Under the pieces are notes generated by a model. That model saw only the letters and a list, made by a program, of their open reading frames with translations. It was not told where the DNA came from and did not search any database. DNA of 64,000 nt. Source: Bacteroidota bacterium (GTDB taxonomy: Bacteria; Bacteroidota; Bacteroidia; Chitinophagales; Saprospiraceae). Below are positions 1-64,000 of the stretch, one piece after another; position 1 is the first letter of the stretch; each line of letters opens with the position of its first letter. The stretch spans positions 4,814 through 68,813 of the forward strand of contig JANNQA010000042.1 of NCBI GenBank assembly GCA_031400515.1. The letters are read 5' to 3'. The position numbers and the translations under genes are program-made.

Positions 1-126
1 CCGAAAACGCTAGCCGGTCACCCCAAATTGCGTTTTACCTAAACCCGCTTGTTACTGAATATCATTTATGCCGTCGGACACACCACTTCCTGTACTTTCA
101 GCCAAAAGCTGACCAGCCTCTGGCTC

Positions 127-185
127 CCTGCTTCCCCTGCTTTTCCAATTTCCCCAATTTCCCCGGTTTCCCCAGCTTTCCAGTT
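127..185. repeat. 9-nt-periodic microsatellite (minus-sense GGNGAAANN) immediately 3' of the stop of the 186..599 gene
   Basis: cctgcttcccctgcttttccaatttccccaatttccccggtttccccagctttccag. The period is 9 nt. The same word family recurs at about 3022-3055, 3556-3580 and inside the tricorn ORF at 32616-32723. Confidence 0.7.
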
Positions 186-599
186 TCACCCATTCCCTAT
201 CTGCATGATCACGCTATTCATATCCAGTAAGCCCCAATGCTCGATAAATTTTCCATCACGCAGGCGAATGATATCGATGACATCCATCACGACGGGTTTA
301 TTTGTTGCCGGGATGCCGAGGAACTCCCCTTTGTGAGTGGCATGGAACGATTTTCGTGTTGTGACTTTGTCTCCATCCGCAAGTTGATCATGGATCACCA
401 CTTTGAGATCCGGGAAAGCAGGCTTGAGAAAATGATTGAAAAAGTAGATGACACCTTCAGGACCTTGCGGAGCCCCTGGGGGTGCCGTATGGTTGATGAA
501 ATCATGAGAGAAGATTTCATGAAAGGTATTGAGGTCACCGCCTTCGATGAATTCTTTGTTCACGCGGGTGACGATGGATTTGTTTTGTTCGGTATTCAT
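186..599 (-). CDS. SnoaL/NTF2-like predicted ester cyclase
   Basis: 137-aa ORF with a SnoaL-like pattern (NKEFIEGGD..., ...RDGKFIEHWG...) and a size typical of the family. Confidence 0.65.
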   Translation of the reverse strand: MNTEQNKSIVTRVNKEFIEGGDLNTFHEIFSHDFINHTAPPGAPQGPEGVIYFFNHFLKPAFPDLKVVIHDQLADGDKVTTRKSFHATHKGEFLGIPATNKPVVMDVIDIIRLRDGKFIEHWGLLDMNSVIMQIGNG

Positions 600-626
600 T
601 GTTTGTTAATTTTTACCTGGTATAGG

Positions 627-901
627 TCTCACGCCTGTCTGCCGATCAGGCAGGCAAAGAGTGTCTCACGCAAAGGCGCGGAGAACGCAAAGAGTTTTAA
701 AGAATCTCACGCAAAGCCGCAGAGAACGCAAAGAGTTTTAAAGAATCTCACGCAAAGGCGCGGAGAACGCAAAGAGTTTTAAAGAATCTCACGCAAAGCC
801 GCAGAGAACGCAAAGAGTTTTAAAGAATCTCACGCAAAGCCGCAGAGAACGCAAAGAGTTTTAAAGAATCTCACGCCTATCTGACGATCAGGCAGGCAAA
901 G
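627..901. repeat. Tandem array of 5 exact-period 41-bp units bounded by two copies of a 33-nt hairpin-containing sequence
   Basis: The unit tctcacgcaaag(g/c)cgc(g/a)gagaacgcaaagagttttaaagaa starts at 664, 705, 746, 787 and 828. The flanks tctcacgcct(g/a)tctg(c/a)cgatcaggcaggcaaag lie at 627-659 and 869-901. Confidence 0.9.
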
Positions 902-947
902 TGGTGGAGAGTGCAAAGAATCTTCTTCATAGTGCCCCTAAACGCCT

Positions 948-1152
948 TTACGTGCACAGTCTTCGAGGAGTTTCTTTGCGTCTTTTCTTCTTAGCGTCCT
1001 TCGCGCCTTTGCGTGCACTGTCTTCTAAGAGTTTCTTAGCGTCTTTTCTTTTTAGCGTCCTAGTCGCCATTGCGTGCACTGTTTTCTAAGAGTTTCTTAG
1101 CGTCTTTTCTTCTTAGCGTCCTTCGCGCCTTTGCGTGCACTGTCTTCTAAGA
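948..1152. repeat. Tandem array of about 3.3 copies of a roughly 62-bp unit, with motifs inverted relative to the 627-901 array
   Basis: The unit ...ctttgcgtgcactgtcttctaagagtttcttagcgtcttttcttcttagcgtccttcgcgc repeats. It contains ctttgcgt, the reverse complement of the acgcaaag core of the first array. Confidence 0.85.
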
Positions 1153-1224
1153 ACCGCATTACGTGATACAAAAGTGTATAGTAATTGCAAGACCTGCATA
1201 GTACGAATACGGCGAGGTATGGTA

Positions 1225-2157
1225 CTATTCCGACTTTGCACGGTATTGCGTTGGTGTGCTGCCTGTGTACTTACGGAAGAATTTGGAAAAATGAGATGGA
1301 TCTGAAAACTCAAGCTTGTATGCAATCTCAGCGACGGACATTGCAGAGTGAAGAAGATGAGCCTTTGCTTCATTGAGCAACATTTCGTCGATCAGTTCAT
1401 GTGCAGTCTTAGCTGATTGCGATTTGATCGTCCTATTCAGGTGGTCCGGAGAGACATAAAGTAGTGCAGCATAGTCAGAAACTTTGTGGATTGTGAGATA
1501 ATGCTGACTCACGAGCTTGATGAATCTGGAGAAAAGAGACACGCTGCTTTCCGAGGACTCATGGTTTATTAGCATGGTGCGATCATAGCTGCGTGCAGCA
1601 ACGACAAGGATAAGCTGGATATAGAGTTTGATAGACTGACTCATGTCCCCTTGTCTTCGTTTGACCTCGAGATCTATGTGAAAGACGAAATTTTCAATCT
1701 CGATGCCTTCTTCTTCGGAAAGTTGGAAATACTGTATGCCTGAGTAGCTCAGAAAAGGAAATCGCCTCCGGTAATCTTTAAAGAGTTCACTGCCTGCTAC
1801 AAATTCTTCATTGAACAACATATAGTAACAGAAAAAGTCTTCTGTCTGATCATACAAGGAAAAGATCTGGCCCGGGAAGCCAAATAAGATGCCATTGCGC
1901 GCAGTACTAAACGTCTCTAATCCGATGTCTATGTTGGTACTTCCTTCTCTCATCAGTCCAATCCGGAAGTATTCAGTTTTGATCGGACCGATCCGTTTTT
2001 TCATATCTATCGTTGAATAAATGCCGAATCCACCATCAATCAGTTCATCCGTATTATCCATGCCGAAGTTGCTCGTTGCACTTCCTTCCTTATGAATATG
2101 AAACAACAACCGGTCTAGTTTGTATCTCTCGATGTCGTGTAGAATACCCTTATACAT
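1225..2157 (-). CDS. AraC-family transcriptional regulator
   Basis: 310 aa with a C-terminal double HTH (…VSDYAALLYVSPDHLNRTIK…VAEIAYKLEFSDPSHFSKFFRKYTGSTPTQYR). Confidence 0.85.
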   Translation of the reverse strand: MYKGILHDIERYKLDRLLFHIHKEGSATSNFGMDNTDELIDGGFGIYSTIDMKKRIGPIKTEYFRIGLMREGSTNIDIGLETFSTARNGILFGFPGQIFSLYDQTEDFFCYYMLFNEEFVAGSELFKDYRRRFPFLSYSGIQYFQLSEEEGIEIENFVFHIDLEVKRRQGDMSQSIKLYIQLILVVAARSYDRTMLINHESSESSVSLFSRFIKLVSQHYLTIHKVSDYAALLYVSPDHLNRTIKSQSAKTAHELIDEMLLNEAKAHLLHSAMSVAEIAYKLEFSDPSHFSKFFRKYTGSTPTQYRAKSE

Positions 2158-2341
2158 AGTGTATCATTGAACAGTGATTGTCACATTCAACATTGCGTTT
2201 GCTCCGAAAAGTGCCTCACCGTTGACGCTCGCAGGTTCTGTTGAGTTCATTCAAACATTTTGCTGCCAGCTACGAACGCTGCGAGATCATCAACGCCTTT
2301 TTTGGAGTAGACTGAGCATTCAACATTCGATATTCATCATT

Positions 2342-2740
2342 CTATTCTGTAGTCTCTCCATCAAACTCCTCCTCACTGTTCTCCGCAATTTCCTTTGTCT
2401 GATGGATCACGCCGTCTTTATGATGCGGTGGTGCGTAGATTGTATAAAGCTTGAGTGCTTTGGTCTGATGTGTGTTGATCACATTATGCTTAGCGCCTGC
2501 GGGTACGATGAACGCATCACCATCTTTCAGCAAGTACACATGCCTGTCTATGATGCATTTGCCGGAACCGCTGTCCACACGGAAAAACTGATCAGTGTCT
2601 TTATGTACCTCAGCACCGATTTCTTCTCCCGGTTTGAGGCTCATCAATACAAGTTGCAGGTGAGATCCTGAATAGACTACGTTGCGGAACACTTTGTTCT
2701 TCTTCGTGTCGCGTTCGATGTTACTTTTATATCCTTTCAT
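2342..2740 (-). CDS. Cupin-domain protein
   Basis: 132 aa with cupin motifs (G…EIGAEVHKDTDQFFRV…G…AGAKHNVIN). Confidence 0.75.
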   Translation of the reverse strand: MKGYKSNIERDTKKNKVFRNVVYSGSHLQLVLMSLKPGEEIGAEVHKDTDQFFRVDSGSGKCIIDRHVYLLKDGDAFIVPAGAKHNVINTHQTKALKLYTIYAPPHHKDGVIHQTKEIAENSEEEFDGETTE

Positions 2741-2922
2741 GGTGTAAGTTGTTTTTAAGTGGCTGGTAAGTTGCTTTTAAGTTGCTTTTAAGTTGCTTGT
2801 AAGTGGCTGGTAAGTGGCTGTTAAGTTGCTTGTAAGTTAGCTGTTAACTGTGCTTGTAAAGTCACTTGTAGTACAAATTTATAAACCTTAAGCCATGCGT
2901 CTTTAGATTGTGCCCGTTCTTT

Positions 2923-3012
2923 CCATTAACCCATTAACCCATTAACCCATTAACCCATTAACCCATTAACCCATTAACCATTAACCCATTAACCCATTAA
3001 CCATTAACCCAT
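2923..3012. repeat. Octamer microsatellite (ccattaac)n, about 11 units
   Basis: Direct reading shows ccattaacccattaaccc... It lies 3' of the minus-strand GNAT gene, so the transcript sense is GGTTAATG. Confidence 0.9.
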
Positions 3013-3050
3013 AAGCCCCTGTATTCCTGCTTTACCGGCTTCACCGATTT

Positions 3051-3539
3051 TCACCGGCTTAACCTTTTCTCAAAGCACACACTATTTTCAACATTCTCAT
3101 ATTGGCCATAGGGTGGGATAGAGGCGAATCCATTCTTTTCATAAAGCGCGATTGCTTCCGGTTGTCTTTTTCCGGTTTCCAAAATGCACTTTGTGTAAGA
3201 CAATGCAGTAGCCCAATGTTCCAATTCTGATAACACTTTGGTGGCAATCCCTTTTCCTCTGCTTTCTGGTGTAGTATACATTCGTTTGATTTCTGCGATA
3301 TCGGGGGCATATTCTTTTATAGCACCGCAACCGATGGGTTTGTCATTTTCGTATGCGACGACAACATACTTGAGCTGCGCAGTTTTATTGAATTGGGAGT
3401 AAAATGCATGCTCGTCACCGTCTCTTTCAGCAAGATCTGCGTCAAGATGCTTTACGAGGTTGATGAAATCGTTATTGGTGGAGTCGGTGCGAAGGAGTTT
3501 GATCATTTTAAGAATTCTTGAAGGATTGAAGAAAGGCAT
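3051..3539 (-). CDS. GNAT-family N-acetyltransferase
   Basis: 162 aa with an acetyl-CoA binding motif region (…RGKGIATKVLSELEHWA…) and a GNAT-like length. Confidence 0.8.
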   Translation of the reverse strand: MPFFNPSRILKMIKLLRTDSTNNDFINLVKHLDADLAERDGDEHAFYSQFNKTAQLKYVVVAYENDKPIGCGAIKEYAPDIAEIKRMYTTPESRGKGIATKVLSELEHWATALSYTKCILETGKRQPEAIALYEKNGFASIPPYGQYENVENSVCFEKRLSR

Positions 3540-3581
3540 TAATCCAAATGTACTACCCAGGTTTCCCAGGTTTCTCCGTGC

Positions 3582-4079
3582 TTACTTCTTTTTCGTCCTT
3601 GTCGTTTCACTTTTCTCTGGCCTCTTTTTGGCTGAAATCGATTTCACAATTGTCTGTCCGTGCAAAATTTGTGTCTTGTCTTTGACTTTTGCAAGGGAGT
3701 TTACGTACGCTTCCTTTACGAGTTTCTTGAGATATACTCTGGGAAACTTGTCCTTGTGTGTCACCAGAATATAGCGGTACTGATTGCCCTTGCCCAGGAG
3801 CATGTTGTCAGGGTCTGAGAGCTCACTGCCCCAGTAGAAACCGAAATGAATATTCTTGCTTGATCGGCCAATGGCAATGGAACAAAATGTATGTCCAACT
3901 CTGTCAGTAGGTGACCATCCAAAAGCAACGGCATTGTAGTTGTCGTAGATCAATTCATTGGTCTTAGGATATAAATCCCAGACAAATTCCCGCAACCATA
4001 TGACCAATTCTATGCTTTCCTTACCAAAGGGTTTTAAGAATTTCATAAGATCGGTTGTCTGTTCTTTACTCATGTCCAA
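3582..4079 (-). CDS. DUF1801 (YdhG-like) domain protein
   Basis: 165 aa. The N-terminal pattern is typical of DUF1801 proteins, followed by a Lys-rich tail. Confidence 0.5.
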   Translation of the reverse strand: MDMSKEQTTDLMKFLKPFGKESIELVIWLREFVWDLYPKTNELIYDNYNAVAFGWSPTDRVGHTFCSIAIGRSSKNIHFGFYWGSELSDPDNMLLGKGNQYRYILVTHKDKFPRVYLKKLVKEAYVNSLAKVKDKTQILHGQTIVKSISAKKRPEKSETTRTKKK

Positions 4080-4091
4080 TTTCCGTTTTCG

Positions 4092-4835
4092 CTACATAAA
4101 CGCAGGAAGGATATTCACAATCCAAAACACAAAGGCAATGACCCATACCGGCCATGTGATGTAAATCGCTTTCTGTTTCCATTTATATAAAGAATAGGCG
4201 ATCAATAGCATCCATGTAATGAGAAGCCCATAGACCGGGATTGATAATATTTCAAATACGGAAAACCCCAGCGGTTCAAATGCCACAAAAAGCATGAGCA
4301 CTCCAGTGACAAGTGCGATCATAGATAAGCGATTATCAAATATTCTGCTTTCACGCATGGACAGAAAACTATAGATGAGCCATATCGATAAAAAAAGACT
4401 GCCGAGGTGTTCACCTACACTCATTCCAAAGTAGGCATTGAGTAATCCTTCAAGTGCGCTAACATCTGTCTCCGGGCTTATCGCTGTCAGATAGGGGATG
4501 GCGACAACCCATCGGATAAAACCCAACGTTTGACAAAGTCCAGCCAGAATCCCGAAGATCAATCCCGCAAGTCCATTGGAGCTGTTCGAGTCGGTAATTT
4601 TGAACAAATAGATGCTGAAGAGAATTTGCAACACCCCTGTGAATGCAAAAAGATAGTATGTCGGAATGATGATTGGCTCGTTCTGTAGAAACAATGCAAA
4701 CCTTTCAGAGACAGGCTTTCTCAGGATATCAGGAAATTCAAATGCTGACGCCAGGATACTATAAGCGGCAATACCACTTACAGCATAAAGACACAGGAAT
4801 ATTGCGGCTATTTTAAAGTCTGACTTATTTTTCAT
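4092..4835 (-). CDS. Polytopic membrane protein (DUF4386-like)
   Basis: 247 aa with about 6 hydrophobic helices. The family assignment is by resemblance only. Confidence 0.5.
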   Translation of the reverse strand: MKNKSDFKIAAIFLCLYAVSGIAAYSILASAFEFPDILRKPVSERFALFLQNEPIIIPTYYLFAFTGVLQILFSIYLFKITDSNSSNGLAGLIFGILAGLCQTLGFIRWVVAIPYLTAISPETDVSALEGLLNAYFGMSVGEHLGSLFLSIWLIYSFLSMRESRIFDNRLSMIALVTGVLMLFVAFEPLGFSVFEILSIPVYGLLITWMLLIAYSLYKWKQKAIYITWPVWVIAFVFWIVNILPAFM

Positions 4836-4880
4836 TGGGTAAAAGGTTCCTGATTTTCTCTTTCAAGTCTTTCTTCCAAA

Positions 4881-5405
4881 TCACTCTGTTCTTCTGATGA
4901 CAACTTGCGCCAATCCCTGCACATATCTCCTCCCGGTTTTAAAGTCCGAAGCACAGACGACCGGGATGCGATCCTCCAGCATCTGTATTGGCACTCCGCC
5001 TTCTTCAATGATGACATAGAGATATTCACCAGTGCCGGAATTGAAAATTTCATTCCAGGAGAATACCACTTTGTATCCGTCTGAGGCGATCAGTGTCACA
5101 TAGTATTCACTCAGAAGTTTTGGACTCTCTGAAGTAATCTCAACATCTGCCAGGATTGACTTCAGCAAGACGCCTCTGAGTCCGGTAAGGGTATCTTTTA
5201 CTGCACCAGAGTGGCTTGTGATGATGACATACGGAATATGTTCTGAAGGATAAGCATGTAAGTCATCAAGTGTCACGGTTTTCTCTGACTTAATCTGGCC
5301 GGAGATATGAAATGCATCTGTTGTCGGGATGTTTTTCTGTGCTGAGCAGAGTGAGAGAATGCAACTACAGATGACACTGAAGAAATATTTCACACGATAT
5401 CTCAT
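4881..5405 (-). CDS. Secreted protein, possibly with a molybdopterin-oxidoreductase-like fold
   Basis: 174 aa with an N-terminal signal peptide (…CILSLCSAQ). It overlaps the upstream gene by 4 nt. Confidence 0.4.
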   Translation of the reverse strand: MRYRVKYFFSVICSCILSLCSAQKNIPTTDAFHISGQIKSEKTVTLDDLHAYPSEHIPYVIITSHSGAVKDTLTGLRGVLLKSILADVEITSESPKLLSEYYVTLIASDGYKVVFSWNEIFNSGTGEYLYVIIEEGGVPIQMLEDRIPVVCASDFKTGRRYVQGLAQVVIRRTE

Positions 5406-5857
5406 TCCGCTTCGACAAGGTTTTTGATTCCTTCAAGAATAGGATTCCATCCTTCACCACCATTGTAGGATTCGTTGTACCGTCGTTCGCCATCAGCGAC
5501 TTTCGCATAATCACCCTGAGTGACTGTAAGAAGTGTGTTTCCTGCTTCGCCGGACAATCGATATGTGACCGTGAGATAGTTTTCGGGAAGATCTTCGATA
5601 TCAGAATTCGGATCAATCACGGTGTAAGCAAGGTATTTCCCAGGTTCAATTTCCACAATGTGGCCGCTCACGAAGATCACTTCCTTGCCCTCGTACTCAC
5701 CCTTCCACAGCAACGTGCTTCCCTTCTTCCAATCAGACACTGTCTCACAGCCGAACATATATTGTTTCGTCTTCTCCGGATTTACCAGCGCATCCCAGAC
5801 TTTCATAGCGGGAGCATTGATGACAATTTCGTTTTGTATGAATAATGCGCTTGACAT
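5402..5857 (-). CDS. SRPBCC / AHSA1-family protein
   Basis: 151 aa with the pattern …APAMKVWDALVNPEKTKQYMFG… and a C-terminal …GGEGWNPILEGIKNLVE typical of the Aha1/BPI START-like family. Confidence 0.75.
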   Translation of the reverse strand: MSSALFIQNEIVINAPAMKVWDALVNPEKTKQYMFGCETVSDWKKGSTLLWKGEYEGKEVIFVSGHIVEIEPGKYLAYTVIDPNSDIEDLPENYLTVTYRLSGEAGNTLLTVTQGDYAKVADGERRYNESYNGGEGWNPILEGIKNLVEAE

Positions 5858-5982
5858 AGATGACTGATATTAACTGTAATTCGAGATGTATGATTCAAAT
5901 GTATCGCTTTATGAAAATAGTGAAGGGTGATGAGTCACGCGTTTTAATCCTCATAGAATCCTATACGATCCCAACTCCTAAC

Positions 5983-7503
5983 TCATTTTTGTTTTTGATT
6001 CACAGTTGTTGCCTTGAACGTCCCTTCCGGCTGAATGGAATACATCGCTATTGGCTTTCCATCTTCCATTTCGAAGCGGACCTTATAACCACTGAGATTC
6101 CTGATACTAAATTCATGTTCGCCTGCTGGTACAAGTTCATACTCAGGTTGTCCCGGAGCGAACATCATCACTTTGTCTTCTGTGATATAGGTTTTTACTA
6201 CCATACCGGTGAAATCAAATTCTCCTGCGTATTGTTGCAGCTCAATGACACTCAACATCAGAGGGGTGACACCCTGAAGTTCATTCAATTTTTGTCTTGA
6301 AAATGGATTTTCTTTCAAGGCTAGCGCTTTTTCAAAATTCGCTACGGCATTCGCGGTATCACCTTTTGCTACAAAAAAATCGCCATACGAATCATACACA
6401 TTATAGCTCTCCGGATAGTTGGCGACGTTCAGTTTGAAAAAACTTTCCGCTTTTACGTACAACTTTGAATTCAATGCTTCATACCCAAAAGTATTCATCA
6501 TATTTTCAGAGGGACTGACTTTATACCCAAGATGCCGGGAAATATTTTTGAAATGGGTTTCATGTTTATTAGCTAAACGCGCCGTAGAATCTGTCCAATC
6601 TTCGAAGCTGAGTTTCAACCGGTAAAAATCAAATATAAAACGCAGTGCATCGTATTCAGCAATCAATGGAACGCTACCATGATCATCATTTTCATAGTAA
6701 TTGCCCTGGTATCTCAATCCGTTTTTCGTATTCTCTTTAAGGGAGCGGTCTAATTGAATTATAGATCTGATATGTGCTGTGCTTTGGGAAGTATCACTTA
6801 TTACGTGACGTACATTCATACCATCTTCCATTGTATTGGCATAGCCCAGATACAATGAAACACCATCGTATTTTTTATTGGCCAGGGCCTTTTGGGTTTC
6901 TTTTAAAAAATTCATCTTGTCATACCACATGCTTGGATCTATACACACATAGGCATTGAATAATCCCGGGTGATTGATCAGTGAATGCATGACGGCCAGT
7001 CCACCAAACGAATGTCCAATGAGCATTTTATACGGGCTGGTAGGAAACATAGAGTCAATGTGAGGTGCTAACTCTTTTTCAATAAACGAGATGAAGTTCT
7101 CACCTCCGCCCGTCGTCACAGAAAACGTGCTATCCATAAAAGGAGGATCACTTTCTATATGCGTAGGCGTCAGATCCCTGGTCCTGTCGGTGTTTGGTAT
7201 GCCTACGACAATCATTTCAGGGCAAATCGTATTGCCATTCACCTGGCTCAACTGCTGAATCATGCCTACTACCGAATAAAAATGCGCATCGCCATCCAAT
7301 AGATAAACCACAGGATAACGTTGCTGCGCATAAATGCCATTTTCTGTATCAGCATTGGGAATATATACCCACACTTTTCTTTCCTCATTCAAGATAGAGG
7401 AATAGACGCTGTCAATCTTGCCAATGACAATCTTGTTTTCTGTTTGTGCAGAAGTAAACAACGAGATGACAAGTAAAAGGATAGAAAAAGATAATGTCTT
7501 CAT
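5983..7503 (-). CDS. Secreted alpha/beta-hydrolase (putative esterase family) with a C-terminal TPR-like region
   Basis: 506 aa with a signal peptide, the serine nucleophile motif GHSFGG, and the YPVVYLLDGD pattern of esterase D / enterochelin-esterase-like proteins. Confidence 0.75.
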   Translation of the reverse strand: MKTLSFSILLLVISLFTSAQTENKIVIGKIDSVYSSILNEERKVWVYIPNADTENGIYAQQRYPVVYLLDGDAHFYSVVGMIQQLSQVNGNTICPEMIVVGIPNTDRTRDLTPTHIESDPPFMDSTFSVTTGGGENFISFIEKELAPHIDSMFPTSPYKMLIGHSFGGLAVMHSLINHPGLFNAYVCIDPSMWYDKMNFLKETQKALANKKYDGVSLYLGYANTMEDGMNVRHVISDTSQSTAHIRSIIQLDRSLKENTKNGLRYQGNYYENDDHGSVPLIAEYDALRFIFDFYRLKLSFEDWTDSTARLANKHETHFKNISRHLGYKVSPSENMMNTFGYEALNSKLYVKAESFFKLNVANYPESYNVYDSYGDFFVAKGDTANAVANFEKALALKENPFSRQKLNELQGVTPLMLSVIELQQYAGEFDFTGMVVKTYITEDKVMMFAPGQPEYELVPAGEHEFSIRNLSGYKVRFEMEDGKPIAMYSIQPEGTFKATTVNQKQK

Positions 7504-7618
7504 AAGATTAATACATGATTTCGATAAAAGAGAAGCTGAAAGAAACGGGTGAAGGAATTGAGACAGAGTAATTCACAGTGTGCGCAAAATACGGTTTCAT
7601 TTGCTAGAGTTCGCCTCG

Positions 7619-8050
7619 ACTTTTTGCTCTTCACACCCCGTCCGGCGCCATAGGCTATGGCCGTCCGCGTGCCGTCGTAGCTTCGTCCGGCGCCATAGGC
7701 TCTGGCCGACGGCGTCAGCGGAGGAGCGTGGAGACCAGTCCCTCGACAAGGGGAGAGCTACCCACAAAGCCAGACATTATAGCAAAAGATTTTATTAGAA
7801 TTGATAATCGACAATTGAAAATCGAGCCTTGCCTGCCGGCCTCGCTCTGCGCTCCGTCGCCGTAGCCGGCTTTGGCGCAGGCGCCCGAAGTGGCTACGCG
7901 AAGGCGATGCAGGCAGGAATCCTCATTTCCCTTGATCTGCTTTTTGCTCTTCATACCCCCAACCCCTCGACGAGGGGAGAGCTCACCCCCAAAGCCGGAC
8001 TTATAGCAAAAGATTTTATTTGAATTGATAATCGACAATTGAAAATCGAG
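7619..8050. repeat. Two copies of a roughly 110-bp intergenic element, the first interrupted by a nested duplicated insert
   Basis: The head ctttttgctcttca(c/t)acccc occurs at 7619 and 7939. The body ccctcgac(a/g)aggggagagct…atagcaaaagattttatt(a/t)gaattgataatcgacaattgaaaatcgag occurs at 7739-7825 and 7963-8050. The insert at 7639-7738 contains gtccggcgccataggct twice. Confidence 0.85.
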
Positions 8051-8073
8051 AATCATTCGTTGATCCCTTCCCC

Positions 8074-10242
8074 CTACAAAACCAATAACCCAATTTCTTT
8101 GAGTTCTTCCATCGTCTCACCATACCAGAAAAGTGTGAAATCCGAAAGATTGTGTTTGTTATAATTTTCATGCAGTTGTTGATAGGTCATCGATGGCGTA
8201 TTTTTTGGAACCATAGAAACCAACACCGATGCTAACCATTGACCTTCAGCATCAGGACATTCAATCTGGATGGACTCTTGCTTTGTTGAAATCCTGAGCG
8301 CTGACAGTGTTGAGTCGTAAGAGACAGGTCCGCCTATCCATATGAGGAAATTTCTCGCTTGTATTTCGCGGCCATGAGGTAGAGCAAGATAGGATGCAAT
8401 CAGATCAGGTGACAGAGACGTTTCGGGTACAGTGTGATCGAACCAGTTTTGAAGAGGATGATCGAGACATACGCCATGCATATAATTATATAGGGATTTA
8501 CTCAAACCCGTCCCAAATTTATTATGATCAGCTCCTGTAGAATCAAGGTGATCTAAATCGTTGTTTGCGAAAGTACCAATGCCCGGGGTGAGGATCTTTA
8601 CTTCAAATTTCTCCGGATACATCCCCACCGGACTATGCGCTGTAGCAGCAAATCTGTGCCAGAACGCAGACTGCAGAATATGTTCTTCAAACATTTGTCT
8701 TACGACTTCGAGTGAGTCAATGGTCTCTTGTGCAGTTTGAGTTGGAAAGCCATACATCAGATACGCATGTACCATAATTCCGGCCCTGTTAAAATTTTCT
8801 GTGACTCTCGCCACTTGTTCGACAGTAACTCCTTTTGCAATTAATTGGAGAAGTCTGTCCGATGCCACTTCTAATCCACCGGATATCGCAATGCATCCGG
8901 AAGCAGCAAGCAGACGACATAAATCATAATTAAAGCTCTTTTCAAAACGGATATTCGTCCACCAGCTTACAACCAGTTTTCTACTGAGTATCTCAAGGGC
9001 TACGGCTTTCATCAGTGCAGGAGGAGCGGCTTCATCGACAAAGTGAAATCCTTGTTCTCCGGTTTGTGCGATAAGACTTTCCATGCGATCCACGATCAGA
9101 GATGCAGACGATCCGTCATAGTTTTTGATGTAATCCAACGAGATGTCACAGAAAGTACATTTACCCCAGTAGCAGCCATGCGCCATCGTCAATTTATTCC
9201 ACCTTCCGTCACTCCATAGTCGATGCATTGGATTCGGGAGCTGGATCACGGACAAGTATTCCTTGAGCGGTAGATCTGCGTAATCCGGTGTGCCAACTTT
9301 CTCTTGTTTGATATCGGGATAAAGGCTTCCATTGCAATACTGCACGACTCCATTCACCAGGGCGAAGGTGCGTTTGAGCATTGAAACATCCAGACGACCG
9401 TCAACATATGAGAGCAGGTTCATCAAAGGAATTTCACCATCATCTAAACAGATGAAGTCCACAAATTCGAAAACACGCGCATCTGATATGGATCGTAGTT
9501 CAGTATTTGGATAGCCACCTCCCATCACGATATGTATGTGCGGGTGAGTTTGTTTTAACCATTGGCCACATTTCAGTGCTGCAAAAAGATTTCCCGGAAA
9601 TGGGACTGACAAACAAACCAGAGTCGGTTCGTATTCTTTGATGCGTTGTGCCAATATTGACAGCATCAGCTCAACGATATAGCTGGGATGCGCATTGAGC
9701 TCTTCATAAAGTTGATCAAATGCATGCGCTGACATACCAAGACGTTCTGCGTAGCGACTGAACCCGAAATGCGGATCCACCAGGTCTGTGATGAAATCTC
9801 CCAGATCTTCCAGATACAATGTAGCGATATGCCTTGCCTGGTCTCTGATACCCATTGTTCCAAATGCCCATTCGAAATCAGCGGTTTGTTCAAATTTGGA
9901 AGCTTCAGGAAGGAAGTTTCGTGTACAAATAAGATGGGATAGAGTGGGATCATCATCCTGCAGGTAGCGAATGACTGGTTCAATGGTATGCGTGTAGCTT
10001 TCTCTCAGCGTGTATATCCTTTGCGAATTTGGAGAGCCTTGTTGGATTTTTTCACTGGCTGTAGCAAATAATTGCTCAAGACCTTTTTTTGAAAACAACT
10101 TTAAGATGGTTTCAATACCAAGGTCCATCTGCGTGCTGGAGATCCCTTGTGAGTTCAGATAACCCTTGAGATAAGCTGTCGCTGGATACGGTGTATTAAG
10201 TTGCGTGAAGGGTGGGGTAACCAGTAGAATTTTCTGCTTCAC
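8074..10242 (-). CDS. B12-binding-domain radical SAM protein
   Basis: 722 aa. The N-terminal Rossmann-like region is cobalamin-binding type (KILLVTPPF…). The CxxxCxxC cluster motif is CYWGKCTFC. Confidence 0.85.
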   Translation of the reverse strand: MKQKILLVTPPFTQLNTPYPATAYLKGYLNSQGISSTQMDLGIETILKLFSKKGLEQLFATASEKIQQGSPNSQRIYTLRESYTHTIEPVIRYLQDDDPTLSHLICTRNFLPEASKFEQTADFEWAFGTMGIRDQARHIATLYLEDLGDFITDLVDPHFGFSRYAERLGMSAHAFDQLYEELNAHPSYIVELMLSILAQRIKEYEPTLVCLSVPFPGNLFAALKCGQWLKQTHPHIHIVMGGGYPNTELRSISDARVFEFVDFICLDDGEIPLMNLLSYVDGRLDVSMLKRTFALVNGVVQYCNGSLYPDIKQEKVGTPDYADLPLKEYLSVIQLPNPMHRLWSDGRWNKLTMAHGCYWGKCTFCDISLDYIKNYDGSSASLIVDRMESLIAQTGEQGFHFVDEAAPPALMKAVALEILSRKLVVSWWTNIRFEKSFNYDLCRLLAASGCIAISGGLEVASDRLLQLIAKGVTVEQVARVTENFNRAGIMVHAYLMYGFPTQTAQETIDSLEVVRQMFEEHILQSAFWHRFAATAHSPVGMYPEKFEVKILTPGIGTFANNDLDHLDSTGADHNKFGTGLSKSLYNYMHGVCLDHPLQNWFDHTVPETSLSPDLIASYLALPHGREIQARNFLIWIGGPVSYDSTLSALRISTKQESIQIECPDAEGQWLASVLVSMVPKNTPSMTYQQLHENYNKHNLSDFTLFWYGETMEELKEIGLLVL

Positions 10243-10343
10243 TTAATACGTGATTGTCTATAAATATAGCCAAGTGCTTCTTATCCTCTGCTCGTGATGC
10301 TTTTGGTGTGCATGGCATATTGCACAACGTGTTTTGGATTCTT

Positions 10344-10509
10344 GTCATTCCGAGCGAGGAGAGCAGCGACAAGTCGAGGAATAACGGGGTGTTCTCAAGT
10401 TTTACCCCGCGAGTTGGTGAAGACGCGTCTTCACCAACTCGCGGGGGAGATATCACAGGATCTCACTCATTCCTCGACTCTCCGCCTAAGGCGGATCGCT
10501 CGGAATGAC
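10344..10509. repeat. 166-nt REP/MITE-like hairpin element with 14-nt terminal inverted repeats and a perfect 42-nt central palindrome
   Basis: The ends are gtcattccgagcga (10344-10357) and tcgctcggaatgac (10496-10509). The palindrome ccccgcgagttggtgaagacgcgtcttcaccaactcgcgggg spans 10405-10446. Confidence 0.9.
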
Positions 10510-10691
10510 AATATCCTTCATTCATTAGGTCGTTGAAATAGCCTACTTATGCAATATGTCATGCACAGTGCTTTTTGGTATCGGCATTTCATGAAAAAAC
10601 CCCTAAAGAGTTTTGAGACACTTTAAGGGTCGTTCACATAGTGGTGCAGCCTCATGGCTACATTGATACTTGAAAGGAGGTTGAACTGTCG

Positions 10692-10982
10692 TCACACGTC
10701 CACCTGCATAGAAAGAAGGATTGGCTCCTTCACGGTGTGCCGGTCTTTAGCTTCCTGAATATTCGGATCATTCATGATCGCTCCAAGCTTATCCATATCC
10801 TTTACTTCCAGGACCAAAACCACAGATTTAGGATCATCTGCGTCCTGGAACGTCTTAAAGCTCGAAATTGCGGGAGCGAATAACCGCACTCTGTCGTCAT
10901 GACCTTCGAGCCATGTGTCGAAATCGCCCACTTTGTGTCGTACTACTACCGTTGGCATAATTGATGTTTTTTGATTTGACAA
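10692..10982 (-). CDS. Small hypothetical protein (possibly a ferredoxin-like/Dabb fold)
   Basis: 96-aa ORF with compact globular composition. An alternative start at Met9 (10958) is possible. Confidence 0.45.
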   Translation of the reverse strand: MSNQKTSIMPTVVVRHKVGDFDTWLEGHDDRVRLFAPAISSFKTFQDADDPKSVVLVLEVKDMDKLGAIMNDPNIQEAKDRHTVKEPILLSMQVDV

Positions 10983-11064
10983 AGTTGATTAAAAAATCCA
11001 CACATCCAAATTCTGTCGAGCCTATGAATAGCTCGAAACAAAGGGTTTAATTTATTTCCAATTT

Positions 11065-12297
11065 CTAATTTCCCGGATTGATTTCCAGGATTTCAATTGT
11101 TGTATCACAATGGTCTTCGTTATTAGCAATATCTCTGTCTTCCTGTTGACATTCGAGGATTGACGAAAAATTAATTTCGGACATTTTAGAAAAGCCCTTC
11201 ATCGTGATCAGGTCCACATCGCTGAGTTTTGCATCATTGCTCAACATGTCATCCTGCAATTCCTGAGATTGCCCGCCATTCAGAAATTCATAAAGTATTG
11301 TCGTTGAGTTTGACTGAAGATCAATATCAGATGTGACGAACAGGAGCCTGGTTCCATTTGCCTTGAGCTGATTACTTTTTGAAAGAAGACTTTCGTATTG
11401 TGCACTAAAAGAACTTGACCTGTTATCGCTCCAATTGCTCCAGCCATCTGTAATGAAGATGAAGACATCTGGCTTTCGTGCTATGGCTTCATCAAAAGCA
11501 ACTGACCAATTTGTCCAGCTTGTAAATTTTGACTTGTCATTCTTATCACGCTTGTATTTCTGAAATGCCTCAATGAGGACGCGTTTGTCTGTCGATTCCA
11601 CCACCGACACGATGTCCGATCCGAACTCCACGATACAGAGTTGATGAGAATCCTGGGTAAAACTGGATTTTCTGACAAACTCTAATAGATGGTCACCAAT
11701 GAGAGTTCTTTCGTTTTTATCAATAGAAGAAGATCCATCGATGCCGATCATGACATGATTTTGCTGGCAGGGAAGGACCTGTGGATTAGCAGAGATATCA
11801 ATCACCGGGACGATCTTCAGATCCTTAATCCCAAGATATTGACTGATGTTCACGCCAAGAGAATTTGAAAACTCAAGATTGATAGAGTCGATCTGTTCAT
11901 TAAACCAGACGGGGATGGAGCCATGTATCCTTTCAAAAATGAGCATGTGTTCCTCGATGAGAATGTCCTTATTGACATCATCGAAGCTGTACGTAGGGTA
12001 GACCACTTCCTCATGACGATAGCCAGTGATTTTGACACCAAAGCGCAGATTCGAAAATTTTGCGGTTGACGCGTACCCGATTCCGGAAAGAGAGAAGATC
12101 ACCTTTCCCGTGCGATGTGGTTCGATCTTGATAAAGTAGGAGTTCGTGTCTGATTTCAGTTGTATCGATGACTCTGTAAACTCCCGGACGTACACATTTT
12201 GCGTAGTGATCGTAAAGGATTCCAGCACATTGGCTGTTGTAAATGATGGTATCAGGACGATGAGACTCACCGCCAGACGGGGGATCCACTTCTTCAT
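11065..12297 (-). CDS. Secreted von Willebrand factor A (vWA) domain protein
   Basis: 410 aa with a signal peptide and the MIDAS motif DGSSS in …VMIGIDGSSSIDKNE…, followed by …FIFITDGWSN. Confidence 0.65.
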   Translation of the reverse strand: MKKWIPRLAVSLIVLIPSFTTANVLESFTITTQNVYVREFTESSIQLKSDTNSYFIKIEPHRTGKVIFSLSGIGYASTAKFSNLRFGVKITGYRHEEVVYPTYSFDDVNKDILIEEHMLIFERIHGSIPVWFNEQIDSINLEFSNSLGVNISQYLGIKDLKIVPVIDISANPQVLPCQQNHVMIGIDGSSSIDKNERTLIGDHLLEFVRKSSFTQDSHQLCIVEFGSDIVSVVESTDKRVLIEAFQKYKRDKNDKSKFTSWTNWSVAFDEAIARKPDVFIFITDGWSNWSDNRSSSFSAQYESLLSKSNQLKANGTRLLFVTSDIDLQSNSTTILYEFLNGGQSQELQDDMLSNDAKLSDVDLITMKGFSKMSEINFSSILECQQEDRDIANNEDHCDTTIEILEINPGN

Positions 12298-12475
12298 GTT
12301 TTTGGCTCTTTGTTATATTATAAGTATTGATAATATATCAATGAACGTGCCAAGTTTGGAAATGGCGGAACCACCTTCGCTAAAGCTATGGCGGTCGAAG
12401 ACGGCGGACAGGCGAACGGCGAACAGGCTCGAAGAGGGTAGGAGAGAATGGGGAGTAGGATGAAAGGGAAAATTT

Positions 12476-12507
12476 ATTTTCCTAAAATATTAGGAAATAC
12501 GAAAAAT
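12476..12507 (+). promoter_or_regulatory. Candidate operator, copy 1 (palindrome TTCCTAA-N4-TTAGGAA) upstream of the GbsR-like regulator
   Basis: attttcctaaaatattaggaaatacgaaaaat ends 17 nt before the ATG. It is near-identical to the 13036-13067 copy. Confidence 0.55.
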
Positions 12508-12523
12508 CCGATATATTTGGGTT

Positions 12524-13021
12524 ATGAAATTCAAGGAAGCGAGGCAGGAATTCATCCAGATCTGGGGTGCTCTGGGCAGTAATTGGGGTATCAACAAAGC
12601 CATGGCACAGATTCATGCGTTGCTCATGGCAACCGAGCGTCCGGTAACGACCGATGAGATCATGGAAGAACTGCAGATTTCCAGAAGTAATGCTAATCTC
12701 AACCTCCGCGCACTGCTTGACTGGGGCTTGATATACAGGAAACATACTGCTGGCGACCGGAAAGAATATTTTGTTGCTGATAAGGATATGTGGACCGTAG
12801 CAATTAAGATTGTCAGGGAACGCAGGAAACGCGAAGTTGACCAGGTCGTGAAGGAGATTCGGCAGCTTTCGAAGTTTGATGCTGCCACGGCTGAAGAAAA
12901 GAATTTCAAGCACTTGCTGGAAGAAATGAATTCTTTGGCTGATTTAATGCTGAAAATGACTGATCTCCTGGAGAAAGCAGATAAACTGAAATTCTTAAAG
13001 TGGGTCGTGAAAGGTGTGTGA
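12524..13021 (+). CDS. GbsR/MarR-family winged-helix transcriptional regulator
   Basis: 165 aa with the pattern …WGINKAMAQIHALLMATERPVTTDEIMEELQISRSNANLNLRALLDWGLIYRKHTAGDRKEYFVA… characteristic of GbsR-type regulators. Confidence 0.75.
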   Translation: MKFKEARQEFIQIWGALGSNWGINKAMAQIHALLMATERPVTTDEIMEELQISRSNANLNLRALLDWGLIYRKHTAGDRKEYFVADKDMWTVAIKIVRERRKREVDQVVKEIRQLSKFDAATAEEKNFKHLLEEMNSLADLMLKMTDLLEKADKLKFLKWVVKGV

Positions 13022-13035
13022 TTTTTTTTGCTTCT

Positions 13036-13067
13036 ATTTTCCTAAAAATATAGGAAATACGAAAAGT
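13036..13067 (+). promoter_or_regulatory. Candidate operator, copy 2, directly abutting the ATG of the first membrane-protein gene
   Basis: attttcctaaaaatataggaaatacgaaaagt has about 30 nt near-identical to copy 1 and a TTCCTA-N6-TAGGAA palindrome. Confidence 0.55.
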
Positions 13068-13427
13068 ATGAAAACATTTTTGATCTACCTTCTCTACTTC
13101 CTGGTAAGCATTTGGCTTACATACAGAATAGGCAACAGCCTTCACAGGAATGGCAGACAATGGATCATAGACTTGATTGGAGATATTCAGCTTTCAGACA
13201 GGATTAACGATATCCTTCTTCTTGGATACTGGTTGATCAACATGGGTTACCTCCTGATCACCCTCATGCTAAGCTGGGTAAGGGATGAATCTTTGGCTGC
13301 GATTATTGAATTCTTCAGTGCAAAACTCGGACTCATCCTGTTGATCCTTGCAATGTTGCACTTTCAGAATATTGGTTTGCTTCTTCTTTTTTCTAAACTA
13401 AAATCTAAATACAAATGGCACCTTTAA
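13068..13427 (+). CDS. Small 3-TM membrane protein (paralog 1)
   Basis: I start the gene at the ATG at 13068 (MKTFLIYLLYF…). The tracked ORF start at 13014 would read through the operator box. Confidence 0.6.
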   Translation: MKTFLIYLLYFLVSIWLTYRIGNSLHRNGRQWIIDLIGDIQLSDRINDILLLGYWLINMGYLLITLMLSWVRDESLAAIIEFFSAKLGLILLILAMLHFQNIGLLLLFSKLKSKYKWHL

Positions 13428-13813
13428 TTATTGTTGTCTACGCGGTGTATATCGCTTTTATTACAGCCGCTACGATCTATGTAGCACGCACATTGTTTTC
13501 GAACAGCAAGATGTTTATGTTCACCATATTCAATGGTCGTGAAGCGCTTGCACTTGCTACGAATAAACTCTTTGAGACAGGTTTTTTCCTGCTTGCGTTC
13601 GGACTTGGATTATGGTTTCTTGAAACACGAGAGATCATCGATACTCACCGAAGGTTATTTGAGGTACTCAGTGTGAAATCCGGTGGCTTCACCATTTTTC
13701 TCGGTATGCTCCTCTTCTTCAATCTCTATCTTTTTTTCCGAGGTATGAAGCATAGGAGGAAATCTTCTGAAAGCGTTGTGGAGGGACAAACAGTTTCGGA
13801 ACAACGCGTGTAG
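13415..13813 (+). CDS. Small 3-TM membrane protein (paralog 2)
   Basis: 132 aa with the same topology as, and weak similarity to, the preceding gene. It overlaps that gene by 13 nt. Confidence 0.6.
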   Translation: MAPLIIVVYAVYIAFITAATIYVARTLFSNSKMFMFTIFNGREALALATNKLFETGFFLLAFGLGLWFLETREIIDTHRRLFEVLSVKSGGFTIFLGMLLFFNLYLFFRGMKHRRKSSESVVEGQTVSEQRV

Positions 13814-13815
13814 AA

Positions 13816-14736
13816 ATGAAAAGAATCGTCATCACCGGAGGTACAGGATTCATTGGGTTGAGTCTGGCCAAACATCTTTCAGAGCATGGGTTGATTCCGA
13901 TTTTGATTGGAAGAAATGCACCAAATGCCAAAATCAATTTTGAATATGTCAGGTGGGATGCAATACATCCCGGGGATTGGATAAAAGCACTTGATGGTGC
14001 ATTCGCTATCGTGAATCTGGCTGGGAGATCCGTGGATTGCATCAAATCACCTGACAATTGCGATGAGATCCTGAGATCCAGGGTTGATTCAACAAAAGTA
14101 ATCGGCCAGGCTTTAAGACAAGTAGCCAATCCACCAAAGATCTGGCTGCAAATGTCTACCGCCCATATTTATGGAGACCCTCCAGTACAAATGTGCACGG
14201 AAAGTTCAAGCATGGGTTATGGACTGGCACCATTTGTTGGTATGGCTTGGGAGAATGCATTGCTAGAATCAATACCAGGCGGTGTGCGTGAGGTGAGATT
14301 GAGGACAAGTTTCGTACTCGGTAGAAATGGAGGTGCATTGAAAAAATTAATAAAAGTTGCAAGGCTTGGATTCGGCGGTAGGGTAGGACATGGCAGGCAG
14401 GGTATGAGCTGGATTCATCAGGATGATCTGAATGAGATTATGTATCAGACTATTGTGAGTAGCAGTTATCAAGGTATTTACAATGCAAGTTCACCAAATC
14501 CGGTTTCGAATGAGGCATTCATGAAAGCAATCCGAAAGAATTTGAAAATACCTTTTGGACTTCCTACTCCTGATTTGCTGGCCCGAGTTGGAGCCAGGAT
14601 ATTCTTCAGGACTGATCCGGAATTGGCCCTCTATGGCCGATATGTAAAATCGGAAAGGTTAGAAAAAGAAGGCTTTAAGTTTAAATACGCAGAGATAGAT
14701 GAGGCATTGAAGGATTTGTTACAGCGAAGCGAATAG
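13816..14736 (+). CDS. TIGR01777/YfcH-type NAD-dependent epimerase-dehydratase family protein
   Basis: 306 aa with the N-terminal motif ITGGTGFIG and a C-terminal DUF1731-like end (…GFKFKYAEIDEALKDLL). Confidence 0.8.
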   Translation: MKRIVITGGTGFIGLSLAKHLSEHGLIPILIGRNAPNAKINFEYVRWDAIHPGDWIKALDGAFAIVNLAGRSVDCIKSPDNCDEILRSRVDSTKVIGQALRQVANPPKIWLQMSTAHIYGDPPVQMCTESSSMGYGLAPFVGMAWENALLESIPGGVREVRLRTSFVLGRNGGALKKLIKVARLGFGGRVGHGRQGMSWIHQDDLNEIMYQTIVSSSYQGIYNASSPNPVSNEAFMKAIRKNLKIPFGLPTPDLLARVGARIFFRTDPELALYGRYVKSERLEKEGFKFKYAEIDEALKDLLQRSE

Positions 14737-14862
14737 GGCCATTGAGGTCGAGAGATCTCAGTCGCAATAGCACTACTAAACTTCATCCCAAAATTCAAAA
14801 CACGTGAGCGTCCGAACGCATTTCTCACCTTCTCGCTCTCTCACCTTCTCACATTCTTCTCC

Positions 14863-15363
14863 CTACTTCCCCTTCATATCCGCAGGAGGCTGTAGTATAC
14901 TTATGCGGTTACCTTCTGTGTCAACAAATGCAACATAAGCTCCGATTCCGGGTATATCCATTGGTTCGCCAAGCACCTGGCCGCCGGCTTTGGTAATTTT
15001 CTGTATGGATTTTTTGATGTTATCAACTGAGATCACAATCGATGGATATTGCGCCGGCATATCATCAGTTTTGAGATAGAAGCCGCCATTGATGATGCCC
15101 CCTTTCTTTGGAGTTCCGTTTTTAGTGACTTCGGTAGTAGTCGCTGCTGTCACATAGTTTCCCATGTCCTTGCCGAGCATTTGTGTTTTCCAACCAAACG
15201 CAGAGGTGTAAAATTTTGCCATTCTCTTGCTGTCTCCTGCCGGCATTTCGAAGTGAACAACAGGGTCTGCTCTTCTTACAGTCGGAGTTTTGGAGGCGGG
15301 TGCTTTTGCAGCGGCTTTTTTGGTGCTTGCTTTTTTAGTGGCTGTTTTTTTGGAAGCTTTCAT
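14863..15363 (-). CDS. VOC/glyoxalase-fold protein with a Lys/Ala-rich histone-H1-like N-terminal tail
   Basis: 166 aa. The tail is MKASKKTATKKASTKKAAAKAPASK…. The VOC core follows (VVHFEMP…FGW…GAYVAFVDTEGNRISI). Confidence 0.7.
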   Translation of the reverse strand: MKASKKTATKKASTKKAAAKAPASKTPTVRRADPVVHFEMPAGDSKRMAKFYTSAFGWKTQMLGKDMGNYVTAATTTEVTKNGTPKKGGIINGGFYLKTDDMPAQYPSIVISVDNIKKSIQKITKAGGQVLGEPMDIPGIGAYVAFVDTEGNRISILQPPADMKGK

Positions 15364-15654
15364 TTTTTATAAGTTTTTTTTAATGTGCATAATCAGACAG
15401 AAAACAGGAATGCAAGTATAGGGTGTGTTTCGGTAATGTGGAGTAAATTTTAGATAAAAAAGTGCCACATACTTTTAAAAGTGCCACATGGTTTTAGCTA
15501 AGTACAGGGGAACCGATTTCAAAATCGAATCTCAGAAAATGTCAAAAATGATGTCTACTGGTTTTATGCAGGGTGGCAGCAATGCAACATCACACCCTTG
15601 TCGAAGGTTTTGGTTTTGATCATTTTCAGTCCTTCTATGCTCAAATTGTGCTGT

Positions 15655-16152
15655 TCAATTCTCTTGTGTCGTATCTAATTTGTCAAGACATTGATGCCAA
15701 CTTTTAATACAATCATCCTAAGCTTCGACAGGTACACCTTAGTGCTGTAATAACATATGCGTTTTACCTCCATCTTCCTGAAAGTCAACAGTTAGAGTGA
15801 GTTCAAGTGGCCATTCACCCGGCAAGTTTAGATCAGAAGCCGGGATAATATTTCCTTTACGATCTACAAAACTATCGGTATACACGATTTTTTTGAGAGG
15901 GATGATTTCTTTGTATGTGCCTGTTGACCAAATCTTTATTCCATCTTCCCCTTGCATGGAGTTCAGATATTTTCCTCCTACTCTAAGGTCAATGGAGCAA
16001 TCCAGACACTTATAGTTCTCCGGACCAAACCATTTTTTAAAATTTTCAGGTACTGTCCATGCTTTCCACACATTCTTTAGCGGAAGGTTGAATGTTCTCT
16101 TGATGCGAATGGATTTTTGCACCTCAGCGGTTGTGTTTTCAGTCATTTTCAT
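15655..16152 (-). pseudogene. SRPBCC/AHSA1-family gene interrupted by two in-frame stop codons
   Basis: The intact ORF 15739..16152 ends …THMLLQH-TAA. The same frame continues GVPVEA-TAG-DDCIKSWHQCLDKLDTTQEN-TGA, and this tail matches the conserved C-terminal GW..LDKL motif of the family. Confidence 0.65.
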
Positions 16153-16337
16153 TGTGTTTAAGTGTAACGGCTGTATTACTCTGCAAGGCTGAGCAATTAT
16201 AAATTTAACGTGTTACATAATTCAGAAAATAGGTTACATGATTCCCGCATTGGAGGTTTGTGTAAACTTCCACACACACTAATGCTACTTTTCTGTAAAG
16301 AAGGGACGTAGGGGGACTGAAGACCTTATCGTAGGTT

Positions 16338-17515
16338 CTATTCTATCACATACACCGATCCTGCAGCAGAGACTGAGTTATCATTTTGATTTCCATTGAT
16401 CCCTGTGGCAATGGAATCTTCCTGATGTGATCCAACTACCAACATGTTGCCATCTGCAGTCAGACTTAAAGTCCATCCAAAAAAATCTGAAGTTTCTGTA
16501 TTCGATGCTTTGATATAGTGTTCCTGAAGCCAGATGCTACCAACCTTTCTACGCAGATATACAGCTCCTGCACTACTGGCAGTATTGTCGCTTTGATCCC
16601 CATCGAGTCCAAGAGCATTTGAATCTTCAGACGGTGTCCCCACTGCCAATGTCTTCCCATCTGCACTCAAACAAAGTGCATAGCCAAAAGTATCATCGCT
16701 TTCGCTGTTCGATGCTTTCATATAGGACTGTTGAGACCAGGACCCTGAATTGAGAAATACATAAACAGCCCCTGAGTTGCCGACAGAATTGTCATTTTGA
16801 TTTCCTCCGATCCCGGTCGCATTGGAGTCTTCATTTGGAGATCCTACAGCAATTGTAATTCCATCTCCGCTTATACTCACTGTGTTGCCGAACCGGTCAT
16901 CTGCATTTGTATTTGATGCCTTCACATATGCCTGTTGTGACCAGACAGAACCTGTCCTCACGAAGACATACGCTGCTCCGGAATTGGGTGCAGAGTTGTT
17001 GCTTTGAATTCCTTCGATGCCAGTCGCGTTAGAATCCTCAAAAGGAGCTCCTGCTACGAGATGATTTCCGTCTGCGCTGATACTCTGTGCATAGCCAAAC
17101 AAATCGCCGTTAGAGGTATTCGATGCTTTGATATAGGCTTGTTGTGTCCATGTTGTACCTGTTCTTTCAAAAACATAGACCGCACCGGAATTACTGGCCG
17201 AGTTGTTCGCCTGGTTTCCATTGATCCCGGTGGCATTGGAATCTTCCTGATATGCGCCTACTGCCATTGTGTTCCCATTTGCGCTCAGGCTCACATTCCA
17301 ACCAAAGAAATCATTGGCGCCTGTATTCGAAGCTTTGATATACGCCTGCTGAGACCATACCGTACCTGATCTTACGTAAAACTTATTACGAATGGTTACG
17401 GCAATCCGGCAGTTCAGCGCTTATACTCGTGACATAACCATATAGATCAAGAGTATCTGTATTCGAAGCTTTCACATAGGTATAGTTTCCATCATAAGGA
17501 GTATTGCCCAGAACT
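16338..17515 (-). pseudogene. FG-GAP/beta-propeller repeat protein gene that is 5'-truncated and decayed
   Basis: There are 5 or more units of about 66 aa (…EDSNATGI.GNQ.NNS..NSGAVYVF…W.QQAYIKASN….FG…S.SADGN…). There is no signal peptide. The frame stays repeat-like only to about 17385. At 17405-17515 the repeat unit continues in another frame (GNYTYVKASNTDTLDLYGYVTSISAEL) with an internal deletion. Confidence 0.7.
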
Positions 17516-17535
17516 GCGATAATGCCTTTGCCGCC

Positions 17536-17628
17536 GGCTCCTGGTCCCAACAGGCATATATCAAAGCATCAAACCCAAATGGATCCGATATTTTTGGCGC
17601 CAACCTGTCTCTCAGTGCAGATGGCTAG
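17536..17628 (+). pseudogene. Inverted fragment of the same FG-GAP repeat unit on the opposite strand
   Basis: The plus-strand frame reads …GSWSQQAYIKASNPNGSDIFGANLSLSADG then TAG at 17626. This is head-to-head with the minus-strand gene. Confidence 0.65.
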
Positions 17629-17903
17629 ACCTTGGGGCGTCCTTTAGGGACCCGCAAGCGTCAAGCGGGTTGGCCTCTACTTTCTCCTTATCACTTTGTT
17701 TGGAGTTGTCATCCTGAGCGAACGCAGTGAGTCGATTCTTTGTAATCGTGAGCGAACGCAGAGAGTCGAACGATGCAATAGTGCACCACACTATCCAATC
17801 TTGAGAGAGCATGAGCCGATTGAGCGATGCGAATAATGTGAATGCGAACGAAAGATCTTTTTTGAAACCGGTATCGGCAATAGTCACTATTCTGAGATTC
17901 GGT

Positions 17904-18269
17904 CTACTGCTCTTGATGAAACGCTTTTATAAGTTCCTTTAGCTCTTTGTCACTGATGGTTTCTGTATCAGCCTTATCATAAATAGTGATGAGGTTCACA
18001 GTAGCATGTTCATCCGTGGTAAGGATTTCGCCAATCAATGTTGACTCCACCAATGAAATGACCCTTGCGCCACCACTTTTGCCCTTCCCTTTGCTTGAAA
18101 CGATCAAACGGATTTTGTAAGCATTGTGTCCGAGAGGTGTTCCCAGAGTTGGGTTAAGTATGAGTTCACCTTCAAGTTTTAGAAGATCTTTCCGAAGGGA
18201 GGGGTACTTTTTGAGTAAAGGCTTAGCAGCGATCTTAAAACTCCTGGCAATCCGAACAGTGACATTCAC
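17904..18269 (-). CDS. Type II toxin, RelE/ParE superfamily (HigB-like)
   Basis: 121 aa with the motif …KGKGKSGGARVI… typical of this toxin group. It has a GTG start and overlaps the upstream small gene by 4 nt (GTGA). Confidence 0.7.
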   Translation of the reverse strand: MNVTVRIARSFKIAAKPLLKKYPSLRKDLLKLEGELILNPTLGTPLGHNAYKIRLIVSSKGKGKSGGARVISLVESTLIGEILTTDEHATVNLITIYDKADTETISDKELKELIKAFHQEQ

Positions 18270-18478
18270 GTCAGGAAATCTTTAAGAGTCTGCAATTTCT
18301 TTCCTGTTTGTTTGCTTCTTTTTACTTCATCGAGCCCTTCACGAATATTATTCAAGACGGCGAGCTTTGCCTGAAGCTTAGCATAGTTGCTGTTCAACTC
18401 TTCCCAGACCTTTACAGGTACCAAAACAGACGTTCTTTTTCCGTTGTCGTCAGTGACATATTTTATCGCGGTAGCCAT
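18266..18478 (-). CDS. Cognate antitoxin (small coiled-coil protein)
   Basis: 70 aa, upstream of and translationally coupled to the toxin, with a typical toxin-antitoxin size pairing. Confidence 0.6.
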   Translation of the reverse strand: MATAIKYVTDDNGKRTSVLVPVKVWEELNSNYAKLQAKLAVLNNIREGLDEVKRSKQTGKKLQTLKDFLT

Positions 18479-18585
18479 CTGAATTGTTTTTGCAAAACTA
18501 TGAAATCATAGTAAACCGCCCAGGGAAGAGATACGAGAAAAATTTGCTTGTAAGCTCTAACCATCATCCATTTTAAAAGATGAAA

Positions 18586-18693
18586 CCCATTCCCACCCCC
18601 ACATCCAACGCCCGTCCATTGAGAACATGATACATGGCACTAGCGGGGATGCCATCGAATTGTGACAACAAACTATGCTTTGCAAGGATCGAC
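18586..18693. repeat. 108-nt direct repeat, copy 1, flanking the phosphoesterase gene
   Basis: It aligns without gaps to 20614-20721 with 13 mismatches (hand count). Read on the minus strand it encodes …SILAKHSLLSQFDGIPASAMYHVLNGRALDVGVGMGFIF*. Confidence 0.85.
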
Positions 18694-18905
18694 AAAGAAG
18701 GTGAAGGGGAGGAGGAAGGTAAGGGTAAGGCTGATGAGCTTCATGAATTGTTAGAGATAGAAGATATCCGTATCGTATCCATATTTTATCCAAAAAAATC
18801 AGATGAATATTTTCCGACTTTCTCAGGGATTATGCATTATTGGTTAGTTGTATTTTGTGTAATCAAACTACCTATATGAGTTCGACTCTTACTTATAAAT
18901 CAGAA

Positions 18906-20342
18906 TCAACTGTTATCCCCGTATCTGGCCAGAAACTCGTTCTCAACTTGACGAATGTTCAACGGAGCTTTTGGCATAAATCTCTTAACTGCCATGTCTT
19001 CGTACATCCGATTGCCGGTTAATGCAATATTCCTCTCGACGGTTAGTTCATCATCGGCCATTACTTCCTGCATATTCTCGGCCATCTGCAGAAGATCTTT
19101 TTGCAGCTCGTTGAGCTCATCAAAATTCTGTTCATTGATTTCAGCGAAGCCCATGAACTTCGGAGCTAAATTATCTTCAAAAGGGACATGAACAGTTAGA
19201 GGCCGCAGGGGATATTCGGGTTCTTCATCCGTCAGACTCTGCAAGAATGACTTTGCAATCTTGTCCCGATCCTGCAGATGCGCGTCAATATCTAATATTT
19301 GAAAAACAGATCTGATGATGGAGCTGTGATCATACTCTTCGCTATCGATATGTGCTTTTTTTGCGTGTGGTGATACAATTATGGCGGGGACTCTGATTCC
19401 GTATTGCTTGAAATCAAAACCTCCAACTGCTATTTGGCCATCGGGTGAAACACAAGTTGGAGGTGGCTCGTGATCATAAAAGCCCCCGTGCTCATCAAAC
19501 GTAATTAGTAACACAGATTTTTCGAATACGTTCTTGTTTGCCAGCAGTGTATTGTAAATCTCTGCGATCAGAGCCTCGGCTGCGATGAAGTCCTTATCGC
19601 CGTCCTTCCTATTGTTTGCGGGATGCATACTGTTTGATCTGCCTTTTAGGCTAAAATGAAGAGGTTCGATGAAGATGTAATTGGCGAGCCTATCAGATTC
19701 AACGTCTTTTTTGAAGTGATCAAATGATCTGAAACGGCGTTTAAACCACAGTTTATAGAAGACCATAGCTTGGGCAATGCCATCGTGATAGATTTGCCAC
19801 TTCAATCCATGTTCTGCGATCTCCTCAAAGATTGTTCTGTTCTTGTAGAATTTCTTTTTGATGTTTACTTCACCATCCGAAGTTCCTGCATGAGCGAAAT
19901 TACGATTGGGCCATGTCTCGCCTGGCACAGAGCTAAACCAATTATCACAAAGTGTGTATGCTTTGGCCAATTGAGCGATAATATAGCCTGGCTTTCCGGG
20001 AGTAGCGGTATCAAAAATTCCGAGAACTTCCCTTGGATCACTCTTGCCACCTTTATCTGTAATTTTCTCTGCATAGCTGCTGTAGAATCCATCATTTTTC
20101 CCGCCAACTCCCAGATCGATTTGAGTCATAATTTCCAGATGACTGTGGCCAGGATCCGGATCATTGTATGTGTTGGCACCTTTATAAACAGATACCGGTG
20201 TTGGGTCTGTCTTGTATTTAGGATTGGATTCGTTTCCTGTCAGTCCATTGAATTTTTTCGGATGATCAAGAAACCCAAAAAGATGATCAAAGGACCTGTT
20301 TTCAAGCATCAGAACAATTACGTGCTCAATTTTCGGCGGCAT
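18906..20342 (-). CDS. Phosphoesterase-family protein (phospholipase C / acid phosphatase AcpA-like) with no signal peptide
   Basis: 478 aa. The N-terminus IEHVIVLMLENRSFDHLFG is the hallmark of the PLC/AcpA phosphoesterase family, together with …ITFDEHGGFYDH… The start is not hydrophobic. Confidence 0.85.
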   Translation of the reverse strand: MPPKIEHVIVLMLENRSFDHLFGFLDHPKKFNGLTGNESNPKYKTDPTPVSVYKGANTYNDPDPGHSHLEIMTQIDLGVGGKNDGFYSSYAEKITDKGGKSDPREVLGIFDTATPGKPGYIIAQLAKAYTLCDNWFSSVPGETWPNRNFAHAGTSDGEVNIKKKFYKNRTIFEEIAEHGLKWQIYHDGIAQAMVFYKLWFKRRFRSFDHFKKDVESDRLANYIFIEPLHFSLKGRSNSMHPANNRKDGDKDFIAAEALIAEIYNTLLANKNVFEKSVLLITFDEHGGFYDHEPPPTCVSPDGQIAVGGFDFKQYGIRVPAIIVSPHAKKAHIDSEEYDHSSIIRSVFQILDIDAHLQDRDKIAKSFLQSLTDEEPEYPLRPLTVHVPFEDNLAPKFMGFAEINEQNFDELNELQKDLLQMAENMQEVMADDELTVERNIALTGNRMYEDMAVKRFMPKAPLNIRQVENEFLARYGDNS

Positions 20343-20599
20343 TATTTCATTTTTAGTTTATAAAATTCTATGCAATATCGTTTAGCGTCCAATCCCGACT
20401 TAAAATATATCTAATCCAAGGCCTTGACTGTTCCTCTGTTCGTTCCTTAATGTATAGAGCATGACAATGTAACCGGACGAATAGTCCGATCCCGTGTTGA
20501 GATACTTTGACGGACTTCCAATCACTCGTTCTCGCCGATGCTCTAAAACTTCTCTTCGCCAGTATAATTCATCGAAAATCCATAGTAGTCCGCGCCAGT

Positions 20600-20779
20600 T
20601 CAAAAAATCATTCCCATTCCCACCCCTATATCCAACGCCCGTCCATTGAGAATATGAAACATCGCAGGAGCGGGGATGCCATCAAACTGCGACAACAGGC
20701 TTTGCTTTGCAAGGATCGACACATGCAGCTTCCGCGAATGAGCGATTCGAATGAAGTCTTGCTGACTGCTCGTGAACAT
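20600..20779 (-). CDS. 59-aa ORF whose C-terminal 40 aa are duplicated in repeat copy 1, possibly a gene remnant
   Basis: MFTSSQQDFIRIAHSRKLHVSILAKQSLLSQFDGIPAPAMFHILNGRALDIGVGMGMIF. It is below the ORF-track cutoff, and I translated it by hand. Confidence 0.3.
   Translation of the reverse strand: MFTSSQQDFIRIAHSRKLHVSILAKQSLLSQFDGIPAPAMFHILNGRALDIGVGMGMIF
20614..20721. repeat. 108-nt direct repeat, copy 2
   Basis: See copy 1 at 18586-18693. Confidence 0.85.
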
Positions 20780-20828
20780 TCATCGAGCCCGATTTATCTC
20801 CATCAATACGAGCGTTGTCAGATCACGC

Positions 20829-21596
20829 CTATTTTGAAATATCTCGTCCATAAAGCAGCATATCTTGCCCACTTTTGAACATAGTATAATTGCGAATGTC
20901 TATCGGAAATATGTAGGCGGGATTAGATGCTTTTTCCAGCAGCACTCTTTTCAAACTTTCTTCAAGTTTATCGTCTGTTAGTTTCGCAGAACGCTCAATA
21001 ATTTTAATTAGAACGATTCTTCTTTGTTCCAGGGTTGCATCTGAACATTCAGAATTTGTAATTGCATCATACTTTCCAAAATTCAGTCCATAGATTGGAA
21101 GTTTCTTCTGGGATTTTAAATTACTTTTTACAAGACTGAAGAGAGTTTCTACTCTGTCTTTCGCTCTACTTTCCTCTCCTTTTGTGTTTCCTTCGGAAGA
21201 AGCCGTTCCAACGCAAACTATCCCAAGTGCATTTTGCAATTCAGCGCTATCTCTATACTTGGAAATGACATCAGCCAAATCCGCCCTCTCATTACCTCTA
21301 ACAATTTCAGTGATGCTCGCGCACTTCCATCTGAATTGCTCTGACAATAAGTCTATCTCGGCTTCAAGTAGAACCTCGCCATCTGGAGCAACATCAACAC
21401 TTTTGTAAGTTGTATACGGATATTTGCCAATAATTTGTGTTCGCTGTGAACAATCAACACAGAGATCAAACCTCGTTTCAAGTTTGGTCAGACGACTCTC
21501 ATATTCTCGTAAAATTTGAAAGAACCAAACTACAAACGCAGCAAGAATTGCAACAAACAATCCTATCAAAATATTTTCACGGGTACTTTTTTTCAT
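20829..21596 (-). CDS. Single-pass membrane-anchored hypothetical protein
   Basis: 255 aa. One N-terminal TM helix (ILIGLFVAILAAFVVWFFQIL) is followed by a coiled-coil segment and a globular domain I do not recognise. Confidence 0.55.
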   Translation of the reverse strand: MKKSTRENILIGLFVAILAAFVVWFFQILREYESRLTKLETRFDLCVDCSQRTQIIGKYPYTTYKSVDVAPDGEVLLEAEIDLLSEQFRWKCASITEIVRGNERADLADVISKYRDSAELQNALGIVCVGTASSEGNTKGEESRAKDRVETLFSLVKSNLKSQKKLPIYGLNFGKYDAITNSECSDATLEQRRIVLIKIIERSAKLTDDKLEESLKRVLLEKASNPAYIFPIDIRNYTMFKSGQDMLLYGRDISK

Positions 21597-21965
21597 TGTC
21601 GATTGCCTTTCTAACTAGGAACTAAGGTTACATATAGCGTACTGTACAAGATCAAAATGCTGATAGAATCCAAATGTCAATTCAGTCTTGAATTTCAATG
21701 AGGCAGGAGCATGGGGTCTTTGAATATCTGCTTCGTTTGTACTGTTGAAGAAATATTCCCTTCTGTGATGCTTTTGAGTTTCCAGGTCTTGAGCGAAGAG
21801 GGAGATGGGTGAGGAAAGAGAGTTGGATTTCATGATTGGTACGGGTAGAAGCTTTTTCAAGCGATGCCTTAATGTCCACACCAACTTCAACTAAAAATGG
21901 TTGGGTCATGGTTCAATTTTAGGTACAATTCTAGCCTGTGTCTTTTACAAATTCGCTTGGCTACC

Positions 21966-22583
21966 TTATTCTGTTAAGACGTCAGCTAAGTTCTTAAAAT
22001 ATTCAGTCAAGATAATAAACAACAACGTGTTACTACTTCTTTTTTTTTGTACTAACAGATCAGCCATGGTAGGGTTAAGAGAGGCAAGATATCCCAATTG
22101 ATCCTTTACGAATTTCTCAAATTTTGCAATTGCATTGTGAGATCTGTGTGCAATAGCGTTACGGATTACAACCAGTTCGTACATTTTATCACTGGATAGA
22201 TTGATCTTTTGAACTCTCGAATTAGACCTGAAATGATCTTCAATTCTTTGTCTAAGAATTGTTGAATCTAACCAGTCAATGTAATCCTTGTCCCGATCTC
22301 TTCTATTCATATTTATTTTTCTAAAAGCGATAGATAAGTTATTATATGGAGTATGTAACGGTTTTATTATTTTATTTGACCTCGTCTTGCAGGAACAAAG
22401 GCATCTTAAAAAATACTCTTCAATGAATAATTCCCAGCAAACTACAAATCTGATATAACAACCTTCAATTAAAGTATCCCTTCTTAAACTTGGCTGATCG
22501 GTAGATACGGACTTTACAATTGATTCGAGTTCTTCAACCTGTCCAACAAGCCTATCGTATATGCTAGTTAATGCGTAAGCCAC
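21966..22583 (-). CDS. HEPN-domain protein (predicted RNase-type effector)
   Basis: 205 aa and all-helical in appearance. The Rx4H motif RNAIAH is at residues 141-146 (nt 22146-22163). The GTG start directly abuts the TAA of the DUF262 gene. Confidence 0.6.
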   Translation of the reverse strand: MAYALTSIYDRLVGQVEELESIVKSVSTDQPSLRRDTLIEGCYIRFVVCWELFIEEYFLRCLCSCKTRSNKIIKPLHTPYNNLSIAFRKINMNRRDRDKDYIDWLDSTILRQRIEDHFRSNSRVQKINLSSDKMYELVVIRNAIAHRSHNAIAKFEKFVKDQLGYLASLNPTMADLLVQKKRSSNTLLFIILTEYFKNLADVLTE

Positions 22584-23615
22584 TTAGACTATGAGTTTCG
22601 AAATTTCAGTATGTCTGAACATTCTCTGCGCCACGTTTCCAGTGGCTTGCTTGAATTCAGCTTTCATGATAGGGTCAAATTCCCTTCTTTGATAATTAAT
22701 ACTGAACTTCTCTAAGCGCTTTATACTTTGTTCAGTATTCACATGCCCTGTTTTCTCATTTACTTTTCCTTCAAAACCAAACAGTCTGGCATAGACCACG
22801 AGAAAAAGTGAATAAAACATAAACTTAGGGCTGAATACAGTTCTTATATGTTTAGATTCTAGTAGATGTCCAAGAATGCTAATAGTTTTGGTAAACCTCT
22901 CATAAAGACCTTTACGATTTGGTAGATTTTCTTCGTATCTCGCGTACATTTTGTCAACTCCAGATGCACTAGCTGACTTAATTCCACTTATCACAGTATA
23001 AAGAATCTCTGAAACTAAAAGCGCATCGGCCATTCTCGCAATATTGTTCTCTGAAAGGATCTTGAATTGTATCCAAAAAGTGTTGTACTCTGATGCTATT
23101 TCATACACTAAGGTCTTAAACTCACCCGCGAATTTTGAATTACGCTTTTCCTGTGTATTTAATGGGAGGCTAAACGAATTTAATCTGGAGAAAATAGAGA
23201 TGATGTCTGCCTCCGTTGCACCACGAATTGAAATAAATGAAACTTCAAAATCCTCATACTTTTGTTGTTCATTTTTTGGTAGTTCAGAGAATAGTAGCCC
23301 GGCGTAGTCTTCTTCTGAAATTACTTTAGTAAGTTTAAAATGATTGGCACTAAATTCAGTTACTATTGAAATCCTTTGTTGTCCATCTATAATTTCCTTT
23401 CTTCTTTCCCCCGCCTCATTAATATAGTCCCTGAGATATATTGGTGGAAGTGGAAAATTACTAAGTATTGTATCTATTAATGCGGTCTTAGCATTTTTTG
23501 GCCAACTAGTTCTTCTTCTTTGATACTTTGGCTGAATCACCATTTCTTTACTTTCAAGCAATCGTGTAATATCTCTGATACTATACATTCTCTGAGATAA
23601 TTGGATCTTACTCAT
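22584..23615 (-). CDS. DUF262 (ParB/GmrSD N-terminal-like) protein lacking a DUF1524 nuclease domain
   Basis: 343 aa with …VIQPKYQRRRTSW… and the signature IDGQQR (residues 76-81). No HNH/DUF1524-like His-Me motif is visible in the C-terminal half. Confidence 0.8.
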   Translation of the reverse strand: MSKIQLSQRMYSIRDITRLLESKEMVIQPKYQRRRTSWPKNAKTALIDTILSNFPLPPIYLRDYINEAGERRKEIIDGQQRISIVTEFSANHFKLTKVISEEDYAGLLFSELPKNEQQKYEDFEVSFISIRGATEADIISIFSRLNSFSLPLNTQEKRNSKFAGEFKTLVYEIASEYNTFWIQFKILSENNIARMADALLVSEILYTVISGIKSASASGVDKMYARYEENLPNRKGLYERFTKTISILGHLLESKHIRTVFSPKFMFYSLFLVVYARLFGFEGKVNEKTGHVNTEQSIKRLEKFSINYQRREFDPIMKAEFKQATGNVAQRMFRHTEISKLIV

Positions 23616-23798
23616 AATTAGATATTTGAGTGTTTAAATTTCAGTTTGTCTTATGGTAGGTTTTTATGAGTTAGATGGATCTATATTTTCAATAAGATTA
23701 ATTAAAGACACGTATATTATCTAATACTTTGGTCAAAAATCTTTGCTAACATAATTGTTTATTCCAATGACGTAGAGTCTTGTCTTTATAAGATGTTT

Positions 23799-24110
23799 TT
23801 ACCTAACTATAGATAGAATTCCAAAATATTGAAGATCATCCTTACTCTCCAAACTCACCACATAAACTCCACTCACCAATCCCTTCAAACTCACTCTCGG
23901 ACTCTCCGGATCAAACCGCTGTGACAACACTTCCACGCCCTGCATATCCACAATCGTCAACACCCCTGCCTCCTCCGTCTTTACCTCGATATAATCCTTC
24001 GCCGGATTCGGATATATCTCCAACTCTCCCACAATCTCATCATCAACATCAGACACCACACATGTCTTACCTGGCAGATTCTCGTCCATCCACTCGAGCC
24101 TTGATGTACA
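23799..24110 (-). pseudogene. Orphan 3' fragment of a CotH-like gene (T9SS C-terminal sorting domain only)
   Basis: (RLE)WMDENLPGKTC…GELEIYPNPAKDYIEV…GVYVVSLES… is about 65% identical by hand count to the last 96 aa of the 28159..30198 gene. The upstream frame is broken by a stop. Confidence 0.8.
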
Positions 24111-24196
24111 TCACCACTCTAAGTAGCTATTCCACAAAAGATAAGATGGCAAAAGGAAGATATAGAAACAAGTGCAAGAGTTTAAAGATTTTTATT

Positions 24197-26377
24197 TTAG
24201 TTCTTACCATGCCAATTGCGATAATCCCAGAGTCTATCGCCACCAAATGAAATGTCAATTACAAAACCGCCTTTTAGCTCTTCTGATTTTGGTGAATAGT
24301 AGCCTATTCCTATTGAATTATAACCGAATTTTCTTGGATAGTAAAAGGCAAGCGTCCAGACAGTTCCATATTTTACGAATTTTCTGTTCTCTTCCCCTGG
24401 AAAAAATGAGTCTTTAGGAGGTCTGATATAATCAGCTCGATTTCTCAGTATCAATGATAAATCACTTTCTTCTTCAACTTGATAGATTAAAGAAAGTAGT
24501 CTAACAAACTGTTCAGGCTCAAATTCTTTCCAGGTGTGACGGTAAACGCCAAAACCTTGAAGATGGAATTTTTGATTTAATGGCATGGAAAATTCCAAAC
24601 CGTGAGATGATATCCAATCTTCTTCACCAAGAGGCAGGTTGGCTTGGTCTGATATATTCAATTCAAATGCCTTTAAACTAATTGGAAACACTACTGAATT
24701 ATTAAGAATTAGTTGCGGGTATTTCCACTTTTTGTCCTTACCTGCCCCTGAATATAATAAGATTCTATTTGCTAATGAGGGGCTTTCAAATCCGCTATTG
24801 AGAGTTGTTGAGTTTTCTGCTATGCCGGGTAATGTACTTGGCTCCTCATTGATTTGCAAAGCTAAAACATATGGGATTGAAAGGTTAAACTCATACCTGT
24901 TATCGTACACATACTTGAGGTTTGAATAAATTTGCGTGGAGAGGTCTGAACTTGCAGCCTTCCAAATTCTTGTAGGATCGTAAATCTCTCGTCCACCTGT
25001 GTTGACGGAAAGTTCACCACTGAACGCAAACAAGTTCTTTCCCTCTGTCTTGGGGTACCATCCGGATGCTCGAATCAATGAAGGATTGCTCTTTGCTATT
25101 GTATAAAGACTTTGGGCGTTCTTGCAAACACAGGCGCTAGCTTCTTTATGATATAGGCTGTCAATTCTTACTTTTTCTTCCTTATTTAGTCTTTCTAACA
25201 AATCTTTTGACCAGGTTTTCGGTTCACCAAAACCAAGTGGGATTACCCACGATACTGCTTTTGAATTGGGGCGTGATTTGATTACCCCCTCTCGAATGGC
25301 AAAAGGATTCTTAAACAATACTTCTTCTGTCCATGGGTCGGTAAAGTTCTTGTCGCTGATGGGTAACGGTTCGTGGTTGTATGCAAAATGTGCCGAGACT
25401 CCCCCTGAAAGTGAATAACCATACGCAAGTCCCGGTATATGTACTCTCAAAGTAGGTATCTCTAAAGGCGTTTCTACCGTGTGAAGTTCAAATGCGTTTT
25501 CCCAGAAATCCAACATTTCATTCGTAGGTTTGCCTTTTAAAAAATCATTAAATAAACCAGAAAGGGTATATGCATTTTTTAATTCTTTTAAAACAGTGAA
25601 TTGCTTCGCAAGGGCTTCAAAGTTTTGGGAAATCAATTTAGCATACAAAGGAGAGGTGCGAAGAGGATCTTCTCTCAAGAGTTTTCTTATGTTTTCTTCA
25701 TCTGGGATAGTTGTTCCCATTGGTAACTGTACAAACTCATCAGAATGGTTCTTAATTCGTACCGTTACTGAAGTGGCAGCAATGCATTCGCCGCCTACGC
25801 GATAATTCACTTTGAACGGGAAGAACCAGGATCTGTCCCATTTGGATTCCCATATCTCTTTCCTTCTCCCATCCTTTTCACTATCAATTAAGAGGTCAGT
25901 CTCGCTTGGCAGTCCATCAATCCCTGAAGAGACGAATCCTTCCGACAATAGTTTTAATAACAAATCCGCTTCGAATACGATTCTCCCATAATCCGTTCCT
26001 TCGATTCCACCTGTGTATCTGACTTTTTGAATATCTAAATTTGCTGAACGATTAAATGGTTCAATACTCACTCCTGGGTCATTGCCAATAGTACTATTTA
26101 TGTTATTTCTACTCTTCAATGAAGATACAACCAAGTTGAGGCTTACACATGGACTATTTGGATCGCTTTCTCCAACTATTATTATGTCCCCAAGTGAATC
26201 ACTTGCAATTGCCCATATTTTGGTTATGTGCCCTACATTAATGACCTCATCACTTGCAAGCATATTTCTTGCGCAGGACAGCGAAAAAGCAATCAATCGA
26301 GGAGGTTGTTCAGATGATTGCGCAAAGCAGTTGTGAACGATTAATCCCAAAATAATCGAAACTAAATACTTTTTCAT
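24197..26377 (-). CDS. Large secreted hypothetical protein
   Basis: 726 aa with a signal peptide (MKKYLVSIILGLIVHNCFAQ). I cannot assign a confident family. It is the last gene of a 3-gene operon. Confidence 0.6.
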   Translation of the reverse strand: MKKYLVSIILGLIVHNCFAQSSEQPPRLIAFSLSCARNMLASDEVINVGHITKIWAIASDSLGDIIIVGESDPNSPCVSLNLVVSSLKSRNNINSTIGNDPGVSIEPFNRSANLDIQKVRYTGGIEGTDYGRIVFEADLLLKLLSEGFVSSGIDGLPSETDLLIDSEKDGRRKEIWESKWDRSWFFPFKVNYRVGGECIAATSVTVRIKNHSDEFVQLPMGTTIPDEENIRKLLREDPLRTSPLYAKLISQNFEALAKQFTVLKELKNAYTLSGLFNDFLKGKPTNEMLDFWENAFELHTVETPLEIPTLRVHIPGLAYGYSLSGGVSAHFAYNHEPLPISDKNFTDPWTEEVLFKNPFAIREGVIKSRPNSKAVSWVIPLGFGEPKTWSKDLLERLNKEEKVRIDSLYHKEASACVCKNAQSLYTIAKSNPSLIRASGWYPKTEGKNLFAFSGELSVNTGGREIYDPTRIWKAASSDLSTQIYSNLKYVYDNRYEFNLSIPYVLALQINEEPSTLPGIAENSTTLNSGFESPSLANRILLYSGAGKDKKWKYPQLILNNSVVFPISLKAFELNISDQANLPLGEEDWISSHGLEFSMPLNQKFHLQGFGVYRHTWKEFEPEQFVRLLSLIYQVEEESDLSLILRNRADYIRPPKDSFFPGEENRKFVKYGTVWTLAFYYPRKFGYNSIGIGYYSPKSEELKGGFVIDISFGGDRLWDYRNWHGKN

Positions 26378-26385
26378 TTTTTTTG

Positions 26386-27498
26386 CTAATTAATTTTCCA
26401 AGTTTTCGAAGGATAGTTTAGTAAAAACCAAGTTCCTGAAAGACTAGGAAGGCCTTCGATAAAAGTCTCTTTATTAATTCCTTCGATTTGGATTGAATAA
26501 ACTCCGCCTTTTAAACTATCAGCAAAATCATGCTGATTGGTATGAATAGTAGCTGGAGTGCTGTTAATCATTTTATCTATGCTATTTCCCAAATCAAAAG
26601 CAGTAGCACCAGCATATGTAACTGCGCCGATAATTTTAAACTGAGGAATAGGAATAGCCATTGCCAGTTTAGCAACACCACGTGCTTCTGTAATTGAATC
26701 AGGTGAAGAAAATAGTAAATCAAGTTTTGCAAATGGTGTATTAATTGCAAAAGGAGTAATGTCGAAAAACCCTTCTACATTACCAATTGTGTGGTACGCA
26801 ACCTTTATCCCGTTGTATGCCAAGGAAAAATCAGACTTTAGATTTATGGCTTTCTGGAATAAACTTATACAACCTTCTTCGTCTCCGCCAACTAATAAAA
26901 AACCTACACCTTTATTCACAAAAGCATCGGCCATATCAGTTTTGATTGAAAGTGCCAAATCCCAATCTGCTGTACACTGAAGACACATCGCTTCATTTTT
27001 TAATTTCGACCACACCCATTCATTTACACCTCTAGCATTTAGGGCCAAAAAATTGTTCGGAGATAGTTCTATTGCTTTTGTAAATTCTACGTTAGCGCTA
27101 TCATACTTTTCTAATCTTGCCAATGCATCACCAAGTAAGTAATGAGAACTTGTAAAGCTAGGCTGGTTCAAAACTAATTCTTGGCAGAACGCTCGCCATT
27201 TTATCAAGGATTCGGAGTTCAGTGTATCACAAGCGCAGTAAAATTGATTCATCGCTTCATCGTAATTACCTAACGCAAGTGAAGTATGACCGTGTAATAA
27301 TCGAATAACTGGGTCCCCTTGACATATTTGATTTTTGTCCAATTTGCCTTGAAGTTTGGCAGAAGATTGCCAAGCTTCACGATAAATTTCATTTTCCAGA
27401 TAAAACTGAACTTGGCTCAAACTCTCAGTAACCTGACCTTCTAAAAATGGAGTGAAAATTGCGGAACAAAAAATGAAAATGATAACTATGATTTTCAT
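26386..27498 (-). CDS. Secreted TPR-repeat protein with an unrecognised C-terminal domain
   Basis: 370 aa with a signal peptide and TPR-like helical repeats (…GNYDEAMNQFYCA…, …KYDSANVEFTKAIELSPNNFLALNARG…). It lies 8 nt upstream of the next gene. Confidence 0.6.
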   Translation of the reverse strand: MKIIVIIFIFCSAIFTPFLEGQVTESLSQVQFYLENEIYREAWQSSAKLQGKLDKNQICQGDPVIRLLHGHTSLALGNYDEAMNQFYCACDTLNSESLIKWRAFCQELVLNQPSFTSSHYLLGDALARLEKYDSANVEFTKAIELSPNNFLALNARGVNEWVWSKLKNEAMCLQCTADWDLALSIKTDMADAFVNKGVGFLLVGGDEEGCISLFQKAINLKSDFSLAYNGIKVAYHTIGNVEGFFDITPFAINTPFAKLDLLFSSPDSITEARGVAKLAMAIPIPQFKIIGAVTYAGATAFDLGNSIDKMINSTPATIHTNQHDFADSLKGGVYSIQIEGINKETFIEGLPSLSGTWFLLNYPSKTWKIN

Positions 27499-27509
27499 TA
27501 TTAGTGAAT

Positions 27510-28013
27510 TTAATTGTTAATGAATTCGCTGTTAAAAACATCGACAGCTTTTTTAATTTGTTTTCTCTTTTTTATCGAACCGTAATAGGAAATTCCGGCA
27601 CTTACTGTCAGATTAATAGCGTCAACAACTGGAGTAGGGTTGCCATCATAATCACCGTCTCTTACTTGTTTAGCCTTCTTTATAGTATAGATAAAGGACT
27701 TGACTATCAGGGAGTAGAAAATTACCCGCCCACCAGTCTCCAGGGTTTGATACTGATAAGATTTTCTCAGCTCTCGAGCGGCATAAGGATTTGTCGCTAA
27801 AGCAGTTTTAAACTCATCGGTATATCCATACCCAAGCCCCAGCCAATGCTTTTCGATTGGTTTAGATTGTATCTCCCCAAATGAAAATTTTCCCTTCTTG
27901 AGTAATTGGATTGTTTCTCTTTTCAAGGTATCAGATACCACGGAGGCGTCTTGCCCAATAGATTGGATAAGAGCGAAAATCACGAGGTTCAGGGTTAGTA
28001 AGATATTTTTCAT
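27510..28013 (-). CDS. Small secreted hypothetical protein
   Basis: 167 aa with a signal peptide (MKNILLTLNLVIFALIQSIGQ). It lies 11 nt upstream of the TPR gene. Confidence 0.55.
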   Translation of the reverse strand: MKNILLTLNLVIFALIQSIGQDASVVSDTLKRETIQLLKKGKFSFGEIQSKPIEKHWLGLGYGYTDEFKTALATNPYAARELRKSYQYQTLETGGRVIFYSLIVKSFIYTIKKAKQVRDGDYDGNPTPVVDAINLTVSAGISYYGSIKKRKQIKKAVDVFNSEFINN

Positions 28014-28158
28014 TTGTTTATATCTAAGTAAATAATTTTTTCATTTTTAGCTTACGTTGGTTCTTATACCTGCGCAGTCCGTACCCTTCCCCTGAGCGCT
28101 GTTACATGCGCCTCGTTTTATACAATGGTGCTATAAGCTTCTAAAATAGAGGATTATA

Positions 28159-30198
28159 TCACTTATACTTTACGATCTTTCCTCGAAATGTCCCTGCATT
28201 AGCGGTCTCCAAACTCACCATATAAACTCCAGAACTTAATCCTCTAATATTAACCCTTGGACTCCCCGGATCAAACTCCTGTGAAATCACCTCCACCCCC
28301 TGAATAGCCACAATTCTCAATATACCCGCCTCCTCCGTTTGAATCTCCACATAATCACTCGCCGGATTCGGATAAATCTCCAATTCTCCAGCGATGAGAT
28401 CATGAGTACCTGAGGCAAGGCATGTCTTTCCAGGCAGATTCTCATCCATCCACCTGAGCCTTAATGACAACCAGTCGGAAAAGTAACCGACCTCCTCTGC
28501 GTAGGTGTTTCCAATGAAGAAGTTTGGCCAGACGTAGCGGGAGAGAATAGGCCAGCGCTCGTAGTTGCGGCTTTGCGTGGGTGCGAGAGTGTCGTACATA
28601 GAATCTATCCAGGCAGTGAGGACTTCTGTAGAAAGCACATTACGTCGCAATGAATCATACCGGCATCTCAACTGATCAGCATATGCAGGATCTTCAAGCA
28701 ACCTCGCCCACCACAATGGGGTATTACCGCATGCGCCGCTGTTGATATATGCCCATCCTTCGGTCGCCTGACAATTGCAATAGTCGACGTTGCCATACGC
28801 GAGATTGAAATCCCAGAGCGGACCAGCATGCAGAAGAGAGTCGATGGAATTTCGGTCTTTGAATAAGAAAGTGCTCAGACGGTATGCATCGACGTTGTGA
28901 CCTATTTCAGAAACAATGAAGAGATCAATAAATGACTCCACATCGATATAGGCGCGATATCCAACCTGCGGATCAGCAAAGTCCTTCCCATAGAGTGCAC
29001 GCTCAAACCTATCATAATAGTTCTCGATGTAGGCCTTCTGCTTAGGATGCAGATCCGGTCCTTCGGGATCTTCAAACACAACACGGATCTCCTGGTCCGC
29101 AAATGTCCCTTCATATTCTGAGACGAAGAACGAACCTTCACCATCATCGCGGTCAACTTTGAGGAGATATCCTCCGGTGAGTTTGTCGCCAGTGGTATCC
29201 TGCTCTTCGATCTTGGCGATGTTCACACGATTCTTGTCGCGCTTGATTTTTTCTTCGAGACAATAGACGCCATGATAATCGCCATTGAGAAATAATTCAC
29301 AGAAGACCGTGCGTGGCGCATAATGTCCCATGTCACGACCGAGTTTGTAAGTGAGTGCATCGCGGAGAAAACTCTTATCAGTATATGGTGCATACAGGAT
29401 CCAGTCCTCTTCTTTCGGCAGTCCGAGCAACTCTGTCTCGAGATCATCACCTTCTTCATCCCATGTCTCGAAGCCAAAACTTTTCTTGGGAAACTGTTGC
29501 GACGATGAGCCACGGACCTCGATGCCCAAATCAGAATCATGGATTGGTGTATCCGTGAGATAATTATCAAGACCCAGGTCATTATGAATGATGCGGATGC
29601 GTCCATGGATCTTCGGATCATCGGGAATGGTCAGTTGATCAGTAGTATTTAATATGACGATCGGCAGATGTGAGGATTCAAAATTCATTGGTGATGGTGC
29701 ATCGGGACCGAAAGTGATACTCCAGTCCAGTACTTCTCCGCCATCAGCGTATGCATAAGTATCGAGGACATGTAAAGTCCAGGTGCCATTGCCATCGCTG
29801 CCATTGTTCACAGTGCCGATTGGCGAGAACGGACGATACTTCGCTGTGTATGGAAAGCCACCATCAATAATGTGAACAGAGGTATCCATCGAGAAGCAGG
29901 TATTGAGATAGCCATCCTGATCACCACCGAGTGTCGCAGCGAGCATGATCGTCGTCCCATCCGGTGCAGTCAATCGCACATCGAGATCTGCCATCCACGT
30001 ATGCGTGATGTTGATACATACTTCTTTAAGACCAAAGCCTGCTGATAATGCAGATGACGGAAGATCATTGATACTGCGTGTATAAATGTTGTTCCTTCCA
30101 TCATCGTGGACGATGCCACCCGGGCCGAAGTAACTTTGGGAGAAACATGGGAAAGAAAGCAGGAAGAGGGATAGGAGGGGGAGTGTTTTGATGTGCAT
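28159..30198 (-). CDS. Secreted CotH-family protein with an N-terminal proprotein-convertase P-domain and a T9SS C-terminal sorting domain
   Basis: 679 aa with a signal peptide and a P-domain pattern (…CINITHTWMADLDVRLTAPDGTTIML…). The CotH core is recognisable (…LRDALTYKLGRDMG…YHGVYCLEEKI…). The CTD reads …ELEIYPNPASDYVEI…GVYMVSL…. Confidence 0.8.
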   Translation of the reverse strand: MHIKTLPLLSLFLLSFPCFSQSYFGPGGIVHDDGRNNIYTRSINDLPSSALSAGFGLKEVCINITHTWMADLDVRLTAPDGTTIMLAATLGGDQDGYLNTCFSMDTSVHIIDGGFPYTAKYRPFSPIGTVNNGSDGNGTWTLHVLDTYAYADGGEVLDWSITFGPDAPSPMNFESSHLPIVILNTTDQLTIPDDPKIHGRIRIIHNDLGLDNYLTDTPIHDSDLGIEVRGSSSQQFPKKSFGFETWDEEGDDLETELLGLPKEEDWILYAPYTDKSFLRDALTYKLGRDMGHYAPRTVFCELFLNGDYHGVYCLEEKIKRDKNRVNIAKIEEQDTTGDKLTGGYLLKVDRDDGEGSFFVSEYEGTFADQEIRVVFEDPEGPDLHPKQKAYIENYYDRFERALYGKDFADPQVGYRAYIDVESFIDLFIVSEIGHNVDAYRLSTFLFKDRNSIDSLLHAGPLWDFNLAYGNVDYCNCQATEGWAYINSGACGNTPLWWARLLEDPAYADQLRCRYDSLRRNVLSTEVLTAWIDSMYDTLAPTQSRNYERWPILSRYVWPNFFIGNTYAEEVGYFSDWLSLRLRWMDENLPGKTCLASGTHDLIAGELEIYPNPASDYVEIQTEEAGILRIVAIQGVEVISQEFDPGSPRVNIRGLSSGVYMVSLETANAGTFRGKIVKYK

Positions 30199-30369
30199 AG
30201 AAGAAATGTTACGAGGTACGTGTTACGAGGAAATCGGAATTTAATTAAAATGAAAATTAAAATAAAAAGGGGGAAAGGATCAACCGCCTTCGCCTGCTTC
30301 GGCGGTCGAGGACGGATCAACGGATCAAGAAGAGATCAATTCACTTCGAGACATCCGCAAGGTACCGCG

Positions 30370-30700
30370 CGAAACCTAGCAGGTTAGCTCTACCCAAGGC
30401 CGCGTGAAACCCCGCCCGACTGAAACGTCGTTCGGGCGGGCTGCCAGGTTAGCCCCACCCAAGGCCACACGAAACCATGCAGGTTAGCTCTACCCAGGGC
30501 CGCGTGAAACCCCGCCCGAGTGTACGTCGTTCGGGCGGGCTGCCAGGTTAGCCAACCATTGAACTGAAAGGGTAAGGGCGTATTTCCATTGAAGTACTTA
30601 GCTAACCTTGCAGGTTTAGCTGGGCAATGAGCGCTAGCAACACCTGCAAGGTTTAGCGCGGGTATGTGCACGCGGGGATACCTGCAAGGTTTAGCTGGGG
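30370..30700. repeat. Array of REP-like hairpin repeats
   Basis: The unit aggttagctctaccca(a/g)ggccgcgtgaaaccccgcccga…tcgggcgggctgccaggttagcc occurs twice (30381-30454 and 30481-30553). The word acctgcaaggtttagc occurs three times. Confidence 0.85.
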
Positions 30701-30866
30701 CCCTCCGCGAAACGCTCGCTCTGTAGCAGTATCGCTTCAGGGCTCGTAAGTTCTCCTGCGTCGAACGTTCCGAGGTTTGCAGCGCCGTTAAGCGTTTAGG
30801 AAAGTAAACTTACCAACAAGTTGGTCGTTTTTTGTCAGAGTTTTTTACACTATGGCAACTTTTCTT

Positions 30867-30953
30867 CAGCCCCTTCAGGGCTGCTGACATTTCTACCTTC
30901 TTTCGCAACGGGCATTGCCCGTTGCTATTGATATTAAGCCCCTTCAGGGCTTT
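30867..30953. repeat. Three GC-rich hairpins
   Basis: cagccccttcagggctg at 30867-30883, gcaacgggcattgcccgttgc at 30905-30925, and aagccccttcagggctt at 30937-30953. Confidence 0.75.
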
Positions 30954-31034
30954 CTTTTCAAACTTGTCTTGAAAAGGATTTAAACAATTAACCCCTAAAC
31001 ATTAAACATTAAACCCTTAACCAATCAAACCCCA

Positions 31035-34000
31035 TCAATCTTTTATCCCCTTCGCACTTCTATCCTCATACGGAGGACGCTTCTTTGTCACCCGCGGTTT
31101 TGTTTCAATCAACTTCATCGCTTCATCGATAGCGCGTTTCAATTGCGGATCATTTCCTTTTGCGAGTTCCGCAGGATCATCCCAGACTTCGATCGATGGT
31201 TCTATGCCATGCCCTTCGGCAAACCACTTTCCGTCCTGACCATAGAGTCGTGCATCCGGGACAGTGATGCCGCCATTGTCGATCAGTTGATGCCCTGTTG
31301 CAGGGCCCACTAAAATTCCTAATGTTCTTTCTCCGATAATAGGCCCGAGGTTCATTTGCTGGAAACCCCATGGGAATGCGTCACCACCGGAACCAGCCCA
31401 GCCGTTGATCAGCATCACTTTAGGTCCGTCGTTTCCTTTGATCGGCCATGCCATATCTCTTCCGTTGCGCCAGCCGATATAATAGAGTGAAGAACGGTTG
31501 AGCATTTCAAGAAAACGATCGGCGAGTTGACCTCCGGCATTAAAACGTTCATCGATGATGAATCCTTTTTTGTCAATCTGTCCATAGAACTGTCGCAACA
31601 ATTCTGTCTGACCATCTTCTCCGGTGTTCGGCATGTACATATACGCGAGTTGACCATTGGAAAGTGTCTCGACAGTTTTGCGATTGCCTTCGATCCATTC
31701 AAGATGTCTGAGTCTTGCTTCCTGCTGAGGAGTCAATGCTTCGATGATGACTTCTTTCGCATCTGCTCCTGAAGCGACTTTACTGATGCGTAATGAGATT
31801 GTTTTTCCGGATAGACCTTCGAACGCTGCATAGGGATCCGTCAAAGGATTTAGTTCTTTTCCATTCACGGATAAAATAAAATCACCTTCACTGACTTCTC
31901 TACCAGGGCGATCAAATGGTGAGCGTACTTCATTGTCCCATGCTGCCGGTTTTACGATCCGTTTGATTTTATACTTATTCTGATCGAGTGTCCAATCGAT
32001 GCCAAGAAAACCAGTGGGTTTTGATTCGGTCTGTTCTATATCACCGCCACCCGCATAGGTATGTCCTGCGCTGAGGTCTGAAATGAGTTCAATCAGAATA
32101 TTGCTGACATCCCATCGTGTGATCGCATAATCGATCAGTGGTCCGTATTGATTTTTCATTGCATTCCAATCCACTTGTTGCATCGCAGGATCGTAGAAGA
32201 AATCGCGATATCGTCTCCAGGTATCCGTGAAGATCTGCCGCCATTCATCGCGTGGCGTGAGCGTCATTGTCATCTCATCTGTACGCAACGTCTTTTCGAG
32301 TTTCTGATCTGCACCGACACTGATGATGCCATAGCGATTGTCCACATTGACAAGGATGGATTTCTCATCTACTGTGATATCATATCTGCCGACGTTGCCG
32401 AGGATCGTTTTCTCTTCGCGTGCTTCAAGGTCATAATACATTAATGGTGCATCACCTCCCGCGCTCCCTGTATTCGGATATCGCTGATAGATGATTTTTC
32501 CTTTCACGGCGCTCAGTTCTCCGAAATTTCCCGCACTGATTGGCAGTATGACCAGACGACTTTCAAAGTCCGCCAGATCAATTTTTACGTTGAGTGAGTC
32601 TTTCTTTACATCTTCTTTTTCTTCTGCTTTGCCTGCTTTTCCTTTTTTCTCTGCTTTTCCGGTTTTACCTATGTCACCGTCTTCACCAGTTTCCCCGGCT
32701 TTCCCTGCTTCCCCGGTTTCCCCCTCTTTTTTGATTTCAACCGTATCATTCCTTACATAAAGCGGCGATTTTGTTTTTTCCGTCAGACTTACTGCAGCGA
32801 TTTGTGTTGAGTTTGGATAAATCCATGTACCGTCGAGATTGCTGTATACCGGAGACAATGAACGGTCGGTATAGAAGTACAGATATTTTCCTTCGGGATC
32901 AAAGACAGGATAATTGTCATTATAGAAACCGGCTGTGAGTTGTGAAGCAGTTTTTGTAGTGAGATTATAGACATACAGTGCTTCATTCAGATTGTCCAAT
33001 GTTTTTGAATAAGCAAGCCATTGATTGTCGGCAGACCAACTGATGAGGAATCCTGCCAGTTGATTATACACAAGTTGATTCGTGCGATCAGCGATGATCA
33101 TCTGTCCGCTAGAAATGTCGAGGATGTTGATCTGTTGCATGTAATCCACAAATGCGAGTTTCTTACTGTCTGGTGACCAGAATAAACGGAATCCAAAACC
33201 GCTGGTGAATTTTGTGAGTTGTTTCTCCGGAGATTTGCCATCCGTGGCGAGCAGATAGATCTGGTATTCGCCATTCCTGTCGCTCCAGTAGGCGATCTGT
33301 TTTCCATCGGGTGACCATGCGGGGATCCTGTCAAATGCTCCGCTTGAGTTGGTTATGTTCTGGATATATCCATGTTCGGCAGGGAGGTTGAAGATCTCAC
33401 CACGAGCTTCCATCACGATACGCTTGCCATCGGGTGATACGTCCATTGCATTGATCATCGAATTCACTTTCACCGTACGTGACATGATGGAAGCGACGTC
33501 AGCAATGATCTTGATGTCCACTGGTTTATAGTCGTGTGTATCCGTGTTGAGGAGATATAAACGGCCGCCTGCTTCGAAGACGATTTCGGTTGGACCCAAT
33601 GACATATGATTGATATCAAAGTCACTGAAGAATGTCACTTGTTCACGTTTATTAGTTGTGGTGTGATATACCCAGACATTCCTTCTCTTGCTTTCGCCGA
33701 TATCGGAGACGTAGTAGATTTTATCCTTGTGCCATGCAGGTTTACCATCAGTAGCTGCATTGCTGGTGATATTTTCTGCAGTGTTCGTTGCAAGATCATA
33801 GATGATCACATCCGAGGCCAGACCGCCACGATATCTTTTGAAAGGATAATTCTCAGTGATGCGGGTGACGTACGCGAGTTTTGATCCATCAGGTGAGAAA
33901 CTTCCGAGTTCGCCATAGGGGATTGAGAGTTTTTGCGGCAAACCACCATTTGTAGAAGCGAGATAGAACTGACCATAAGCCTGTGTACCACTTTCTCTGC

Positions 34001-34373
34001 GGGAAACAATCAAGAGTCGGTTGCCATCGGGATGCCAGTCGACCATGCGGTCTGAAAATGAATGATAGGTCAGACGTTGTGGGCTACCTCCCGTCAATGA
34101 CATCGTGTATATATCAACGTTGCCATTATAATTTGCACTATAGCCTATCGTATTTCCATCGGGAGAAAAGCGTGGAAACGATTCTTCGCCGGGAGATGAT
34201 GAGATCTTGAAAGCAGTACCACCTGACTTCGGAACCAGCCAGATATCACCACCGTAGACAAACGTGATTTGAGTAGCAGAGACATCTGGATAGCGAAAGA
34301 GCCGGGCATCGGTTTGAGTGAATGCAACGCTGGCTATTGCCAAGCAACAGCATACGAGGAAAGATTTTTTCAT
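31035..34373 (-). CDS. Tricorn-protease-like S41 peptidase (beta-propeller + PDZ + S41 domains)
   Basis: 1112 aa from the Met at 34373 (MKKSFLVCCCLAIASVAFTQ signal peptide). The pattern RYPDVSATQITFVYGGDIWLV…FSPDG… is typical of tricorn homologs, and the C-terminus is S41-like. Confidence 0.85.
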   Translation of the reverse strand: MKKSFLVCCCLAIASVAFTQTDARLFRYPDVSATQITFVYGGDIWLVPKSGGTAFKISSSPGEESFPRFSPDGNTIGYSANYNGNVDIYTMSLTGGSPQRLTYHSFSDRMVDWHPDGNRLLIVSRRESGTQAYGQFYLASTNGGLPQKLSIPYGELGSFSPDGSKLAYVTRITENYPFKRYRGGLASDVIIYDLATNTAENITSNAATDGKPAWHKDKIYYVSDIGESKRRNVWVYHTTTNKREQVTFFSDFDINHMSLGPTEIVFEAGGRLYLLNTDTHDYKPVDIKIIADVASIMSRTVKVNSMINAMDVSPDGKRIVMEARGEIFNLPAEHGYIQNITNSSGAFDRIPAWSPDGKQIAYWSDRNGEYQIYLLATDGKSPEKQLTKFTSGFGFRLFWSPDSKKLAFVDYMQQINILDISSGQMIIADRTNQLVYNQLAGFLISWSADNQWLAYSKTLDNLNEALYVYNLTTKTASQLTAGFYNDNYPVFDPEGKYLYFYTDRSLSPVYSNLDGTWIYPNSTQIAAVSLTEKTKSPLYVRNDTVEIKKEGETGEAGKAGETGEDGDIGKTGKAEKKGKAGKAEEKEDVKKDSLNVKIDLADFESRLVILPISAGNFGELSAVKGKIIYQRYPNTGSAGGDAPLMYYDLEAREEKTILGNVGRYDITVDEKSILVNVDNRYGIISVGADQKLEKTLRTDEMTMTLTPRDEWRQIFTDTWRRYRDFFYDPAMQQVDWNAMKNQYGPLIDYAITRWDVSNILIELISDLSAGHTYAGGGDIEQTESKPTGFLGIDWTLDQNKYKIKRIVKPAAWDNEVRSPFDRPGREVSEGDFILSVNGKELNPLTDPYAAFEGLSGKTISLRISKVASGADAKEVIIEALTPQQEARLRHLEWIEGNRKTVETLSNGQLAYMYMPNTGEDGQTELLRQFYGQIDKKGFIIDERFNAGGQLADRFLEMLNRSSLYYIGWRNGRDMAWPIKGNDGPKVMLINGWAGSGGDAFPWGFQQMNLGPIIGERTLGILVGPATGHQLIDNGGITVPDARLYGQDGKWFAEGHGIEPSIEVWDDPAELAKGNDPQLKRAIDEAMKLIETKPRVTKKRPPYEDRSAKGIKD

Positions 34374-34729
34374 AGAAACAAGGATATTTTGAAGTGAGGT
34401 CAAGATAGCTGAATTCATAAACTGTGATGGCAGATATAGCATTAAGGGAGAAGCAGTGGGGAAGGAGATAGGTAGCAAAAGATCAAGACAGCCCAGCCAG
34501 GAGTTGAATTTCGACGCCCGCCTGACTGCGCTTTCGCGAAGCTTCAGCGGAGCGAAGCCGGACGGGCAGGAAATTCGAACGGCAATAATATGTTTCCCGT
34601 TCATTCCTAACCATTTGAGTTTTTGTCTGATTACGATCGACCCATTTTTATCTGGCACATCGCTCTAGTGCTTTTCTTTTAATAATCAGTTGAACCTGGC
34701 TTCAGGGAAATCTAAAAATGGCCCCGAAC

Positions 34730-36364
34730 CTATTCCTTCGCCACCATTTTGGCAGTGAGATATTTCAGGAACTTCGAATTTTCGTAGACATGCCAGAATT
34801 TCTCTTCTTTTGGTATTGTAGCAGTCGACAAACCTAAGTTTAGAATTAAGACATCTCCGAGCTGTAAAATCGAGCCACTTTTGGGATAGTCAGGAATTGA
34901 ATTTTGAACAGCATAGTTTTTATATTCTTCCAACTGGCTTCTTTTGAAGAAATCTACATTCACTCCCTGCAGCGTTAACTGATTCGCAATCTTTGTTTCT
35001 ACACCAAATCCTGCAAATCCCACCGGTGCAAGTTGTAGATCATTATGAACTTTTGCTTTAGGAAATGGATCAGAGAGATCGTAATTACTATTATTGACGA
35101 GAGCGCCGACAAATGCAATTTTAGTCTTGCCCTTCACATACCCTTCATGGCTGAGGATGTCGTGCATAATATGACTTGCTAATCGCTGCCCTGCATCCAA
35201 CTTCAATGTGTACTTCAATGCAATCGCATTATCTGTCCGGATATTTAACAGAATAAACAATGCGCCCATGATATAGGCGATAGGTTTTAGCCGGTCACCG
35301 AATAATCTGACTGTGTACAACACGAGTAGAGTAGCAAGAATGATAATACCGAATTGAAAACCGGGATAAGGCCACGTCTCGAATGTCACGAGATAAATGG
35401 ACAATGCACCGATAAGCATCGCACAGATAAGGAACACTGCGTACAGACTCCTTCCAAAAGCGAAATTGGTTTTTCCACTCATGATGCGAAACATGCCGAA
35501 CAGACCCAGTACAAAAAAAATCTTGTACCAGATACTGGCCATCAGAACATATAGACCATGGAGGAGAAATGTCCACATCAATTTGTGTGGAAGTTTTGTG
35601 AGGAGCACAGGGATACTCAATTCATCCGCGTTTTTGTATGACATCAGCTTAAGGCCGAGAAATGCAATCATACCTTTTGTGGCAAGAAAATATAGCAATA
35701 AGCCAAGCGCACAAATGCCCATAGACTTCAGAAACAATACCATGTTCTGCCGGATCTGAGGATTCTTCGTAAAAGCATGAATGACATAAAACATGTAAAG
35801 CACTGTCGCAACTGAAAATAATGCCGGATAGCAACCCAGTGCCAGTACAATAAGAATGACCGACACGATATAGGCAGATAATGTGTGTCTGGTGAAAGAC
35901 AGGAGTGAAAAGAAGATCAATACCATGCCGCTGCCATATACTTCTGCGTCGCCGGTAAAATAGATGTAGTGAATAAAGAGAGGCAACGTCATAAATATGC
36001 CACCCGTCAAAATGCGTTCAGCGCGTCCTTTGATCTCAAAAATATACCAGAGTAACAGTGTGCAGAGCAAAAGCAACAACACTACTAAAATGCCATGAAA
36101 CAGCGGTAAGCGAAAGGATGAAAAATACAGGTTTGAGAAAAACGCGTACATCCATCTTCCTTTTACAAGTCCGGATTCAAATGAAATGTCAATTTCAGAT
36201 ACACGTAGAATCCCATCGTTATTGTAGGTAAATGAGAAAAATGAATACCCATATGTCAGGAAGCCAATAAGCAGAATTGCAAGGGAACAGATGACAAGTT
36301 CTTTTTTTCTAACCGGGGTCATCTCTTTCAGAAAGGTCGATAGGGATTGGATTGAAGCAAGCAT
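34730..36364 (-). CDS. Polytopic membrane protein, possibly a GtrII-like glucosyltransferase
   Basis: 544 aa with about 11 TM helices and a soluble C-terminal domain. The functional call is weak. Confidence 0.45.
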   Translation of the reverse strand: MLASIQSLSTFLKEMTPVRKKELVICSLAILLIGFLTYGYSFFSFTYNNDGILRVSEIDISFESGLVKGRWMYAFFSNLYFSSFRLPLFHGILVVLLLLLCTLLLWYIFEIKGRAERILTGGIFMTLPLFIHYIYFTGDAEVYGSGMVLIFFSLLSFTRHTLSAYIVSVILIVLALGCYPALFSVATVLYMFYVIHAFTKNPQIRQNMVLFLKSMGICALGLLLYFLATKGMIAFLGLKLMSYKNADELSIPVLLTKLPHKLMWTFLLHGLYVLMASIWYKIFFVLGLFGMFRIMSGKTNFAFGRSLYAVFLICAMLIGALSIYLVTFETWPYPGFQFGIIILATLLVLYTVRLFGDRLKPIAYIMGALFILLNIRTDNAIALKYTLKLDAGQRLASHIMHDILSHEGYVKGKTKIAFVGALVNNSNYDLSDPFPKAKVHNDLQLAPVGFAGFGVETKIANQLTLQGVNVDFFKRSQLEEYKNYAVQNSIPDYPKSGSILQLGDVLILNLGLSTATIPKEEKFWHVYENSKFLKYLTAKMVAKE

Positions 36365-36603
36365 TTAAACAGGGTGTGTTTCGGAAGAGGCAATGAAAAT
36401 TACAATGCAAAGTAAAATAAAGAAAGAGATCAAGTCCTGCCTGCCGAACGCACATCAGATGATTGTATAGTACGCGATCCCCTCTTGAGTAGCATTCTAA
36501 CCTGAGCACAAATCCTCCCTCAAAGAGGGGGCGAGGGGTGAGTCCAGAAGTTGAAATGCTCTTCTGTCATTTGCCATACAATCCAAAGACCTCTCGCCAT
36601 CCC

Positions 36604-39018
36604 TTACTCACTTCGCAACCATTTCGCCGGATTCGTCATTGCTACGCGTAAAGTTTGTGAGCAGACTGCAAGGAGTCCCAGGGCAACGATGATTGCAATC
36701 CCAAATCCTAATATCAGTGGTGTGATGTGTATCCGATATGGATATTCTTCCAGAAATACTTCGCTCAACAAATAACTCAACGGAACGCCAATGACGATCG
36801 CCACGCCAATTAGCAGCATGTAGGACTTGCTCAGCATGATGACCATATCACTGACAGAAGCCCCCATGACTTTTCGGATACCGACTTCCTTTGCCCTGAT
36901 CCTTGATGCGTACATAGCCATCCCAATCATACCTAAACATGCAAGTGATACAATCAGGAATGCAATATATCCTACCATCACTGGCATGTCACTCACGCCT
37001 GTTTGCCTGTATGCCTCATCAATTTCCTGATCCATCATCATGAAATCTATTGGATGAATGGCATCGTGAGTTTTCCAGATTGCTTTGATGGATTCAGTGA
37101 CGGACGCGATTTGTGATGGATGAATGTTCACGCTTGCATAGTTGAGGTCCTCTGTATGATAACGCAGGGCAAGCGGGCCAATTTTATTACTTAATGGCCG
37201 GAAGTGAAAGTCCTTCACGACACCAATGACTTGCAGCGTCAGAGAATCATCAGCATAAATGTGTTGGCCAATCGCCTCGGAAGGATTCTGATAGCCAAAA
37301 TGAGCAAGCGCTGTTTCATTGAGGATGACATCTTTTTCTTTAGCCACCTGCTCAAGTGCATTGAAGTTCCGGCCTGCTACAAAAACCATCGCCAGGTTCT
37401 CGATATAATTATCATCCACGACAAAATCGCGCATCATAAACGGTGTATCGCTCTCCTGTTTTTTATACTCACTGGACTTCTCCTCCCAGGTGCCGAGAGT
37501 ATGAGATACTCCGCCCACGCGTAACACACCAGGCAGACTTCGGATTTCATTTGCGATTTTTTCAAACTCAACACCCCGAAGATTGAGATTGAGATTATTC
37601 TCTTGTTCAATACCATAGTCTGCAGTCAGCATAAAATCGACCTGACGATAAACGACCAAAACGACGATCACAAAAACAACCGATAATGTAAACTGCAACA
37701 CCATCAGCAATTTTCTGAAAGTAAGTCCTGCGTAGATTTTGAGATTCTGAATATCCTTCAACACCCTGGACGGTTTAAAAGCCGACAGATATGTCGCAGG
37801 CAGAACACCAGCTAAAATGCCAGCAGCTATTGCAAACAATACGAACATGAGATACAGAGACACATCTTCCTGCATCGTCAGGAAAAATTCCTCACTTAGC
37901 GACAATTTCAAGAACGCAATTTTTAATGCCTGAAGAAGGACATAAGAAAAGGCTAAGGCTCCGAGGGAAAATATCACGGCTTCACCAATAAACTGAAAGA
38001 ACACCTGACGTCTGTTTGCGCCAACGACTTTTCGTACTCCAATTTCGCGGGCACGAGAGAGTGATTTCGCAATGGTCAGATTGGTAAAATTAAAGACTGA
38101 CATTAGCAAGACAACACCCGCCAACACGCCCAGAAACATCAGAAAAGAAGAAGACATCCCTTTACCCATCTGATCTGCCAACTCGGGGCCAGGTGTAATC
38201 TTCGATAATGGTTGCAGATAAAATGCTTCATACTGAAAATCGCGACCTTCTGTTTTCAAACCGACGCCATACGTTTTATTGATTGCTGCAAGAGCTTGGG
38301 TTACTTCATCTAAATTTTGGTCATCTTTTAATTTGATGTAGACAAAATTGTTGTAGTAAGTGCTCCAATCATTCATTGCGAGACCGATCGCTCCACTTCT
38401 TTCAAAGGCAGGAAGAGAAGACATCGAACAAAGCGCTTCAAATTCGAAATGTGTTTTGCCAGGAAATTCCTGTAAGACTCCGGTGATGGTGAAATCACCA
38501 CGCCCTGTGAGAGAAATTGTCTTGCCAATGGGCTCCGCTGTTCCAAACATCTTTTCCGCAGCATGCTTTGTCAGAACCAGGCTGTTGGGTAATGTCAGTG
38601 CCGATGCAGGATCACCTTTGAGAAAAGGAAAATTGAAGACCTCTGAAAATGTTGGATCAACAATGAGTCCATACAGTGGAAGAGTCATGTGATTGTATGT
38701 AGCGTCACCGTTTAGTTGCCGGCTAATCCGGACGATATTCTCAGTGAAGGCATATTCATCCTTCAGCACCTGGCCAATAGACAGCGGTGTTGATGCAAAA
38801 TCTACTTTACCCCAGTCCGGATGAAGCACACGGGTGTTCACTCTGTATATCCGTCCTGTATCCTGATGAAAATTGTCAAATGCACATTGATCTTTGATCA
38901 GCATGATAATGAGCATGCTCAATGACATGCTGACTGAGAGACCAACCAGGTTGATGAGCGAAAAGACTTTGTTTCTGAAGAAATTCCTCAGTGATGTGAT
39001 CAGGATGTTTTTCAGCAT
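36604..39018 (-). CDS. ABC-transporter permease of the MacB/FtsX type (two FtsX domains)
   Basis: 804 aa from the Met at 39018 (MLKNILITSLRNFFRNKVFSLINLVGLSV…), the canonical N-terminus of Bacteroidota FtsX-like permeases. There are two 4-TM modules. Confidence 0.85.
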   Translation of the reverse strand: MLKNILITSLRNFFRNKVFSLINLVGLSVSMSLSMLIIMLIKDQCAFDNFHQDTGRIYRVNTRVLHPDWGKVDFASTPLSIGQVLKDEYAFTENIVRISRQLNGDATYNHMTLPLYGLIVDPTFSEVFNFPFLKGDPASALTLPNSLVLTKHAAEKMFGTAEPIGKTISLTGRGDFTITGVLQEFPGKTHFEFEALCSMSSLPAFERSGAIGLAMNDWSTYYNNFVYIKLKDDQNLDEVTQALAAINKTYGVGLKTEGRDFQYEAFYLQPLSKITPGPELADQMGKGMSSSFLMFLGVLAGVVLLMSVFNFTNLTIAKSLSRAREIGVRKVVGANRRQVFFQFIGEAVIFSLGALAFSYVLLQALKIAFLKLSLSEEFFLTMQEDVSLYLMFVLFAIAAGILAGVLPATYLSAFKPSRVLKDIQNLKIYAGLTFRKLLMVLQFTLSVVFVIVVLVVYRQVDFMLTADYGIEQENNLNLNLRGVEFEKIANEIRSLPGVLRVGGVSHTLGTWEEKSSEYKKQESDTPFMMRDFVVDDNYIENLAMVFVAGRNFNALEQVAKEKDVILNETALAHFGYQNPSEAIGQHIYADDSLTLQVIGVVKDFHFRPLSNKIGPLALRYHTEDLNYASVNIHPSQIASVTESIKAIWKTHDAIHPIDFMMMDQEIDEAYRQTGVSDMPVMVGYIAFLIVSLACLGMIGMAMYASRIRAKEVGIRKVMGASVSDMVIMLSKSYMLLIGVAIVIGVPLSYLLSEVFLEEYPYRIHITPLILGFGIAIIVALGLLAVCSQTLRVAMTNPAKWLRSE

Positions 39019-39308
39019 AGCTTCAATGGTAAATAAACGTTGTATTTCATGAATACCAAGAATCGCGCCTGCCTCATTCATACCTGATTTCAAAGCATTT
39101 GCACGGTTTGCGCATGATCTGGTCGATATTTGCACAGACACCGGTGTCCGGTTTTGATACATTGCTGTGCGCAAACGATACATGTCGAAGTCCATAGGCA
39201 ATTCCGTTTGGTGGAAGAAAGCGCTATGCAGTCAGTTCTTTTCGTCATGATCTCTCATCTCATCTTCTACAGAACCAATCCCGGTTTCAGACCTGGCTTT
39301 CATTAGAT

Positions 39309-39578
39309 TTGTTCCTCAAAACAGAGGAATACACCAGGACAAAAGAATTTAAACCAGCAGGATACAATTCAGTCTCTCCATACTTCATCGTAAACGGAGC
39401 ACAGAAGTTTATTGATTTACTCAAAGAAATCTTTGATGCCAAAGAACTCAGGCGTTATGATATGCCTGACGGCACAATTATGCATGCTGAAATACAAATT
39501 GATGACTCGGTTATTATGCTCGGCGATTCTTCGGACAAGTATCCACCTGTACCCACTGTCCTAAACAATAAACACTAA
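39309..39578 (+). pseudogene. C-terminally truncated VOC/PhnB-like gene
   Basis: 89 aa with a TTG start. VOC-like sequence (…GYNSVSPYFIVNGAQKFIDLLKEIF…MHAEIQIDDSVIMLGD…) stops after about two thirds of a domain, where the octamer repeat (ctaaacaataaacactaaac…) begins. Confidence 0.55.
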
Positions 39579-39588
39579 ACATTAAACC

Positions 39589-40209
39589 CTAAACCCTATA
39601 CCTCCCATAACACAACATCGACAATATCTTCCTCTCCCTCAAATGCCAGCTTGCCCACGACAACGGAGTATCCCCATTCATATCCCTGAGTGTTTTATCC
39701 GCACCAGCATCGAGCAGCAATTGAATTGTGTTTTCATCAGCATAAGCAGCAGCACGATGTAGTGGTGTTTCTTGTCGCGTACGGATATCGCGCATGAAGG
39801 CATCAGTTTCAATACCGGGTTTGGTCATCGCATTTGAATTAGCGCCATGCTCCAGGAGCAGTCGTACGATCTCATTGTTTGCTGATCTGTATGTTTTTGT
39901 CAACACGGCATGCAGGGGAGTCTCTCCAGTATCGGGCAACGGGTGATTCGGATCAGCACCTTCTTCCAGTAGAAACCTGCTTAGCTGTACATGTCCGTGA
40001 AACACAGCGCCGTTCAGGTCGAAGTTTTCTCCGAGGTCTTCGAGGGATACGCCTTTGGTGAGCAAGTATTTTATAGCGGAAACATCACCGTAATAGGCGC
40101 ACCATTTGATCAGCGATACGCCGTGTGCATCAGTAGAAGTTGGGGAATGTCCACTTTCGATGTACCCGAAGACGAGATCTGTTTGACCCGAAGTGATTTT
40201 GTCTATCAT
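39589..40209 (-). CDS. Ankyrin-repeat protein
   Basis: 206 aa from the Met at 40209, with about 4 ANK repeats (…TPLHAVL…LLLEHGANSNA…TPLHRAAAYADENTIQLLLDAGADK…). Confidence 0.8.
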   Translation of the reverse strand: MIDKITSGQTDLVFGYIESGHSPTSTDAHGVSLIKWCAYYGDVSAIKYLLTKGVSLEDLGENFDLNGAVFHGHVQLSRFLLEEGADPNHPLPDTGETPLHAVLTKTYRSANNEIVRLLLEHGANSNAMTKPGIETDAFMRDIRTRQETPLHRAAAYADENTIQLLLDAGADKTLRDMNGDTPLSWASWHLRERKILSMLCYGRYRV

Positions 40210-40490
40210 GGCAAGGAATAAAAAATGAAAATAAAAATTAAAATGAAAATTGAACGCGTACTCGGCATCTTGTTTCACGATAAACCTTGCAAGTTATCTG
40301 TGCGCTTTATCCAACTACACTAACCAGGCTAGTCAAGCGCACCATACAGCGCAATCCGCGCTTCGCACCTCATTCTATCTGGTTTTTTGACAAGCAGTTG
40401 ACAATTTCACTTAAGAAATTCTTAAAGTGGTTGTTCAATTAAATATCCGCACATGAATATCAGTCATCTGCATGAAAAAATTCTCATCAA

Positions 40491-40982
40491 ATGTCAAGAC
40501 ACGCTTTCATTCCCGGTTTGTGCCTCTCCACAGTCCTTCTGATGCAATGCACAAATGATTCACTCAACATTTCTCCAACAGAATATGATGGCCTTGTTGA
40601 TTCCCGGCTTATCCCATACTTCCAGTCCTTTGAATATGAAGCAACATTGAGAGGTATCGATATAAATTTTGAGACTTTTCCCATCAATGGCTATATCCGT
40701 AGCATCCAGGAAGATGATATCGCCGGCACATGCAACTATCATCAAGGTGAACCCAATGTAGTGACCATCGACCTTGAATTTTGGAATGCTTCGTCGAACC
40801 TGCGGCGCGAAATGGTTGTGTTTCACGAACTCGGTCATTGTTATCTCGGACGGGATCATCGCGAAGCGGCGTTCGACAATGGTATCTGCACCACAATCAT
40901 GAATAGCGGCACATCGGGTTGTTTTGTCGCGTATACATCAGAGAATAGAGAGTATTATCTGGACGAGCTTTTCAGTCAATAA
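40491..40982 (+). CDS. Small metzincin-like zinc-metalloprotease lipoprotein
   Basis: 163 aa with a lipobox-like LLMQC, the motif HELGHCYLGRDH (HExxH plus a third His one residue further out than canonical), and a possible Met-turn (TIMNSG). Confidence 0.55.
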   Translation: MSRHAFIPGLCLSTVLLMQCTNDSLNISPTEYDGLVDSRLIPYFQSFEYEATLRGIDINFETFPINGYIRSIQEDDIAGTCNYHQGEPNVVTIDLEFWNASSNLRREMVVFHELGHCYLGRDHREAAFDNGICTTIMNSGTSGCFVAYTSENREYYLDELFSQ

Positions 40983-41310
40983 AGGTGGAAGGCGGAAAGG
41001 CAGAAAGGCGGAAAGGCAGAAGGGGGAGAAAGCAAACTCAACTTCCATGTTCCATGTTTAATGTTCAATGTTGAGGAACTGACACAATAAACCTTAAAAA
41101 CATTAAACAGACACCGCTTACCTCGTACCTCGTATCCAGCCCCTCGCATCTCGTACCTCGAAACTCGCACCCCGAAACCCGTACCCCCCTTCGACTGCGC
41201 TCAGGGCAAGCACACTCGTAACCCGCACCTCGTTCCCATTTTCTCCCCTCAGGCAGCATTTTGGCCCTCCCCGGTGTCAATAGTGCTGAATCAATTAAAT
41301 CTAACTAATC

Positions 41311-43065
41311 ATGCAGAAAGTACTTTACTTGTTCGTCCTCACCACCTTTCTCCTGTTTAGTTGTGGCAAAGACTCGGATATTTTTGTCCCCAATTCGGAG
41401 CCAGAACCTGAGCGTATTGTAGCCTCCGTCCTGGGTATCGTCACAGATGAGCTCGGCGCACCTGTCAGTAATGCCAATGTATGGCTCGAGAACAACACCC
41501 TCCAAACCAACGAACTGGGCCTGTTTCTCTTCAGCGATGTCGAGATGTCAGAGGACGCCTATGTCCGGATTGAGAAGCCGGGTTTCTTCAATGGATCAAG
41601 GCGATTTTATCCAACAGCCGGAAATACAGCACAGGTCAGAGTTCAATTGGTGAATGCTGCGAGTATCGGAAACTTTCAATCCGGTTCCGGGGGATTAATT
41701 ACTCTCAACGGAGGCACGACGATGTCATTTCCTTCGAACGCAATTGCACGCCAAAGCGGAGAAGCCTATACCGGCAACGTTCAGGTGTCTGCTACACCAT
41801 TATATACAGGGGATCCGGAACTCTTTGAGAAAATGCCCGGTGATCTGGTAGGACGCAATGAAGATGGGCAACTACGCGCATTGGGTAGTTTTGGTATGAT
41901 CGGGGTTGAACTTCGTGACGATAGTGGCGACTTATTGCAAGTTGCGCAAGGAAAAGAAGTGACGATCGAGTTCGCTATTGCAGATCACCAACTTGCCACC
42001 GCACCATCAAGCATTCCGCTGTGGTATTTCGATGACGCGAGCGGCTATTGGAAAGAGGAAGGAGAAGCATCACGTTCGGGTAATGTCTATGTGATGAATG
42101 TCAGTCACTTCTCTTTCTGGAATTGCGATGCGCCATTTCCACTTGTGACGATCACTGGAGTAGTGTTCTATGATAATGACGAGCCTGCTTCAGGAGTTTA
42201 TGTCTGTATCACTGTGCCAGGTCTCAATACAATGAGTGCAGGTATTACCGATGACGATGGAGTTTATGCAGGCAAGGTGCCGAAAGATCAGGAGCTCATC
42301 ATCACCGTGAAAGACAACAATGGATGTGAAGTATTGGAATTTGATCCAGTCACAGTGGGCCCGTTCCAGGACGATGCGACGATACCACCTATTGCGATCA
42401 CATTCACGACAAGCGAGCTCGTTGAGGCGACCGGTAGTCTTGTTGATTGCAATGGAGATCCGGTGGAAGGTGGGATTGTACAACTGAATTATGGCAATCA
42501 GCTAAGCTATATCTATGTAGAAGAAGGCAACACATTCACACATACCTTCTATAATTGTGATGAAGGTGCGGTCAGTGCCAAAGCATATGATTATGCAAAT
42601 GAAAAGGAAAGCTTGCCGGTCACATTAGATCATGCTGCGTTGATTGACTTTGGAGAGATTTCCATTTGTGAGGATTTGACTGAATATTTGATTGTAGAGG
42701 CAGACGGTCAGACAATCTCATTTGTATTGCCCAATATCTATGTGAATCCTCAGGGCACAATGGATTCTTATATCCAGGGCAGCGGCATTCAGGATTCTAC
42801 TTCTTATTTCTATCTCGGAGTTCCGGGCCAGGGGACGGGCACTTTTGAGATTGGAGGTGCGAATGGTAGTGTAGAAATGTTTTTTGATCTCGGTTTTGGG
42901 AATTATGGAAGGATTGAATCCGGTACGCTCACATTCACATACTTCGGAGATGTGGGAGACTTTGTGATGGGGACGCTCGAAGGGATTTATGTTGAAGTCA
43001 ACTGGACGACACAGGAAGAAATGAGTTATCCATTTACCGGTGAGTTCAAAATACTCCGTGAATAA
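41311..43065 (+). CDS. Secreted lipoprotein with an N-terminal carboxypeptidase-regulatory-like domain
   Basis: 584 aa with the lipobox LLFSCG and a CarbopepD_reg-like segment (…GIVTDELGAPVSNANVWLENNTLQTNELGLFLFSDV…). Confidence 0.55.
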   Translation: MQKVLYLFVLTTFLLFSCGKDSDIFVPNSEPEPERIVASVLGIVTDELGAPVSNANVWLENNTLQTNELGLFLFSDVEMSEDAYVRIEKPGFFNGSRRFYPTAGNTAQVRVQLVNAASIGNFQSGSGGLITLNGGTTMSFPSNAIARQSGEAYTGNVQVSATPLYTGDPELFEKMPGDLVGRNEDGQLRALGSFGMIGVELRDDSGDLLQVAQGKEVTIEFAIADHQLATAPSSIPLWYFDDASGYWKEEGEASRSGNVYVMNVSHFSFWNCDAPFPLVTITGVVFYDNDEPASGVYVCITVPGLNTMSAGITDDDGVYAGKVPKDQELIITVKDNNGCEVLEFDPVTVGPFQDDATIPPIAITFTTSELVEATGSLVDCNGDPVEGGIVQLNYGNQLSYIYVEEGNTFTHTFYNCDEGAVSAKAYDYANEKESLPVTLDHAALIDFGEISICEDLTEYLIVEADGQTISFVLPNIYVNPQGTMDSYIQGSGIQDSTSYFYLGVPGQGTGTFEIGGANGSVEMFFDLGFGNYGRIESGTLTFTYFGDVGDFVMGTLEGIYVEVNWTTQEEMSYPFTGEFKILRE

Positions 43066-43117
43066 GAACAGAAAGATGATAAGAGACTAGGTGGTGAGAT
43101 ACTTAGCGATTGTTCTT

Positions 43118-43156
43118 CGCCCATCGAAGTTGTACTGAGATGGGCGATTTTTTTTT
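43118..43156 (+). terminator. Rho-independent terminator
   Basis: The stem cgcccatc…gatgggcg is followed by a and T9. It lies 53 nt after the stop of 41311..43065. Confidence 0.75.
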
Positions 43157-43175
43157 GGAAAGATGTTGACGGTTT

Positions 43176-43377
43176 CAGAGTTATCCAGAAAAGCTTAACC
43201 GTTCGAACGGTTAGTACGGATCGCAAACGCTATTCATTTGCGCATCTCTGTGCTTGTTTTTGGCATTGTTGTTTTATAACCAGTCCTGAGAAAAGATGAT
43301 GACTCCTTCAGAGTATCCAAAAAAGCTTAACCGTTCGATCGGTTAGTACGGATCGCAAACGCTATTCATTTTGCGCG
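43176..43377. repeat. Two direct copies (133-nt spacing) of a roughly 69-nt element, each with two hairpins
   Basis: The element cagagt(t)atcca(g/a)aaaagcttaaccgttcga(a/t)cggttagtacggatcgcaaacgctattcatt(t)tgcgc occurs at 43176-43244 and 43309-43377. It contains the palindrome taaccgttcgaacggtta and the stem cgcaaa…tttgcg. Confidence 0.85.
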
Positions 43378-43672
43378 TGTCTATCCTTGCTTTCTGCAAG
43401 ATCTTTTCAAAGGGCAGGGTAATAAAAGCGAACTATCTCAAACAATCATAGAGATAAGTAGTGTCCTTGACTTTGTCACAGCATAAATCCAAATGATCGT
43501 AGCAATGACAACTATCCCAAACAAAAGAAGGGATCAAGGGTAAAACAGTAATCGGTAATCGGTATAGTGGGTAAGTGTGAATTTCGAAGTGATCAGTAAT
43601 CTTTGCTCGGTGAATGGATCAAAAGGATCAAGGGATCAACGGAAGAGCGAACGGCCAACGGCTAATAGCCTT

Positions 43673-44317
43673 CTAGGCATTGACAATCGCCATGACACGA
43701 TCTACGATCTTATCACAATACACGAGGTTAAATTCGTAGATATCTTCCGAGGAATATGTCTTTTCAATTTCTTTTCTCAGCATGCCCTTGGCTCTGTTCA
43801 GCCTGACTTTTACGTTACCTTCGGAGATGTTGAGGAGCTCTGCGGTTTCTGCTACATTCATACCATTCAACTCTCGCCTGGCAAATGTCAGACGATAGTC
43901 TTCTGGGATTCTGGATAAAGCCTGTTCTATGATATGTCCCAGTTCTTTACCCGTGATATTGGATTCCATTGTATATCTGGTATTAGTGTCTTGATGCAGA
44001 CTGTGATTGTGAAGATGTTCTATCTGAGTCCGCAATTTTTCTTTTTTATGGTAGCAGTGGTTAAGTAAAATCCGCACAAGCCATGTTTTGAGTGAGGAAC
44101 GGTATTCAAATCCTGAGAGACTCGCATAAGCGCTGATATATGTCTCCTGCATCAGGTCTTCAGCATCCTGGTGGTTGTATCCATATGTCCTGCAGGTTTT
44201 ATAGAGACAGGGATTGTAGCTGCGTACAACGACTTCATAGAGACTCTTTTCGCCTGCAAGGATCCTTTCGATCAACTCGTTTTCACTAAAGGTCTGGGAT
44301 CTGACAATTGACTGCAT
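43673..44317 (-). CDS. ECF-type RNA polymerase sigma-70 family factor
   Basis: 214 aa with region 2 (…DAEDLMQETYISAY…FEYRSSLKTWLVRILLNHC…) and a region 4 HTH (…MNVAETAELLNISEGNVKVRLNRAKGML…). Confidence 0.85.
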   Translation of the reverse strand: MQSIVRSQTFSENELIERILAGEKSLYEVVVRSYNPCLYKTCRTYGYNHQDAEDLMQETYISAYASLSGFEYRSSLKTWLVRILLNHCYHKKEKLRTQIEHLHNHSLHQDTNTRYTMESNITGKELGHIIEQALSRIPEDYRLTFARRELNGMNVAETAELLNISEGNVKVRLNRAKGMLRKEIEKTYSSEDIYEFNLVYCDKIVDRVMAIVNA

Positions 44318-44324
44318 ATAATTC

Positions 44325-44754
44325 TTATTCTACGACTTTGTACTTCAGGATAAGCTGTGCTCCGATAAAGTTACCGTTTAGCATCAAGCCAATAGCTGCC
44401 ACTTTCATGATTAATATCGTCGCGCTATCTGCACGGATGTCTGGGTATTCCGGGTATTTCATCAAAATGAGAATTGAAAACACAAGGACAACCGTAGCAT
44501 TTATTCCCCCGTGGATTAATGCAGATAACATAGCGTCCTGTCTGTTCTTGTACAATTTGAGTAAATCGATTGCGCCAAACACTATCGCCAGCCATCCAAG
44601 GAAAGCACCACCAATGCCAGCATAGAATGACGCTTCCAAAAAAGAAGCTTCTCCTGAATAAATTGTGAATTGCAGAGCAAACCAAATCCATCGGAAACAA
44701 GGCTGAAGGGAAATGGACTAGCATCATATGTACAGGATGACCAAATAGCCTCAT
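44325..44754 (-). pseudogene. DUF2231-family membrane protein gene with a single-nucleotide frameshift
   Basis: The N-terminal part (MRLFGHPVHMMLVHFPSALFPMDL…) is in ORF 44425..44754. The C-terminal TM helices are in ORF 44325..44639 in the +1 frame. The frames join cleanly near 44647-44661. Confidence 0.65.
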
Positions 44755-44763
44755 GCAACACTA

Positions 44764-45102
44764 TTATCCAAATGCAAACAACAGGAGGGTGATAAAGGCA
44801 GTCACTCCCAGGAGCGCATGTACAAATGCGATTGGGATAGGATGAGGTTTCTTTTGCAAATCCGTGAAGAACAGGTAAAAGCCACCAAGAGCCCCAATGA
44901 CAAACAAAATGAGACTCACTTTAGGAAAGTTCTCAGGATGTTGAAATGAATACACAGCGAGGAGTACCAGCGCTGTCGCTGCGATAAGTCCATGCGAATA
45001 AATGACCGTCCGTAAAGCCTCCTTTTTCGTGAGCCATTTGATCAGGATCGTCAATCCCAATACTGCCGCAAGGGCAAACAATGCAATGGATGCGTTGATC
45101 AT
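44764..45102 (-). CDS. Small 4-TM membrane protein
   Basis: 112 aa with four hydrophobic helices. It lies 9 nt upstream of the DUF2231 gene. Confidence 0.55.
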   Translation of the reverse strand: MINASIALFALAAVLGLTILIKWLTKKEALRTVIYSHGLIAATALVLLAVYSFQHPENFPKVSLILFVIGALGGFYLFFTDLQKKPHPIPIAFVHALLGVTAFITLLLFAFG

Positions 45103-45449
45103 GTCCGTTTGTTTTTTTGGTGTAATGAACAGTTAGAGTAGGTGAGGGGGCAAAAGGTTACAGAAGGCTTGCCCGAATCCGACTTGGTCGGAGGCGGGTG
45201 AGAGAGTGAGAATGTGAGAATGTGAGAAGGTGAGAGAGTGAGAGGAAAGCCAAGTGCAAGTGCAAGCGCAAGTCAAATCTGCAATCCGAGATCCGCAATC
45301 CGAGATCTAGGTACATGCTGATTCCGGTCATTTTCAATCAAAACGTACTTAAACCCAAATGAGCCGTTTGAGACAAATCTGAATGCACCGGAAGGGGGCG
45401 AATCGAGAATCGAGAATAGAAAATCAAGAATTCTATCTTAGCGCCCCTT

Positions 45450-46244
45450 ATGCCGGATGGACAGATGACGAATCAGGCGCTGGGGCATCATATGCCGCAT
45501 ATCCAATTGCTCAGTGAGGCATTTGAGATACCTCAGCTTAAAAAGAACCGGCGAATTTGGGTACTGCTGCCACATGACTATCACACGAGCGACAAGCGCT
45601 ACCCCGTCCTCTACCTCCAGGATGCTCAAAACCTTTTTAATGAATATGCTCCGTTTGGCAACTGGGCCATCGATCGCAGATTGGCTTCCCTGTCCGCGAA
45701 AGGGGCGGGAGATGTCATCGTCATAGCGGTAGATCATGGCGGTACGGAGCGCATTACAGAATATAGTCCTTACTTCCATCGGAAATTTGGCAAAGGGAAA
45801 GGGAAACTCTATGCGAAATTTCTCATCGAAACGCTGAAACCCCACGTCGACAAGACGTTTCGTACGAAGCCAGGCAGGGGGGATACTGGTATTGGCGGCT
45901 CATCAATGGGTGGCCTCATCAGTGCTTATACGGGAATTGTCTACCCTCAGCATTTTAGCAAATTGATGATTTTCAGCCCTTCTTTCTGGTATTCGGATGA
46001 CATTTATTTTGACGCGTTCAACTATAAATACATTCTTCCCATGAAAATTTACCTTTATGCCGGAGAGAATGAGTCGCGCTTTATGACCCAACATATCCAC
46101 CGCTTTAGAGGTGCGGTGAAATCTTCAGTATTCAACAGTCCACTCACGAAATTCAACATCCTGATCAATCCGGATGGAGAGCATAATGAATGGTATTGGG
46201 GTGAAGAATTCGAAAAAGCTGTGCAATGGTTGTACTTTGATTAA
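45450..46244 (+). CDS. Alpha/beta-hydrolase, putative esterase family
   Basis: 264 aa with …YPVLYLQDAQNLF… and the nucleophile motif GGSSMGG. The true start may be an internal Met. Confidence 0.75.
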   Translation: MPDGQMTNQALGHHMPHIQLLSEAFEIPQLKKNRRIWVLLPHDYHTSDKRYPVLYLQDAQNLFNEYAPFGNWAIDRRLASLSAKGAGDVIVIAVDHGGTERITEYSPYFHRKFGKGKGKLYAKFLIETLKPHVDKTFRTKPGRGDTGIGGSSMGGLISAYTGIVYPQHFSKLMIFSPSFWYSDDIYFDAFNYKYILPMKIYLYAGENESRFMTQHIHRFRGAVKSSVFNSPLTKFNILINPDGEHNEWYWGEEFEKAVQWLYFD

Positions 46245-46256
46245 TTGATAGAACAC

Positions 46257-47738
46257 ATGTCACTGAGAATACTCAAGAATATTGATCAAGCGGGACTGGA
46301 AACCGGCTGTGTGATCGTGCCCTGCCGGACCACAGATGATGCTGCACGTGCGCTGATGTTGTTAGGGCTGTCATCAGAGGCTGCAAGATTCTTACAGGAT
46401 TTCGATCCGTCATGTGAAGATGCCGGGAATTTGTATTTGCAAGACAGCAAGTTTGTATTTGTCGGACTCGCAAAGGCGGATACATATGGAAAGAAAAAAC
46501 AAGCACTTCAGGTACTTTCAGGAAAACTGAAAGGAAAAAAATATCACAGTCATATCTTGTTGTTGTCCCACTTGAATGATGATCTTGACTTGGTGAGAGT
46601 ACTTGCTGATGCTTCGGTGAATGGCTTATTGTTGGGTTGCTATGACTACGGTTTGTTGAAGACACATGAAGGAGAAGAACACGAAAAACATGAAGCGAAT
46701 CTGGACGTCATTGTCGGTTCTTTCGATCTCGAAGAAATCATTCACACAGCACAGGAATCGGCAGCTACACAATTGTCGGTGTACAATCTGGTCAATCTGC
46801 CTTCAAGTCATAAGACGCCTGACACTCTCGCAAGATGGGCTGTGAATTCGGCACGGGCACATGGCTATGAAGTTGATGTGTTAGACGAACATGCATTGAG
46901 CTCTCAGGGATTTGCTGCACTCCTTGCGGTAAATCGGGGTAGCGAATATCCTGCACGTCTTATTGTGTGTGAATACAATGGCACTGATGATAAGGATGTG
47001 CCGCTCATAGCGCTTGTTGGCAAAGGAGTCACGTTCGATACAGGCGGTGTAAATGTCAAGCTTGGCGAATCGATGCACCTCATGAAATCTGATATGTGTG
47101 GCGCTGCCGCCGTACTTGGAGCTATTGATCTGCTTGCAAGGCTGAAAGCACCGGTACGCGTGATTGCATGTGCGCCGTGTACAGATAATAATCTCGGTAC
47201 CCGTTCTATCAATCCCGGCGATGTGATCAGTTCATATTCCGGCAAGACCATCGAAGTCATCAATACAGACGCGGAAGGCAGGCTCATCCTTGCCGATGCA
47301 CTTGCTTATGTGGTCAAAAAATTCAATCCTGATGTCGTTGTGGATCTTGCCACACTCACAGGGAGTATCGTTCGTGCACTGGGTAGTTACTGTGCAGGAA
47401 TGTTCACACACTCTGATCAACTTGCGCAGGCGCTTATTGACGCAGGTAATGAAAGCGGTGAGCGTTTGTGGCGCATGCCGTTATGGGATGACTACGCGGA
47501 TGAAATGAAATCCGACATCGCCGACATCAAAAATCTCAGTGACAAACCCGCCGGTGGTAGCATCACCGCTGCAAAATTTCTCGAGCACTTCATCCCTGAT
47601 CATCCCGCCTGGGCACATCTCGACATCGCCGGTGTTGCTTTCAAAGCAAATGGTGTGAGCAAGACGCATGCTGCTACTGCGTATGGTGTGCGGTTGCTTT
47701 ATGAGTTTGTGAGGAAGTACAATAAAGGCGAAGGCTAA
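46257..47738 (+). CDS. pepA: Leucyl aminopeptidase (M17 family)
   Basis: The M17 signature NTDAEGRLILADAL is present, with …VGKGVTFDTGG… The ATG is at 46257, and the tracked ORF begins at a TTG at 46245. Confidence 0.9.
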   Translation: MSLRILKNIDQAGLETGCVIVPCRTTDDAARALMLLGLSSEAARFLQDFDPSCEDAGNLYLQDSKFVFVGLAKADTYGKKKQALQVLSGKLKGKKYHSHILLLSHLNDDLDLVRVLADASVNGLLLGCYDYGLLKTHEGEEHEKHEANLDVIVGSFDLEEIIHTAQESAATQLSVYNLVNLPSSHKTPDTLARWAVNSARAHGYEVDVLDEHALSSQGFAALLAVNRGSEYPARLIVCEYNGTDDKDVPLIALVGKGVTFDTGGVNVKLGESMHLMKSDMCGAAAVLGAIDLLARLKAPVRVIACAPCTDNNLGTRSINPGDVISSYSGKTIEVINTDAEGRLILADALAYVVKKFNPDVVVDLATLTGSIVRALGSYCAGMFTHSDQLAQALIDAGNESGERLWRMPLWDDYADEMKSDIADIKNLSDKPAGGSITAAKFLEHFIPDHPAWAHLDIAGVAFKANGVSKTHAATAYGVRLLYEFVRKYNKGEG

Positions 47739-48020
47739 GGCTAAGGAAGAATAAGAAGAAGTCAAAATGTAAAATAGCAAAGTCTAAAATCCGAAATTGT
47801 TTTTCTTGACTTCTGACTTTTACATTTGTTTCCCGGCTCTGAATTACCAAGATTTGATTTCCCATATCTGAATTGCCACGAGCATAAATTTCCACGAGTT
47901 GAATTGCGACGAGTATGAATTTGCGCGAGCATGAATTGCCACGTGCATGAATTACCAGAGCCTGCATTTCCACGAGCTTTAGCTGCATTTCCATGAGCTT
48001 TAGCTGAATTTCCATGAGCT

Positions 48021-48391
48021 TTAGCTCGTGGTCGTCACCGATCTCTTCAAAGCCAACAACAATCCCAATATATACCCCACAAAAAGCACTCCTTTAATAA
48101 TCGCAACCATCATCGAAGATACAGGCGCCGGATCATCCTGATCCAATCGCTGAAGCTGTCCAAAAAAAAACTCATAAACATCATTCCCGTCGCGGCGCCC
48201 CATGCCGAACAGAGATACGGTTTGCCAATTTCTGCCGATTGATATGTCTTCCATGCGGCGAACAATAAAAACGCTCCCATCAAATAATCATCGAACCAAT
48301 TGATGAAATGGTGTAAGTCAGTCAATTGATGCCACCGTCTGATCGTCTCCAGTATCGGAATGCCGATTCCACCAATAAACCCCAGATACAT
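48021..48391 (-). pseudogene. Small membrane protein gene split by a frameshift at a T9 homopolymer
   Basis: ORFs 48110..48391 and 48021..48254 overlap in different frames. One extra T in the run at 48162-48170 (coding-strand T9) would fuse them into …MMFMSFFFGQLQRLDQDDPAPVSSMMVAIIKGVLFVGYILG…. Confidence 0.55.
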
Positions 48392-48553
48392 GGTAAGGGT
48401 TTAATGGTTATTGTTTAACTGGTTAGGGGTTAAATGTTTATGGATTCACTTAAACGGAGCATGAACAGTTAACCATTAAACAGTTAACCATTAAACCGTT
48501 AACCATTAAACAATATATCTTCTTACCTTTCATCTTCATCAAATGTATCGAAA

Positions 48554-49756
48554 ATGAGCGCAAGTGATTACGGATTTCTCTGTTTGTGCAGCGACTTCAA
48601 GGGCGTAGATTTCATGCGTGCGATTGCGGAACTTGGCCATCGCGTATATCTCATTACTTCGGAAGATCGCAAGGACAGACCATGGCCTTATGATATTCTG
48701 ACAGATGTGTATTATATGCCCGGTCATGATGGGAGACAATGGAATCTTGAGCATCTGGAGCAGGGTGTAGCACATGTCATGCACGCTACGAAAATTGATC
48801 GGGTGATTGCACTGGATGACTATGAAGTACGGAAAGCTGCGATGTTACGTGAGGTGTTCAGGATACCGGGAATGGGTCAGACAACAGCGCGACATTTCCA
48901 TGATAAATTGGCGATGCGTATTCAGGCACGTGATGCAGATATTCCCAATCCGGCATTTACAGCACTGTTCAATGATGCTGTGATCAATGAATTTCTCGAA
49001 AAGAATCCTGGCCCGTGGTTTCTCAAACGCCGTGAAGATGCAGGTGCACTGGGTATCCGCAAAGCCAAAACGCCTGATGAGCTTTGGCAATTATTGCACA
49101 GTTTTGGAGAAAAGCGTCATCACTATCTCGCCGAATGCTATGTAAGTGGTGATGTCTATCATGTCGATTCATTGACACTCAGTGGTAAAATATTATTTAC
49201 GCGTGTTTCTCAATATCTCACACCGCCTTTTGATGTAGCGCATGGTGGAGGTATCTTCCAATCCTGTACACTCGAAATGAAAGATCCAATTCATCGCGAG
49301 TTGGAAGAACTCAATGCGAAGGTGCTTCACGGATTCGGAATGTTGCATGGCGCCTCTCACTCAGAATTTATCCGCGGTAAGGATGGTAAGTATTACTTTC
49401 TTGAAACATCCGCGCGTGTCGGTGGAGCGCATCTTGCCGATATGGTACACGTTGCATCTGGTATCAATCTCTGGCGTGAATGGGCGAAAATCGAATCTGC
49501 TTTGCTCCAGGGTAAAAAGTACTCAATACCCAAAGACGAGAAAAAAATGGCAGGTATCATTACTTCACTGAGCAGGGTAGAGCATCCTGATTACTCTCAA
49601 TTTCGTGATCCGGAAATCTCATGGACACTTGATAGAAAGCATCACATCAGTTTTATTTTTAAGTGCCCCGCTCATAGCCAGGTACAGACTTTGCTGGATA
49701 AATATTGCAACATCATTCGCAACGATTATCACGCGACAGTTCCGTTGAAAGAGTAA
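48554..49756 (+). CDS. ATP-grasp domain protein (carboxylate-amine ligase type)
   Basis: 400 aa with an ATP-grasp core (…PWFLKRREDAGALGIRKAKTPDELW…YLAECYVSGDVYHVDSL…HSEFIRGKDGKYYFLETSARVGGAHL…). Confidence 0.8.
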   Translation: MSASDYGFLCLCSDFKGVDFMRAIAELGHRVYLITSEDRKDRPWPYDILTDVYYMPGHDGRQWNLEHLEQGVAHVMHATKIDRVIALDDYEVRKAAMLREVFRIPGMGQTTARHFHDKLAMRIQARDADIPNPAFTALFNDAVINEFLEKNPGPWFLKRREDAGALGIRKAKTPDELWQLLHSFGEKRHHYLAECYVSGDVYHVDSLTLSGKILFTRVSQYLTPPFDVAHGGGIFQSCTLEMKDPIHRELEELNAKVLHGFGMLHGASHSEFIRGKDGKYYFLETSARVGGAHLADMVHVASGINLWREWAKIESALLQGKKYSIPKDEKKMAGIITSLSRVEHPDYSQFRDPEISWTLDRKHHISFIFKCPAHSQVQTLLDKYCNIIRNDYHATVPLKE

Positions 49757-49925
49757 TTGTTTAGGGTTTAGTGTTTAGGGTTTAATGTTTAGTGTTATCA
49801 CCGCTTACCTTTTTTATGAAAGAATAAATAGCATTGAATAGGGAGCAATAAACAAAATGCAAAACCCCGTTGATCCGTCCTCGACCGCCGAAGCAGGCGA
49901 AGGCGGTTGATCCATTTCCCTTTTT

Positions 49926-50318
49926 ATGAAACAACACATTGCCCGCATATCTCTTGTCGTAGAAGATTACGATGATGCAATAAAATTCTACATAGAAAAA
50001 TTAGATTTTGTTTTGATCGAAGACACTCCATTGAGTGATACAAAACGTTGGGTAGTGGTTTCTCCAAAAGGCTCTTCTGAATGTGCACTTCTCCTTGCAA
50101 AAGCAGCGAACGCTGAACAACAATCGCGGGTCGGAAATCAAACAGGTGGTAGAGTGTTCCTCTTTCTTTACACCGATGATTTCTGGAGAGATTACAATAA
50201 GATGATCGAAAAAGGAATTCACTTTGTTCGTCCGCCAAGTGAAGAAGACTATGGCATCGTCGCGGTCTTTTCAGATCTGTACGGGAATCTCTGGGATTTT
50301 ATACAACCAAGAGGGTGA
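49926..50318 (+). CDS. VOC/glyoxalase-family protein
   Basis: 130 aa (…IARISLVVEDYDDAIKFYIEKLDF…GIVAVFSDLYGNLWDFIQ). Confidence 0.8.
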   Translation: MKQHIARISLVVEDYDDAIKFYIEKLDFVLIEDTPLSDTKRWVVVSPKGSSECALLLAKAANAEQQSRVGNQTGGRVFLFLYTDDFWRDYNKMIEKGIHFVRPPSEEDYGIVAVFSDLYGNLWDFIQPRG

Positions 50319-50368
50319 GAGAGTGAGAATTCTTCGACTGCGCTCAGAATGACAAAGAAGTGAAAGAA

Positions 50369-50574
50369 GTCCTCAGTCCTCAGTCCTCAGTCTTCAGTCC
50401 CCAGTCCTCAATCTCCAGTCCTCAATCTCCAGTCCTCAGTCTCCAGTCCTCAGTCTCCAGTCCTCAGTCTCCAGTCCTCAGTCGCCAGTCCTCAGTCTCC
50501 AGTCCTCAATCTCCAGTCCTCAGTCTCCAGTCCTCAGTCTCCAGTCCTCAGTCGCCAGTCCTCAGTCTCCAGTC
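50369..50574. repeat. Tandem 14-bp repeat (ccagtcctca(g/a)tct), about 14 copies
   Basis: Direct reading gives the repeat. It produces a spurious 80-aa Ser/Pro/Gln ORF with 14-aa periodicity. The same word occurs at 56628-56660. Confidence 0.9.
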
Positions 50575-50577
50575 AAG

Positions 50578-50700
50578 TACAAACACTAAACATAAACCCT
50601 AAAACAATAAACCCTAAACACTAAACCCTAAACAATTAAACCCTAAACAATTAAACACTTAAACACTTAAACACTTAAACATTTAAACCCTAAACACTAC
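50578..50700. repeat. A/C-rich octamer-type repeats (aaacacta / aaccctaa / aaacactt)
   Basis: aaacactaaacataaaccctaaaacaataaaccctaaacactaaaccctaaacaattaaaccc… lies immediately 3' of the minus-strand gene ending at 50697. Confidence 0.85.
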
Positions 50701-51887
50701 TCAAAATACCCAACACTCCCACCAACCCACGTCTTATCCTTATTATACTTCACCCCAATCATTTCGCCTTTACTCAGCCGTGCAAGGTTATTGACGATAC
50801 GCGGGCGAGCAGTACCTTCTTCCCAGATCATCAACATGCGTAACTCGACTTTGGCAGGTTCATCAAGGGTTTGAATTACAGGATGATAATTAACACGCTC
50901 TTGCAAAATGTATTGGCCAGGGTCTGTCACGTGGTCAAGGTCATGCTTGGCGATATGCAGCTTCACACCTGTACCTGAAAATGAATACAGGGGTTTTAAG
51001 ACAAACTGATCCAGATCCGGTGGGATCTCATCCATCTGATTCAGAAACCACGTTCTGGGTGCATATTGACTTGTGATAAAAGGCAGCATAAACTTACTGA
51101 TCCTGAAAAACCAATTTGGATGACCAACCCAATGCACGTCACACTCACGGGTAAACTTAAAACCCGTTTTCAGATCCTTACGATGGATGAATTCGTCATA
51201 GATGACACGGTTGTAAATGCGCTTCACATGTATTTCTTTTCCGTGCTCGTCTTTATAATAGACTTTGTTGTCTCTCTGATAAACTTCTGAGACACAAGCT
51301 ACGTGGATGCCGAGATGATGCCGCGTGGCATGAAAATCAATTTGTGTGTTTTGCTTCCAGGGTTCTATTTCAAGGAGGATCACCTGTTTCGGATCTTCAT
51401 CTCCGACAATCTCACGGCGCAGTAATTCCAAATAACTCTCTTCATTCAGCCCATCACAGAGATGATCCATATCTGATGGGATGTCAAAAAATTTCCGGTA
51501 TGCTTTTGCAGCGAGGTGCTGGTAGTAATACAAAGAAGGAAATCCCTGTGCCTCGATCAGCATAGGCCAGAGTTCACCATTTTCTTTGCGCGTCACTCCA
51601 AAGTCCATGACCATGAACTTGGGATGTTCCGTCTCATTGGGTACTGCATACTTCTTCTGCAAGGAATTTTCCGTCATGGCTTTGTAATCAGGCCGGCAGA
51701 TCACATCGCAGATTTCATCACAAGCCCGAAACAAATGCTCCTTCAGTGCTTTAGGGATAAATACCGGCGTCTCTGCTATGCGGAAATACGGGACATGATT
51801 GTACTCTTTGCCGATATAGTCTAAGAAAGCCTTGTACTTGTCATCTGTGAATGCAGCGTTGTACGCGTGTCGGATGTCAGGAATCAT
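50697..51887 (-). CDS. Glutathionylspermidine-synthase-like / circularly permuted ATP-grasp-type ligase (tentative)
   Basis: 396 aa with segments such as …FMVMDFGVTRKENGELWPMLIEAQGFPSLYYYQ… and …VLKPLYSFSGTGV… that resemble pre-ATP-grasp plus ATP-grasp ligases. This is recognition by eye only. Confidence 0.5.
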   Translation of the reverse strand: MIPDIRHAYNAAFTDDKYKAFLDYIGKEYNHVPYFRIAETPVFIPKALKEHLFRACDEICDVICRPDYKAMTENSLQKKYAVPNETEHPKFMVMDFGVTRKENGELWPMLIEAQGFPSLYYYQHLAAKAYRKFFDIPSDMDHLCDGLNEESYLELLRREIVGDEDPKQVILLEIEPWKQNTQIDFHATRHHLGIHVACVSEVYQRDNKVYYKDEHGKEIHVKRIYNRVIYDEFIHRKDLKTGFKFTRECDVHWVGHPNWFFRISKFMLPFITSQYAPRTWFLNQMDEIPPDLDQFVLKPLYSFSGTGVKLHIAKHDLDHVTDPGQYILQERVNYHPVIQTLDEPAKVELRMLMIWEEGTARPRIVNNLARLSKGEMIGVKYNKDKTWVGGSVGYFE

Positions 51888-52002
51888 TAGCTGCGTTGAA
51901 TAGAAGAGTAATTGAGTGCTAACGTCGAAGAATATAAGTCATGATCATTTCACCAGGAATTGAGAATCTAGAATCGGGAATCGAGAATCAATAGGTCCAA
52001 AC

Positions 52003-52812
52003 TTAACAAAGTGCTTCGACTTGCTGCAGGTTTTCTATTGATTGCCTCAGAAACCTCGGTAGAATGGTGCACTGGGTGAGTCCGAGCTTGTTCGGATCAT
52101 GCAATTCTGCAATCATCCGCACATATTTATCCGGATGCTTAAACTCCAGAATCTCGTCTCGCTTATCGGGTTTTGTGAAATGCTCGAGCATACCAATCGG
52201 TGATGCTTCCGGATGAAATTGCGTGCCAAACCATGTATCTGAAAATCTGATTGCCATCGCAGCCCGATTCCGTGCAACGTGTGGCCGTACTTTTTCAAGA
52301 GCAGTGACCCTCGCACCATATACATCGAGTGAAGACTGTTCTATCTCAGTGACCTGATAATCCCTAAAGTCTCCAACATAGAACGGATCTGGTAAGCCAC
52401 TGAACAAAGGTTCAATCAGTCCGTCTGCGGTCTTGTGGACAGGATATATTCCAAACGAACGCGCATGTCGTTTCGACAGTTTTCCAATACCCCAGTGCCA
52501 GCACAATGTTTGAAAGGAGTGACAGATAAAAAACGCATGCTTCTTTGGCAATGCGCTATCCTGATTCATTTCCCAGAGCGTATCAATAAGATGGAAAAAT
52601 GGAACACCCCATTCAGGATCTATGTCGCGTGGATCACCAGGGCCGCCTGAAAAAATATAGAGGTCAAAACTTGTATCTGGCACCATCTTTCCCGCACGTA
52701 CATCAAATACTTTAGCAGTGAGTTCAGGAAAAGCCTTGACAAGGTTCTTGAGATACGTCATGCCCAGATTTGGAGAACCGTTGTAGAGGTCGAGTATTGC
52801 AGTACGAAACAT
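52003..52812 (-). CDS. Class-I glutamine amidotransferase-like protein with an intact Cys-His-Glu triad
   Basis: I start the gene at the Met at 52812 (MFRTAILDLYNG…). The nucleophile elbow is FFICHSFQ, and the His/Glu lie in FGTQFHPE. Confidence 0.75.
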   Translation of the reverse strand: MFRTAILDLYNGSPNLGMTYLKNLVKAFPELTAKVFDVRAGKMVPDTSFDLYIFSGGPGDPRDIDPEWGVPFFHLIDTLWEMNQDSALPKKHAFFICHSFQTLCWHWGIGKLSKRHARSFGIYPVHKTADGLIEPLFSGLPDPFYVGDFRDYQVTEIEQSSLDVYGARVTALEKVRPHVARNRAAMAIRFSDTWFGTQFHPEASPIGMLEHFTKPDKRDEILEFKHPDKYVRMIAELHDPNKLGLTQCTILPRFLRQSIENLQQVEALC

Positions 52813-52822
52813 GAAACGTGGA

Positions 52823-53761
52823 TCAGTGTTGAGCACTAACAAACTCACCCCAGGTAATGTTCAATTTTCCAGTTTTATGCTTCAAAGCACGCTCGATAGC
52901 CATTTCCGCCGCGTTCTGTACGATCCAGCCAAAATTCTCTTCGCCCACACTATCTACTGCTGCATCAGGAGCAGGATTACAAAAATCAATCGCATAGGGT
53001 ATACCATCCTGTACCGCAAATTCCACCGTATTGAAGTCATATCCTAATGCATGATTGAGACTTAGCACCCCTTCATGAACTTTCTTCACGATCGGATCTT
53101 TCATACTCGCTGTCTCTCTTACGTAGCGCAGATGATGTGGATTACGTGGTTCGTATGGCATGATATGTACACGGTCTCCATGGAGATAATAACATCTGAA
53201 GTACCTGTCAAAGTCAACTGCTTTTTGGAGCAACATCACAAGTTTTCCTGTCTCATGATAGGCTTTAAACAATTCGTTAGTGTCGTTGACTTTGTAGACG
53301 CTCTTCCAACCACCTCCTGAATGCGGTTTCATGTACAATGGAAATCCTCCGAGGTATGCAATGATTTTTTCCCAATCCATCCATTTCAGATTTGAGAATG
53401 ATTCAGGGGATGTGTCATCGGGCCTCTCAAACGATGGCAGGAGCACTGTATTAGGTACAGCAACATTGACAGACAACGCGAGACTATTGTTAAAAAACTT
53501 TTCGTCAGCACTCCACCAGAAGGGATTGTTCATGACTGCGGTACCTGTGATGGCGGCATTTTTCAGGTAAGCCCTGTAGAAGGGGACATCCTGAGATATG
53601 CGATCAATGAGTACTGCGTAAGGCGTTGCTTTGCCCTGCACCACTTCATCTACCTGTGCAAGTTCCGCCGACACACCTTTCGGCGCGATCGCATTGACTC
53701 TGTCAACAAAAGCCTGCGGAAAGGAACGTTCCTTGCCAAAAAGAATTCCGATTTTCTTCAT
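52823..53761 (-). CDS. RimK/glutathione-synthetase-like ATP-grasp protein
   Basis: 312 aa (…FPLYMKPHSGGGWKSVYKVNDTNELF…VMLLQKAVDFDRYFRCYYL…YAIDFCNPAPD…). It lies 10 nt upstream of the GATase-like gene. Confidence 0.7.
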   Translation of the reverse strand: MKKIGILFGKERSFPQAFVDRVNAIAPKGVSAELAQVDEVVQGKATPYAVLIDRISQDVPFYRAYLKNAAITGTAVMNNPFWWSADEKFFNNSLALSVNVAVPNTVLLPSFERPDDTSPESFSNLKWMDWEKIIAYLGGFPLYMKPHSGGGWKSVYKVNDTNELFKAYHETGKLVMLLQKAVDFDRYFRCYYLHGDRVHIMPYEPRNPHHLRYVRETASMKDPIVKKVHEGVLSLNHALGYDFNTVEFAVQDGIPYAIDFCNPAPDAAVDSVGEENFGWIVQNAAEMAIERALKHKTGKLNITWGEFVSAQH

Positions 53762-54111
53762 GCTGCTACAGTATTAGGGTAGTTCGTCGCAAAGATATAT
53801 GACATCTGCACTTAACCTAATGGCCGAAACCTACTGCGTCTATGACAAAATGCAGTTTTGTTAGTTGTTAAAAAGGGGAGGACCGACCTCGGAGCGTTCG
53901 CCCTTAAGCGAACCTGCGAGCGTCTGAGGGAGAGCCTAAGTCGGATCTTAAATTTGTCACACTCAACCTATGAAATGCATTTTCATTGACGTAAAGACAT
54001 GCTTTAGATACATCGGTAAATGCCAAAATGGCGGAGCCAGTTCCAGCCAGCTATGTCTTTACTACACGCTGTACTATCCCGAGTGCAGGCACATGTAGGA
54101 AATACACGCCT

Positions 54112-55125
54112 TCAGGCAAAGTTGAAATGTCTATTTGGATCTGATGCGAGCCTGATATTGAGATACAAATCTTTCCATGTGCATCCACGAGCAGAAATTC
54201 TCGTATGGAGTAGCTCGATGGATTGAACGAAGATGTCGATCATCCCTTTGGAAGGATTCGGCCAAATGGATACGTTGTCGATATCATAGCATTGCTGAAG
54301 GATAGCAACATCAGACAATTCATTCGCGCCCTCACTGTATTGTGTGTGCAGTCTGTAATAATGTGTACCAGATGCAATATTCTGATGCATGAAATCTCCT
54401 CTGTCAAAATCCGGACCTGTTGGTTGGCATTCGGACATGACAGACCAATCCTGTGCATTCATAGAATGTTGAAGGGCAATGATCCGGATAGATTCATCAT
54501 GTACAGCTTTCCAACTAATACTGGCTCCATTTTCAATTTGACTTGCTTGAAATGAGAGCAGTTCGAGTGGCATCAATCCACAACCGTTCAGGCTATTTGT
54601 ACCACATGGCATGCTTGGAATATCCTGAGGAACCCAATCACTCGAGCTATTGCCACTTCCATCATATTCCAGGGAAACACAGTCATCCCATGCCGGAACG
54701 AAATCATTGTTTGTCCAAATCCCTTCGCATTCAGCGACGCTTGATCTCGTGTGTCTATGAGAGCCCCATTCAACATAGTCAATCATATTGTTCGTGCTTG
54801 CATTGACACAGAATGGAAAATTCGAAGTTGTATACAAAGCAAGCTCATCATCTGCTGCATCCAAAGAATAGTTGAGATCCACCGTGACAAGCGCTCCTGC
54901 TTCAAGGAGTAGAGCTCCGCCGCAAATGACAGGAATAGTTGATAGTTGATTGTAGTCTGGAAAGCGACAGAGCCAGTACGTACCGATATTTACCGGGGAA
55001 GTGCCGGTGTTTCTGATTTCGACATGAGAATTTGAAGCCTGGATCTCGTTGATGACAATCTGGCTTTGTACTGAAGTTGAACAAGCAAGAAAAAGGGTGA
55101 AAAAGAATCCATAAAAATGTTTCAT
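54112..55125 (-). CDS. Secreted lamin-tail-domain (LTD) protein with a T9SS-type C-terminal domain
   Basis: 337 aa with a signal peptide, an LTD pattern (IVINEIQASNSHVEIRNTGTSPVNIGTYWL…) and a CTD-like …VSIWPNPSKGMIDIFV…. Confidence 0.65.
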   Translation of the reverse strand: MKHFYGFFFTLFLACSTSVQSQIVINEIQASNSHVEIRNTGTSPVNIGTYWLCRFPDYNQLSTIPVICGGALLLEAGALVTVDLNYSLDAADDELALYTTSNFPFCVNASTNNMIDYVEWGSHRHTRSSVAECEGIWTNNDFVPAWDDCVSLEYDGSGNSSSDWVPQDIPSMPCGTNSLNGCGLMPLELLSFQASQIENGASISWKAVHDESIRIIALQHSMNAQDWSVMSECQPTGPDFDRGDFMHQNIASGTHYYRLHTQYSEGANELSDVAILQQCYDIDNVSIWPNPSKGMIDIFVQSIELLHTRISARGCTWKDLYLNIRLASDPNRHFNFA

Positions 55126-55309
55126 TTCTGCAATTGATTATTACTCCCGCAATATCACGGGATGATTAGGAAATAATAATTGCTGGAAATGAGAATGTCG
55201 GAAAAGAGGAAAAGAACGTGTCGAAAGTACTAAAAATAGTCTTCAATAAACATCCATACGTAACGGCGGACCTATGTGTCCGCCTGGAACCTTGGAAAAT
55301 GTACACAGT

Positions 55310-56572
55310 CTATACTCCGAGAAGTAAACGCAGAGGATCCTCTAAGGCTTCTTTTACTTTTACAAGGAATGTAACAGAAGAACTACCATCGATCACACGA
55401 TGGTCATAGGACAATGCCAGATACATCATCGGTCGTATTACTACCTGACCTCCGATAGCAACAGGCCGGTCTTTGATCGCATGCATGCCAAGAATCGCAG
55501 ATTGTGGTTCATTGATGATGGGTGTACTCAGGAGTGACCCGAAAATTCCTCCATTTGTAATGGTGAATGTTCCTCCCTGCATTTCTTCAAGTCCCAGAGT
55601 ACCGGCACGTGCTTTCTCTGCGAGTTCTTTGATCTTGAATTCTATTTCATGAAATCCGAGTGATTCAATATTTCGTACTGGTGGTACTACCAAACCATTA
55701 GGAGTTGAGATTGCAATGGAGATATCGACATAGTCATGGTAAACGAAGTCCTCGCCATCGACATAAGCGTTTACTTCAGGCATCTCCAGCAATACTTTTG
55801 CACAAGCCTTTGCAAAGAGAGACATGAATCCCAGCTTGATTCCATACTTCGCAACAAACTGATCCTGGTACTTTGTCCTGAGGTCCATGATGCCTGTCAT
55901 GTCCAGTTCATTGAACGTAGTAAGCATTGCAGTTTCATTCTTCGCAGACACCAGTCGCCGTGCAATCGTCCTCCGCATCCGACTCATTTTCTTCCTGTGT
56001 TCATTGCGACTAAACAGAGCTTGAGCGACCGCATCCACAGTCGTGTTTTCAGTGACAGGAGTTTTTGGCGTTGAAATCGGAGCAGTTGGCTTGTTTAAGA
56101 CAGCTTGCTTTGCATCTTCTTTCGTGACCCTCCCTCCTTTGCCGCTGCCTTCAACTGATGCAGGTGTTACGTCTGCTTCACGGAGAATTTTTGCCGCTGC
56201 AGGTGATGCGATGACTGAAGGAGTCGCTTTCTCAACTATCGTCTTCTGGACTACCGTTGTCTTTGTTGGTTCAGGTTTTGCTTCAGTTGTTTGAGTCTGT
56301 GGCTTAGCTGGTTGCCCATTATCAGGTGGAGTCGCAGAAGTGTCGATAGTCGCTACCAGAACACCGATTGCAAGATCATCTCCTTCTTTGGCTACATGGT
56401 GGAGCACGCCGGTACCTTCTGCCGGAAATTCCAACGTGGCCTTGTCTGATTCAAACTCGCAAATTGGTTCGTCAAGATTCACCCACGCGCCATCCTTCTT
56501 CAGCCATTGCGATAGCGTAACCTCAGTGATAGATTCACCTATCGTCGGCACCTTCATCTCTATCATGCTCAT
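55310..56572 (-). CDS. sucB: Dihydrolipoyllysine-residue succinyltransferase (E2 of 2-oxoglutarate dehydrogenase)
   Basis: There is a lipoyl domain (…[15 protein letters not shown]…), an Ala/Pro-rich linker, a PSBD, and a catalytic domain ending …[12 protein letters not shown]…. Confidence 0.9.
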
Positions 56573-56952
56573 GTATGGAGTATTTAGCCGGCAAATATCG
56601 TCTCTTGGCCGGACTTGAGTGTGAAAGAAGAGTCCTCAGTCCTCAGTCTTCAGTCTTCATGCGGACTGTGGATTGCGTTTCGACAAGCTCAACGACCTGT
56701 CTCTTAGCCTGTCGAAGAGCGGACTATCGACTAAGCCTTGCAAACTGAGAATTACCAACTGACAACTACTTGCAGCCAACTGTCAACTGAAGACTATTGA
56801 CCTGACTTGAACTTTTATATTCGTTACCAATTCAGCATTGTGAATATCAGCCTCTGGCGTAGAAGTGTTTTAGGATCTATTTAGCGACACTGAAAGCATC
56901 CTGATAGAATATTGTCTGTTTTTTACTTGTGTTTATTCATCTTCACAAAGCA

Positions 56953-59415
56953 ATGAATGATCGATACCGGACTGTAATATTCTCCTTCCTTTTTTGTCTA
57001 CTGTCTGCAGAGCTGTTTAGCAATGCTGCAGAGAAAAGACAGATCACGGCATTGCGCGTCACAGAGCCCATGAAGATAGATGCCACGCTAGACGAACCTT
57101 CATGGCAATTTGCTGAGATAAGTGGTGACTTTACAAAATTTCTTCCTAGTCCCGGGGATCCTCCATCTGAAGCGACAGAAGTGCAAGTCTGCTATGATGA
57201 TGAGGCTATCTATGTCGGTGCAGTGATGTATGACACTCCAGATCTCATCGCGAAGCAACTCATAGAACGCGACAATATGAGTGATCAGGCTCAGACAGAT
57301 TGGTTTGCATTTGCGATTGATCCTTACCAGGACGGTATCAATGGTTTTGCATTTCTCGTGACTCCGTCTGGGGTTCAGATCGATATCAAATTTGCCAGCG
57401 ATGAAGACGACGCGGGATGGGACGCAGTATGGGATAGTGAGTCAAGGATCACAGAGCAGGGATGGGTTGTGGAAATGAGGATTCCATACGCAGCGATCCG
57501 GTTTCCCAACACGGATGTTCAAACCTGGAATGTTCACTTTGCACGAAAAATATTCCGTTACCAGGAAGAGGATTTTTGGAGTCCGAGAGATCCGGCGATA
57601 GAGGGATTCTTCACACAAGCTGGTATACTCCATGGCATCCGTGATGTCAAGGCTCCTCCAAGACTCGCGTTCACTCCCTTCGTTGCCGTTTATGGCGAAA
57701 ATCTTTATGACAAGGAAAGTGCTCCGTCGAGCATCTGGGGTCGTTCGATCAACGGTGGTATGGACGTAAAATATGGACTCAGTGATGCGTTTACACTGGA
57801 CATGACATTGATCCCAGACTTCGGACAAGTGCGATCAGACAATGAAGTGTTGAATTTATCTCCCTTCGAAATTCAGTTTTCTGAGAACCGCCAGTTTTTT
57901 ACCGAGGGTACTGAGCTCTTCGATAAAGCCGGGATCTTCTATTCACGCAGGATAGGTGATCATCCCTTTATCACAGAGATTGAACTCGATGAGAACGAGC
58001 GCATCGTGGAGAATCCACAAACACCGCAGCTTTATAATGCGACCAAGATCTCTGGCCGAACGCGTGGTGGTACCGGTATCGGCATCTTTAATGCTATAGA
58101 AGGACGTGAGCATGCGATCATCCGTTCTAAAGAAGACTTTGAACGAAGTGTTGAAACAAATCCCCTTACCAACTACAATGTCTTTGTCTTAGATCAGAAT
58201 CTGAAAAACAATAGCTACCTCTCGTTAATCAATACAAACGTCCTGAGAGAAGGCAGCCACTATGATGCAAATGTAACCGGGACAGAATTTTATATCCGCA
58301 ACAAGAAGAACACATACGCGATTGACGGAGGCGGCGCAGTGAGTCAAAAGTATTTGCCTGGTAAAACAGATTTGGGATATCAATACAATCTTGAGGTACA
58401 GAAGACCAGTGGAGATGTGATCTGGGAGGTGGGCTATCAACAGCTTAGTGACACTTATGATCCAAATGACCTGGGATTCCTGAATAACAACAATGAGCGC
58501 ACGGCCTCGCTTGAAATTGCTTACAGGGAGTATGATGCATTTGGAAAATGGCTGCGGATGGGAGGCGGATTTTTTACCTCGACTACGTTTCTGTATCAGT
58601 TTCCGGGTGAGAAGAATCAGCAAGTTCGGAATGACTTGTTCAGCTCATGGGGCCTCAATCTCTGGTGGTGGGGTGTGACAAGGAAGCATCTCGCGATTGA
58701 TGCTTTTGCGTATATCGAACCATTGAAAAATGTTGACTATTATGAGCCACGGACACCCGGTCGTTTTTACATCTATCCTGACTTATATACTGCCGGTCTG
58801 AATCTGAGTACAGACAATACAAAGCGATTTGCATACAGCATTAATACGAGATATCTCATCTCACCGAAAGATCATCGACGTGTATATGATGTTTCATTCT
58901 CGCCACGTGTGCGAATTTCTGACAAATTGAATTTGAGTTATGGAATTAACTACTCCAAAATCTTTAACCAGCCCGGGTATGTGACAGAGAATGACCTTCA
59001 GGGAATCGTCTTTGGTCGACGTGATTTCACAGATATCGAAAACCTGCTTGAGGCAATATGGGTATTCAATCCAAAACACAATTTTAGCTTCCGGATGCGT
59101 CATAACTGGACACAGGTTAAATATGTGTCTTTCCATCTCCTCACTGAAGACGGTGCGCTTGCTCCAAGTGATTATGTGGGAAATGAAGATCTCAACTTCA
59201 ATGCATTCACCATTGATGCAGTTTATCGCTGGCGTTTTGCTCCCGGATCTGACATCTTCATCGTTTGGAAAAACAACATTCTGGGACTTGATCAAACCGC
59301 CGAGTTGAGTTTCATAGAAAATATCGATCAGCTCTTCGAGTTGCCTCAACGGAATAGCCTCTCAATCAAAGTCCTGTACTACCTGGACTACTTGAAGCTG
59401 CGTAAAGCGAGATAG
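56953..59415 (+). CDS. DUF5916 / carbohydrate-binding-family-9-like outer-membrane-associated protein
   Basis: I start the gene at the Met at 56953 (MNDRYRTVIFSFLFCLLSAELFS). The N-terminal CBM9-like pattern is (…IDATLDEPSWQFAEISGDFTKFLPSPG…), followed by a long beta-rich C-terminal region. Confidence 0.7.
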   Translation: MNDRYRTVIFSFLFCLLSAELFSNAAEKRQITALRVTEPMKIDATLDEPSWQFAEISGDFTKFLPSPGDPPSEATEVQVCYDDEAIYVGAVMYDTPDLIAKQLIERDNMSDQAQTDWFAFAIDPYQDGINGFAFLVTPSGVQIDIKFASDEDDAGWDAVWDSESRITEQGWVVEMRIPYAAIRFPNTDVQTWNVHFARKIFRYQEEDFWSPRDPAIEGFFTQAGILHGIRDVKAPPRLAFTPFVAVYGENLYDKESAPSSIWGRSINGGMDVKYGLSDAFTLDMTLIPDFGQVRSDNEVLNLSPFEIQFSENRQFFTEGTELFDKAGIFYSRRIGDHPFITEIELDENERIVENPQTPQLYNATKISGRTRGGTGIGIFNAIEGREHAIIRSKEDFERSVETNPLTNYNVFVLDQNLKNNSYLSLINTNVLREGSHYDANVTGTEFYIRNKKNTYAIDGGGAVSQKYLPGKTDLGYQYNLEVQKTSGDVIWEVGYQQLSDTYDPNDLGFLNNNNERTASLEIAYREYDAFGKWLRMGGGFFTSTTFLYQFPGEKNQQVRNDLFSSWGLNLWWWGVTRKHLAIDAFAYIEPLKNVDYYEPRTPGRFYIYPDLYTAGLNLSTDNTKRFAYSINTRYLISPKDHRRVYDVSFSPRVRISDKLNLSYGINYSKIFNQPGYVTENDLQGIVFGRRDFTDIENLLEAIWVFNPKHNFSFRMRHNWTQVKYVSFHLLTEDGALAPSDYVGNEDLNFNAFTIDAVYRWRFAPGSDIFIVWKNNILGLDQTAELSFIENIDQLFELPQRNSLSIKVLYYLDYLKLRKAR

Positions 59416-59439
59416 GGGTTTAGAACAAAATGCACAGAT

Positions 59440-59900
59440 GGCTGAGATCTTTTTGTCATTCCTCGACCAATTGCCCTTCGACGTTGCTCAAGACAAGCAG
59501 CTCGGAATGACAAGGACAGAGCAATTGTCATCCTGAGCGATCTCGACGATTTCTGTCGGGAGAGTCGAAGGATGACGGAATGCATAACCTTTGTTTATTT
59601 GAGGGAGTGAGGAGCGCAACGACAAACGAGTCGAGAAATCCTTTTGGTAATAAAAGGATCTCTCGACTTACCATTCGTGTCCTCGTTGCCCTCGGATCAC
59701 TCATGGTTCCCTGCCTGCCGGCGAGGCAGGGCTCAAGATGAGAGAATATTAAACGCTTGCATCCTTGCGCCACCGTTAAAGCTAAGGCGGCACGCGGTCG
59801 ACTCCTCCCTACGTTCGTCGCTCAGGATGACAATCAAAGTAGGCAGTATATGTCATTTCCGGTTGGATATCACGCAGCGGTATTGATCACTCGGAATGAC
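59440..59900. repeat. Cluster of REP-like hairpin elements (gtcattcctcga…ctcggaatgac, gtcatcctgagcga…gtcgaaggatgac, ccctgcctgccggcgaggcaggg)
   Basis: Inverted-repeat pairs are read directly from the sequence. They belong to the same family as 10344-10509 and 17690-17790. Confidence 0.8.
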
Positions 59901-59995
59901 AAATGCTCGACTTTGGTTCAATATGGTATACACACAGACATAGTCGGCAATATCGCGTTCCCATTTATATTCGTAGACATTTAAGTTCTACATCG

Positions 59996-61624
59996 TTGTC
60001 TTTCTCTGCACTAGAACGTACACAGCATCTTGCGTCCCTTACTGGCCGGCAGTGGGATCTTCTGATCATTGGTGGCGGCATCACAGGTGCCGGGATTTTA
60101 CTTGATGCAGTGTCCAGGGGACTTAAAGTAGCGCTGATCGAAAAGGGTGATTTCGCTTCTGGTACCAGCAGTCGTTCTACAAAACTGATTCATGGCGGTC
60201 TACGCTATCTGAAGAATTTTGAAATTGGTCTTGTCCGTGAAGTAGGAAGAGAGCGTGCGATTGTATACGCGAATGCACGTCATCTCGTAAGGCCGGAGCC
60301 AATGTTGCTCCCTATCTATCATGACGGCTCTATTGGTCGTATCACCGGATCTATAGGATTGTGGTTTTATGACTTGCTCGCAGATGTAGATAAGACAGAG
60401 CGACGAAAAATGCTCTCTCGTGAAGAAACAATAATGCACGAGCCATTGCTCAGACAGGAAGGCTTGCTGGGAAGTGGATTGTATTATGAGTATCGGACGG
60501 ATGATGCAAGGCTTACACTTTCAATCTTGAAAAAGGCTGTCAGCCTCGGCGCGTTGGCGTTGAATTATTGCGAAGCAACGGGATTCATTTATGATGAAGA
60601 TCAGGTCACGGGTGTGCGATGTAAAGATATCTTCACAATGCAGGAAATGCTTATCCATGCGAATGTCGTTGTGAATGCAACTGGACCCTGGATGGATGAT
60701 GTGATGAACTTACATCAACAGTCACCTTCGAATGAAAAGAAATTACTTCTCACAAAGGGCGTACATATTGTCATTCCGAAATCAAAAATCCCGATAAGTC
60801 AATCTATGTATTTTGATGTACCTGCCGATGGTCGGATGATATTCTGCATCCCACGCGATCAATCTGTCTACATCGGTACAACAGATACCGTGTATGAAGG
60901 TCAGTTGGATGATCTGGAAGTATGTGATGAAGAAGTAGCATATCTCATTCAGGCATGCAATCATGTCATGGAAAATGTCACTTTGGGTGAAGATGATGTG
61001 ACCGGGAGCTGGGCGGGATTACGGCCGTTGATCAATGAAGATGGTAAGTCGCCATCAGAGTTGTCACGCAAAGATGAAATATTTGTTTCACCGAATGGAC
61101 TTATCTCTATTGCCGGGGGTAAACTGACCGGATATCGAAAAATGGCAGAACGTATTGTCGATTTGGTACTTAAATCTCCACGCCTGAAGGATTTACAAAA
61201 GATAGAATGTCGCACAGAAGATATTCGCCTGGCCGGTGCGGAGTTTAATTCCGAGCAGGATTTACAACTCATGGTGACTTCGCTTTACGAAGAATATAGT
61301 TTGTTTGAAAAAGCACAGATCGCGAAATTGTTTTTCCGGTATGGTGACGAGACAGCAGGGCTACTGTCAACTGCTAAAAGTCTGACCGCTCTTTCGCCGG
61401 AGGATGCCTTAGTTGAGGCAGAGGTGGCATTTGCAATACATCATGAGATGGCTCAACATTTGCCAGATTTTCTATTCCGCCGCACATCTGACGTATTCTT
61501 TGATCCGGAATACCTGAAACACAGATTCATGAAAATCGCGAGTGTGTTTGCCAGGATGCTGAACTGGAATGAAATGCGATGTCTTGAAGAAACCAGAGAA
61601 GTTGAGCAGGCGCTGCACAAGTAG
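59996..61624 (+). CDS. glpD: FAD-dependent glycerol-3-phosphate dehydrogenase
   Basis: The motif DLLIIGGGITGAGILLDAVSRGLKVALIEKGDFASGTSSRSTKLIHGGLRYL is present. The tracked ORF starts at 59903, inside the repeat-rich spacer. The in-frame TTG at 59996 is a more plausible start, but this is uncertain. Confidence 0.85.
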   Translation: MSFSALERTQHLASLTGRQWDLLIIGGGITGAGILLDAVSRGLKVALIEKGDFASGTSSRSTKLIHGGLRYLKNFEIGLVREVGRERAIVYANARHLVRPEPMLLPIYHDGSIGRITGSIGLWFYDLLADVDKTERRKMLSREETIMHEPLLRQEGLLGSGLYYEYRTDDARLTLSILKKAVSLGALALNYCEATGFIYDEDQVTGVRCKDIFTMQEMLIHANVVVNATGPWMDDVMNLHQQSPSNEKKLLLTKGVHIVIPKSKIPISQSMYFDVPADGRMIFCIPRDQSVYIGTTDTVYEGQLDDLEVCDEEVAYLIQACNHVMENVTLGEDDVTGSWAGLRPLINEDGKSPSELSRKDEIFVSPNGLISIAGGKLTGYRKMAERIVDLVLKSPRLKDLQKIECRTEDIRLAGAEFNSEQDLQLMVTSLYEEYSLFEKAQIAKLFFRYGDETAGLLSTAKSLTALSPEDALVEAEVAFAIHHEMAQHLPDFLFRRTSDVFFDPEYLKHRFMKIASVFARMLNWNEMRCLEETREVEQALHK

Positions 61625-61828
61625 GATTTTCTGGTGGTGCATCACTTTAATAGACGTTGTATCAATTTCTTCGCGTCCTTTTTTCAACCGCCGAAGCCTC
61701 GGCGAAGTGCGGTGCGACTTTGCGTGAGATAGCCCTGCGTGAACTGATGCGTTACCGAATTTCTCCGTGACAGACTGACTTAATGCAATCTGAATATCTT
61801 CGCAGGCAAATTTTTTAAAAGTCATTAT

Positions 61829-62137
61829 ATGCAAACTTCAGAATTTGACTCCTACATTATTTATCATGAAGAGAAGCCAACCGGCAAGGAGAAAGTTGTG
61901 GTCACATGTTTCTTTGAGGATCACACGGTAGGCTATATTTCTTTTTATGATGGTGCTTTGCCGCTCCCCGAAATATTACCGCATGGCGTGATGAAACTTG
62001 CATTTCACTATAGTCGGGTGCAGGAGATTCTTGATACGATCCGTGTCGAAAAGCCCTTGTTTATCTCCGTGTTCGGTGATAAAAGTGTTGTGAGTACAGT
62101 ACGTGAACCTGTCGGCGAGCAGGAGGGAAGAAGATGA
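61829..62137 (+). CDS. Small hypothetical protein
   Basis: 102-aa ORF lying 45 nt upstream of kynureninase. I recognise no family. Confidence 0.4.
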   Translation: MQTSEFDSYIIYHEEKPTGKEKVVVTCFFEDHTVGYISFYDGALPLPEILPHGVMKLAFHYSRVQEILDTIRVEKPLFISVFGDKSVVSTVREPVGEQEGRR

Positions 62138-62181
62138 CCACATGCCTGTCCCACTTTTCTATCAATCAATCCAGTTGATAC

Positions 62182-63450
62182 ATGGCCGATGATATGTCCT
62201 GGCGCCATCAGTTCCATATCCCTCGGATCAATACCAACAAATCCGTAGGACAAAGCGAAGAAGCGATTTATCTCTGTGGCAACTCACTGGGTCTGATGCC
62301 TGTGAAAGCACGTGAGTATGTCGATACAGAACTCGATGACTGGGCAAGACTTGGCGTAGAAGGTCACCTGCATGCGCAACATCCATGGCTCCCATACCAT
62401 GAGTTCCTGACTGCACAGATGGCACACGTTGTAGGTGCAAAGCCCACGGAAGTGGTAGTGATGAATTCACTCACAGTCAATCTGCATTTATTACTTGTCT
62501 CATTCTATAGACCAAAGGGAACACAGAGAAAGGTCATCATTGAAAGCGACATATTTCCATCTGACCTCTATGCAATACAATCACAAATTCGATTTCATGG
62601 TGGTGATCCTGATATTGATTTGATCTTCTGGGCTCCTCGTGCAGATGAACAAACATTGCGCTATGAAGACCTTGAAGAAATCGTCTACACAAATAGAGAT
62701 TCACTGGCATTGATTTTTATTGGTGGTGTCAATTACTATACTGGTCAGTCTTTTGATCTCAAACACATCACGCGCATTGGGCATGCACAGAATATTCCCG
62801 TGGGTTTCGATCTCGCACATGGAGCCGGCAACATTAACTATCGTCTTCATGACTCAGGAGCGGATTTTGCAGCATGGTGCAGTTACAAGTATTTGAACTC
62901 GGGGCCAGGTGGTTTGTCTGGAATTTTTATTCACGAACGTCATGGACATGATTTTTCTTTGCCGCGATTTGCAGGTTGGTGGGGACATAATAAAGAGACA
63001 CGGTTTGGCATGCGCGATGCATATGATCCTTTACCTGGAGCTGAAGGTTGGCAACTCAGTAATCCTCCCATCCTGCCATTAGCTGCACTCAGGGCAAGTC
63101 TTGAGATTTTCGAGTCAGCGACGATGGATGTGCTTCGTGCCAGATCAATTCATCTCACATCCCTTCTTGAAAAGTTGATTCTCGGGTTAGATCACCCATC
63201 GCTACAGATTTTCACCCCTTCAGATCCAGAATCTCGCGGTTGTCAACTCTCTCTTTATATAAAAACCGACGGCAGGAAGCTCTTCAATCATCTGACAACA
63301 AAAGGGGTGATCGCTGATTGGCGTGAGCCCAATGTGATCCGGGTGGCTCCTGTCCCGCTTTATAATAATGACAACGATATCTTGCAATTTGCCGGGATAT
63401 TAAAAGACGGCTTGAGATTTGTATCGGCTATCCGTAAGGATTCTACCTGA
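62182..63450 (+). CDS. kynU: Kynureninase
   Basis: 422 aa with …IYLCGNSLGLMP…, the PLP-lysine region …AAWCSYKYLNSGPGG… and …IADWREPNVIRVAPVPLYN…. Confidence 0.9.
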   Translation: MADDMSWRHQFHIPRINTNKSVGQSEEAIYLCGNSLGLMPVKAREYVDTELDDWARLGVEGHLHAQHPWLPYHEFLTAQMAHVVGAKPTEVVVMNSLTVNLHLLLVSFYRPKGTQRKVIIESDIFPSDLYAIQSQIRFHGGDPDIDLIFWAPRADEQTLRYEDLEEIVYTNRDSLALIFIGGVNYYTGQSFDLKHITRIGHAQNIPVGFDLAHGAGNINYRLHDSGADFAAWCSYKYLNSGPGGLSGIFIHERHGHDFSLPRFAGWWGHNKETRFGMRDAYDPLPGAEGWQLSNPPILPLAALRASLEIFESATMDVLRARSIHLTSLLEKLILGLDHPSLQIFTPSDPESRGCQLSLYIKTDGRKLFNHLTTKGVIADWREPNVIRVAPVPLYNNDNDILQFAGILKDGLRFVSAIRKDST

Positions 63451-63567
63451 TCCGGATTCAAAAACCCGGTGACCTTTCCAGCAGACAGGGTCTTCCAGGC
63501 AATGAATCCAATGAACAATCTGTTCTTGTTGTACCAAATCATGACGCGATAAAAACATTCCATCGAA

Positions 63568-64000
63568 ATGAACGAAGAAAACCTGAATAAGGGAATGCGT
63601 GAGGCTGTACTGCATTACCATGAATTTCCAAAACCTGGAAAAATTGAAGTTGTACCGACCAAGCCATGTGCGACACAAGAGGACCTTTCTCTGGCATATA
63701 CACCTGGTGTGGCGATACCTTGCCTTGAGATTGCCAGAGACCCGGCGCTTGCAAGACGATATACTGCGAAAAGCAACCTTGTCGCGGTGATTACCAATGG
63801 CACTGCTGTATTGGGTCTAGGGAATATCGGAGCTCTGGCTGGTAAACCTGTGATGGAAGGCAAGGGCGTACTCTTCAAGAGATTTGCAGATGTCGATGTC
63901 TTCGATATTGAAGTCAATACAGAAGATCCGGATGAAGTGATTCGCACAGTGCGGAATATTGCCCCTACGTTCGGTGGGATAAATCTTGAAGACATCAAAG
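63568..64000 (+). CDS. maeB: NADP-dependent malic enzyme, 5' partial (runs off the window)
   Basis: Hand translation from the ATG at 63568 gives [49 protein letters not shown]…[42 protein letters not shown]…. There is no stop before the window end, so it is absent from the ORF track. Confidence 0.85.

What the first reader, a model, noticed from the sequence alone, without database searches (positions are those of the whole stretch)
17626..28158. AT-rich accessory segment bounded and interrupted by gene remnants, with no visible mobility genes
From about 17.6 to 28.2 kb the content switches to accessory-type genes. In order these are a toxin-antitoxin pair, a PLC-like phosphoesterase, a TM protein, the DUF262+HEPN pair, an orphan T9SS-CTD fragment and a 3-gene secreted operon.

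Composition drops. My hand counts of single 60-nt lines give 19/60 G+C at 22261-22320 and 23/60 at 26401-26460. The tricorn gene gives 34/60 at 31201-31260.

The segment starts at the broken FG-GAP gene. It contains a 5'-truncated CotH-like remnant (23799-24110) and ends at the intact CotH gene. At least two insertion or replacement events are implied. I found no integrase, transposase or tRNA anchor.
Basis: partly seen in the sequence, partly recalled or inferred. Interest (0 to 1): 0.6.

Follow-up and report, generated by a model that had tools for sequence, protein, structure and literature searches.

The report
Patchwork accessory region without mobility genes
This stretch of a Saprospiraceae genome is a patchwork of at least five separately acquired gene modules with no mobility genes of their own. 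It is an ordinary kind of variable region, but two modules carry a clear insertion scar: a displaced, diverged copy of the end of the neighbouring gene.

Summary
No tRNA, Rfam RNA, tyrosine integrase or transposase remnant was found.

Only 20.8-28.15 kb is compositionally foreign. Its GC is 0.36-0.38 against 0.448 for the genome, which puts it in the lowest 0.13% of genome windows. Its tetranucleotide usage lies beyond 99.5-100% of windows. The toxin-antitoxin pair and phosphoesterase (17.6-20.8 kb) have ordinary composition.

Horizontal origin is shown for two modules.
- The three-gene envelope cassette is 68-75% identical to a copy in another Bacteroidota lineage whose core genes are only 39-54% identical. 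It is low-GC in both hosts.
- The DUF262+HEPN pair recurs as the same 343+205-aa unit across phyla.

The cassette lies between the intact CotH gene and a displaced CotH 3' end (76% nt identity, no indels, dN/dS 0.32). The phosphoesterase is bracketed in the same way.

The best reading is stepwise 3'-end displacement by one-sided homologous plus illegitimate recombination, inside a roughly 25-kb zone that is not syntenic with the nearest genome. An independent assembly reproduces the segment exactly.

The parts
15655..16152 (-). AHSA1/SRPBCC pseudogene: two in-frame stop codons precede a conserved tail. It lies in the non-syntenic zone to the left of the segment.
   Evidence: Pfam AHSA1 8.5e-20 covers profile positions 2-96 of 125 only. 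The read-through translation shows ...LLQH*GVPVEA*DDCIKSWHQCLDKL.
16338..17480 (-). Broken FG-GAP repeat gene. It has no credible N-terminus, and its upstream repeat unit is in another frame.
   Evidence: FG-GAP_2 5.4e-37. Stop-to-stop frames and the frame change near 17420-17440 are shown.
17530..17635 (+). Inverted FG-GAP fragment (about 32 codons ending in a stop), head to head with the broken gene. It marks a local rearrangement.
   Evidence: Inverted repeats I1-I4. The translation reads AAGSWSQQAYIKASNPNGSDIFGANLSLSADG*. There is a weak FG-GAP_2 hit.
17706..17778 (.). Two units of a 34-35-nt tandem repeat family. The family is dispersed over many contigs and contig ends.
   Evidence: Repeat family D8, genome-wide blastn. 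The independent contig L039 ends exactly at 17706.
17904..18269 (-). HigB-2/RelE-family toxin (121 aa).
   Evidence: Matches PDB HigB-2 at E=1e-5. The Pfam RelE hit is below its cut-off. It overlaps the antitoxin gene by 4 nt. A decayed copy with 84% nt identity sits at a different locus in G001.
18266..18478 (-). Small antitoxin-like protein (70 aa).
   Evidence: Weak RelB-like Pfam hit, and gene overlap with the toxin.
18568..18694 (-). 5'-truncated remnant (40 codons plus stop, no start codon) of a small ORF. This is direct-repeat copy A, downstream of the phosphoesterase gene.
   Evidence: Repeat family D4, 85% nt identity, found only at this locus. Translations are. dN/dS is 0.245. A 19-nt exact run sits at the 5' edge.
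18906..20342 (-). Phospholipase-C-family phosphoesterase (478 aa) with ordinary composition.
   Evidence: Pfam Phosphoesterase 1.8e-62. Found in 0 of 200 genomes of the order. Best relatives are Saprospiraceae/Lewinellaceae MAG proteins at 49-55% identity.
20600..20779 (-). 59-aa ORF whose last 40 codons form direct-repeat copy B, upstream of the phosphoesterase gene. GC is 0.49.
   Evidence: It has no Pfam family.
20829..21596 (-). 255-aa membrane-anchored protein from a rare family, low GC (0.379, GC3 0.305).
   Evidence: Found in 0 of 300 phylum genomes. It has 228 relatives among 1.84 billion representatives, the best at 66% identity. One relative shows a faint OmpA-like signal.
21615..21890 (-). 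91-aa ORF of unknown status.
   Evidence: No family found.
21966..22583 (-). HEPN (RiboL-PSP-like) protein of 205 aa carrying an RNAIAH motif. It is the effector half of a two-gene module.
   Evidence: Pfam 3.6e-6, just under the cut-off. The motif is visible. A 205-aa partner is always present in other genomes.
22584..23615 (-). DUF262/ParB-like (NsnA-like) protein of 343 aa. It is the sensor half of the two-gene module.
   Evidence: GmrSD_N 2.6e-20. PADLOC NsnA 1.4e-38 and PD-T4-2_A 2.5e-21. There are 321 relatives, at 55-78% identity across phyla. DNA homology to L013 runs exactly from start codon to stop codon, 23615-21967.
23799..24105 (-). Displaced, 5'-truncated 3' end of a CotH gene (T9SS sorting domain) with native-like composition.
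   Evidence: dN/dS is 0.32 with no gap. Nucleotide identity is 76% to the intact CotH and 69% to G001 CotH.
24197..26377 (-). 726-aa protein: signal peptide, N-terminal alpha/beta domain and C-terminal FapF-like outer-membrane beta-barrel. Last gene of the cassette.
   Evidence: Only 15 family members among 5.8 billion proteins. AlphaFold model has pLDDT 71.6. Foldseek matches FapF at 3.8e-9.
26386..27498 (-). 370-aa TPR protein, the middle gene of the cassette.
   Evidence: TPR families. It is a conserved partner in all homologous loci.
27510..28013 (-). 167-aa protein, the first gene of the cassette. It is related to the N-terminal part of the OMP_b-brl_2 partner seen in one distant locus (L011).
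28159..30198 (-). Intact CotH-family protein (P-domain, CotH kinase-like domain, T9SS sorting domain). It is the only full copy in the genome.
   Evidence: Pfam, own-genome tblastn. In four other Saprospiraceae it lies in a neighbourhood that in this genome sits on contig C4 without CotH.
30260..31030 (.). Block of GC-rich intergenic repeat families dispersed throughout the genome.

Best explanation
The segment is not one island. It is a patchwork of at least five independently acquired modules, lying inside a roughly 25-kb plasticity zone (window 14.7-39.6 kb) of a Saprospiraceae genome. The modules are:
1. a HigB-2/RelE-type toxin-antitoxin pair;
2. a phospholipase-C-family phosphoesterase;
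3. a rare membrane-anchored protein, with or without the 91-aa ORF;
4. a DUF262 sensor plus HEPN effector pair, a candidate anti-phage module;
5. a three-gene outer-membrane cassette (small protein, TPR protein, protein with a FapF-like barrel).

Modules 3-5 are compositionally foreign. Modules 4 and 5 are shown to travel horizontally as bare gene sets without flanking DNA. None encodes its own mobility.

Inferred mechanism: cargo arrived on DNA that also carried a diverged copy of the resident flanking gene. It recombined homologously on that side and illegitimately on the other. The incoming gene end plus cargo therefore displaced the resident 3' end downstream. This left the order 'intact gene - cargo - orphan 3' end' twice: CotH / cassette / CotH remnant, and 59-aa ORF / phosphoesterase / remnant. 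This is 3'-end (C-terminal) displacement by homology-facilitated illegitimate recombination.

The DUF262-HEPN block was then, or earlier, placed directly behind the displaced CotH end. Pseudogenes and dispersed repeats at the left edge mark further rearrangement.
For: Shown:
- Composition is foreign only at 20.8-28.15 kb.
- The cassette matches L008 at 72% nt identity over 3827 nt, running exactly from the start of the first gene to the stop of the last. The proteins are 68, 70 and 75% identical, whereas the neighbouring core proteins of that genome (LptF/G, MutY, CorC, SSB) are 39-54% identical to this genome's.
- In L008 the cassette is also a low-GC islet (0.36-0.43 against 0.51-0.54 in the flanks). 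It sits in an unrelated neighbourhood without CotH.
- The DUF262+HEPN pair recurs as a 343+205-aa unit in Bacteroidota, Gammaproteobacteria and Cloacimonetes, with about 31% GC everywhere. Homology ends at the start and stop codons.
- The 726-aa gene and the phosphoesterase are absent from 200 genomes of the order, and the TM protein from 300 of the phylum.
- G001 shares nothing of 14.74-28.1 kb except a decayed toxin-antitoxin fragment at another locus.
- Both repeat pairs begin sharply and run to the stop codon. They have no or few indels and dN/dS of 0.32 and 0.245, so they diverged while functional and not as decaying duplicates.
- No recombinase is present.
- The same architecture occurs at three to four other loci of the genome, also without an integrase.
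- An independent assembly is 100% identical over 10.7 kb.

The displacement model itself is taken from PMC5361080 and the Rhs literature it cites.
Against: - No relative was found that carries a CotH allele followed by the cassette, so the donor is hypothetical.
- Microhomology at the illegitimate junctions was not demonstrated.
- At 76% identity, RecA-type anchoring in the repeated part itself would be poor, so the anchor must have lain further upstream in CotH or beyond.
- The dN/dS estimates rest on 88 and 39 codons.
- The phosphoesterase block has ordinary composition, and its nearest relatives are in the same family. It may therefore be an intra-family transfer or an old resident.
- The 59-aa ORF may itself be a fragment.
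- All close comparators are fragmented MAGs (G001 is 93% complete, G002 56%).
Confidence: 0.62

Rival explanations
1. The modules are remains of integrase-mediated islands that integrate into the 3' ends of protein genes and supply a surrogate 3' end (as prophages e14 and 21 do at icd). Their recombinase was either deleted later or acts in trans, as with CIME-like or satellite elements.
For: The architecture fits attL/attR geometry: an intact gene, cargo, then a displaced 3' end as a direct repeat reaching the stop codon. The selected-type divergence fits too. The phosphoesterase pair starts with a 19-nt exact run. The pattern recurs at several loci. Nine PF00589 matches (eight without internal stops) exist elsewhere in the genome and could act in trans.
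Against: No integrase lies in or near any of the loci examined. There is no exact core at the edge of the CotH pair (longest run at the edge 7 nt, 11 nt within the first 40) or of most other pairs. The same cassette in L008 carries no CotH end and sits in a different kind of site. The cargoes share no common sequence.
Confidence: 0.2
2. The arrangement is ancestral. Two tandem CotH paralogues existed, and the second decayed where the cassette now lies. On this view the low GC reflects gene-specific bias, not foreign origin.
For: The remnant and the intact CotH are closer to each other (76% nt) than either is to G001 CotH (69% and 67%). That is compatible with a duplication within the lineage. 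dN/dS of 0.32 fits paralogues that were both functional.
Against: Cassette proteins are 68-75% identical to those of a lineage whose core proteins are 39-54% identical, and the cassette is low-GC in both hosts. The DUF262-HEPN pair is shared across phyla. No relative examined has tandem CotH genes. G001 lacks the low-GC genes.
Confidence: 0.1
3. The arrangement is an assembly or binning chimera of a metagenome-assembled genome.
For: The genome is a 205-contig draft from a family known mostly from MAGs. Dispersed repeats lie at 17.7 kb and 30.3-31.0 kb.
Against: A Logan per-run assembly (SRR20217196) reproduces window 28424-17706 at 100% identity across every junction. A second run reproduces 27853-23876. 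Repeat copies at 76-85% identity cannot be collapsed or created by k-mer assemblers.
Confidence: 0.03

Closest known systems
C-terminal (3'-end) displacement by homology-facilitated illegitimate recombination, as proposed for Rhs loci and Vibrio cholerae T6SS effector-immunity arrays (PMC5361080; the primary HFIR papers cited there are PMC122324 and PMC122325)
   Same: Incoming DNA is anchored by homology in a conserved gene. A new 3' end plus cargo is installed, and the old 3' end is pushed downstream as an orphan. No recombinase gene is involved. Repeated events build arrays.
   Different: Here the displaced end is an allele of the same sorting domain (76% nt identity) and not an unrelated toxin tip. 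The cargo is an outer-membrane cassette or a phosphoesterase, not immunity genes. The donor allele has not been found.
Integrase-mediated islands or prophages at the 3' end of protein genes with a surrogate 3' end (e14 and phage 21 at icd), and their integrase-less derivatives (CIMEs); recalled from general knowledge and not checked here
   Same: Direct repeats made of a gene's 3' end, with the target gene kept intact and the copies diverged mostly at silent sites.
   Different: No integrase is present, most pairs lack an exact core, and the same cargo in another genome lacks the surrogate end.
Defence islands and genome plasticity zones
   Same: Toxin-antitoxin, candidate defence and secreted or accessory genes are clustered with pseudogenes and repeats. 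Their phyletic distribution is patchy and their composition atypical.
   Different: Only one candidate defence module is present, and it is not a complete known system by PADLOC models.
Menshen (NsnABC) and PD-T4-2 DUF262-based anti-phage systems (PMC12065111)
   Same: The 343-aa protein aligns end to end with the NsnA model, which combines ParB-DUF262 with a DNA-binding domain.
   Different: There is no NsnB ABC ATPase and no NsnC. The partner is a 205-aa HEPN protein that matches no PADLOC model.
FapF-type outer-membrane polypeptide channels (PDB 5o65, 5o67)
   Same: The C-terminal barrel of the 726-aa protein resembles FapF (Foldseek 3.8e-9, TM-score 0.57 on the target).
   Different: The protein has a large N-terminal domain of about 410 aa, no sequence similarity (12% identity) and different operon partners. 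No amyloid subunit genes were seen.

Membership tests
Horizontally acquired genomic island | Composition deviating from the genome | tested here: met
   Met for 20.83-28.15 kb only (GC lowest 0.13%, tetranucleotide top 0-0.43%). Not met for 17.6-20.8 kb.
Horizontally acquired genomic island | Absent from close relatives, with patchy distribution | tested here: met
   G001 and G002 lack it by DNA search. Found in 0 of 200 and 0 of 300 genomes for three genes. Caveat: the relatives are distant (core proteins 78-90% identical) and fragmented.
Horizontally acquired genomic island | Higher similarity to a distant lineage than the core genes show | tested here: met
   Cassette proteins 68-75% against core proteins 39-54%. 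The DUF262 pair is 55-78% identical across phyla.
Horizontally acquired genomic island | Integrase or transposase, or a tRNA anchor | tested here: not met
Integrase-type island at a gene 3' end (e14/icd type, CIME) | Exact core sequence at the 5' edge of both repeat copies | tested here: inconclusive
   A 19-nt exact run at the edge of the phosphoesterase pair, but only 7-14 nt at the CotH pair and the others.
Integrase-type island at a gene 3' end (e14/icd type, CIME) | The surrogate gene end travels with the cargo in other hosts | tested here: not met
   The L008/L009 cassette has no CotH-like sequence.
3'-end displacement by HFIR | Intact gene followed by cargo and an orphan homologous 3' end | tested here: met
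3'-end displacement by HFIR | The copies diverged as functional alleles, not as a decaying duplicate | tested here: met
   dN/dS 0.32 and 0.245, no gap in about 300 nt, and the frame is open to the native stop. Sample sizes are small.
3'-end displacement by HFIR | A donor lineage carrying the allele plus cargo, and microhomology at the illegitimate joint | not testable with these tools
   No such relative exists in the collections searched.
Menshen (NsnABC) | NsnA-like ParB-DUF262 protein | tested here: met
   PADLOC NsnA 1.4e-38, covering model positions 42-379 of 385.
Menshen (NsnABC) | NsnB ABC ATPase and NsnC effector adjacent | tested here: not met
   The only partner is a 205-aa HEPN protein with no PADLOC hit. 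Definition taken from PMC12065111.
GmrSD type IV restriction | DUF1524 His-Me nuclease fused to DUF262 | tested here: not met
   Only GmrSD_N is found, at residues 17-162.
Type II toxin-antitoxin (HigB-2/RelE) | RelE-fold toxin with an adjacent small antitoxin gene | tested here: inconclusive
   PDB HigB-2 at 1e-5. The Pfam RelE and RelB hits are below their cut-offs. The two genes overlap by 4 nt. Activity was not tested.

The most novel reading that the evidence does not exclude
This genome, and perhaps Saprospiraceae more widely, may have a recurrent cargo-insertion route that is recombinase-free or mobilised in trans. The route would target the 3' ends of protein genes, restore them with a surrogate end, and leave the displaced end behind. 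At least four clear loci show the scar: CotH, a 5'-nucleotidase, a homoserine-dehydrogenase-like gene and a PepSY-like gene. If so, this is a general mechanism of island building and not a set of isolated accidents.
Probability: 0.15. Interest if true: 0.7.

Novelty: new member of a known kind. Interest (0 to 1): 0.36.

Why it matters
The segment shows how accessory genes can accumulate in a Bacteroidota chromosome without any self-encoded mobility. These genes include a candidate DUF262-HEPN anti-phage pair and a rare outer-membrane cassette.

The displaced, still-readable gene ends give a dated scar of each event. Together with the same scar at other loci, they provide a concrete and testable example of 3'-end displacement outside the toxin loci where it was first described.

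For annotation, the lesson is that island callers relying on integrases, tRNAs or GC alone would miss or mis-delimit this region.

Tried and rejected
- DNA synteny with the two same-genus genomes resolves only window 11.1-14.74 kb, CotH and 39.6-49.8 kb. These genomes are too distant and fragmented to give an empty site.
- I tried to decide which repeat copy is native by comparing with G001. The CotH result (69% against 67%) is not decisive. The host genes of the other loci are absent from G001 and G002.
- The DNA downstream of G001's CotH matches nothing in the segment.
- The identity profile of CotH against G001 shows no clear mosaic break.
- The 59-aa ORF and its remnant have no Pfam family, only a spurious fungal hit.
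- PADLOC and NCBIfam models identify no complete known defence system.
- Promoter and terminator scans do not exceed chance.
- Considered and rejected: CRISPR for the 35-nt tandem repeats (there are no spacers), and a plasmid or prophage origin (no such genes).
Full report
**Source and setting**

The window is G000:C78:4814-68813 of a 5.23-Mb draft genome in 205 contigs, with GC 44.8%. Record titles of CotH relatives place it among Saprospiraceae (Bacteroidota), and the nearest held genome, G001, is a Saprospiraceae MAG. Syntenic core proteins of G000 and G001 are 78-90% identical. No truly close relative was therefore available.

**Checking the observation**

| Window coordinates | Gene |
|---|---|
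| 16338-17420 | FG-GAP repeat gene |
| 17904-18269 | toxin |
| 18266-18478 | antitoxin |
| 18906-20342 | Phosphoesterase-family protein (1.8e-62) |
| 20829-21596 | 255-aa TM protein |
| 21966-22583 | HEPN RiboL-PSP-like protein |
| 22584-23615 | DUF262/GmrSD_N protein |
| 23799-24089 | T9SS sorting-domain fragment |
| 27510-28013 | 167-aa protein |
| 26386-27498 | TPR protein |
| 24197-26377 | 726-aa protein |
| 28159-30198 | CotH |

- The toxin matches solved HigB-2 toxins at E=1e-5.
- The window holds no tRNA and no Rfam family.
- Contig C78 has no tyrosine-recombinase match, while nine matches (eight without internal stops) exist elsewhere in the genome.
- Six-frame translations of the intergenic stretches give no integrase or transposase domain. 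Two stretches were scanned on one strand only.

**Composition**

The drop is real but narrower than claimed.
- 21000-28158 has GC 0.374. Only 0.13% of genome windows of that length are as low.
- Tetranucleotide distance to the genome is 0.416 for 20829-23845, beyond all 1383 genome windows. It is 0.342 for 24106-28158, in the top 0.43%.
- 17626-20800 is ordinary, with GC 0.429 and a tetranucleotide distance of 0.202.
- GC3 is 0.28-0.39 in the low-GC genes, against 0.44-0.50 in CotH, tricorn and the remnant.
- Among 22 low-GC regions in the genome this is the second largest. The largest, on C82, does carry integrases.

**Gene remnants**

*CotH fragment.* It matches CotH residues 580-667 at 69% aa identity and 76% nt identity (24105-23845 against 28465-28205).
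- Homology starts sharply, has no gap, and both copies reach a stop codon at the same aligned position.
- NG86 gives dS 0.71, dN 0.23 and dN/dS 0.32.
- A duplicate decaying neutrally to 24% divergence should have collected indels and stops. The copies therefore diverged mainly while both were functional, and the truncation is comparatively recent.
- The remnant has native-like GC (0.46), so it is an islet of resident-type DNA between two low-GC blocks.
- In the repeated 260 nt, the remnant and the intact CotH are 76% identical. Each is 69% or 67% identical to G001 CotH.

*FG-GAP gene.* It is broken. The longest frame starts inside a repeat and the next repeat unit upstream is out of frame. A 100-nt FG-GAP piece lies inverted on the + strand at 17530-17635.

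*Second bracket.* The phosphoesterase gene lies between two 127-nt direct repeats (18568-18694 and 20595-20721; 85% identity; found only at this locus).
- On the minus strand the repeats encode the last 40 codons and the stop of a small ORF.
- The upstream copy is a 59-aa ORF with an ATG. The downstream copy has no start.
- dN/dS is 0.245.

The order 'gene - cargo - orphan 3' end of that gene' therefore occurs twice within 10 kb.

**Origin of the modules**

*The three-gene cassette.*
- The 726-aa protein belongs to a family of only 15 proteins among 5.8 billion. It was not found in 200 genomes of the order.
- Its closest relative (75% identity) lies in L008/L009. DNA homology there (72% over 3827 nt) runs exactly from the first gene's start to the last gene's stop.
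- The three proteins are 68, 70 and 75% identical. The neighbouring core proteins of that genome are only 39-54% identical to this genome's copies.
- In L008 the cassette, with two extra small genes, has GC 0.36-0.43 against 0.51-0.54 in its flanks. It sits between a histidine kinase and CorC-SSB-MutY, with no CotH.
- This is direct evidence that the cassette moves horizontally as a bare gene set.
- Distant relatives keep a TPR protein next to the 720-750-aa protein, preceded by an OMP-barrel protein (two loci) or small unassigned proteins (one), again in unrelated neighbourhoods.
- An AlphaFold model (pLDDT 71.6) shows an N-terminal alpha/beta domain and a C-terminal beta-barrel resembling the FapF channel. 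The cassette is probably an outer-membrane transport or secretion device. That function is inferred, not shown.

*The DUF262+HEPN pair.*
- It has 321 relatives. Many are exactly 343 aa long and 55-78% identical. They come from Bacteroidota, Colwellia, Pseudoalteromonas, Vibrio, Methylobacter, Cloacimonetes and Thermodesulfobacteriota.
- Three contexts examined all show the 343-aa gene followed within 1-3 nt by a 205-aa gene. The neighbours are unrelated and include transposase fragments and other defence-like genes.
- The pair has about 31% GC in every host. DNA homology ends at the start and stop codons.
- The DUF262 protein matches the PADLOC models NsnA (1.4e-38) and PD-T4-2_A (2.5e-21). 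There is no NsnB ATPase or NsnC, so it is not Menshen as defined in PMC12065111.
- The HEPN partner carries an RNAIAH motif.

*The TM protein.* It is absent from 300 phylum genomes and belongs to a small family of 228 representatives.

*The phosphoesterase.* It is absent from 200 genomes of the order. Its best relatives (49-55% identity) are in Saprospiraceae/Lewinellaceae MAGs, and its composition is ordinary. It is accessory but probably of in-family origin.

*The toxin-antitoxin pair.* It survives in G001 only as a 320-nt decayed fragment at another locus.

**Boundaries**

Synteny with G001 holds for window 11.1-14.74 kb and 40.6-49.8 kb. Between them only CotH (70% aa identity, on a 3.9-kb contig) has a counterpart in G001; the ankyrin gene at 39.6-40.3 kb also has one, on a separate 3-kb contig.

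In four other Saprospiraceae, CotH lies between genes whose orthologues in this genome are on contig C4 (17969-19114 and 21015-22289), where no CotH is present. CotH has therefore itself been relocated or re-acquired.

The tricorn gene to the right is an extra paralogue. Its best relatives (56-57% identity) are in other genera, while the genus orthologue lies on C52.

It is not an island set in core DNA.

**Mechanism**

The repeats are too long and too diverged to be target-site duplications. Their divergence is of the selected type. The simplest account is that the cargo came in on DNA carrying its own version of the flanking gene.
- Recombination was homologous on that side and illegitimate on the other. 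It installed the incoming gene end plus cargo and pushed the resident 3' end downstream.
- This is the C-terminal displacement / homology-facilitated illegitimate recombination model proposed for Rhs and T6SS effector-immunity arrays (PMC5361080).
- The main rival is integrase-mediated insertion with a surrogate 3' end, followed by loss of the recombinase or its action in trans.
- In favour of the rival, only the phosphoesterase pair has an exact run (19 nt) at its edge.
- Against the rival, no recombinase is present, most pairs lack a core, and the cassette in L008 carries no CotH end.

**Recurrence elsewhere in the genome**

A self-comparison of the genome shows the same architecture elsewhere:

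| Locus | Gene | Repeat identity | dN/dS | Note |
|---|---|---|---|---|
| C194 | 5'-nucleotidase | 86.6% | 0.22 | |
| C146 | homoserine-dehydrogenase-like gene | 75.7% | 0.11 | cargo includes RNase H and Schlafen-type genes |
| C11 | PepSY-like gene | 88.7% | 0.51 | 6.3-kb low-GC cargo |
| C190 | HicB-like gene | 89.9% | 0.07 | possible case only |

No tyrosine-integrase (PF00589) match lies on any of these four contigs, and the cargo genes scanned against Pfam showed no recombinase; several C11 and C190 cargo genes were not scanned. The host genes are missing from G001 and G002, so I could not test which copy is native.

**Artefact check**

A per-run Logan assembly (SRR20217196) is 100% identical to window 28424-17706, and a second run covers 27853-23876. 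The junctions are therefore not a product of one assembly.

**Verdict**

- The interpretation (accessory, multi-event, no mobility genes) is supported and extended.
- The region is a new member of a known kind (plasticity zone / defence-accessory islet). Its moderately interesting feature is the repeated 3'-end displacement scar.
- Earlier notes of this scan on the same window agree on the components. Notes on other genomes describe recombinase-less cassettes behind tRNA genes, which are analogous but were not tested here.

Noticed in passing
G000 contigs C194:400-4650, C146:2684-7752, C11:12713-20158, C190:9489-15104 (loci L031-L034): The same 'intact gene - cargo - diverged 3' remnant' architecture occurs at three clear loci and one possible locus elsewhere in the genome. 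Divergence is mostly synonymous (dN/dS 0.07-0.51) and no integrase is present.
   Followed up: partly
window 15655-16152 (-): The AHSA1/SRPBCC gene is interrupted by two in-frame stop codons (TAA, TAG) ahead of a conserved C-terminal tail. It is a pseudogene without a frameshift.
   Followed up: partly
window 17706-17778, and many contigs (for example C87:37914-38209, C90:16618-16783, C189:5-139): A 34-35-nt tandem minisatellite family (TTGTCATCCTGAGCGAACGCAGTGAGTCGA...) is dispersed over the genome, often at contig ends. An independent contig of this region ends exactly there.
   Followed up: no
window 30260-31030: The CotH-tricorn intergenic region consists of several GC-rich dispersed repeat families. 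Two pieces recur on the same contig about 19.6 kb away, near window 49.9 kb (inverted) and 50.6 kb (direct).
   Followed up: no
window 24197-26377 (-): The 726-aa cassette protein is predicted to have an N-terminal alpha/beta domain and a C-terminal beta-barrel resembling the FapF amyloid-secretion channel. The family has only 15 members among 5.8 billion proteins.
   Followed up: partly
G000:C4:17969-22289, against L018-L021: The neighbourhood that holds CotH in four other Saprospiraceae is present on contig C4 but lacks CotH there. Two other genes of 253 and 187 aa take its place.
   Followed up: partly
window 31035-34658 (-), and G000:C52:62582-65833: The tricorn protease in the window is a second paralogue. 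Its nearest relatives (56-57% identity) are in other genera, while the C52 copy matches the same-genus genomes.
   Followed up: no
L003 (G001:C169) 6023-6340: G001 keeps a decayed 320-nt fragment of the same toxin-antitoxin pair (84% nt identity). Its flanking genes have G000 orthologues at the ends of contigs C77, C5 and C61.
   Followed up: partly
L008 5325-6585: In the other host the cassette is preceded by two extra small low-GC genes (229 and 142 aa) that are missing from the window.
   Followed up: no
G000:C82:1-13000: This is the largest low-GC region of the genome (minimum GC 0.327). Unlike the segment studied here, it carries tyrosine-recombinase genes.
   Followed up: no

Follow-up and report, generated by a model that had tools for sequence, protein, structure and literature searches.

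The pair of adjacent genes described here, coding for a DUF262/ParB-like protein (gene A) and for a small HEPN protein (gene B), would probably form a self-contained anti-phage module of the PD-T4-2 type, which consists of two genes and spreads by horizontal transfer. The pair is a divergent member of the PD-T4-2 kind, the architecture of which has already been published. Comparison of homologous loci shows that the association of the two genes is obligate and co-evolving, across at least eight phyla. By analogy, a role in defence, as proposed in the preliminary description of this DNA, would be the best reading, because PD-T4-2, with the same Pfam families in the same gene order, protects against phage T4.

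Layout of the locus and features of the two proteins

In the window, that is, the whole stretch of 64,000 nucleotides that was analysed, both genes are on the minus strand. Gene A (22584-23615, ATG start, identified with Pfam and PADLOC) encodes 343 amino acids and gene B (21966-22583, GTG start, identified with Pfam) encodes a 205-amino acid stand-alone HEPN protein of the RiboL-PSP type. Reading of the ORFs of the window agrees with the earlier claim that the TAA stop codon of gene A abuts the GTG start codon of gene B (22581..22586, minus strand; ...ATA GTC TAA GTG GCT TAC...), with a spacing of 0 and in the same frame, although this arrangement is a local variant. Close relatives have TAA-a-ATG or TGA-t-ATG, with a spacer of 1-2 nt or a 1-nt overlap, and hence their two genes are in different frames. 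In related loci, the junction ranges from -20 to +14 nt, two outliers being discounted as artefacts of longest-ORF calling. The two genes form a tightly coupled operon, and their translation is likely to be coupled at the TAA/GTG junction. The module takes up 1650 bp and encodes 548 aa, which makes it compact. As also claimed, it is AT-rich; its GC content is 34.8%, in a local trough of 32-36%, when the window as a whole has 43.7%. Neither gene is a chance ORF, as numerous homologues align with each protein over nearly the whole length (47-78% identity, E 1e-66 to 1e-176). An M-x-Y-x-L N-terminus is kept in homologues of gene B at the position of the GTG start. Scans for promoters and terminators, including the Bacteroidota -7 motif TAnnTTTG, gave fewer matches than in shuffled sequence. 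A search of the locus for an RNA antitoxin or repeat RNA of the AbiF type found no tandem repeats and no Rfam match.

The assignment of the product of gene A to the DUF262/ParB-like proteins holds, with a Pfam match to GmrSD_N/DUF262 (PF03235) over residues 17-162 (E 2.6e-20) and the expected motifs Q32-R33-R-R-T-S-W38, D77-G-Q-Q-R81 and F142-S-R-L-N146. The DGQQR motif (residues 77-81; 23373..23387, minus strand) does not vary among homologues, be they close (37 compared) or diverse (20), and the QR...W and F...N motifs are also invariant. DGQQR corresponds to the nucleotide-binding/hydrolysis motif II of DUF262. In the GmrSD-like system HEC-06, the substitutions Q79A and R80A within the DGQQR-type motif abolish defence (bioRxiv 10.1101/2024.01.29.577857). 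The DUF262/ParB-like NTPase domain covers residues ~1-150 and is followed by an all-helical C-terminal domain (~154-339), ParBDB-like as in the Menshen protein NsnA and predicted to bind DNA. The absence of the DUF1524 nuclease domain, another point of the preliminary description, was recovered at two levels. Neither protein has a DUF1524 match in Pfam, and the AlphaFold model of gene A (pLDDT 86) is all-helical past residue 131, with no beta structure there, so that the His-Me finger is absent; a beta-beta-alpha element was sought in the models of both proteins and neither has one. The best Foldseek matches of gene A in the PDB are BrxU (7p9k, E 3.8e-3), ParB-CTP, sulfiredoxin and SspE. PDB sequence searches with the family profiles of both proteins gave no relevant match. 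The 346 homologues of gene A are mostly 343 aa long (263-371 aa among the 120 matches listed). From these features, gene A is predicted to be a DNA/NTP sensor.

The product of gene B is indeed, as had been proposed, a helical Rx4H HEPN protein. Its match to Pfam HEPN_RiboL-PSP (PF18735; E 3.6e-6) has 27.4 bits for a gathering cutoff of 28.4. The same model matches 12 of 23 diverse relatives and is precomputed on many homologues. As far as profile comparisons tell, gene B belongs to HEPN_RiboL-PSP, though its own score is 1 bit below the cutoff. Relatives also match the CARF_HEPN, Csx1, AbiD, Cas13a and RTasHEPN models. The catalytic signature R141-N-A-I-A-H146 (22146..22163, minus strand), in which R is followed by a polar residue as in the Rx4-6H motif of the HEPN superfamily, is invariant in 33 close homologues and 23 diverse ones, the longer motif IRNAIAH(R/K)S being invariant across phyla. 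The family comprises 408 clusters at 50% identity. In the best 150 cluster representatives, the conservation of R, N and H is 90% or more; these 150 are all at most 254 aa long and include no fusion, in keeping with a stand-alone protein. The AlphaFold model (pLDDT 87.9, pTM 0.85) is all-helical. Foldseek matches in the PDB are weak, with E values of 0.7-5 and a target TM of at most 0.59, and none reaches E <= 0.001; six of the seven best folds are HEPN toxins, at E 0.7-1.1 and a target TM of 0.47-0.59. Gene B is predicted to be the RNase effector of the pair.

Pairing of the two genes and their genomic surroundings

The preliminary description had suggested examining whether the two families co-occur beyond this locus, and they do, well beyond it. 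In genome loci retrieved with the HEPN protein, a DUF262 gene is directly upstream in all 25 cases where upstream sequence is available. These loci are from Proteobacteria, Bacteroidota, Acidobacteriota, Cyanobacteria, Planctomycetota, Cloacimonadota and Bdellovibrionota. Conversely, in all 17 metagenome loci retrieved with the DUF262 protein and containing a full-length member of the subfamily, the next gene downstream encodes a small R-N-x3-H protein; it is a family HEPN gene in 16 of them and codes for a divergent RNACFH protein in the seventeenth. The HEPN gene is never downstream of DUF262 proteins whose similarity to gene A is limited to the N-terminal domain. The two proteins also diverge together, with a Mantel r of 0.94 and of 0.92 for distant loci only, neither value being reached in any of 5000 permutations.

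No third conserved gene (antitoxin, methylase or ATPase) was found across the loci. The sole neighbour cluster shared by several loci is made up of shadow ORFs, antisense to the DUF262 gene and lying within it, and is not a third component. In the window, the toxin-antitoxin module that had been described as adjoining does exist as a TA-like pair at 17904-18478, but it lies ~3.5 kb away with two unrelated genes in between, and its Pfam support is weak (RelE, E 0.0086; RelB-like, E 0.0089). This TA-like pair and a 255-aa membrane protein were considered as parts of the module and were rejected, because neither is conserved with the DUF262 and HEPN genes anywhere else.

The neighbours in the window are genes for T9SS-secreted proteins with sorting domains, a phosphoesterase, FG-GAP and tricorn protease genes. 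The T9SS sorting domains point to Bacteroidota as the origin of the DNA. This neighbourhood is no defence island. Around the pair in other loci, the neighbours are enriched for integrases (5), DNA methylases (4), HEC-06 and DpdF; one copy adjoins an IS and another is on a Rhizobium megaplasmid. In addition, E. coli prophages carry remotely related DUF262 and HEPN-like pairs as cargo. The close family itself gave no match in IMG/VR viral contigs, phage records or plasmid records, the latter two searched by tblastn with the HEPN protein. The pair is horizontally mobile.

Relationship to PD-T4-2, Menshen and other systems

The preliminary description was aware of no experimentally characterised system with exactly this two-gene architecture. 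However, PD-T4-2 from E. coli ECOR65 is one (Vassallo 2022; PMC9519451). The published entry reads 'DUF262, HEPN', with two CDSs and 1540 bp. By HHpred, its A protein is DUF262 (99.7%) and its B protein HEPN_RiboL-PSP (PF18735, 97.8%). The system came from a selection for phage protection, protects E. coli against T4, including in the native strain, and its deletion in ECOR65 restores T4 plaquing (PMC9519451). The A protein is RCO39066.1, the system lies on contig QOYX01000002 (338334-339873), and ORF2, encoding B, is unannotated (PMC9519451). Comparative-genomic notes on DUF262-linked HEPN families, rightly suspected to exist, were published in 2013: Table 1 of Anantharaman 2013 lists 'Ribo L-PSP-HEPN ... 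operon with ParB' (PMC3710099). There, Ribo L-PSP-HEPN is described as bacterial, with a conserved Rx4-6H and a distant kinship to AbiF and AbiD (PMC3710099). That entry, purely comparative-genomic, concerns the same family as gene B. It differs in that the founding member carries a fused L-PSP endoribonuclease (PMC3710099), whereas the proteins of the gene B family are stand-alone.

Likened through its description and through PADLOC profiles, PD-T4-2 has two genes, DUF262 first and a small stand-alone HEPN second, like the present pair. Both share Pfam PF03235 and PF18735 and neither has DUF1524 or a methylase. They are also similar in size (1540 bp versus 1650 bp). The HEPN protein of the present pair is, however, ~40 aa longer, and the hosts differ (E. 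coli versus a Bacteroidota-like organism). They also differ at the profile level. With PADLOC v2.0.0, the PD-T4-2_B model misses gene B, 23 of 23 locus-derived relatives and 148 of 150 cluster representatives, the other two matching weakly (best E 7.3e-4); no PADLOC model of any kind matches gene B at E <= 1. At the same threshold, the scan of gene A returned only NsnA, PD-T4-2_A, REase_II and HEC-06. The PD-T4-2_A match is restricted to the N-terminal part (E 2.5e-21; 12-199 versus 39-230 of 363), whereas that of NsnA is full length (E 1.4e-38; 2-342 versus 42-379 of 385). Since gene A is partial on PD-T4-2_A and scores better with NsnA, and gene B is unmatched, PADLOC would not call PD-T4-2 here. 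Orthology to PD-T4-2 is putative, given that NsnA outscores PD-T4-2_A. A true PD-T4-2 was sought with PADLOC among the 23 HEPN proteins, the 150 representatives, 10 short representatives and three plasmid or phage pairs, and none was found.

These profile matches lead to a second reading, in which the clade would be independent of PD-T4-2 and would represent a 'minimal Menshen', where an NsnA-type sensor gates a HEPN RNase directly and dispenses with the NsnB transducer, which is indispensable in Menshen. The profile match with NsnA extends over the full length of gene A, and NsnA is matched by 20 of 20 partner proteins (best E 1.2e-44). It follows from the full-length match that the sensor scaffold, ParB-DUF262 plus ParBDB, is the same in both. 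Menshen (NsnA-NsnB-NsnC; Millman 2022; Li et al. 2025) nevertheless has an ABC-type ATPase, NsnB (AAA_15 and DUF3696), which is absent beside the present pair and not conserved across loci. It also has NsnC, with an inPIN N-terminal part and a nuclease/toxin C-terminal part, whereas gene B is a single-domain HEPN with no NsnC match. The related loci lack NsnB and NsnC as well. A true Menshen locus on a Klebsiella plasmid contains a DUF262 gene, an AAA ATPase and a hypothetical protein, and no HEPN. In its main text, the survey of Menshen systems never uses the word HEPN (PMC12065111). Independence from PD-T4-2 appears rather doubtful, while deserving serious consideration. If true, it would provide the simplest natural system for the coupling, by a DUF262 NTPase, of DNA sensing to effector activation.

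In GmrSD, BrxU and SspE, DUF262 is an NTP-dependent sensor regulating an effector (PMC12065111, PMC10952713). These enzymes share the DUF262 NTPase domain and DGQQR with gene A. They are, however, single polypeptides in which a DUF1524 His-Me nuclease cuts or nicks modified DNA, whereas the present pair lacks DUF1524 and has as partner a separately encoded predicted RNase. Across loci, no DUF1524 gene is conserved nearby. The framing of the pair as a 'split GmrSD', put forward earlier, has therefore to be abandoned, the module having no DUF1524 half; because of the full-length NsnA match, gene A is closer to NsnA and PD-T4-2A than to GmrS. Searches with the PADLOC models of Dazbog DzbA and DzbB (E <= 1) gave no match in either protein.

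The pairs of E. coli phages deserve a separate mention. An e14-type prophage (at icd) and a P2-like cargo (with a cytosine methylase) both have the A-then-B layout, with an R-N-x3-H protein downstream, and the e14-type A protein has 33% identity with gene A along 79% of its length. Their HEPN subfamilies differ from that of gene B and are missed by the family HMMs built here. Compared by hhalign with the gene B profile, the E. coli phage HEPN-like proteins reached ~10% singly and 86.5% (E 4.6e-6) with a three-sequence alignment. On this profile comparison, the phage-borne branch of B is probably a remote homologue of gene B. RefSeq names the members of the E. coli pairs 'DUF262 domain-containing protein' and 'MAE_28990/MAE_18760 family HEPN-like nuclease', the latter name being also that of the P2-type partner. 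Unlike the E. coli pairs, which are phage-borne, the close family gave no match in the phage and viral collections searched.

Possible mode of action and significance

Since no mechanistic study of PD-T4-2, dealing with the trigger sensed or the target cleaved, was found in the literature searched, the steps of a mechanism rest on analogy. It is thus by analogy that we infer the RNase activity of B, its target, the trigger of A and the gating of B by A. In the PD-T4-2-type reading that we favour, a single transcript and translational coupling would provide A and B in fixed proportion, and B would be held inactive in a complex with A. Upon infection, A would bind DNA of the phage, which may be modified or be an intermediate of replication or packaging. 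A conformational switch in A would follow, driven by DGQQR-dependent binding or hydrolysis of NTP, and this switch would license or release a HEPN dimer of B with a composite R-N-x3-H site. Finally, this dimer would cleave RNA (tRNA, rRNA or mRNA), translation would stop and the infection would be aborted.

One may also imagine a plain toxin-antitoxin (type II) or addiction module, where a constitutive HEPN toxin would be neutralised by the DUF262 protein with no sensing of phages, and where the pair would serve to stabilise mobile DNA; we consider this reading unlikely. Small HEPN toxins with a neutralising partner encoded upstream or adjacently are a common theme, the surroundings of the pair include integrases and an IS, and tight junctions and co-divergence would suit any obligate protein pair. 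The best folds of gene B, although weak, are HepT/HEPN-MNT toxins (8xeh, 8xdj, 6m6w and 5yep, E >= 0.7). HepT is likewise a small helical Rx4H toxin, but its partner in HepT/MntA is an MNT nucleotidyltransferase that AMPylates the toxin, whereas gene B is accompanied by a DUF262 NTPase. Moreover, a two-domain NTPase of 343 aa, with invariant DGQQR, QR...W and F...N motifs, is far more than an antitoxin needs, and its scaffold is that of the sensor in Menshen, GmrSD and SspE. PD-T4-2, with a like architecture, was itself found by selection for phage protection. Toxin-antitoxin behaviour and defence can, besides, coexist.

The roles of the two proteins could also be exchanged, DUF262 being the DNA-targeting effector (a nickase/DNase or a DNA-blocking clamp) and the HEPN protein a non-catalytic regulatory or RNA-binding subunit. 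ParB-like domains have been classed as DNase domains of R-M-like systems (PMC3710099), DNA is what GmrSD-family DUF262 enzymes act upon, and HEPN domains devoid of catalytic activity are numerous (PMC3710099, Table 1). However, the nuclease of characterised DUF262 enzymes is the DUF1524 domain, which the pair lacks, and the conservation of R, N and H in gene B (invariant in at least 23 diverse relatives, at least 90% in the 150 representatives) is an active-site pattern. Such an exchange of roles is likewise unlikely. Lastly, an artefact or a decayed locus, whether a single DUF262-HEPN gene interrupted by an in-frame TAA or an nsnA left orphan, next to an unrelated ORF, by the loss of nsnB and nsnC, might be evoked from the common frame of the two genes with one stop codon in between and from NsnA being the top PADLOC match, but is hardly credible and was rejected: the frames differ in close relatives, no fused homologue occurs among the 120 DUF262 relatives listed (263-371 aa) or the best 150 HEPN representatives (<= 254 aa), the NsnA model is matched by gene A along its whole extent, the HEPN pairing holds in all 25 and all 17 loci with no conserved ATPase nearby, and the Menshen locus of the Klebsiella plasmid is different, with no HEPN.

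The present finding leaves current concepts unchanged. Through PD-T4-2, DUF262-HEPN is a validated type of defence, mechanistically unexplained in the literature searched. PADLOC v2.0.0 misses a large branch of it, where the sensor is taken for an NsnA, although NsnB and NsnC are absent, and where PD-T4-2_B fails to match the HEPN protein. As a consequence, censuses of defence systems would under-count DUF262-HEPN pairs, particularly in Bacteroidota and environmental Proteobacteria. Owing to its compactness, the 548-aa module would be tractable for studying how a sensor is coupled to an RNase.

The paired genes and their predicted products

Gene A (22584-23615, 343 aa, ATG start) and gene B (21966-22583, 205 aa, GTG start) lie on the minus strand, with zero gap between the TAA stop of the former and the GTG start of the latter and in a frame common to both. 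Gene A carries QRRRTSW (residues 32-38), DGQQR (77-81) and FSRLN (142-146), and gene B carries RNAIAH (141-146). Re-reading of the sequence bore out the two ORFs, the motifs and the junction of the preliminary description, as well as the AT-rich setting that it had noted: the GC content of the pair, which occupies a local trough, is 34.8% vs 43.7% for the window. Homologues are numerous, with 346 matches for gene A, most of them 343 aa long, and 129 for gene B, at 54-76% identity and with a length of exactly 205 aa in nearly all. Thus, the genes are real and conserved rather than chance ORFs.

The DUF262/ParB-like character proposed earlier for the 343-aa protein was confirmed by Pfam (GmrSD_N/DUF262, E 2.6e-20), and the same search found no DUF1524, the GmrSD-type nuclease domain, as also proposed. 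With PADLOC, the best match was NsnA, the Menshen sensor (E 1.4e-38), aligned from end to end (residues 2-342 vs 42-379 of 385). The second match, PD-T4-2_A (E 2.5e-21), covered the N-terminal domain only. In the AlphaFold model (pLDDT 86) the N-terminal domain mixes alpha and beta structure and the C-terminal one is helical throughout; the model's closest PDB structures are BrxU, ParB-CTP, sulfiredoxin and SspE. A helical 'ParBDB'-type domain has been described for NsnA (PMC12065111). Considering the Pfam assignment, the full-length NsnA match, the modelled domain layout and the PDB matches, gene A encodes a ParB/Srx-fold NTPase with a helical ParBDB-type domain and without a nuclease domain.

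Gene B matches the Pfam model HEPN_RiboL-PSP with an E of 3.6e-6 (27.4 bits vs a gathering cutoff of 28.4), a model also matched by 12 of 23 diverse relatives; other HEPN models matched by its relatives are CARF_HEPN, Csx1, AbiD, Cas13a and RTasHEPN. The sequence IRNAIAH(R/K)S occurs without variation in 33 close and 23 diverse homologues, and the R, N and H of the motif are at least 90% conserved among 150 cluster representatives. The AlphaFold model is confident and all-helical (pLDDT 87.9, pTM 0.85), and HEPN toxins account for six of the seven PDB structures that it matches best, with weak scores (E 0.7-1.1). The earlier HEPN call can therefore be accepted on the combined evidence of profile match, unvarying motif and predicted helical model, the fold evidence by itself being too little.

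Pairing and co-inheritance of the two families

Co-occurrence beyond the window, suggested previously as a check, was found from both sides. Seeding with the HEPN family, at one genome for each species, yielded 28 loci, 25 of which had upstream sequence; in all 25 a DUF262 gene lies immediately upstream on the same strand. These loci span at least eight phyla and include HEPN relatives down to 21-33% identity. Independent seeding of metagenomes with the DUF262 family gave 17 loci having a full-length match to the subfamily profile and enough downstream sequence. A HEPN gene directly follows in 16 of them, and in the 17th the downstream protein is divergent (215 aa, with RNACFH). In this metagenome seeding, a HEPN gene was never seen beside DUF262 proteins similar in the N-terminal domain only. 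Next to a DUF262 homologue at 47% identity, a 205-aa gene starts 1 nt after.

Across related loci the A/B junction ranges from -20 to +14 nt. In close relatives it reads TAA-a-ATG or TGA-t-ATG and the two frames differ, so that the same-frame TAA-GTG of the window does not stem from a broken fusion but is a local variant. No fused DUF262-HEPN homologue appeared among 120 listed DUF262 relatives (of 346) or the top 150 HEPN representatives. Pairwise identities of A and B are strongly correlated across loci (Mantel r 0.94, and 0.92 with distant loci only; none of 5000 permutations reached either value), which indicates that both genes are inherited and diverge as one unit. No third conserved gene was found across related loci, and a 255-aa membrane protein, considered as a possible part of the module, is on this ground a bystander.

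Several related copies are frameshifted or split: the DUF262 gene forms two ORFs in L003 (1355-2386) and L014 (4756-5851), two comparison loci, and the HEPN gene is divided into two ORFs in a third (L037, 2054-2802). Such copies suggest that the module decays often, or that the assemblies contain errors.

Genomic setting and traces of mobility

The surroundings of the pair in the window are an ordinary Bacteroidota-type chromosome and not a defence island, with genes for T9SS-tailed secreted proteins, FG-GAP, phosphoesterase, tricorn protease and radical SAM proteins. At related loci, the commonest neighbour families are phage integrases (5), N6/N4 DNA methylases (4) and further restriction-modification or defence proteins, among them HEC-06, DpdF and mad3. 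One related copy is on a Rhizobium megaplasmid. On a 3.66-Mb metagenome-assembled contig, an IS element (HTH_28 + rve transposase) directly follows the pair (L034/L035, 7960-9254), which is consistent with a mobile module. Taken together with the frameshifted copies and the low GC, these neighbours indicate sporadic horizontal acquisition and loss, a pattern typical of defence cargo.

The toxin-antitoxin (TA) module placed beside the pair by the preliminary description is in fact 3.5 kb away and is not conserved with DUF262-HEPN, hence a bystander. It consists of two overlapping minus-strand genes (17904-18478; 70 and 121 aa) and is probably a TA module, judging from weak RelB-like and RelE matches (E ~0.009). 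Closely downstream of it, at 17706-17769, are two direct repeats of 30 nt (TTGTCATCCTGAGCGAACGCAGTGAGTCGA).

Several other repeats occur in the window. Just upstream of gene A, a stand-alone minus-strand ORF of 96 aa (23799-24089) encodes nothing but a T9SS Por_Secre_tail sorting domain. It duplicates, with 76% identity over 261 nt (23846-24106 vs 28206-28466), the 3′ end of a CotH/P-domain/Por_Secre_tail gene (28159-30198, minus strand) 4.36 kb away. Between the copies are three lower-GC genes, for a 726-aa protein, a TPR protein and a 167-aa protein, the first and last having no Pfam match. The duplicate may have been left by an insertion or rearrangement that affected the 3′ end of the CotH gene. 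A 127-nt direct repeat (85% identity; 18568-18694 and 20595-20721) on either side of the phosphoesterase gene (PF04185, 18906-20342) may represent either a repeat element of intergenic DNA or the mark of a gene-cassette insertion. In the intergenic region 30365-30700, upstream of the CotH-like gene and on a local GC peak of 0.545, short direct repeats of high GC content form a cluster (58-nt, 30-nt and 21-nt families). Finally, gene A contains in its 3′ end a 25-nt sequence (22592-22616, minus-strand sense) that encodes ...RHTEISKLIV* and is situated 9-33 nt before the HEPN start. With 84% identity it recurs at 23627-23651, 12-36 nt before the start of gene A, reading ...RQTEI* there. Upstream of gene A no larger DUF262 remnant was found, and the repeat either arose by chance or is a minute remnant of a former copy of the gene.

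Relation to known systems and possible mechanism

The preliminary description was aware of no characterised system with this two-gene architecture. However, Anantharaman et al. (2013) already listed 'Ribo L-PSP-HEPN: [Rx4-6H] yes; ... operon with ParB' (PMC3710099), and PD-T4-2, isolated from E. coli ECOR65 (Vassallo et al., 2022), is such a system, with the entry 'DUF262, HEPN' and two CDSs in 1540 bp (PMC9519451). HHpred assigned its A protein to DUF262 (99.7%) and its B protein to HEPN_RiboL-PSP (97.8%). PD-T4-2 protects against T4, and T4 plaquing returns on its deletion in the native strain (PMC9519451, text and Tables S1-S3). Reviews give its domains as DUF262 and PF18735 (PMC10952713), and RefSeq names E. 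coli pairs 'DUF262 domain-containing protein | MAE_28990/MAE_18760 family HEPN-like nuclease'. The pair resembles PD-T4-2 in having a DUF262 gene followed by a HEPN_RiboL-PSP gene. Unlike in PD-T4-2, gene B is not detected by the PD-T4-2_B model, for which only 2 of 150 family representatives reach E ~7e-4, and NsnA outscores PD-T4-2_A for all 20 partner DUF262 proteins. At the sequence level, the clade is thus divergent from PD-T4-2, and its likeness to that system may reflect either orthology or parallel assembly.

Other assignments were rejected. The pair is not Menshen since NsnB and NsnC, its ATPase and effector, are absent; a Menshen-type locus found through DUF262 similarity on a conjugative IncFIB/IncHI1B plasmid of Klebsiella pneumoniae (L030, NZ_LR890179.1, 48649-51558) has three genes (DUF262, AAA ATPase, hypothetical protein) instead of two. 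The split GmrSD-like framing had to be abandoned because DUF1524 is absent, and Dazbog because no Dzb model was matched with PADLOC.

DUF262 + small R-N-x3-H pairs are also cargo of E. coli phages (L032, Escherichia phage vB_EcoM-689R6, ON470584.1, 35567-37278; L033, Peduovirus P24B2, LR595873.1). The pair of an e14-type prophage lies between the integrase and host icd and occurs in 9 of 5426 complete E. coli genomes; that of a P2-like phage, present in 7 of the 5426, adjoins a cytosine methyltransferase, and its partner is named 'MAE_28990/MAE_18760 family HEPN-like nuclease' by RefSeq. Neither is recognised by PD-T4-2_B. From the hhalign comparison with the gene B family (86.5%, E 4.6e-6), these HEPN partners are probably remote homologues.

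In GmrSD, BrxU and SspE, DUF262 carries out NTP-dependent sensing of phage DNA and turns on an effector (PMC12065111, PMC10952713). By analogy with these enzymes and with the HEPN RNases of Abi, TA and CRISPR systems, the likely sequence is that A would bind phage DNA by means of its DUF262 and ParBDB-like domains and that a DGQQR-dependent nucleotide cycle would free or activate a HEPN dimer. The dimer would then cut cellular or phage RNA, leading to translation arrest and abortion of the infection. A-first translational coupling would keep B from being made without its regulator. No mechanistic paper on PD-T4-2 was found in the literature searched. Among the rival readings, a plain TA module and DNA targeting with a HEPN devoid of catalysis are disfavoured by the data, which refute a decayed fusion or an orphan nsnA. 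The earlier functional reading, a DUF262 sensor with a HEPN effector acting in defence, is reasonable and has strong comparative evidence behind it.

The pair is a divergent form of a known, validated system type, and its architecture is not new. Part of its residual value lies in a large clade from many phyla that escapes current defence-annotation HMMs, here those of PADLOC. The pair also offers a compact model for the mechanism coupling DUF262 to HEPN.

Follow-up and report, generated by a model that had tools for sequence, protein, structure and literature searches.

Several described envelope systems join a TPR module to an outer-membrane beta-barrel. This module lies in the periplasm in BcsC, PgaA and Slam. 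Slam, of the type XI pathway, unites it in one chain with a 14-stranded DUF560 barrel and has a surface-lipoprotein cargo gene adjacent, and the 16-18-stranded porins of the AlgK/AlgE, PgaA, BcsC and PelB systems come with TPR and have a synthase or glycosyltransferase encoded alongside. In type Va autotransporters a globular N-terminal part is followed by a helix and then by a small C-terminal barrel, and the COG4313 channels of Pseudomonas putida are barrel-only proteins. The Fap secretion system of Pseudomonas exports functional amyloid, and FapF is its outer-membrane channel. FapF has a barrel of 12 strands that is gated by a helix plug on its N-terminal side, its periplasmic N-terminal domain regulates secretion, and its barrel has been described as autotransporter-like (PMC5557850).

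We analyzed a stretch of 64,000 nucleotides of a Bacteroidota genome (hereafter the window), which carries three consecutive genes, A, B and C (Table 1). An earlier reading made from the sequence alone (the sequence-only reading) had described them as same-strand genes with narrow gaps and N-terminal signal peptides, and ORFs and translations confirm this: the spacing is 11 nt between A and B (27499-27509) and 8 nt between B and C (26378-26385), and all three N-termini read from the translations resemble signal peptides, a short basic n-region leading into a hydrophobic core and then into ...G/A↓Q, with putative cleavage sites SIG↓QDAS, LEG↓QVTE and CFA↓QSSE in A, B and C, respectively, and no lipobox cysteine at any of them. 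A scan of the intergenic region upstream of A with a sigma-70 model, which is not designed for Bacteroidota promoters, gave 16 sites against 14.8 in shuffled sequence, i.e. no excess. Neither A nor C has any match in Pfam, NCBIfam or PADLOC, and protein C, searched singly, retrieves nothing among PDB sequences.

Table 1. Features of the A-B-C locus (positions counted from the first letter of the window)
Feature	Position	Strand	Description	Basis
Direct repeat, downstream copy	23846..24106	.	orphan CotH 3' fragment, 96-aa ORF 23799-24089	repeat family D1, sequence read
Gene C	24197..26377	-	726 aa	ORF listing
Predicted C-terminal beta-barrel of C	24215..25036	-	residues 448-721	DSSP strands, Foldseek
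Linker of C	25037..25222	-	residues 386-447	secondary structure and low pLDDT of model
N-domain of C	25223..26308	-	residues 24-385, alpha/beta	AlphaFold model, profile search
Gene B	26386..27498	-	370 aa	ORF listing
Conserved C-terminal motif of B	26410..26511	-	residues 330-363, KGGVYSIQIEGINKETFIEGLPSLSGTWFLLNYP	17-sequence family alignment
Gene A	27510..28013	-	167 aa	ORF listing
Intergenic region upstream of gene A	28014..28158	-	145 nt; presumed operon promoter region	
Direct repeat, upstream copy	28206..28466	.	3' end (T9SS sorting domain) of intact CotH-family gene 28159-30198	repeat family D1

The trio is bracketed exactly by a 261-nt direct repeat whose copies are 76% identical, and sits between two diverged copies of the 3' end of a CotH gene. 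The intact upstream protein has CotH, P_proprotein and Por_Secre_tail domains (Pfam), and in the downstream fragment Por_Secre_tail (E 5e-10) is the sole domain left. As the sequence-only reading had held, the T9SS sorting domain present on both sides is missing from the trio: none of the three proteins matches Por_Secre_tail (PF18962 or TIGR04183). We therefore rejected the three proteins as T9SS cargo, since they lack a C-terminal sorting domain though both neighbours carry one. GC content falls to 0.381 in the trio, compared with 0.437 in the window as a whole and 0.478 in the CotH gene. A GC content below that of the flanks is usual for the cassette and recurs at five other loci. The low GC and CotH bracketing proposed earlier are both borne out. 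The trio is a mobile cassette. It is directly adjoined by a gene pair coding for a GmrSD_N/NsnA-like and a HEPN protein. The window also contains a GtrII-like gene (34730-36364); the CotH gene and a gene for a tricorn-like protease lie between it and the trio, and the other loci have no counterpart of it.

The A-B-C order is kept among metagenomes in 9-10 independent lineages whose flanking genes are unrelated (loci L001/L010, L003, L004, L005, L006, L008, L017, L018 and L019), and the B-C pair is kept as well in L009 and L013; B lies directly upstream of the C homologue at every locus examined. The proposed acquisition of the genes as a unit is sustained, and the unit is conserved. Homologues of gene C are few, a word-indexed search returning only 15 clusters among 5.8 billion; all are full length, and they come from independent metagenomes. 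Compared with the L001 orthologues, which are 68-75% identical and for which dS is saturated, dN/dS is 0.13 for A, 0.07 for B and 0.05 for C, and such values indicate that purifying selection acts on all three genes. A, B and C are thus a rare yet conserved set of envelope proteins, previously uncharacterised. Neither a known joint function nor a dispersal of the unit, either of which would have spoken against the sequence-only reading, was found. Concerning the surroundings, two-component regulators adjoin the trio in L001/L010, L005 and L006, and upstream accessory genes are present in L001, L005, L006 and L013 that are mutually non-homologous and absent from the window. We could not find any conserved cargo or substrate gene beside the trio among the loci compared.

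The largest protein, C, had been noted for its beta-rich C-terminal half, for which a beta-barrel in the outer membrane is predicted. In the full-length AlphaFold model, which is of moderate confidence (pLDDT 71.6), DSSP assigns 14 strands to this half, with sequences that alternate. Most C homologues end in RxWF, which resembles the beta-signal of outer-membrane proteins, while in the clade of the window the C-terminus extends past the aromatic residue (…NWHGKN), the window's own protein ending in ...LWDYRNW, then HGKN. The best Foldseek match of the barrel is FapF (5o67, E 3.8e-9, TM 0.57-0.61 normalised by target) and the second is a COG4313 channel (4rl8, E 3.9e-6, TM 0.59 normalised by target), followed by FadL and by the autotransporter beta-domains EspP (2qom), Hbp (3aeh) and AIDA-I (4mee), with E 2e-4 to 1e-3. 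BcsC (9b8a) and AlgE (4b61) are also matched, with E ~4e-4 and TM ~0.2. No Pfam barrel family, including DUF560 and Autotransporter, matches C or its 14 homologues.

Upstream of the barrel, the linker contains helices 391-411 and 424-429 and then a conserved GWxPxTEGxNL just before the first strand. The family alignment shows no variation at W440, T444 and F452 and very little at P442 and G446. The pLDDT of this region is below 60 in the full-length model. We regard GWxPxTEGxNL as a candidate for a plug or latch.

C and FapF have a common general layout, namely an N-terminal part, periplasmic in FapF and probably so in C, a helix-bearing linker and a small barrel. However, the periplasmic part of FapF is a 40-residue trimeric coiled coil, whereas its counterpart in C is a 360-aa globular domain, and the model of C has 14 strands (DSSP) against 12 in both FapF and COG4313. 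The partners also differ: C comes with a TPR protein and with A, a novel helical protein of 167 aa, whereas homologues of FapA-E (amyloid subunits, chaperone and C39 protease) were found at none of the loci examined. The FapF chains in PDB show no sequence or profile match to C; membership of the FapF family at sequence level was rejected on this ground, together with the missing Pfam match. COG4313 channels, unlike C, consist of the barrel only; C has no match to this family at sequence level, and their aromatic-degradation gene context is absent from the loci.

The ~360-aa N-domain of C, with the motifs AFSL, GE(R/S)D, PGVSIEP, FEADLLLK and RSWFFP, was modelled by AlphaFold from 78 sequences with a pLDDT of 88 and a pTM of 0.87. 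Foldseek finds no solved structure that matches this model; the best E is 0.16 in PDB and 0.13 in BFVD, with TM <=0.27. At the sequence level, a profile search at E<=1e-3 returned 1,962 representative proteins (clusters at 50% identity), mostly aligned to the N-domain alone, which places it in a large uncharacterised superfamily; ~1,900 of these relatives lack the barrel and have a signal peptide only. The sequence-only reading had suspected a resemblance to DUF1598 (PF07643). This holds for the superfamily but not for the window's C and its 14 close homologues, which have no match even at E<=5: 27 of 46 distant N-domain homologues match at E<=0.01 (best E 2.5e-6), most of them under the 25-bit gathering threshold, and the matches given in full score 17.7-24.8 bits. 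Because the matches occur in distant relatives only and mostly score below threshold, the relationship is one at superfamily level. They fall on the C-terminal half of the model, at the YG…FEADxLLK helix, the 84-residue Pfam model covering ~45 of the ~360 N-domain residues. No paper in the library searched mentions DUF1598.

TPR repeats are fused to the N-domain in 31 of the 46 distant relatives. The TPR parts of 19 of the 46 match TPR_Slam at E<=0.01; the one match given in full, that of P0086, scores 32 bits, below the Pfam cutoff of 35.2 bits. In P0067-type relatives the TPR block is inserted in the linker region, which separates the N-domain from the barrel, so that TPR and barrel occur in one chain, as in the TPR-plus-barrel exporters.

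As proposed earlier for the middle protein, B combines TPR-like repeats with an extra C-terminal part. Its signal peptide is followed by a TPR-like region (~residues 25-245) with conserved cysteines, in which TPR families match residues 118-157 (Pfam; TPR_11, E 3e-9), then by a linker of variable length and by the C-terminal motif, with the family consensus RGGV[YF]xxxKEGxNL…GTWFxLNYP. Among 17 sequences, G332, N342, T356, Y362 and P363 are invariant and G331, G340, W357, F358 and N361 nearly so, while outside the motif the B family is only 23-36% identical. The near invariance of this motif and the fusion of TPR to the N-domain in relatives both point to a link between B and C.

Protein A consists of a signal peptide and a ~120-aa helical domain with two long hydrophobic or amphipathic helices. 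It has no match in PDB either and, judged from its sequence, represents a new domain. It is homologous to 169-214-aa proteins of L008 and L005, and to the N-terminal half of 364-389-aa proteins that occupy the same gene position in L003, L004 and L006 and in which a small OmpA-like barrel (OMP_b-brl_2) follows the A-domain in a fusion. In an even-stranded barrel both ends lie on the periplasmic side, and the fusion thus argues for a periplasmic side of the trio. The A-barrel fusion, the conserved motif of B, the recurrent TPR fusion and the N-domain model without PDB match are new here.

These data support the earlier suggestion of an uncharacterised envelope or outer-membrane complex, and the trio probably forms a gated channel or an anchoring complex in the outer membrane. 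Our main reading, to which we assign a probability of about 40%, is that A, B and C make up one mobile outer-membrane complex, a plug-gated conduit with periplasmic adaptors; here we infer the periplasmic position of the N-domain, the contacts among A, B and C, the plug and the transport function. C would be inserted in the outer membrane by a small FapF/COG4313-like barrel of ~12-14 strands, with its N-domain and linker hanging in the periplasm. This orientation is suggested by the TPR block that P0067-type relatives carry between N-domain and barrel, as in BcsC, PgaA and Slam, and by the many relatives that have a signal peptide and no barrel. The GWxPxTEGxNL segment and the helix segment before strand 1 may plug or latch the barrel lumen, as does the plug helix of FapF. 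B would be a periplasmic TPR adaptor docking on the N-domain or linker of C, probably via its flexibly held C-terminal motif, and A a periplasmic helical subunit, which other lineages would tether by a barrel of its own, 8-stranded and OmpA-like. Such a complex could serve as a gated outer-membrane conduit whose cargo, encoded outside the cassette, would be an unfolded polypeptide or else a molecule of hydrophobic or amphipathic nature; the periplasmic parts would capture this cargo and control the gating.

It is possible, but rather doubtful, that the trio has no channel and is instead a scaffold or enzyme complex of the periplasm, anchored in the outer membrane, where the barrel of C (and that of A elsewhere) would be a tether only. 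Together with the TPR protein, the DUF1598-related domain would then act on some target in the periplasm, for instance peptidoglycan, other outer-membrane proteins or a stress signal, like the TPR scaffolds of LpoA/NlpI type. Most relatives of the N-domain consist of this domain plus TPR behind a signal peptide; since the domain functions barrel-free in most superfamily members, its role may be unrelated to transport. Moreover, the occurrence of A either free or tethered to a barrel looks like interchangeable anchoring, the lack of a conserved cargo gene agrees with a scaffold, and the adjoining two-component regulators would suit a regulated envelope function. However, the barrel roughly equals the N-domain in degree of conservation, many Gly, Pro and Trp being invariant, which suggests that it is more than an anchor; barrel and pre-barrel GWxPxTEG are conserved more strongly than mere anchoring would lead one to expect. 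The best fold matches are also transport channels (FapF, COG4313, FadL) rather than anchors of OmpA/OmpX type, and the conserved polar residues of the N-domain could be assigned to no known catalytic site, as the domain has no structural relative.

The main reading would extend further if the plug-gated barrel, the periplasmic fold absent from PDB and the TPR adaptor were the core of an unrecognised outer-membrane translocation or assembly system. We consider this unlikely; if true, it would provide a first functional handle on ~2,000 clusters of DUF1598-related N-domain/TPR envelope proteins from many phyla.

It is more unlikely still that C is a type Va-like autotransporter whose N-domain is a passenger exported to the surface, with helix 391-411 spanning the pore and A and B acting as periplasmic chaperones. 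The order of passenger, helix and small C-terminal barrel is that of type Va, autotransporter beta-domains are among the Foldseek matches, and the FapF barrel itself has been termed autotransporter-like (PMC5557850). However, these fold matches are weaker than those to FapF and COG4313, and none of the 15 family members matches the Pfam family Autotransporter (PF03797). Unlike in type Va proteins, ~36 poorly modelled residues with a conserved non-helical motif separate the helix from strand 448, and most N-domain proteins have no barrel. The TPR insertions between N-domain and barrel in relatives, as well as the periplasmic partners, argue indirectly against a surface-exposed passenger.

Like Slam, BcsC, PgaA, PelB and AlgK-AlgE, the trio couples a TPR module with an outer-membrane barrel, although C differs from the TPR-plus-barrel exporters by its extra large non-TPR domain. 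Assignment to Slam/type XI was rejected: there is no DUF560, TPR is on a separate protein in the window, and no lipoprotein gene is conserved in adjacent position. A role as the outer-membrane terminus of polysaccharide export, like that of AlgK-AlgE, PgaA, BcsC and PelB, is highly improbable: the pairing of a TPR protein with a barrel and the presence of BcsC and AlgE among the Foldseek matches are in its favour, but the TM values to these two are low, ~14 strands compare with 16-18, no glycosyltransferase, synthase or polymer-modifying gene adjoins the trio at any locus examined, and the only such gene nearby, the GtrII-like gene of the window, is set apart from the trio by other genes and has no equivalent at the other loci.

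An equally remote prospect is that a defence or variable island carries the trio as anti-phage cargo, which would act for instance by receptor masking or abortive envelope damage: low GC, a location that differs between genomes and the adjoining GmrSD_N/NsnA-like and HEPN pair would fit, but PADLOC matches none of the three proteins, all of which are exported to the envelope, and the neighbours at other loci are housekeeping or regulatory genes, with no defence genes among them. In the window, the neighbouring gene at 22584-23615 matches NsnA in PADLOC with E 1e-38.

We found that three adjacent genes, here called A, B and C and together the trio or cassette, encode a coherent, rare and uncharacterised module. 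The sequence-only reading had described three closely spaced genes on one strand, with gaps of 11 and 8 nt, and these were found with the lengths tabulated below. It had also proposed N-terminal signal peptides on all three proteins. In each leader a short basic stretch leads into a hydrophobic core, and Gln comes after a small-residue site (putative cleavage sites SIG/QDAS, LEG/QVTE and CFA/QSSE in A, B and C); the leaders read as putative signal peptides of the signal-peptidase-I type, the lipobox being absent from A, B and C. A Gln at +1 is preferred in Bacteroidota signal peptides, which these sites would fit. The low dN/dS values against the 68-75% identical orthologues at L001, a related locus (A 0.13, B 0.07, C 0.05, with dS saturated), indicate that these are real genes and, together with synteny, rule out chance adjacency. 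The trio has a GC content of 0.381, below the 0.437 of the window and the 0.478 of the neighbouring CotH gene. A promoter and terminator scan, of a kind ill-suited to Bacteroidota promoters, gave no excess over shuffled sequence, and an Rfam search over the whole window gave zero matches.

Coordinates of the trio and neighbouring features
Feature	Position	Strand	Location	Description
Gene A	27510-28013	minus		ORF of 167 aa
Gene B	26386-27498	minus		ORF of 370 aa
Gene C	24197-26377	minus		ORF of 726 aa
CotH gene	28159-30198		upstream of trio	intact; CotH (CotH-kinase-like), proprotein-convertase P-domain, Por_Secre_tail
Orphan Por_Secre_tail fragment	23799-24089		downstream of trio	ORF of 96 aa
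Direct repeat (two copies)	23846-24106 and 28206-28466		brackets trio exactly	261 nt, 76% identity
Two abutting genes	21966-23615	minus	directly downstream of orphan CotH fragment	GC 0.348 (very low)
Repeat cluster	30365-30700		between CotH and tricorn-like protease genes	GC-rich, intergenic
Tricorn-like protease gene	31035-34658	minus		1,207 aa; PD40 repeats, Tricorn_C1, PDZ_Tricorn, Peptidase_S41

Within the trio, Pfam TPR repeats were detected in B alone (residues 118-157), as anticipated for the middle protein. A and C matched nothing in Pfam, NCBIfam or PADLOC. Neither C nor the A family gave a match when the PDB was searched by sequence and by profile, C searched alone against PDB sequences included, and a Pfam scan of all 15 homologues of C at E<=5 found nothing consistent. 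The trio was thus not found to consist of known families with an established joint function, the alternative that the sequence-only reading had set against its own proposal. Its observation that the trio lacks a T9SS sorting domain though bracketed by two also holds: Por_Secre_tail is absent from A, B and C and present in both neighbours.

Among 5.8 billion protein clusters, a word-indexed search recovered only 15 relatives of C, all of them full-length proteins of 707-762 aa with 29-75% identity. Their alignment (A1) shows the conserved motifs AFSL, GE(R/S)D, PGVSIEP, YG…FEADLLLK and RSWFFP in the N-terminal domain (N-domain, residues 24-385), and a C-terminal block in which many Gly, Pro and Trp positions are invariant. 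Most members end in …LWDxRxWF, an aromatic C-terminus being typical of outer-membrane beta-barrels; the clade of the window has a short extension past the Trp (…NWHGKN). The AlphaFold model of full-length C (pLDDT 71.6, pTM 0.63) places an alpha/beta N-domain at residues 27-385 and 14 beta-strands within residues 448-721, in agreement with the beta-rich C-terminal half noted earlier; the linker that joins the two is poorly modelled and contains helices at 391-411 and 424-429. When this model was compared with the PDB by Foldseek, only the barrel part matched, with FapF (E 3.8e-9, TM 0.57-0.61 normalised by target) and the COG4313 channel 4rl8 (E 3.9e-6) followed by FadL/TodX, autotransporter beta-domains, porins, AlgE and BcsC. 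The likeness to FapF and COG4313 is one of predicted fold only and extends neither to sequence membership nor to the partner genes or the periplasmic domain. The barrel and the GWxPxTEGxNL segment preceding it are as conserved as the N-domain. At a further locus, L018, the C homologue (5821-8037) is split by a single stop exactly between N-domain (5821-7035) and barrel (7039-8037), and a true two-gene form, a pseudogene or an error of sequencing could each account for this; half-length proteins also occur in the representative library, P0054 having the N-domain only and P0058 the barrel only.

Modelled alone with 78 sequences, the N-domain reached pLDDT 88 and pTM 0.87, and Foldseek gave best E-values of 0.16 in PDB and 0.13 in BFVD with TM <=0.27; the top matches (Arp3, FN3K/APH kinases, OXA beta-lactamases) are weak and were dismissed as noise. 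The model thus shows the N-domain as well defined and without a solved structural relative. A profile search with C, made without the word index over 1.84 billion representatives, returned 1,962 proteins at E<=1e-3, of which 292 reached E<=1e-30, giving a superfamily of about 1,960 clusters at 50% identity. Among the matches listed, the barrel was also matched in about 45 proteins; the remaining relatives, of 460-1,550 aa, share the N-domain alone, always directly after the signal peptide and sometimes tandemly duplicated. Canonical TPR repeats are fused C-terminally in 31 of 46 distant relatives, and 27 of the 46 match Pfam DUF1598 at the FEADxLLK helix (best E 2.5e-6), the matches displayed in full being below the 25-bit cutoff. 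The resemblance to DUF1598 suggested by the sequence-only reading therefore stands for the superfamily but not for the protein of the window, which does not match the DUF1598 model. DUF1598 is the sole named relative of the module and is itself uncharacterised; we found no paper mentioning DUF1598 or PF07643, and keyword searches of the literature found no description of such a module. The loci of two barrel-less N-domain/TPR relatives (L014, L015) have no partner or barrel gene in common. Many relatives of 1,000-1,250 aa (P0076, P0079, P0087-P0098 and others) have two tandem N-domains, and several of these end by eye in YD/RHS-like repeats (e.g. …YRYDAAGRL…), with a sub-threshold Pfam RHS_repeat match in P0089; this architecture is quite unlike that of the barrel-bearing family.

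In B, an alignment of 17 sequences (A5) shows a TPR-like region with the conserved motifs GH…G, FYCxxDS, YLLGDALAR, LALNARGV and FADAxAN and conserved cysteines, a linker of about 30 to 130 residues, and a nearly invariant C-terminal motif, RGGV[YF]xxxKEGxNL…GTWFxLNYP, which reads as a putative docking peptide on a flexible tether. The possibility that GTWFxLNYP copies the RSWFFP strand of C was rejected by profile-profile comparison (hhalign, probability 0.3%), and B is homologous to no part of C. For A, a word search gave two close relatives only. Its core of ~120 aa aligns with the protein encoded directly upstream of B in other loci, either in proteins of 169 aa (L008) and 214 aa (L005) or as the N-terminal half of proteins of 364-389 aa (L003, L004, L006) in which an OMP_b-brl_2 barrel (E down to 3e-19) forms the C-terminal half. 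Since a domain N-terminal to an even-stranded barrel is periplasmic, these fusions argue that A is a periplasmic subunit, tethered to the outer membrane in some lineages.

The order A-B-C is retained across independent loci, in line with the conservation as a unit that the earlier proposal entailed: it occurs in the window, in the Saprospiraceae-like groups L001/L002/L012 and L010/L011 (69-75% identity), and in L003, L004, L005, L006/L016, L008, L017, L018 and L019. L003 and L019 have identical B proteins and may represent one lineage. L009 and L013 keep B-C with a different upstream gene, and the relative P0067 has an internal TPR block, yet retains a separate B gene. The cassette is flanked by unrelated genes among lineages; in the close relatives (L001 and L010 groups) it has a histidine kinase/LytTR pair on one side and a CNNM/CorC gene on the other. 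Its GC is below that of the flanks in the window, L001/L010, L005, L006 and L008, and not below in L003, L004, L009 and L013. Known taxa with the trio or a C relative are an uncultured Saprospiraceae MAG and an Ignavibacteria MAG; a scan of GTDB species genomes with a narrow search pattern gave a single locus, that of the Saprospiraceae MAG, and a metagenome scan gave three further trios. Together, the recurrent order, unrelated flanks, usually lower GC and range of taxa support a self-contained, horizontally mobile module, and the lower GC and varied sites in related Saprospiraceae-like genomes suggest a self-sufficient, transferable envelope function.

Small genes for exported proteins adjoin the trio in several loci (L001 5325-6585; L005 4351-4827; L006 1899-3476; L013 4144-4608 and 8671-9441). 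Three of the proteins have aromatic C-termini, as in outer-membrane proteins (…FGILMNF, …GVAVKF, …RLQVTY), and in two a TM helix precedes a Lys-rich segment; these genes may supply cargo or accessory parts particular to their lineages. Two-component regulators adjoin the cassette in three lineages, namely histidine kinase and LytTR in L001/L010 (2008-5073 or 4814-7879), histidine kinase and sigma-54 activator in L005 (88-4084), and a GerE response regulator in L006 (767-1387), a hint that expression may be regulated; the trio of the window has no regulator beside it.

Architecture, conservation, fusions and predicted fold similarity make an outer-membrane complex the best-supported reading, the trio being predicted to combine a barrel in the outer membrane with a TPR partner in the periplasm. 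The barrel of C would lie in the outer membrane and its N-domain and linker in the periplasm, where B would dock through its C-terminal motif and A would be a further subunit; we infer this orientation and these contacts. The uncharacterised envelope complex, acquired as a unit, that was proposed from sequence is thereby supported by the conserved trio, the predicted barrel and the mobility.

We would give a probability of about 40% to a FapF-like plug-gated conduit, in which gating and transport would be functions of the complex. This is favoured by the transport channels that are the nearest folds of the C barrel, by the shared conservation of the barrel, its preceding segment and the N-domain, and by the pairing of TPR protein and barrel, which is how outer-membrane exporters are usually built. 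Unfolded polypeptides can cross the outer membrane through small gated barrels controlled by periplasmic domains, a route recognised only recently and exemplified by FapF, a trimer. FapF itself is a 12-stranded barrel shut by an N-terminal helix plug, and its periplasmic N-terminal domain is required for secretion (PMC5557850). Against a conduit count the poorly modelled linker, the many N-domain proteins without a barrel, which are the majority, and the lack of a conserved cargo gene: the small upstream genes of L001, L005, L006 and L013 are mutually non-homologous and have no counterpart in the window. The barrel-less majority would suit a periplasmic scaffold or enzyme anchored by the barrel, and the equal conservation of barrel and N-domain would not; we regard this reading as unlikely. 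Surface display of the N-domain in the manner of an autotransporter would agree with the autotransporter beta-domains among the fold matches, and is improbable; DUF560/Slam, Autotransporter domain and PADLOC models were all negative for the trio. Polysaccharide export, to which the AlgE and BcsC matches would point, and carriage as defence-island cargo are both very improbable. That the module would amount to a distinct new translocation or assembly system is unlikely. The barrel is paired with three elements lacking characterised relatives, the 360-aa N-domain, B with its C-terminal motif and the helical A, and through the N-domain the cassette is related to a very large superfamily of exported proteins with N-domain and TPR repeats, which could be annotated once this compact, self-contained module is solved.

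The sequence-only reading had taken low GC and bracketing by paralogous CotH 3' ends as signs of acquisition, and both are confirmed, the direct repeat enclosing the trio exactly. The orphan CotH copy (23799-24106) represents the last ~100 codons only and lies 4.36 kb downstream; the trio fills the gap between the copies, which suggests that it was inserted into a tandem CotH paralogue or recombined through one. Of the two abutting genes beyond it, one (343 aa) encodes GmrSD_N/DUF262 with a PADLOC NsnA match (E 1e-38) and the other (205 aa) has a HEPN RiboL-PSP match just below threshold (27.4 versus a 28.4-bit cutoff); the pair looks like a candidate two-gene anti-phage defence system. The repeat cluster on the other side contains a 30-nt unit repeated exactly 99 nt apart, ~58-nt units 90% identical, and hairpins (e.g. 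CCCGCCCGA…TCGGGCGGG); it has no Rfam match and may be a REP- or MITE-like element. The tricorn-like protease carries an unusual insert rich in Gly, Lys and Glu (…EGETGEAGKAGETGEDGDIGKTGKAEKKGKAGKAEEKED…), and a long N-terminal extension precedes its likely true start.
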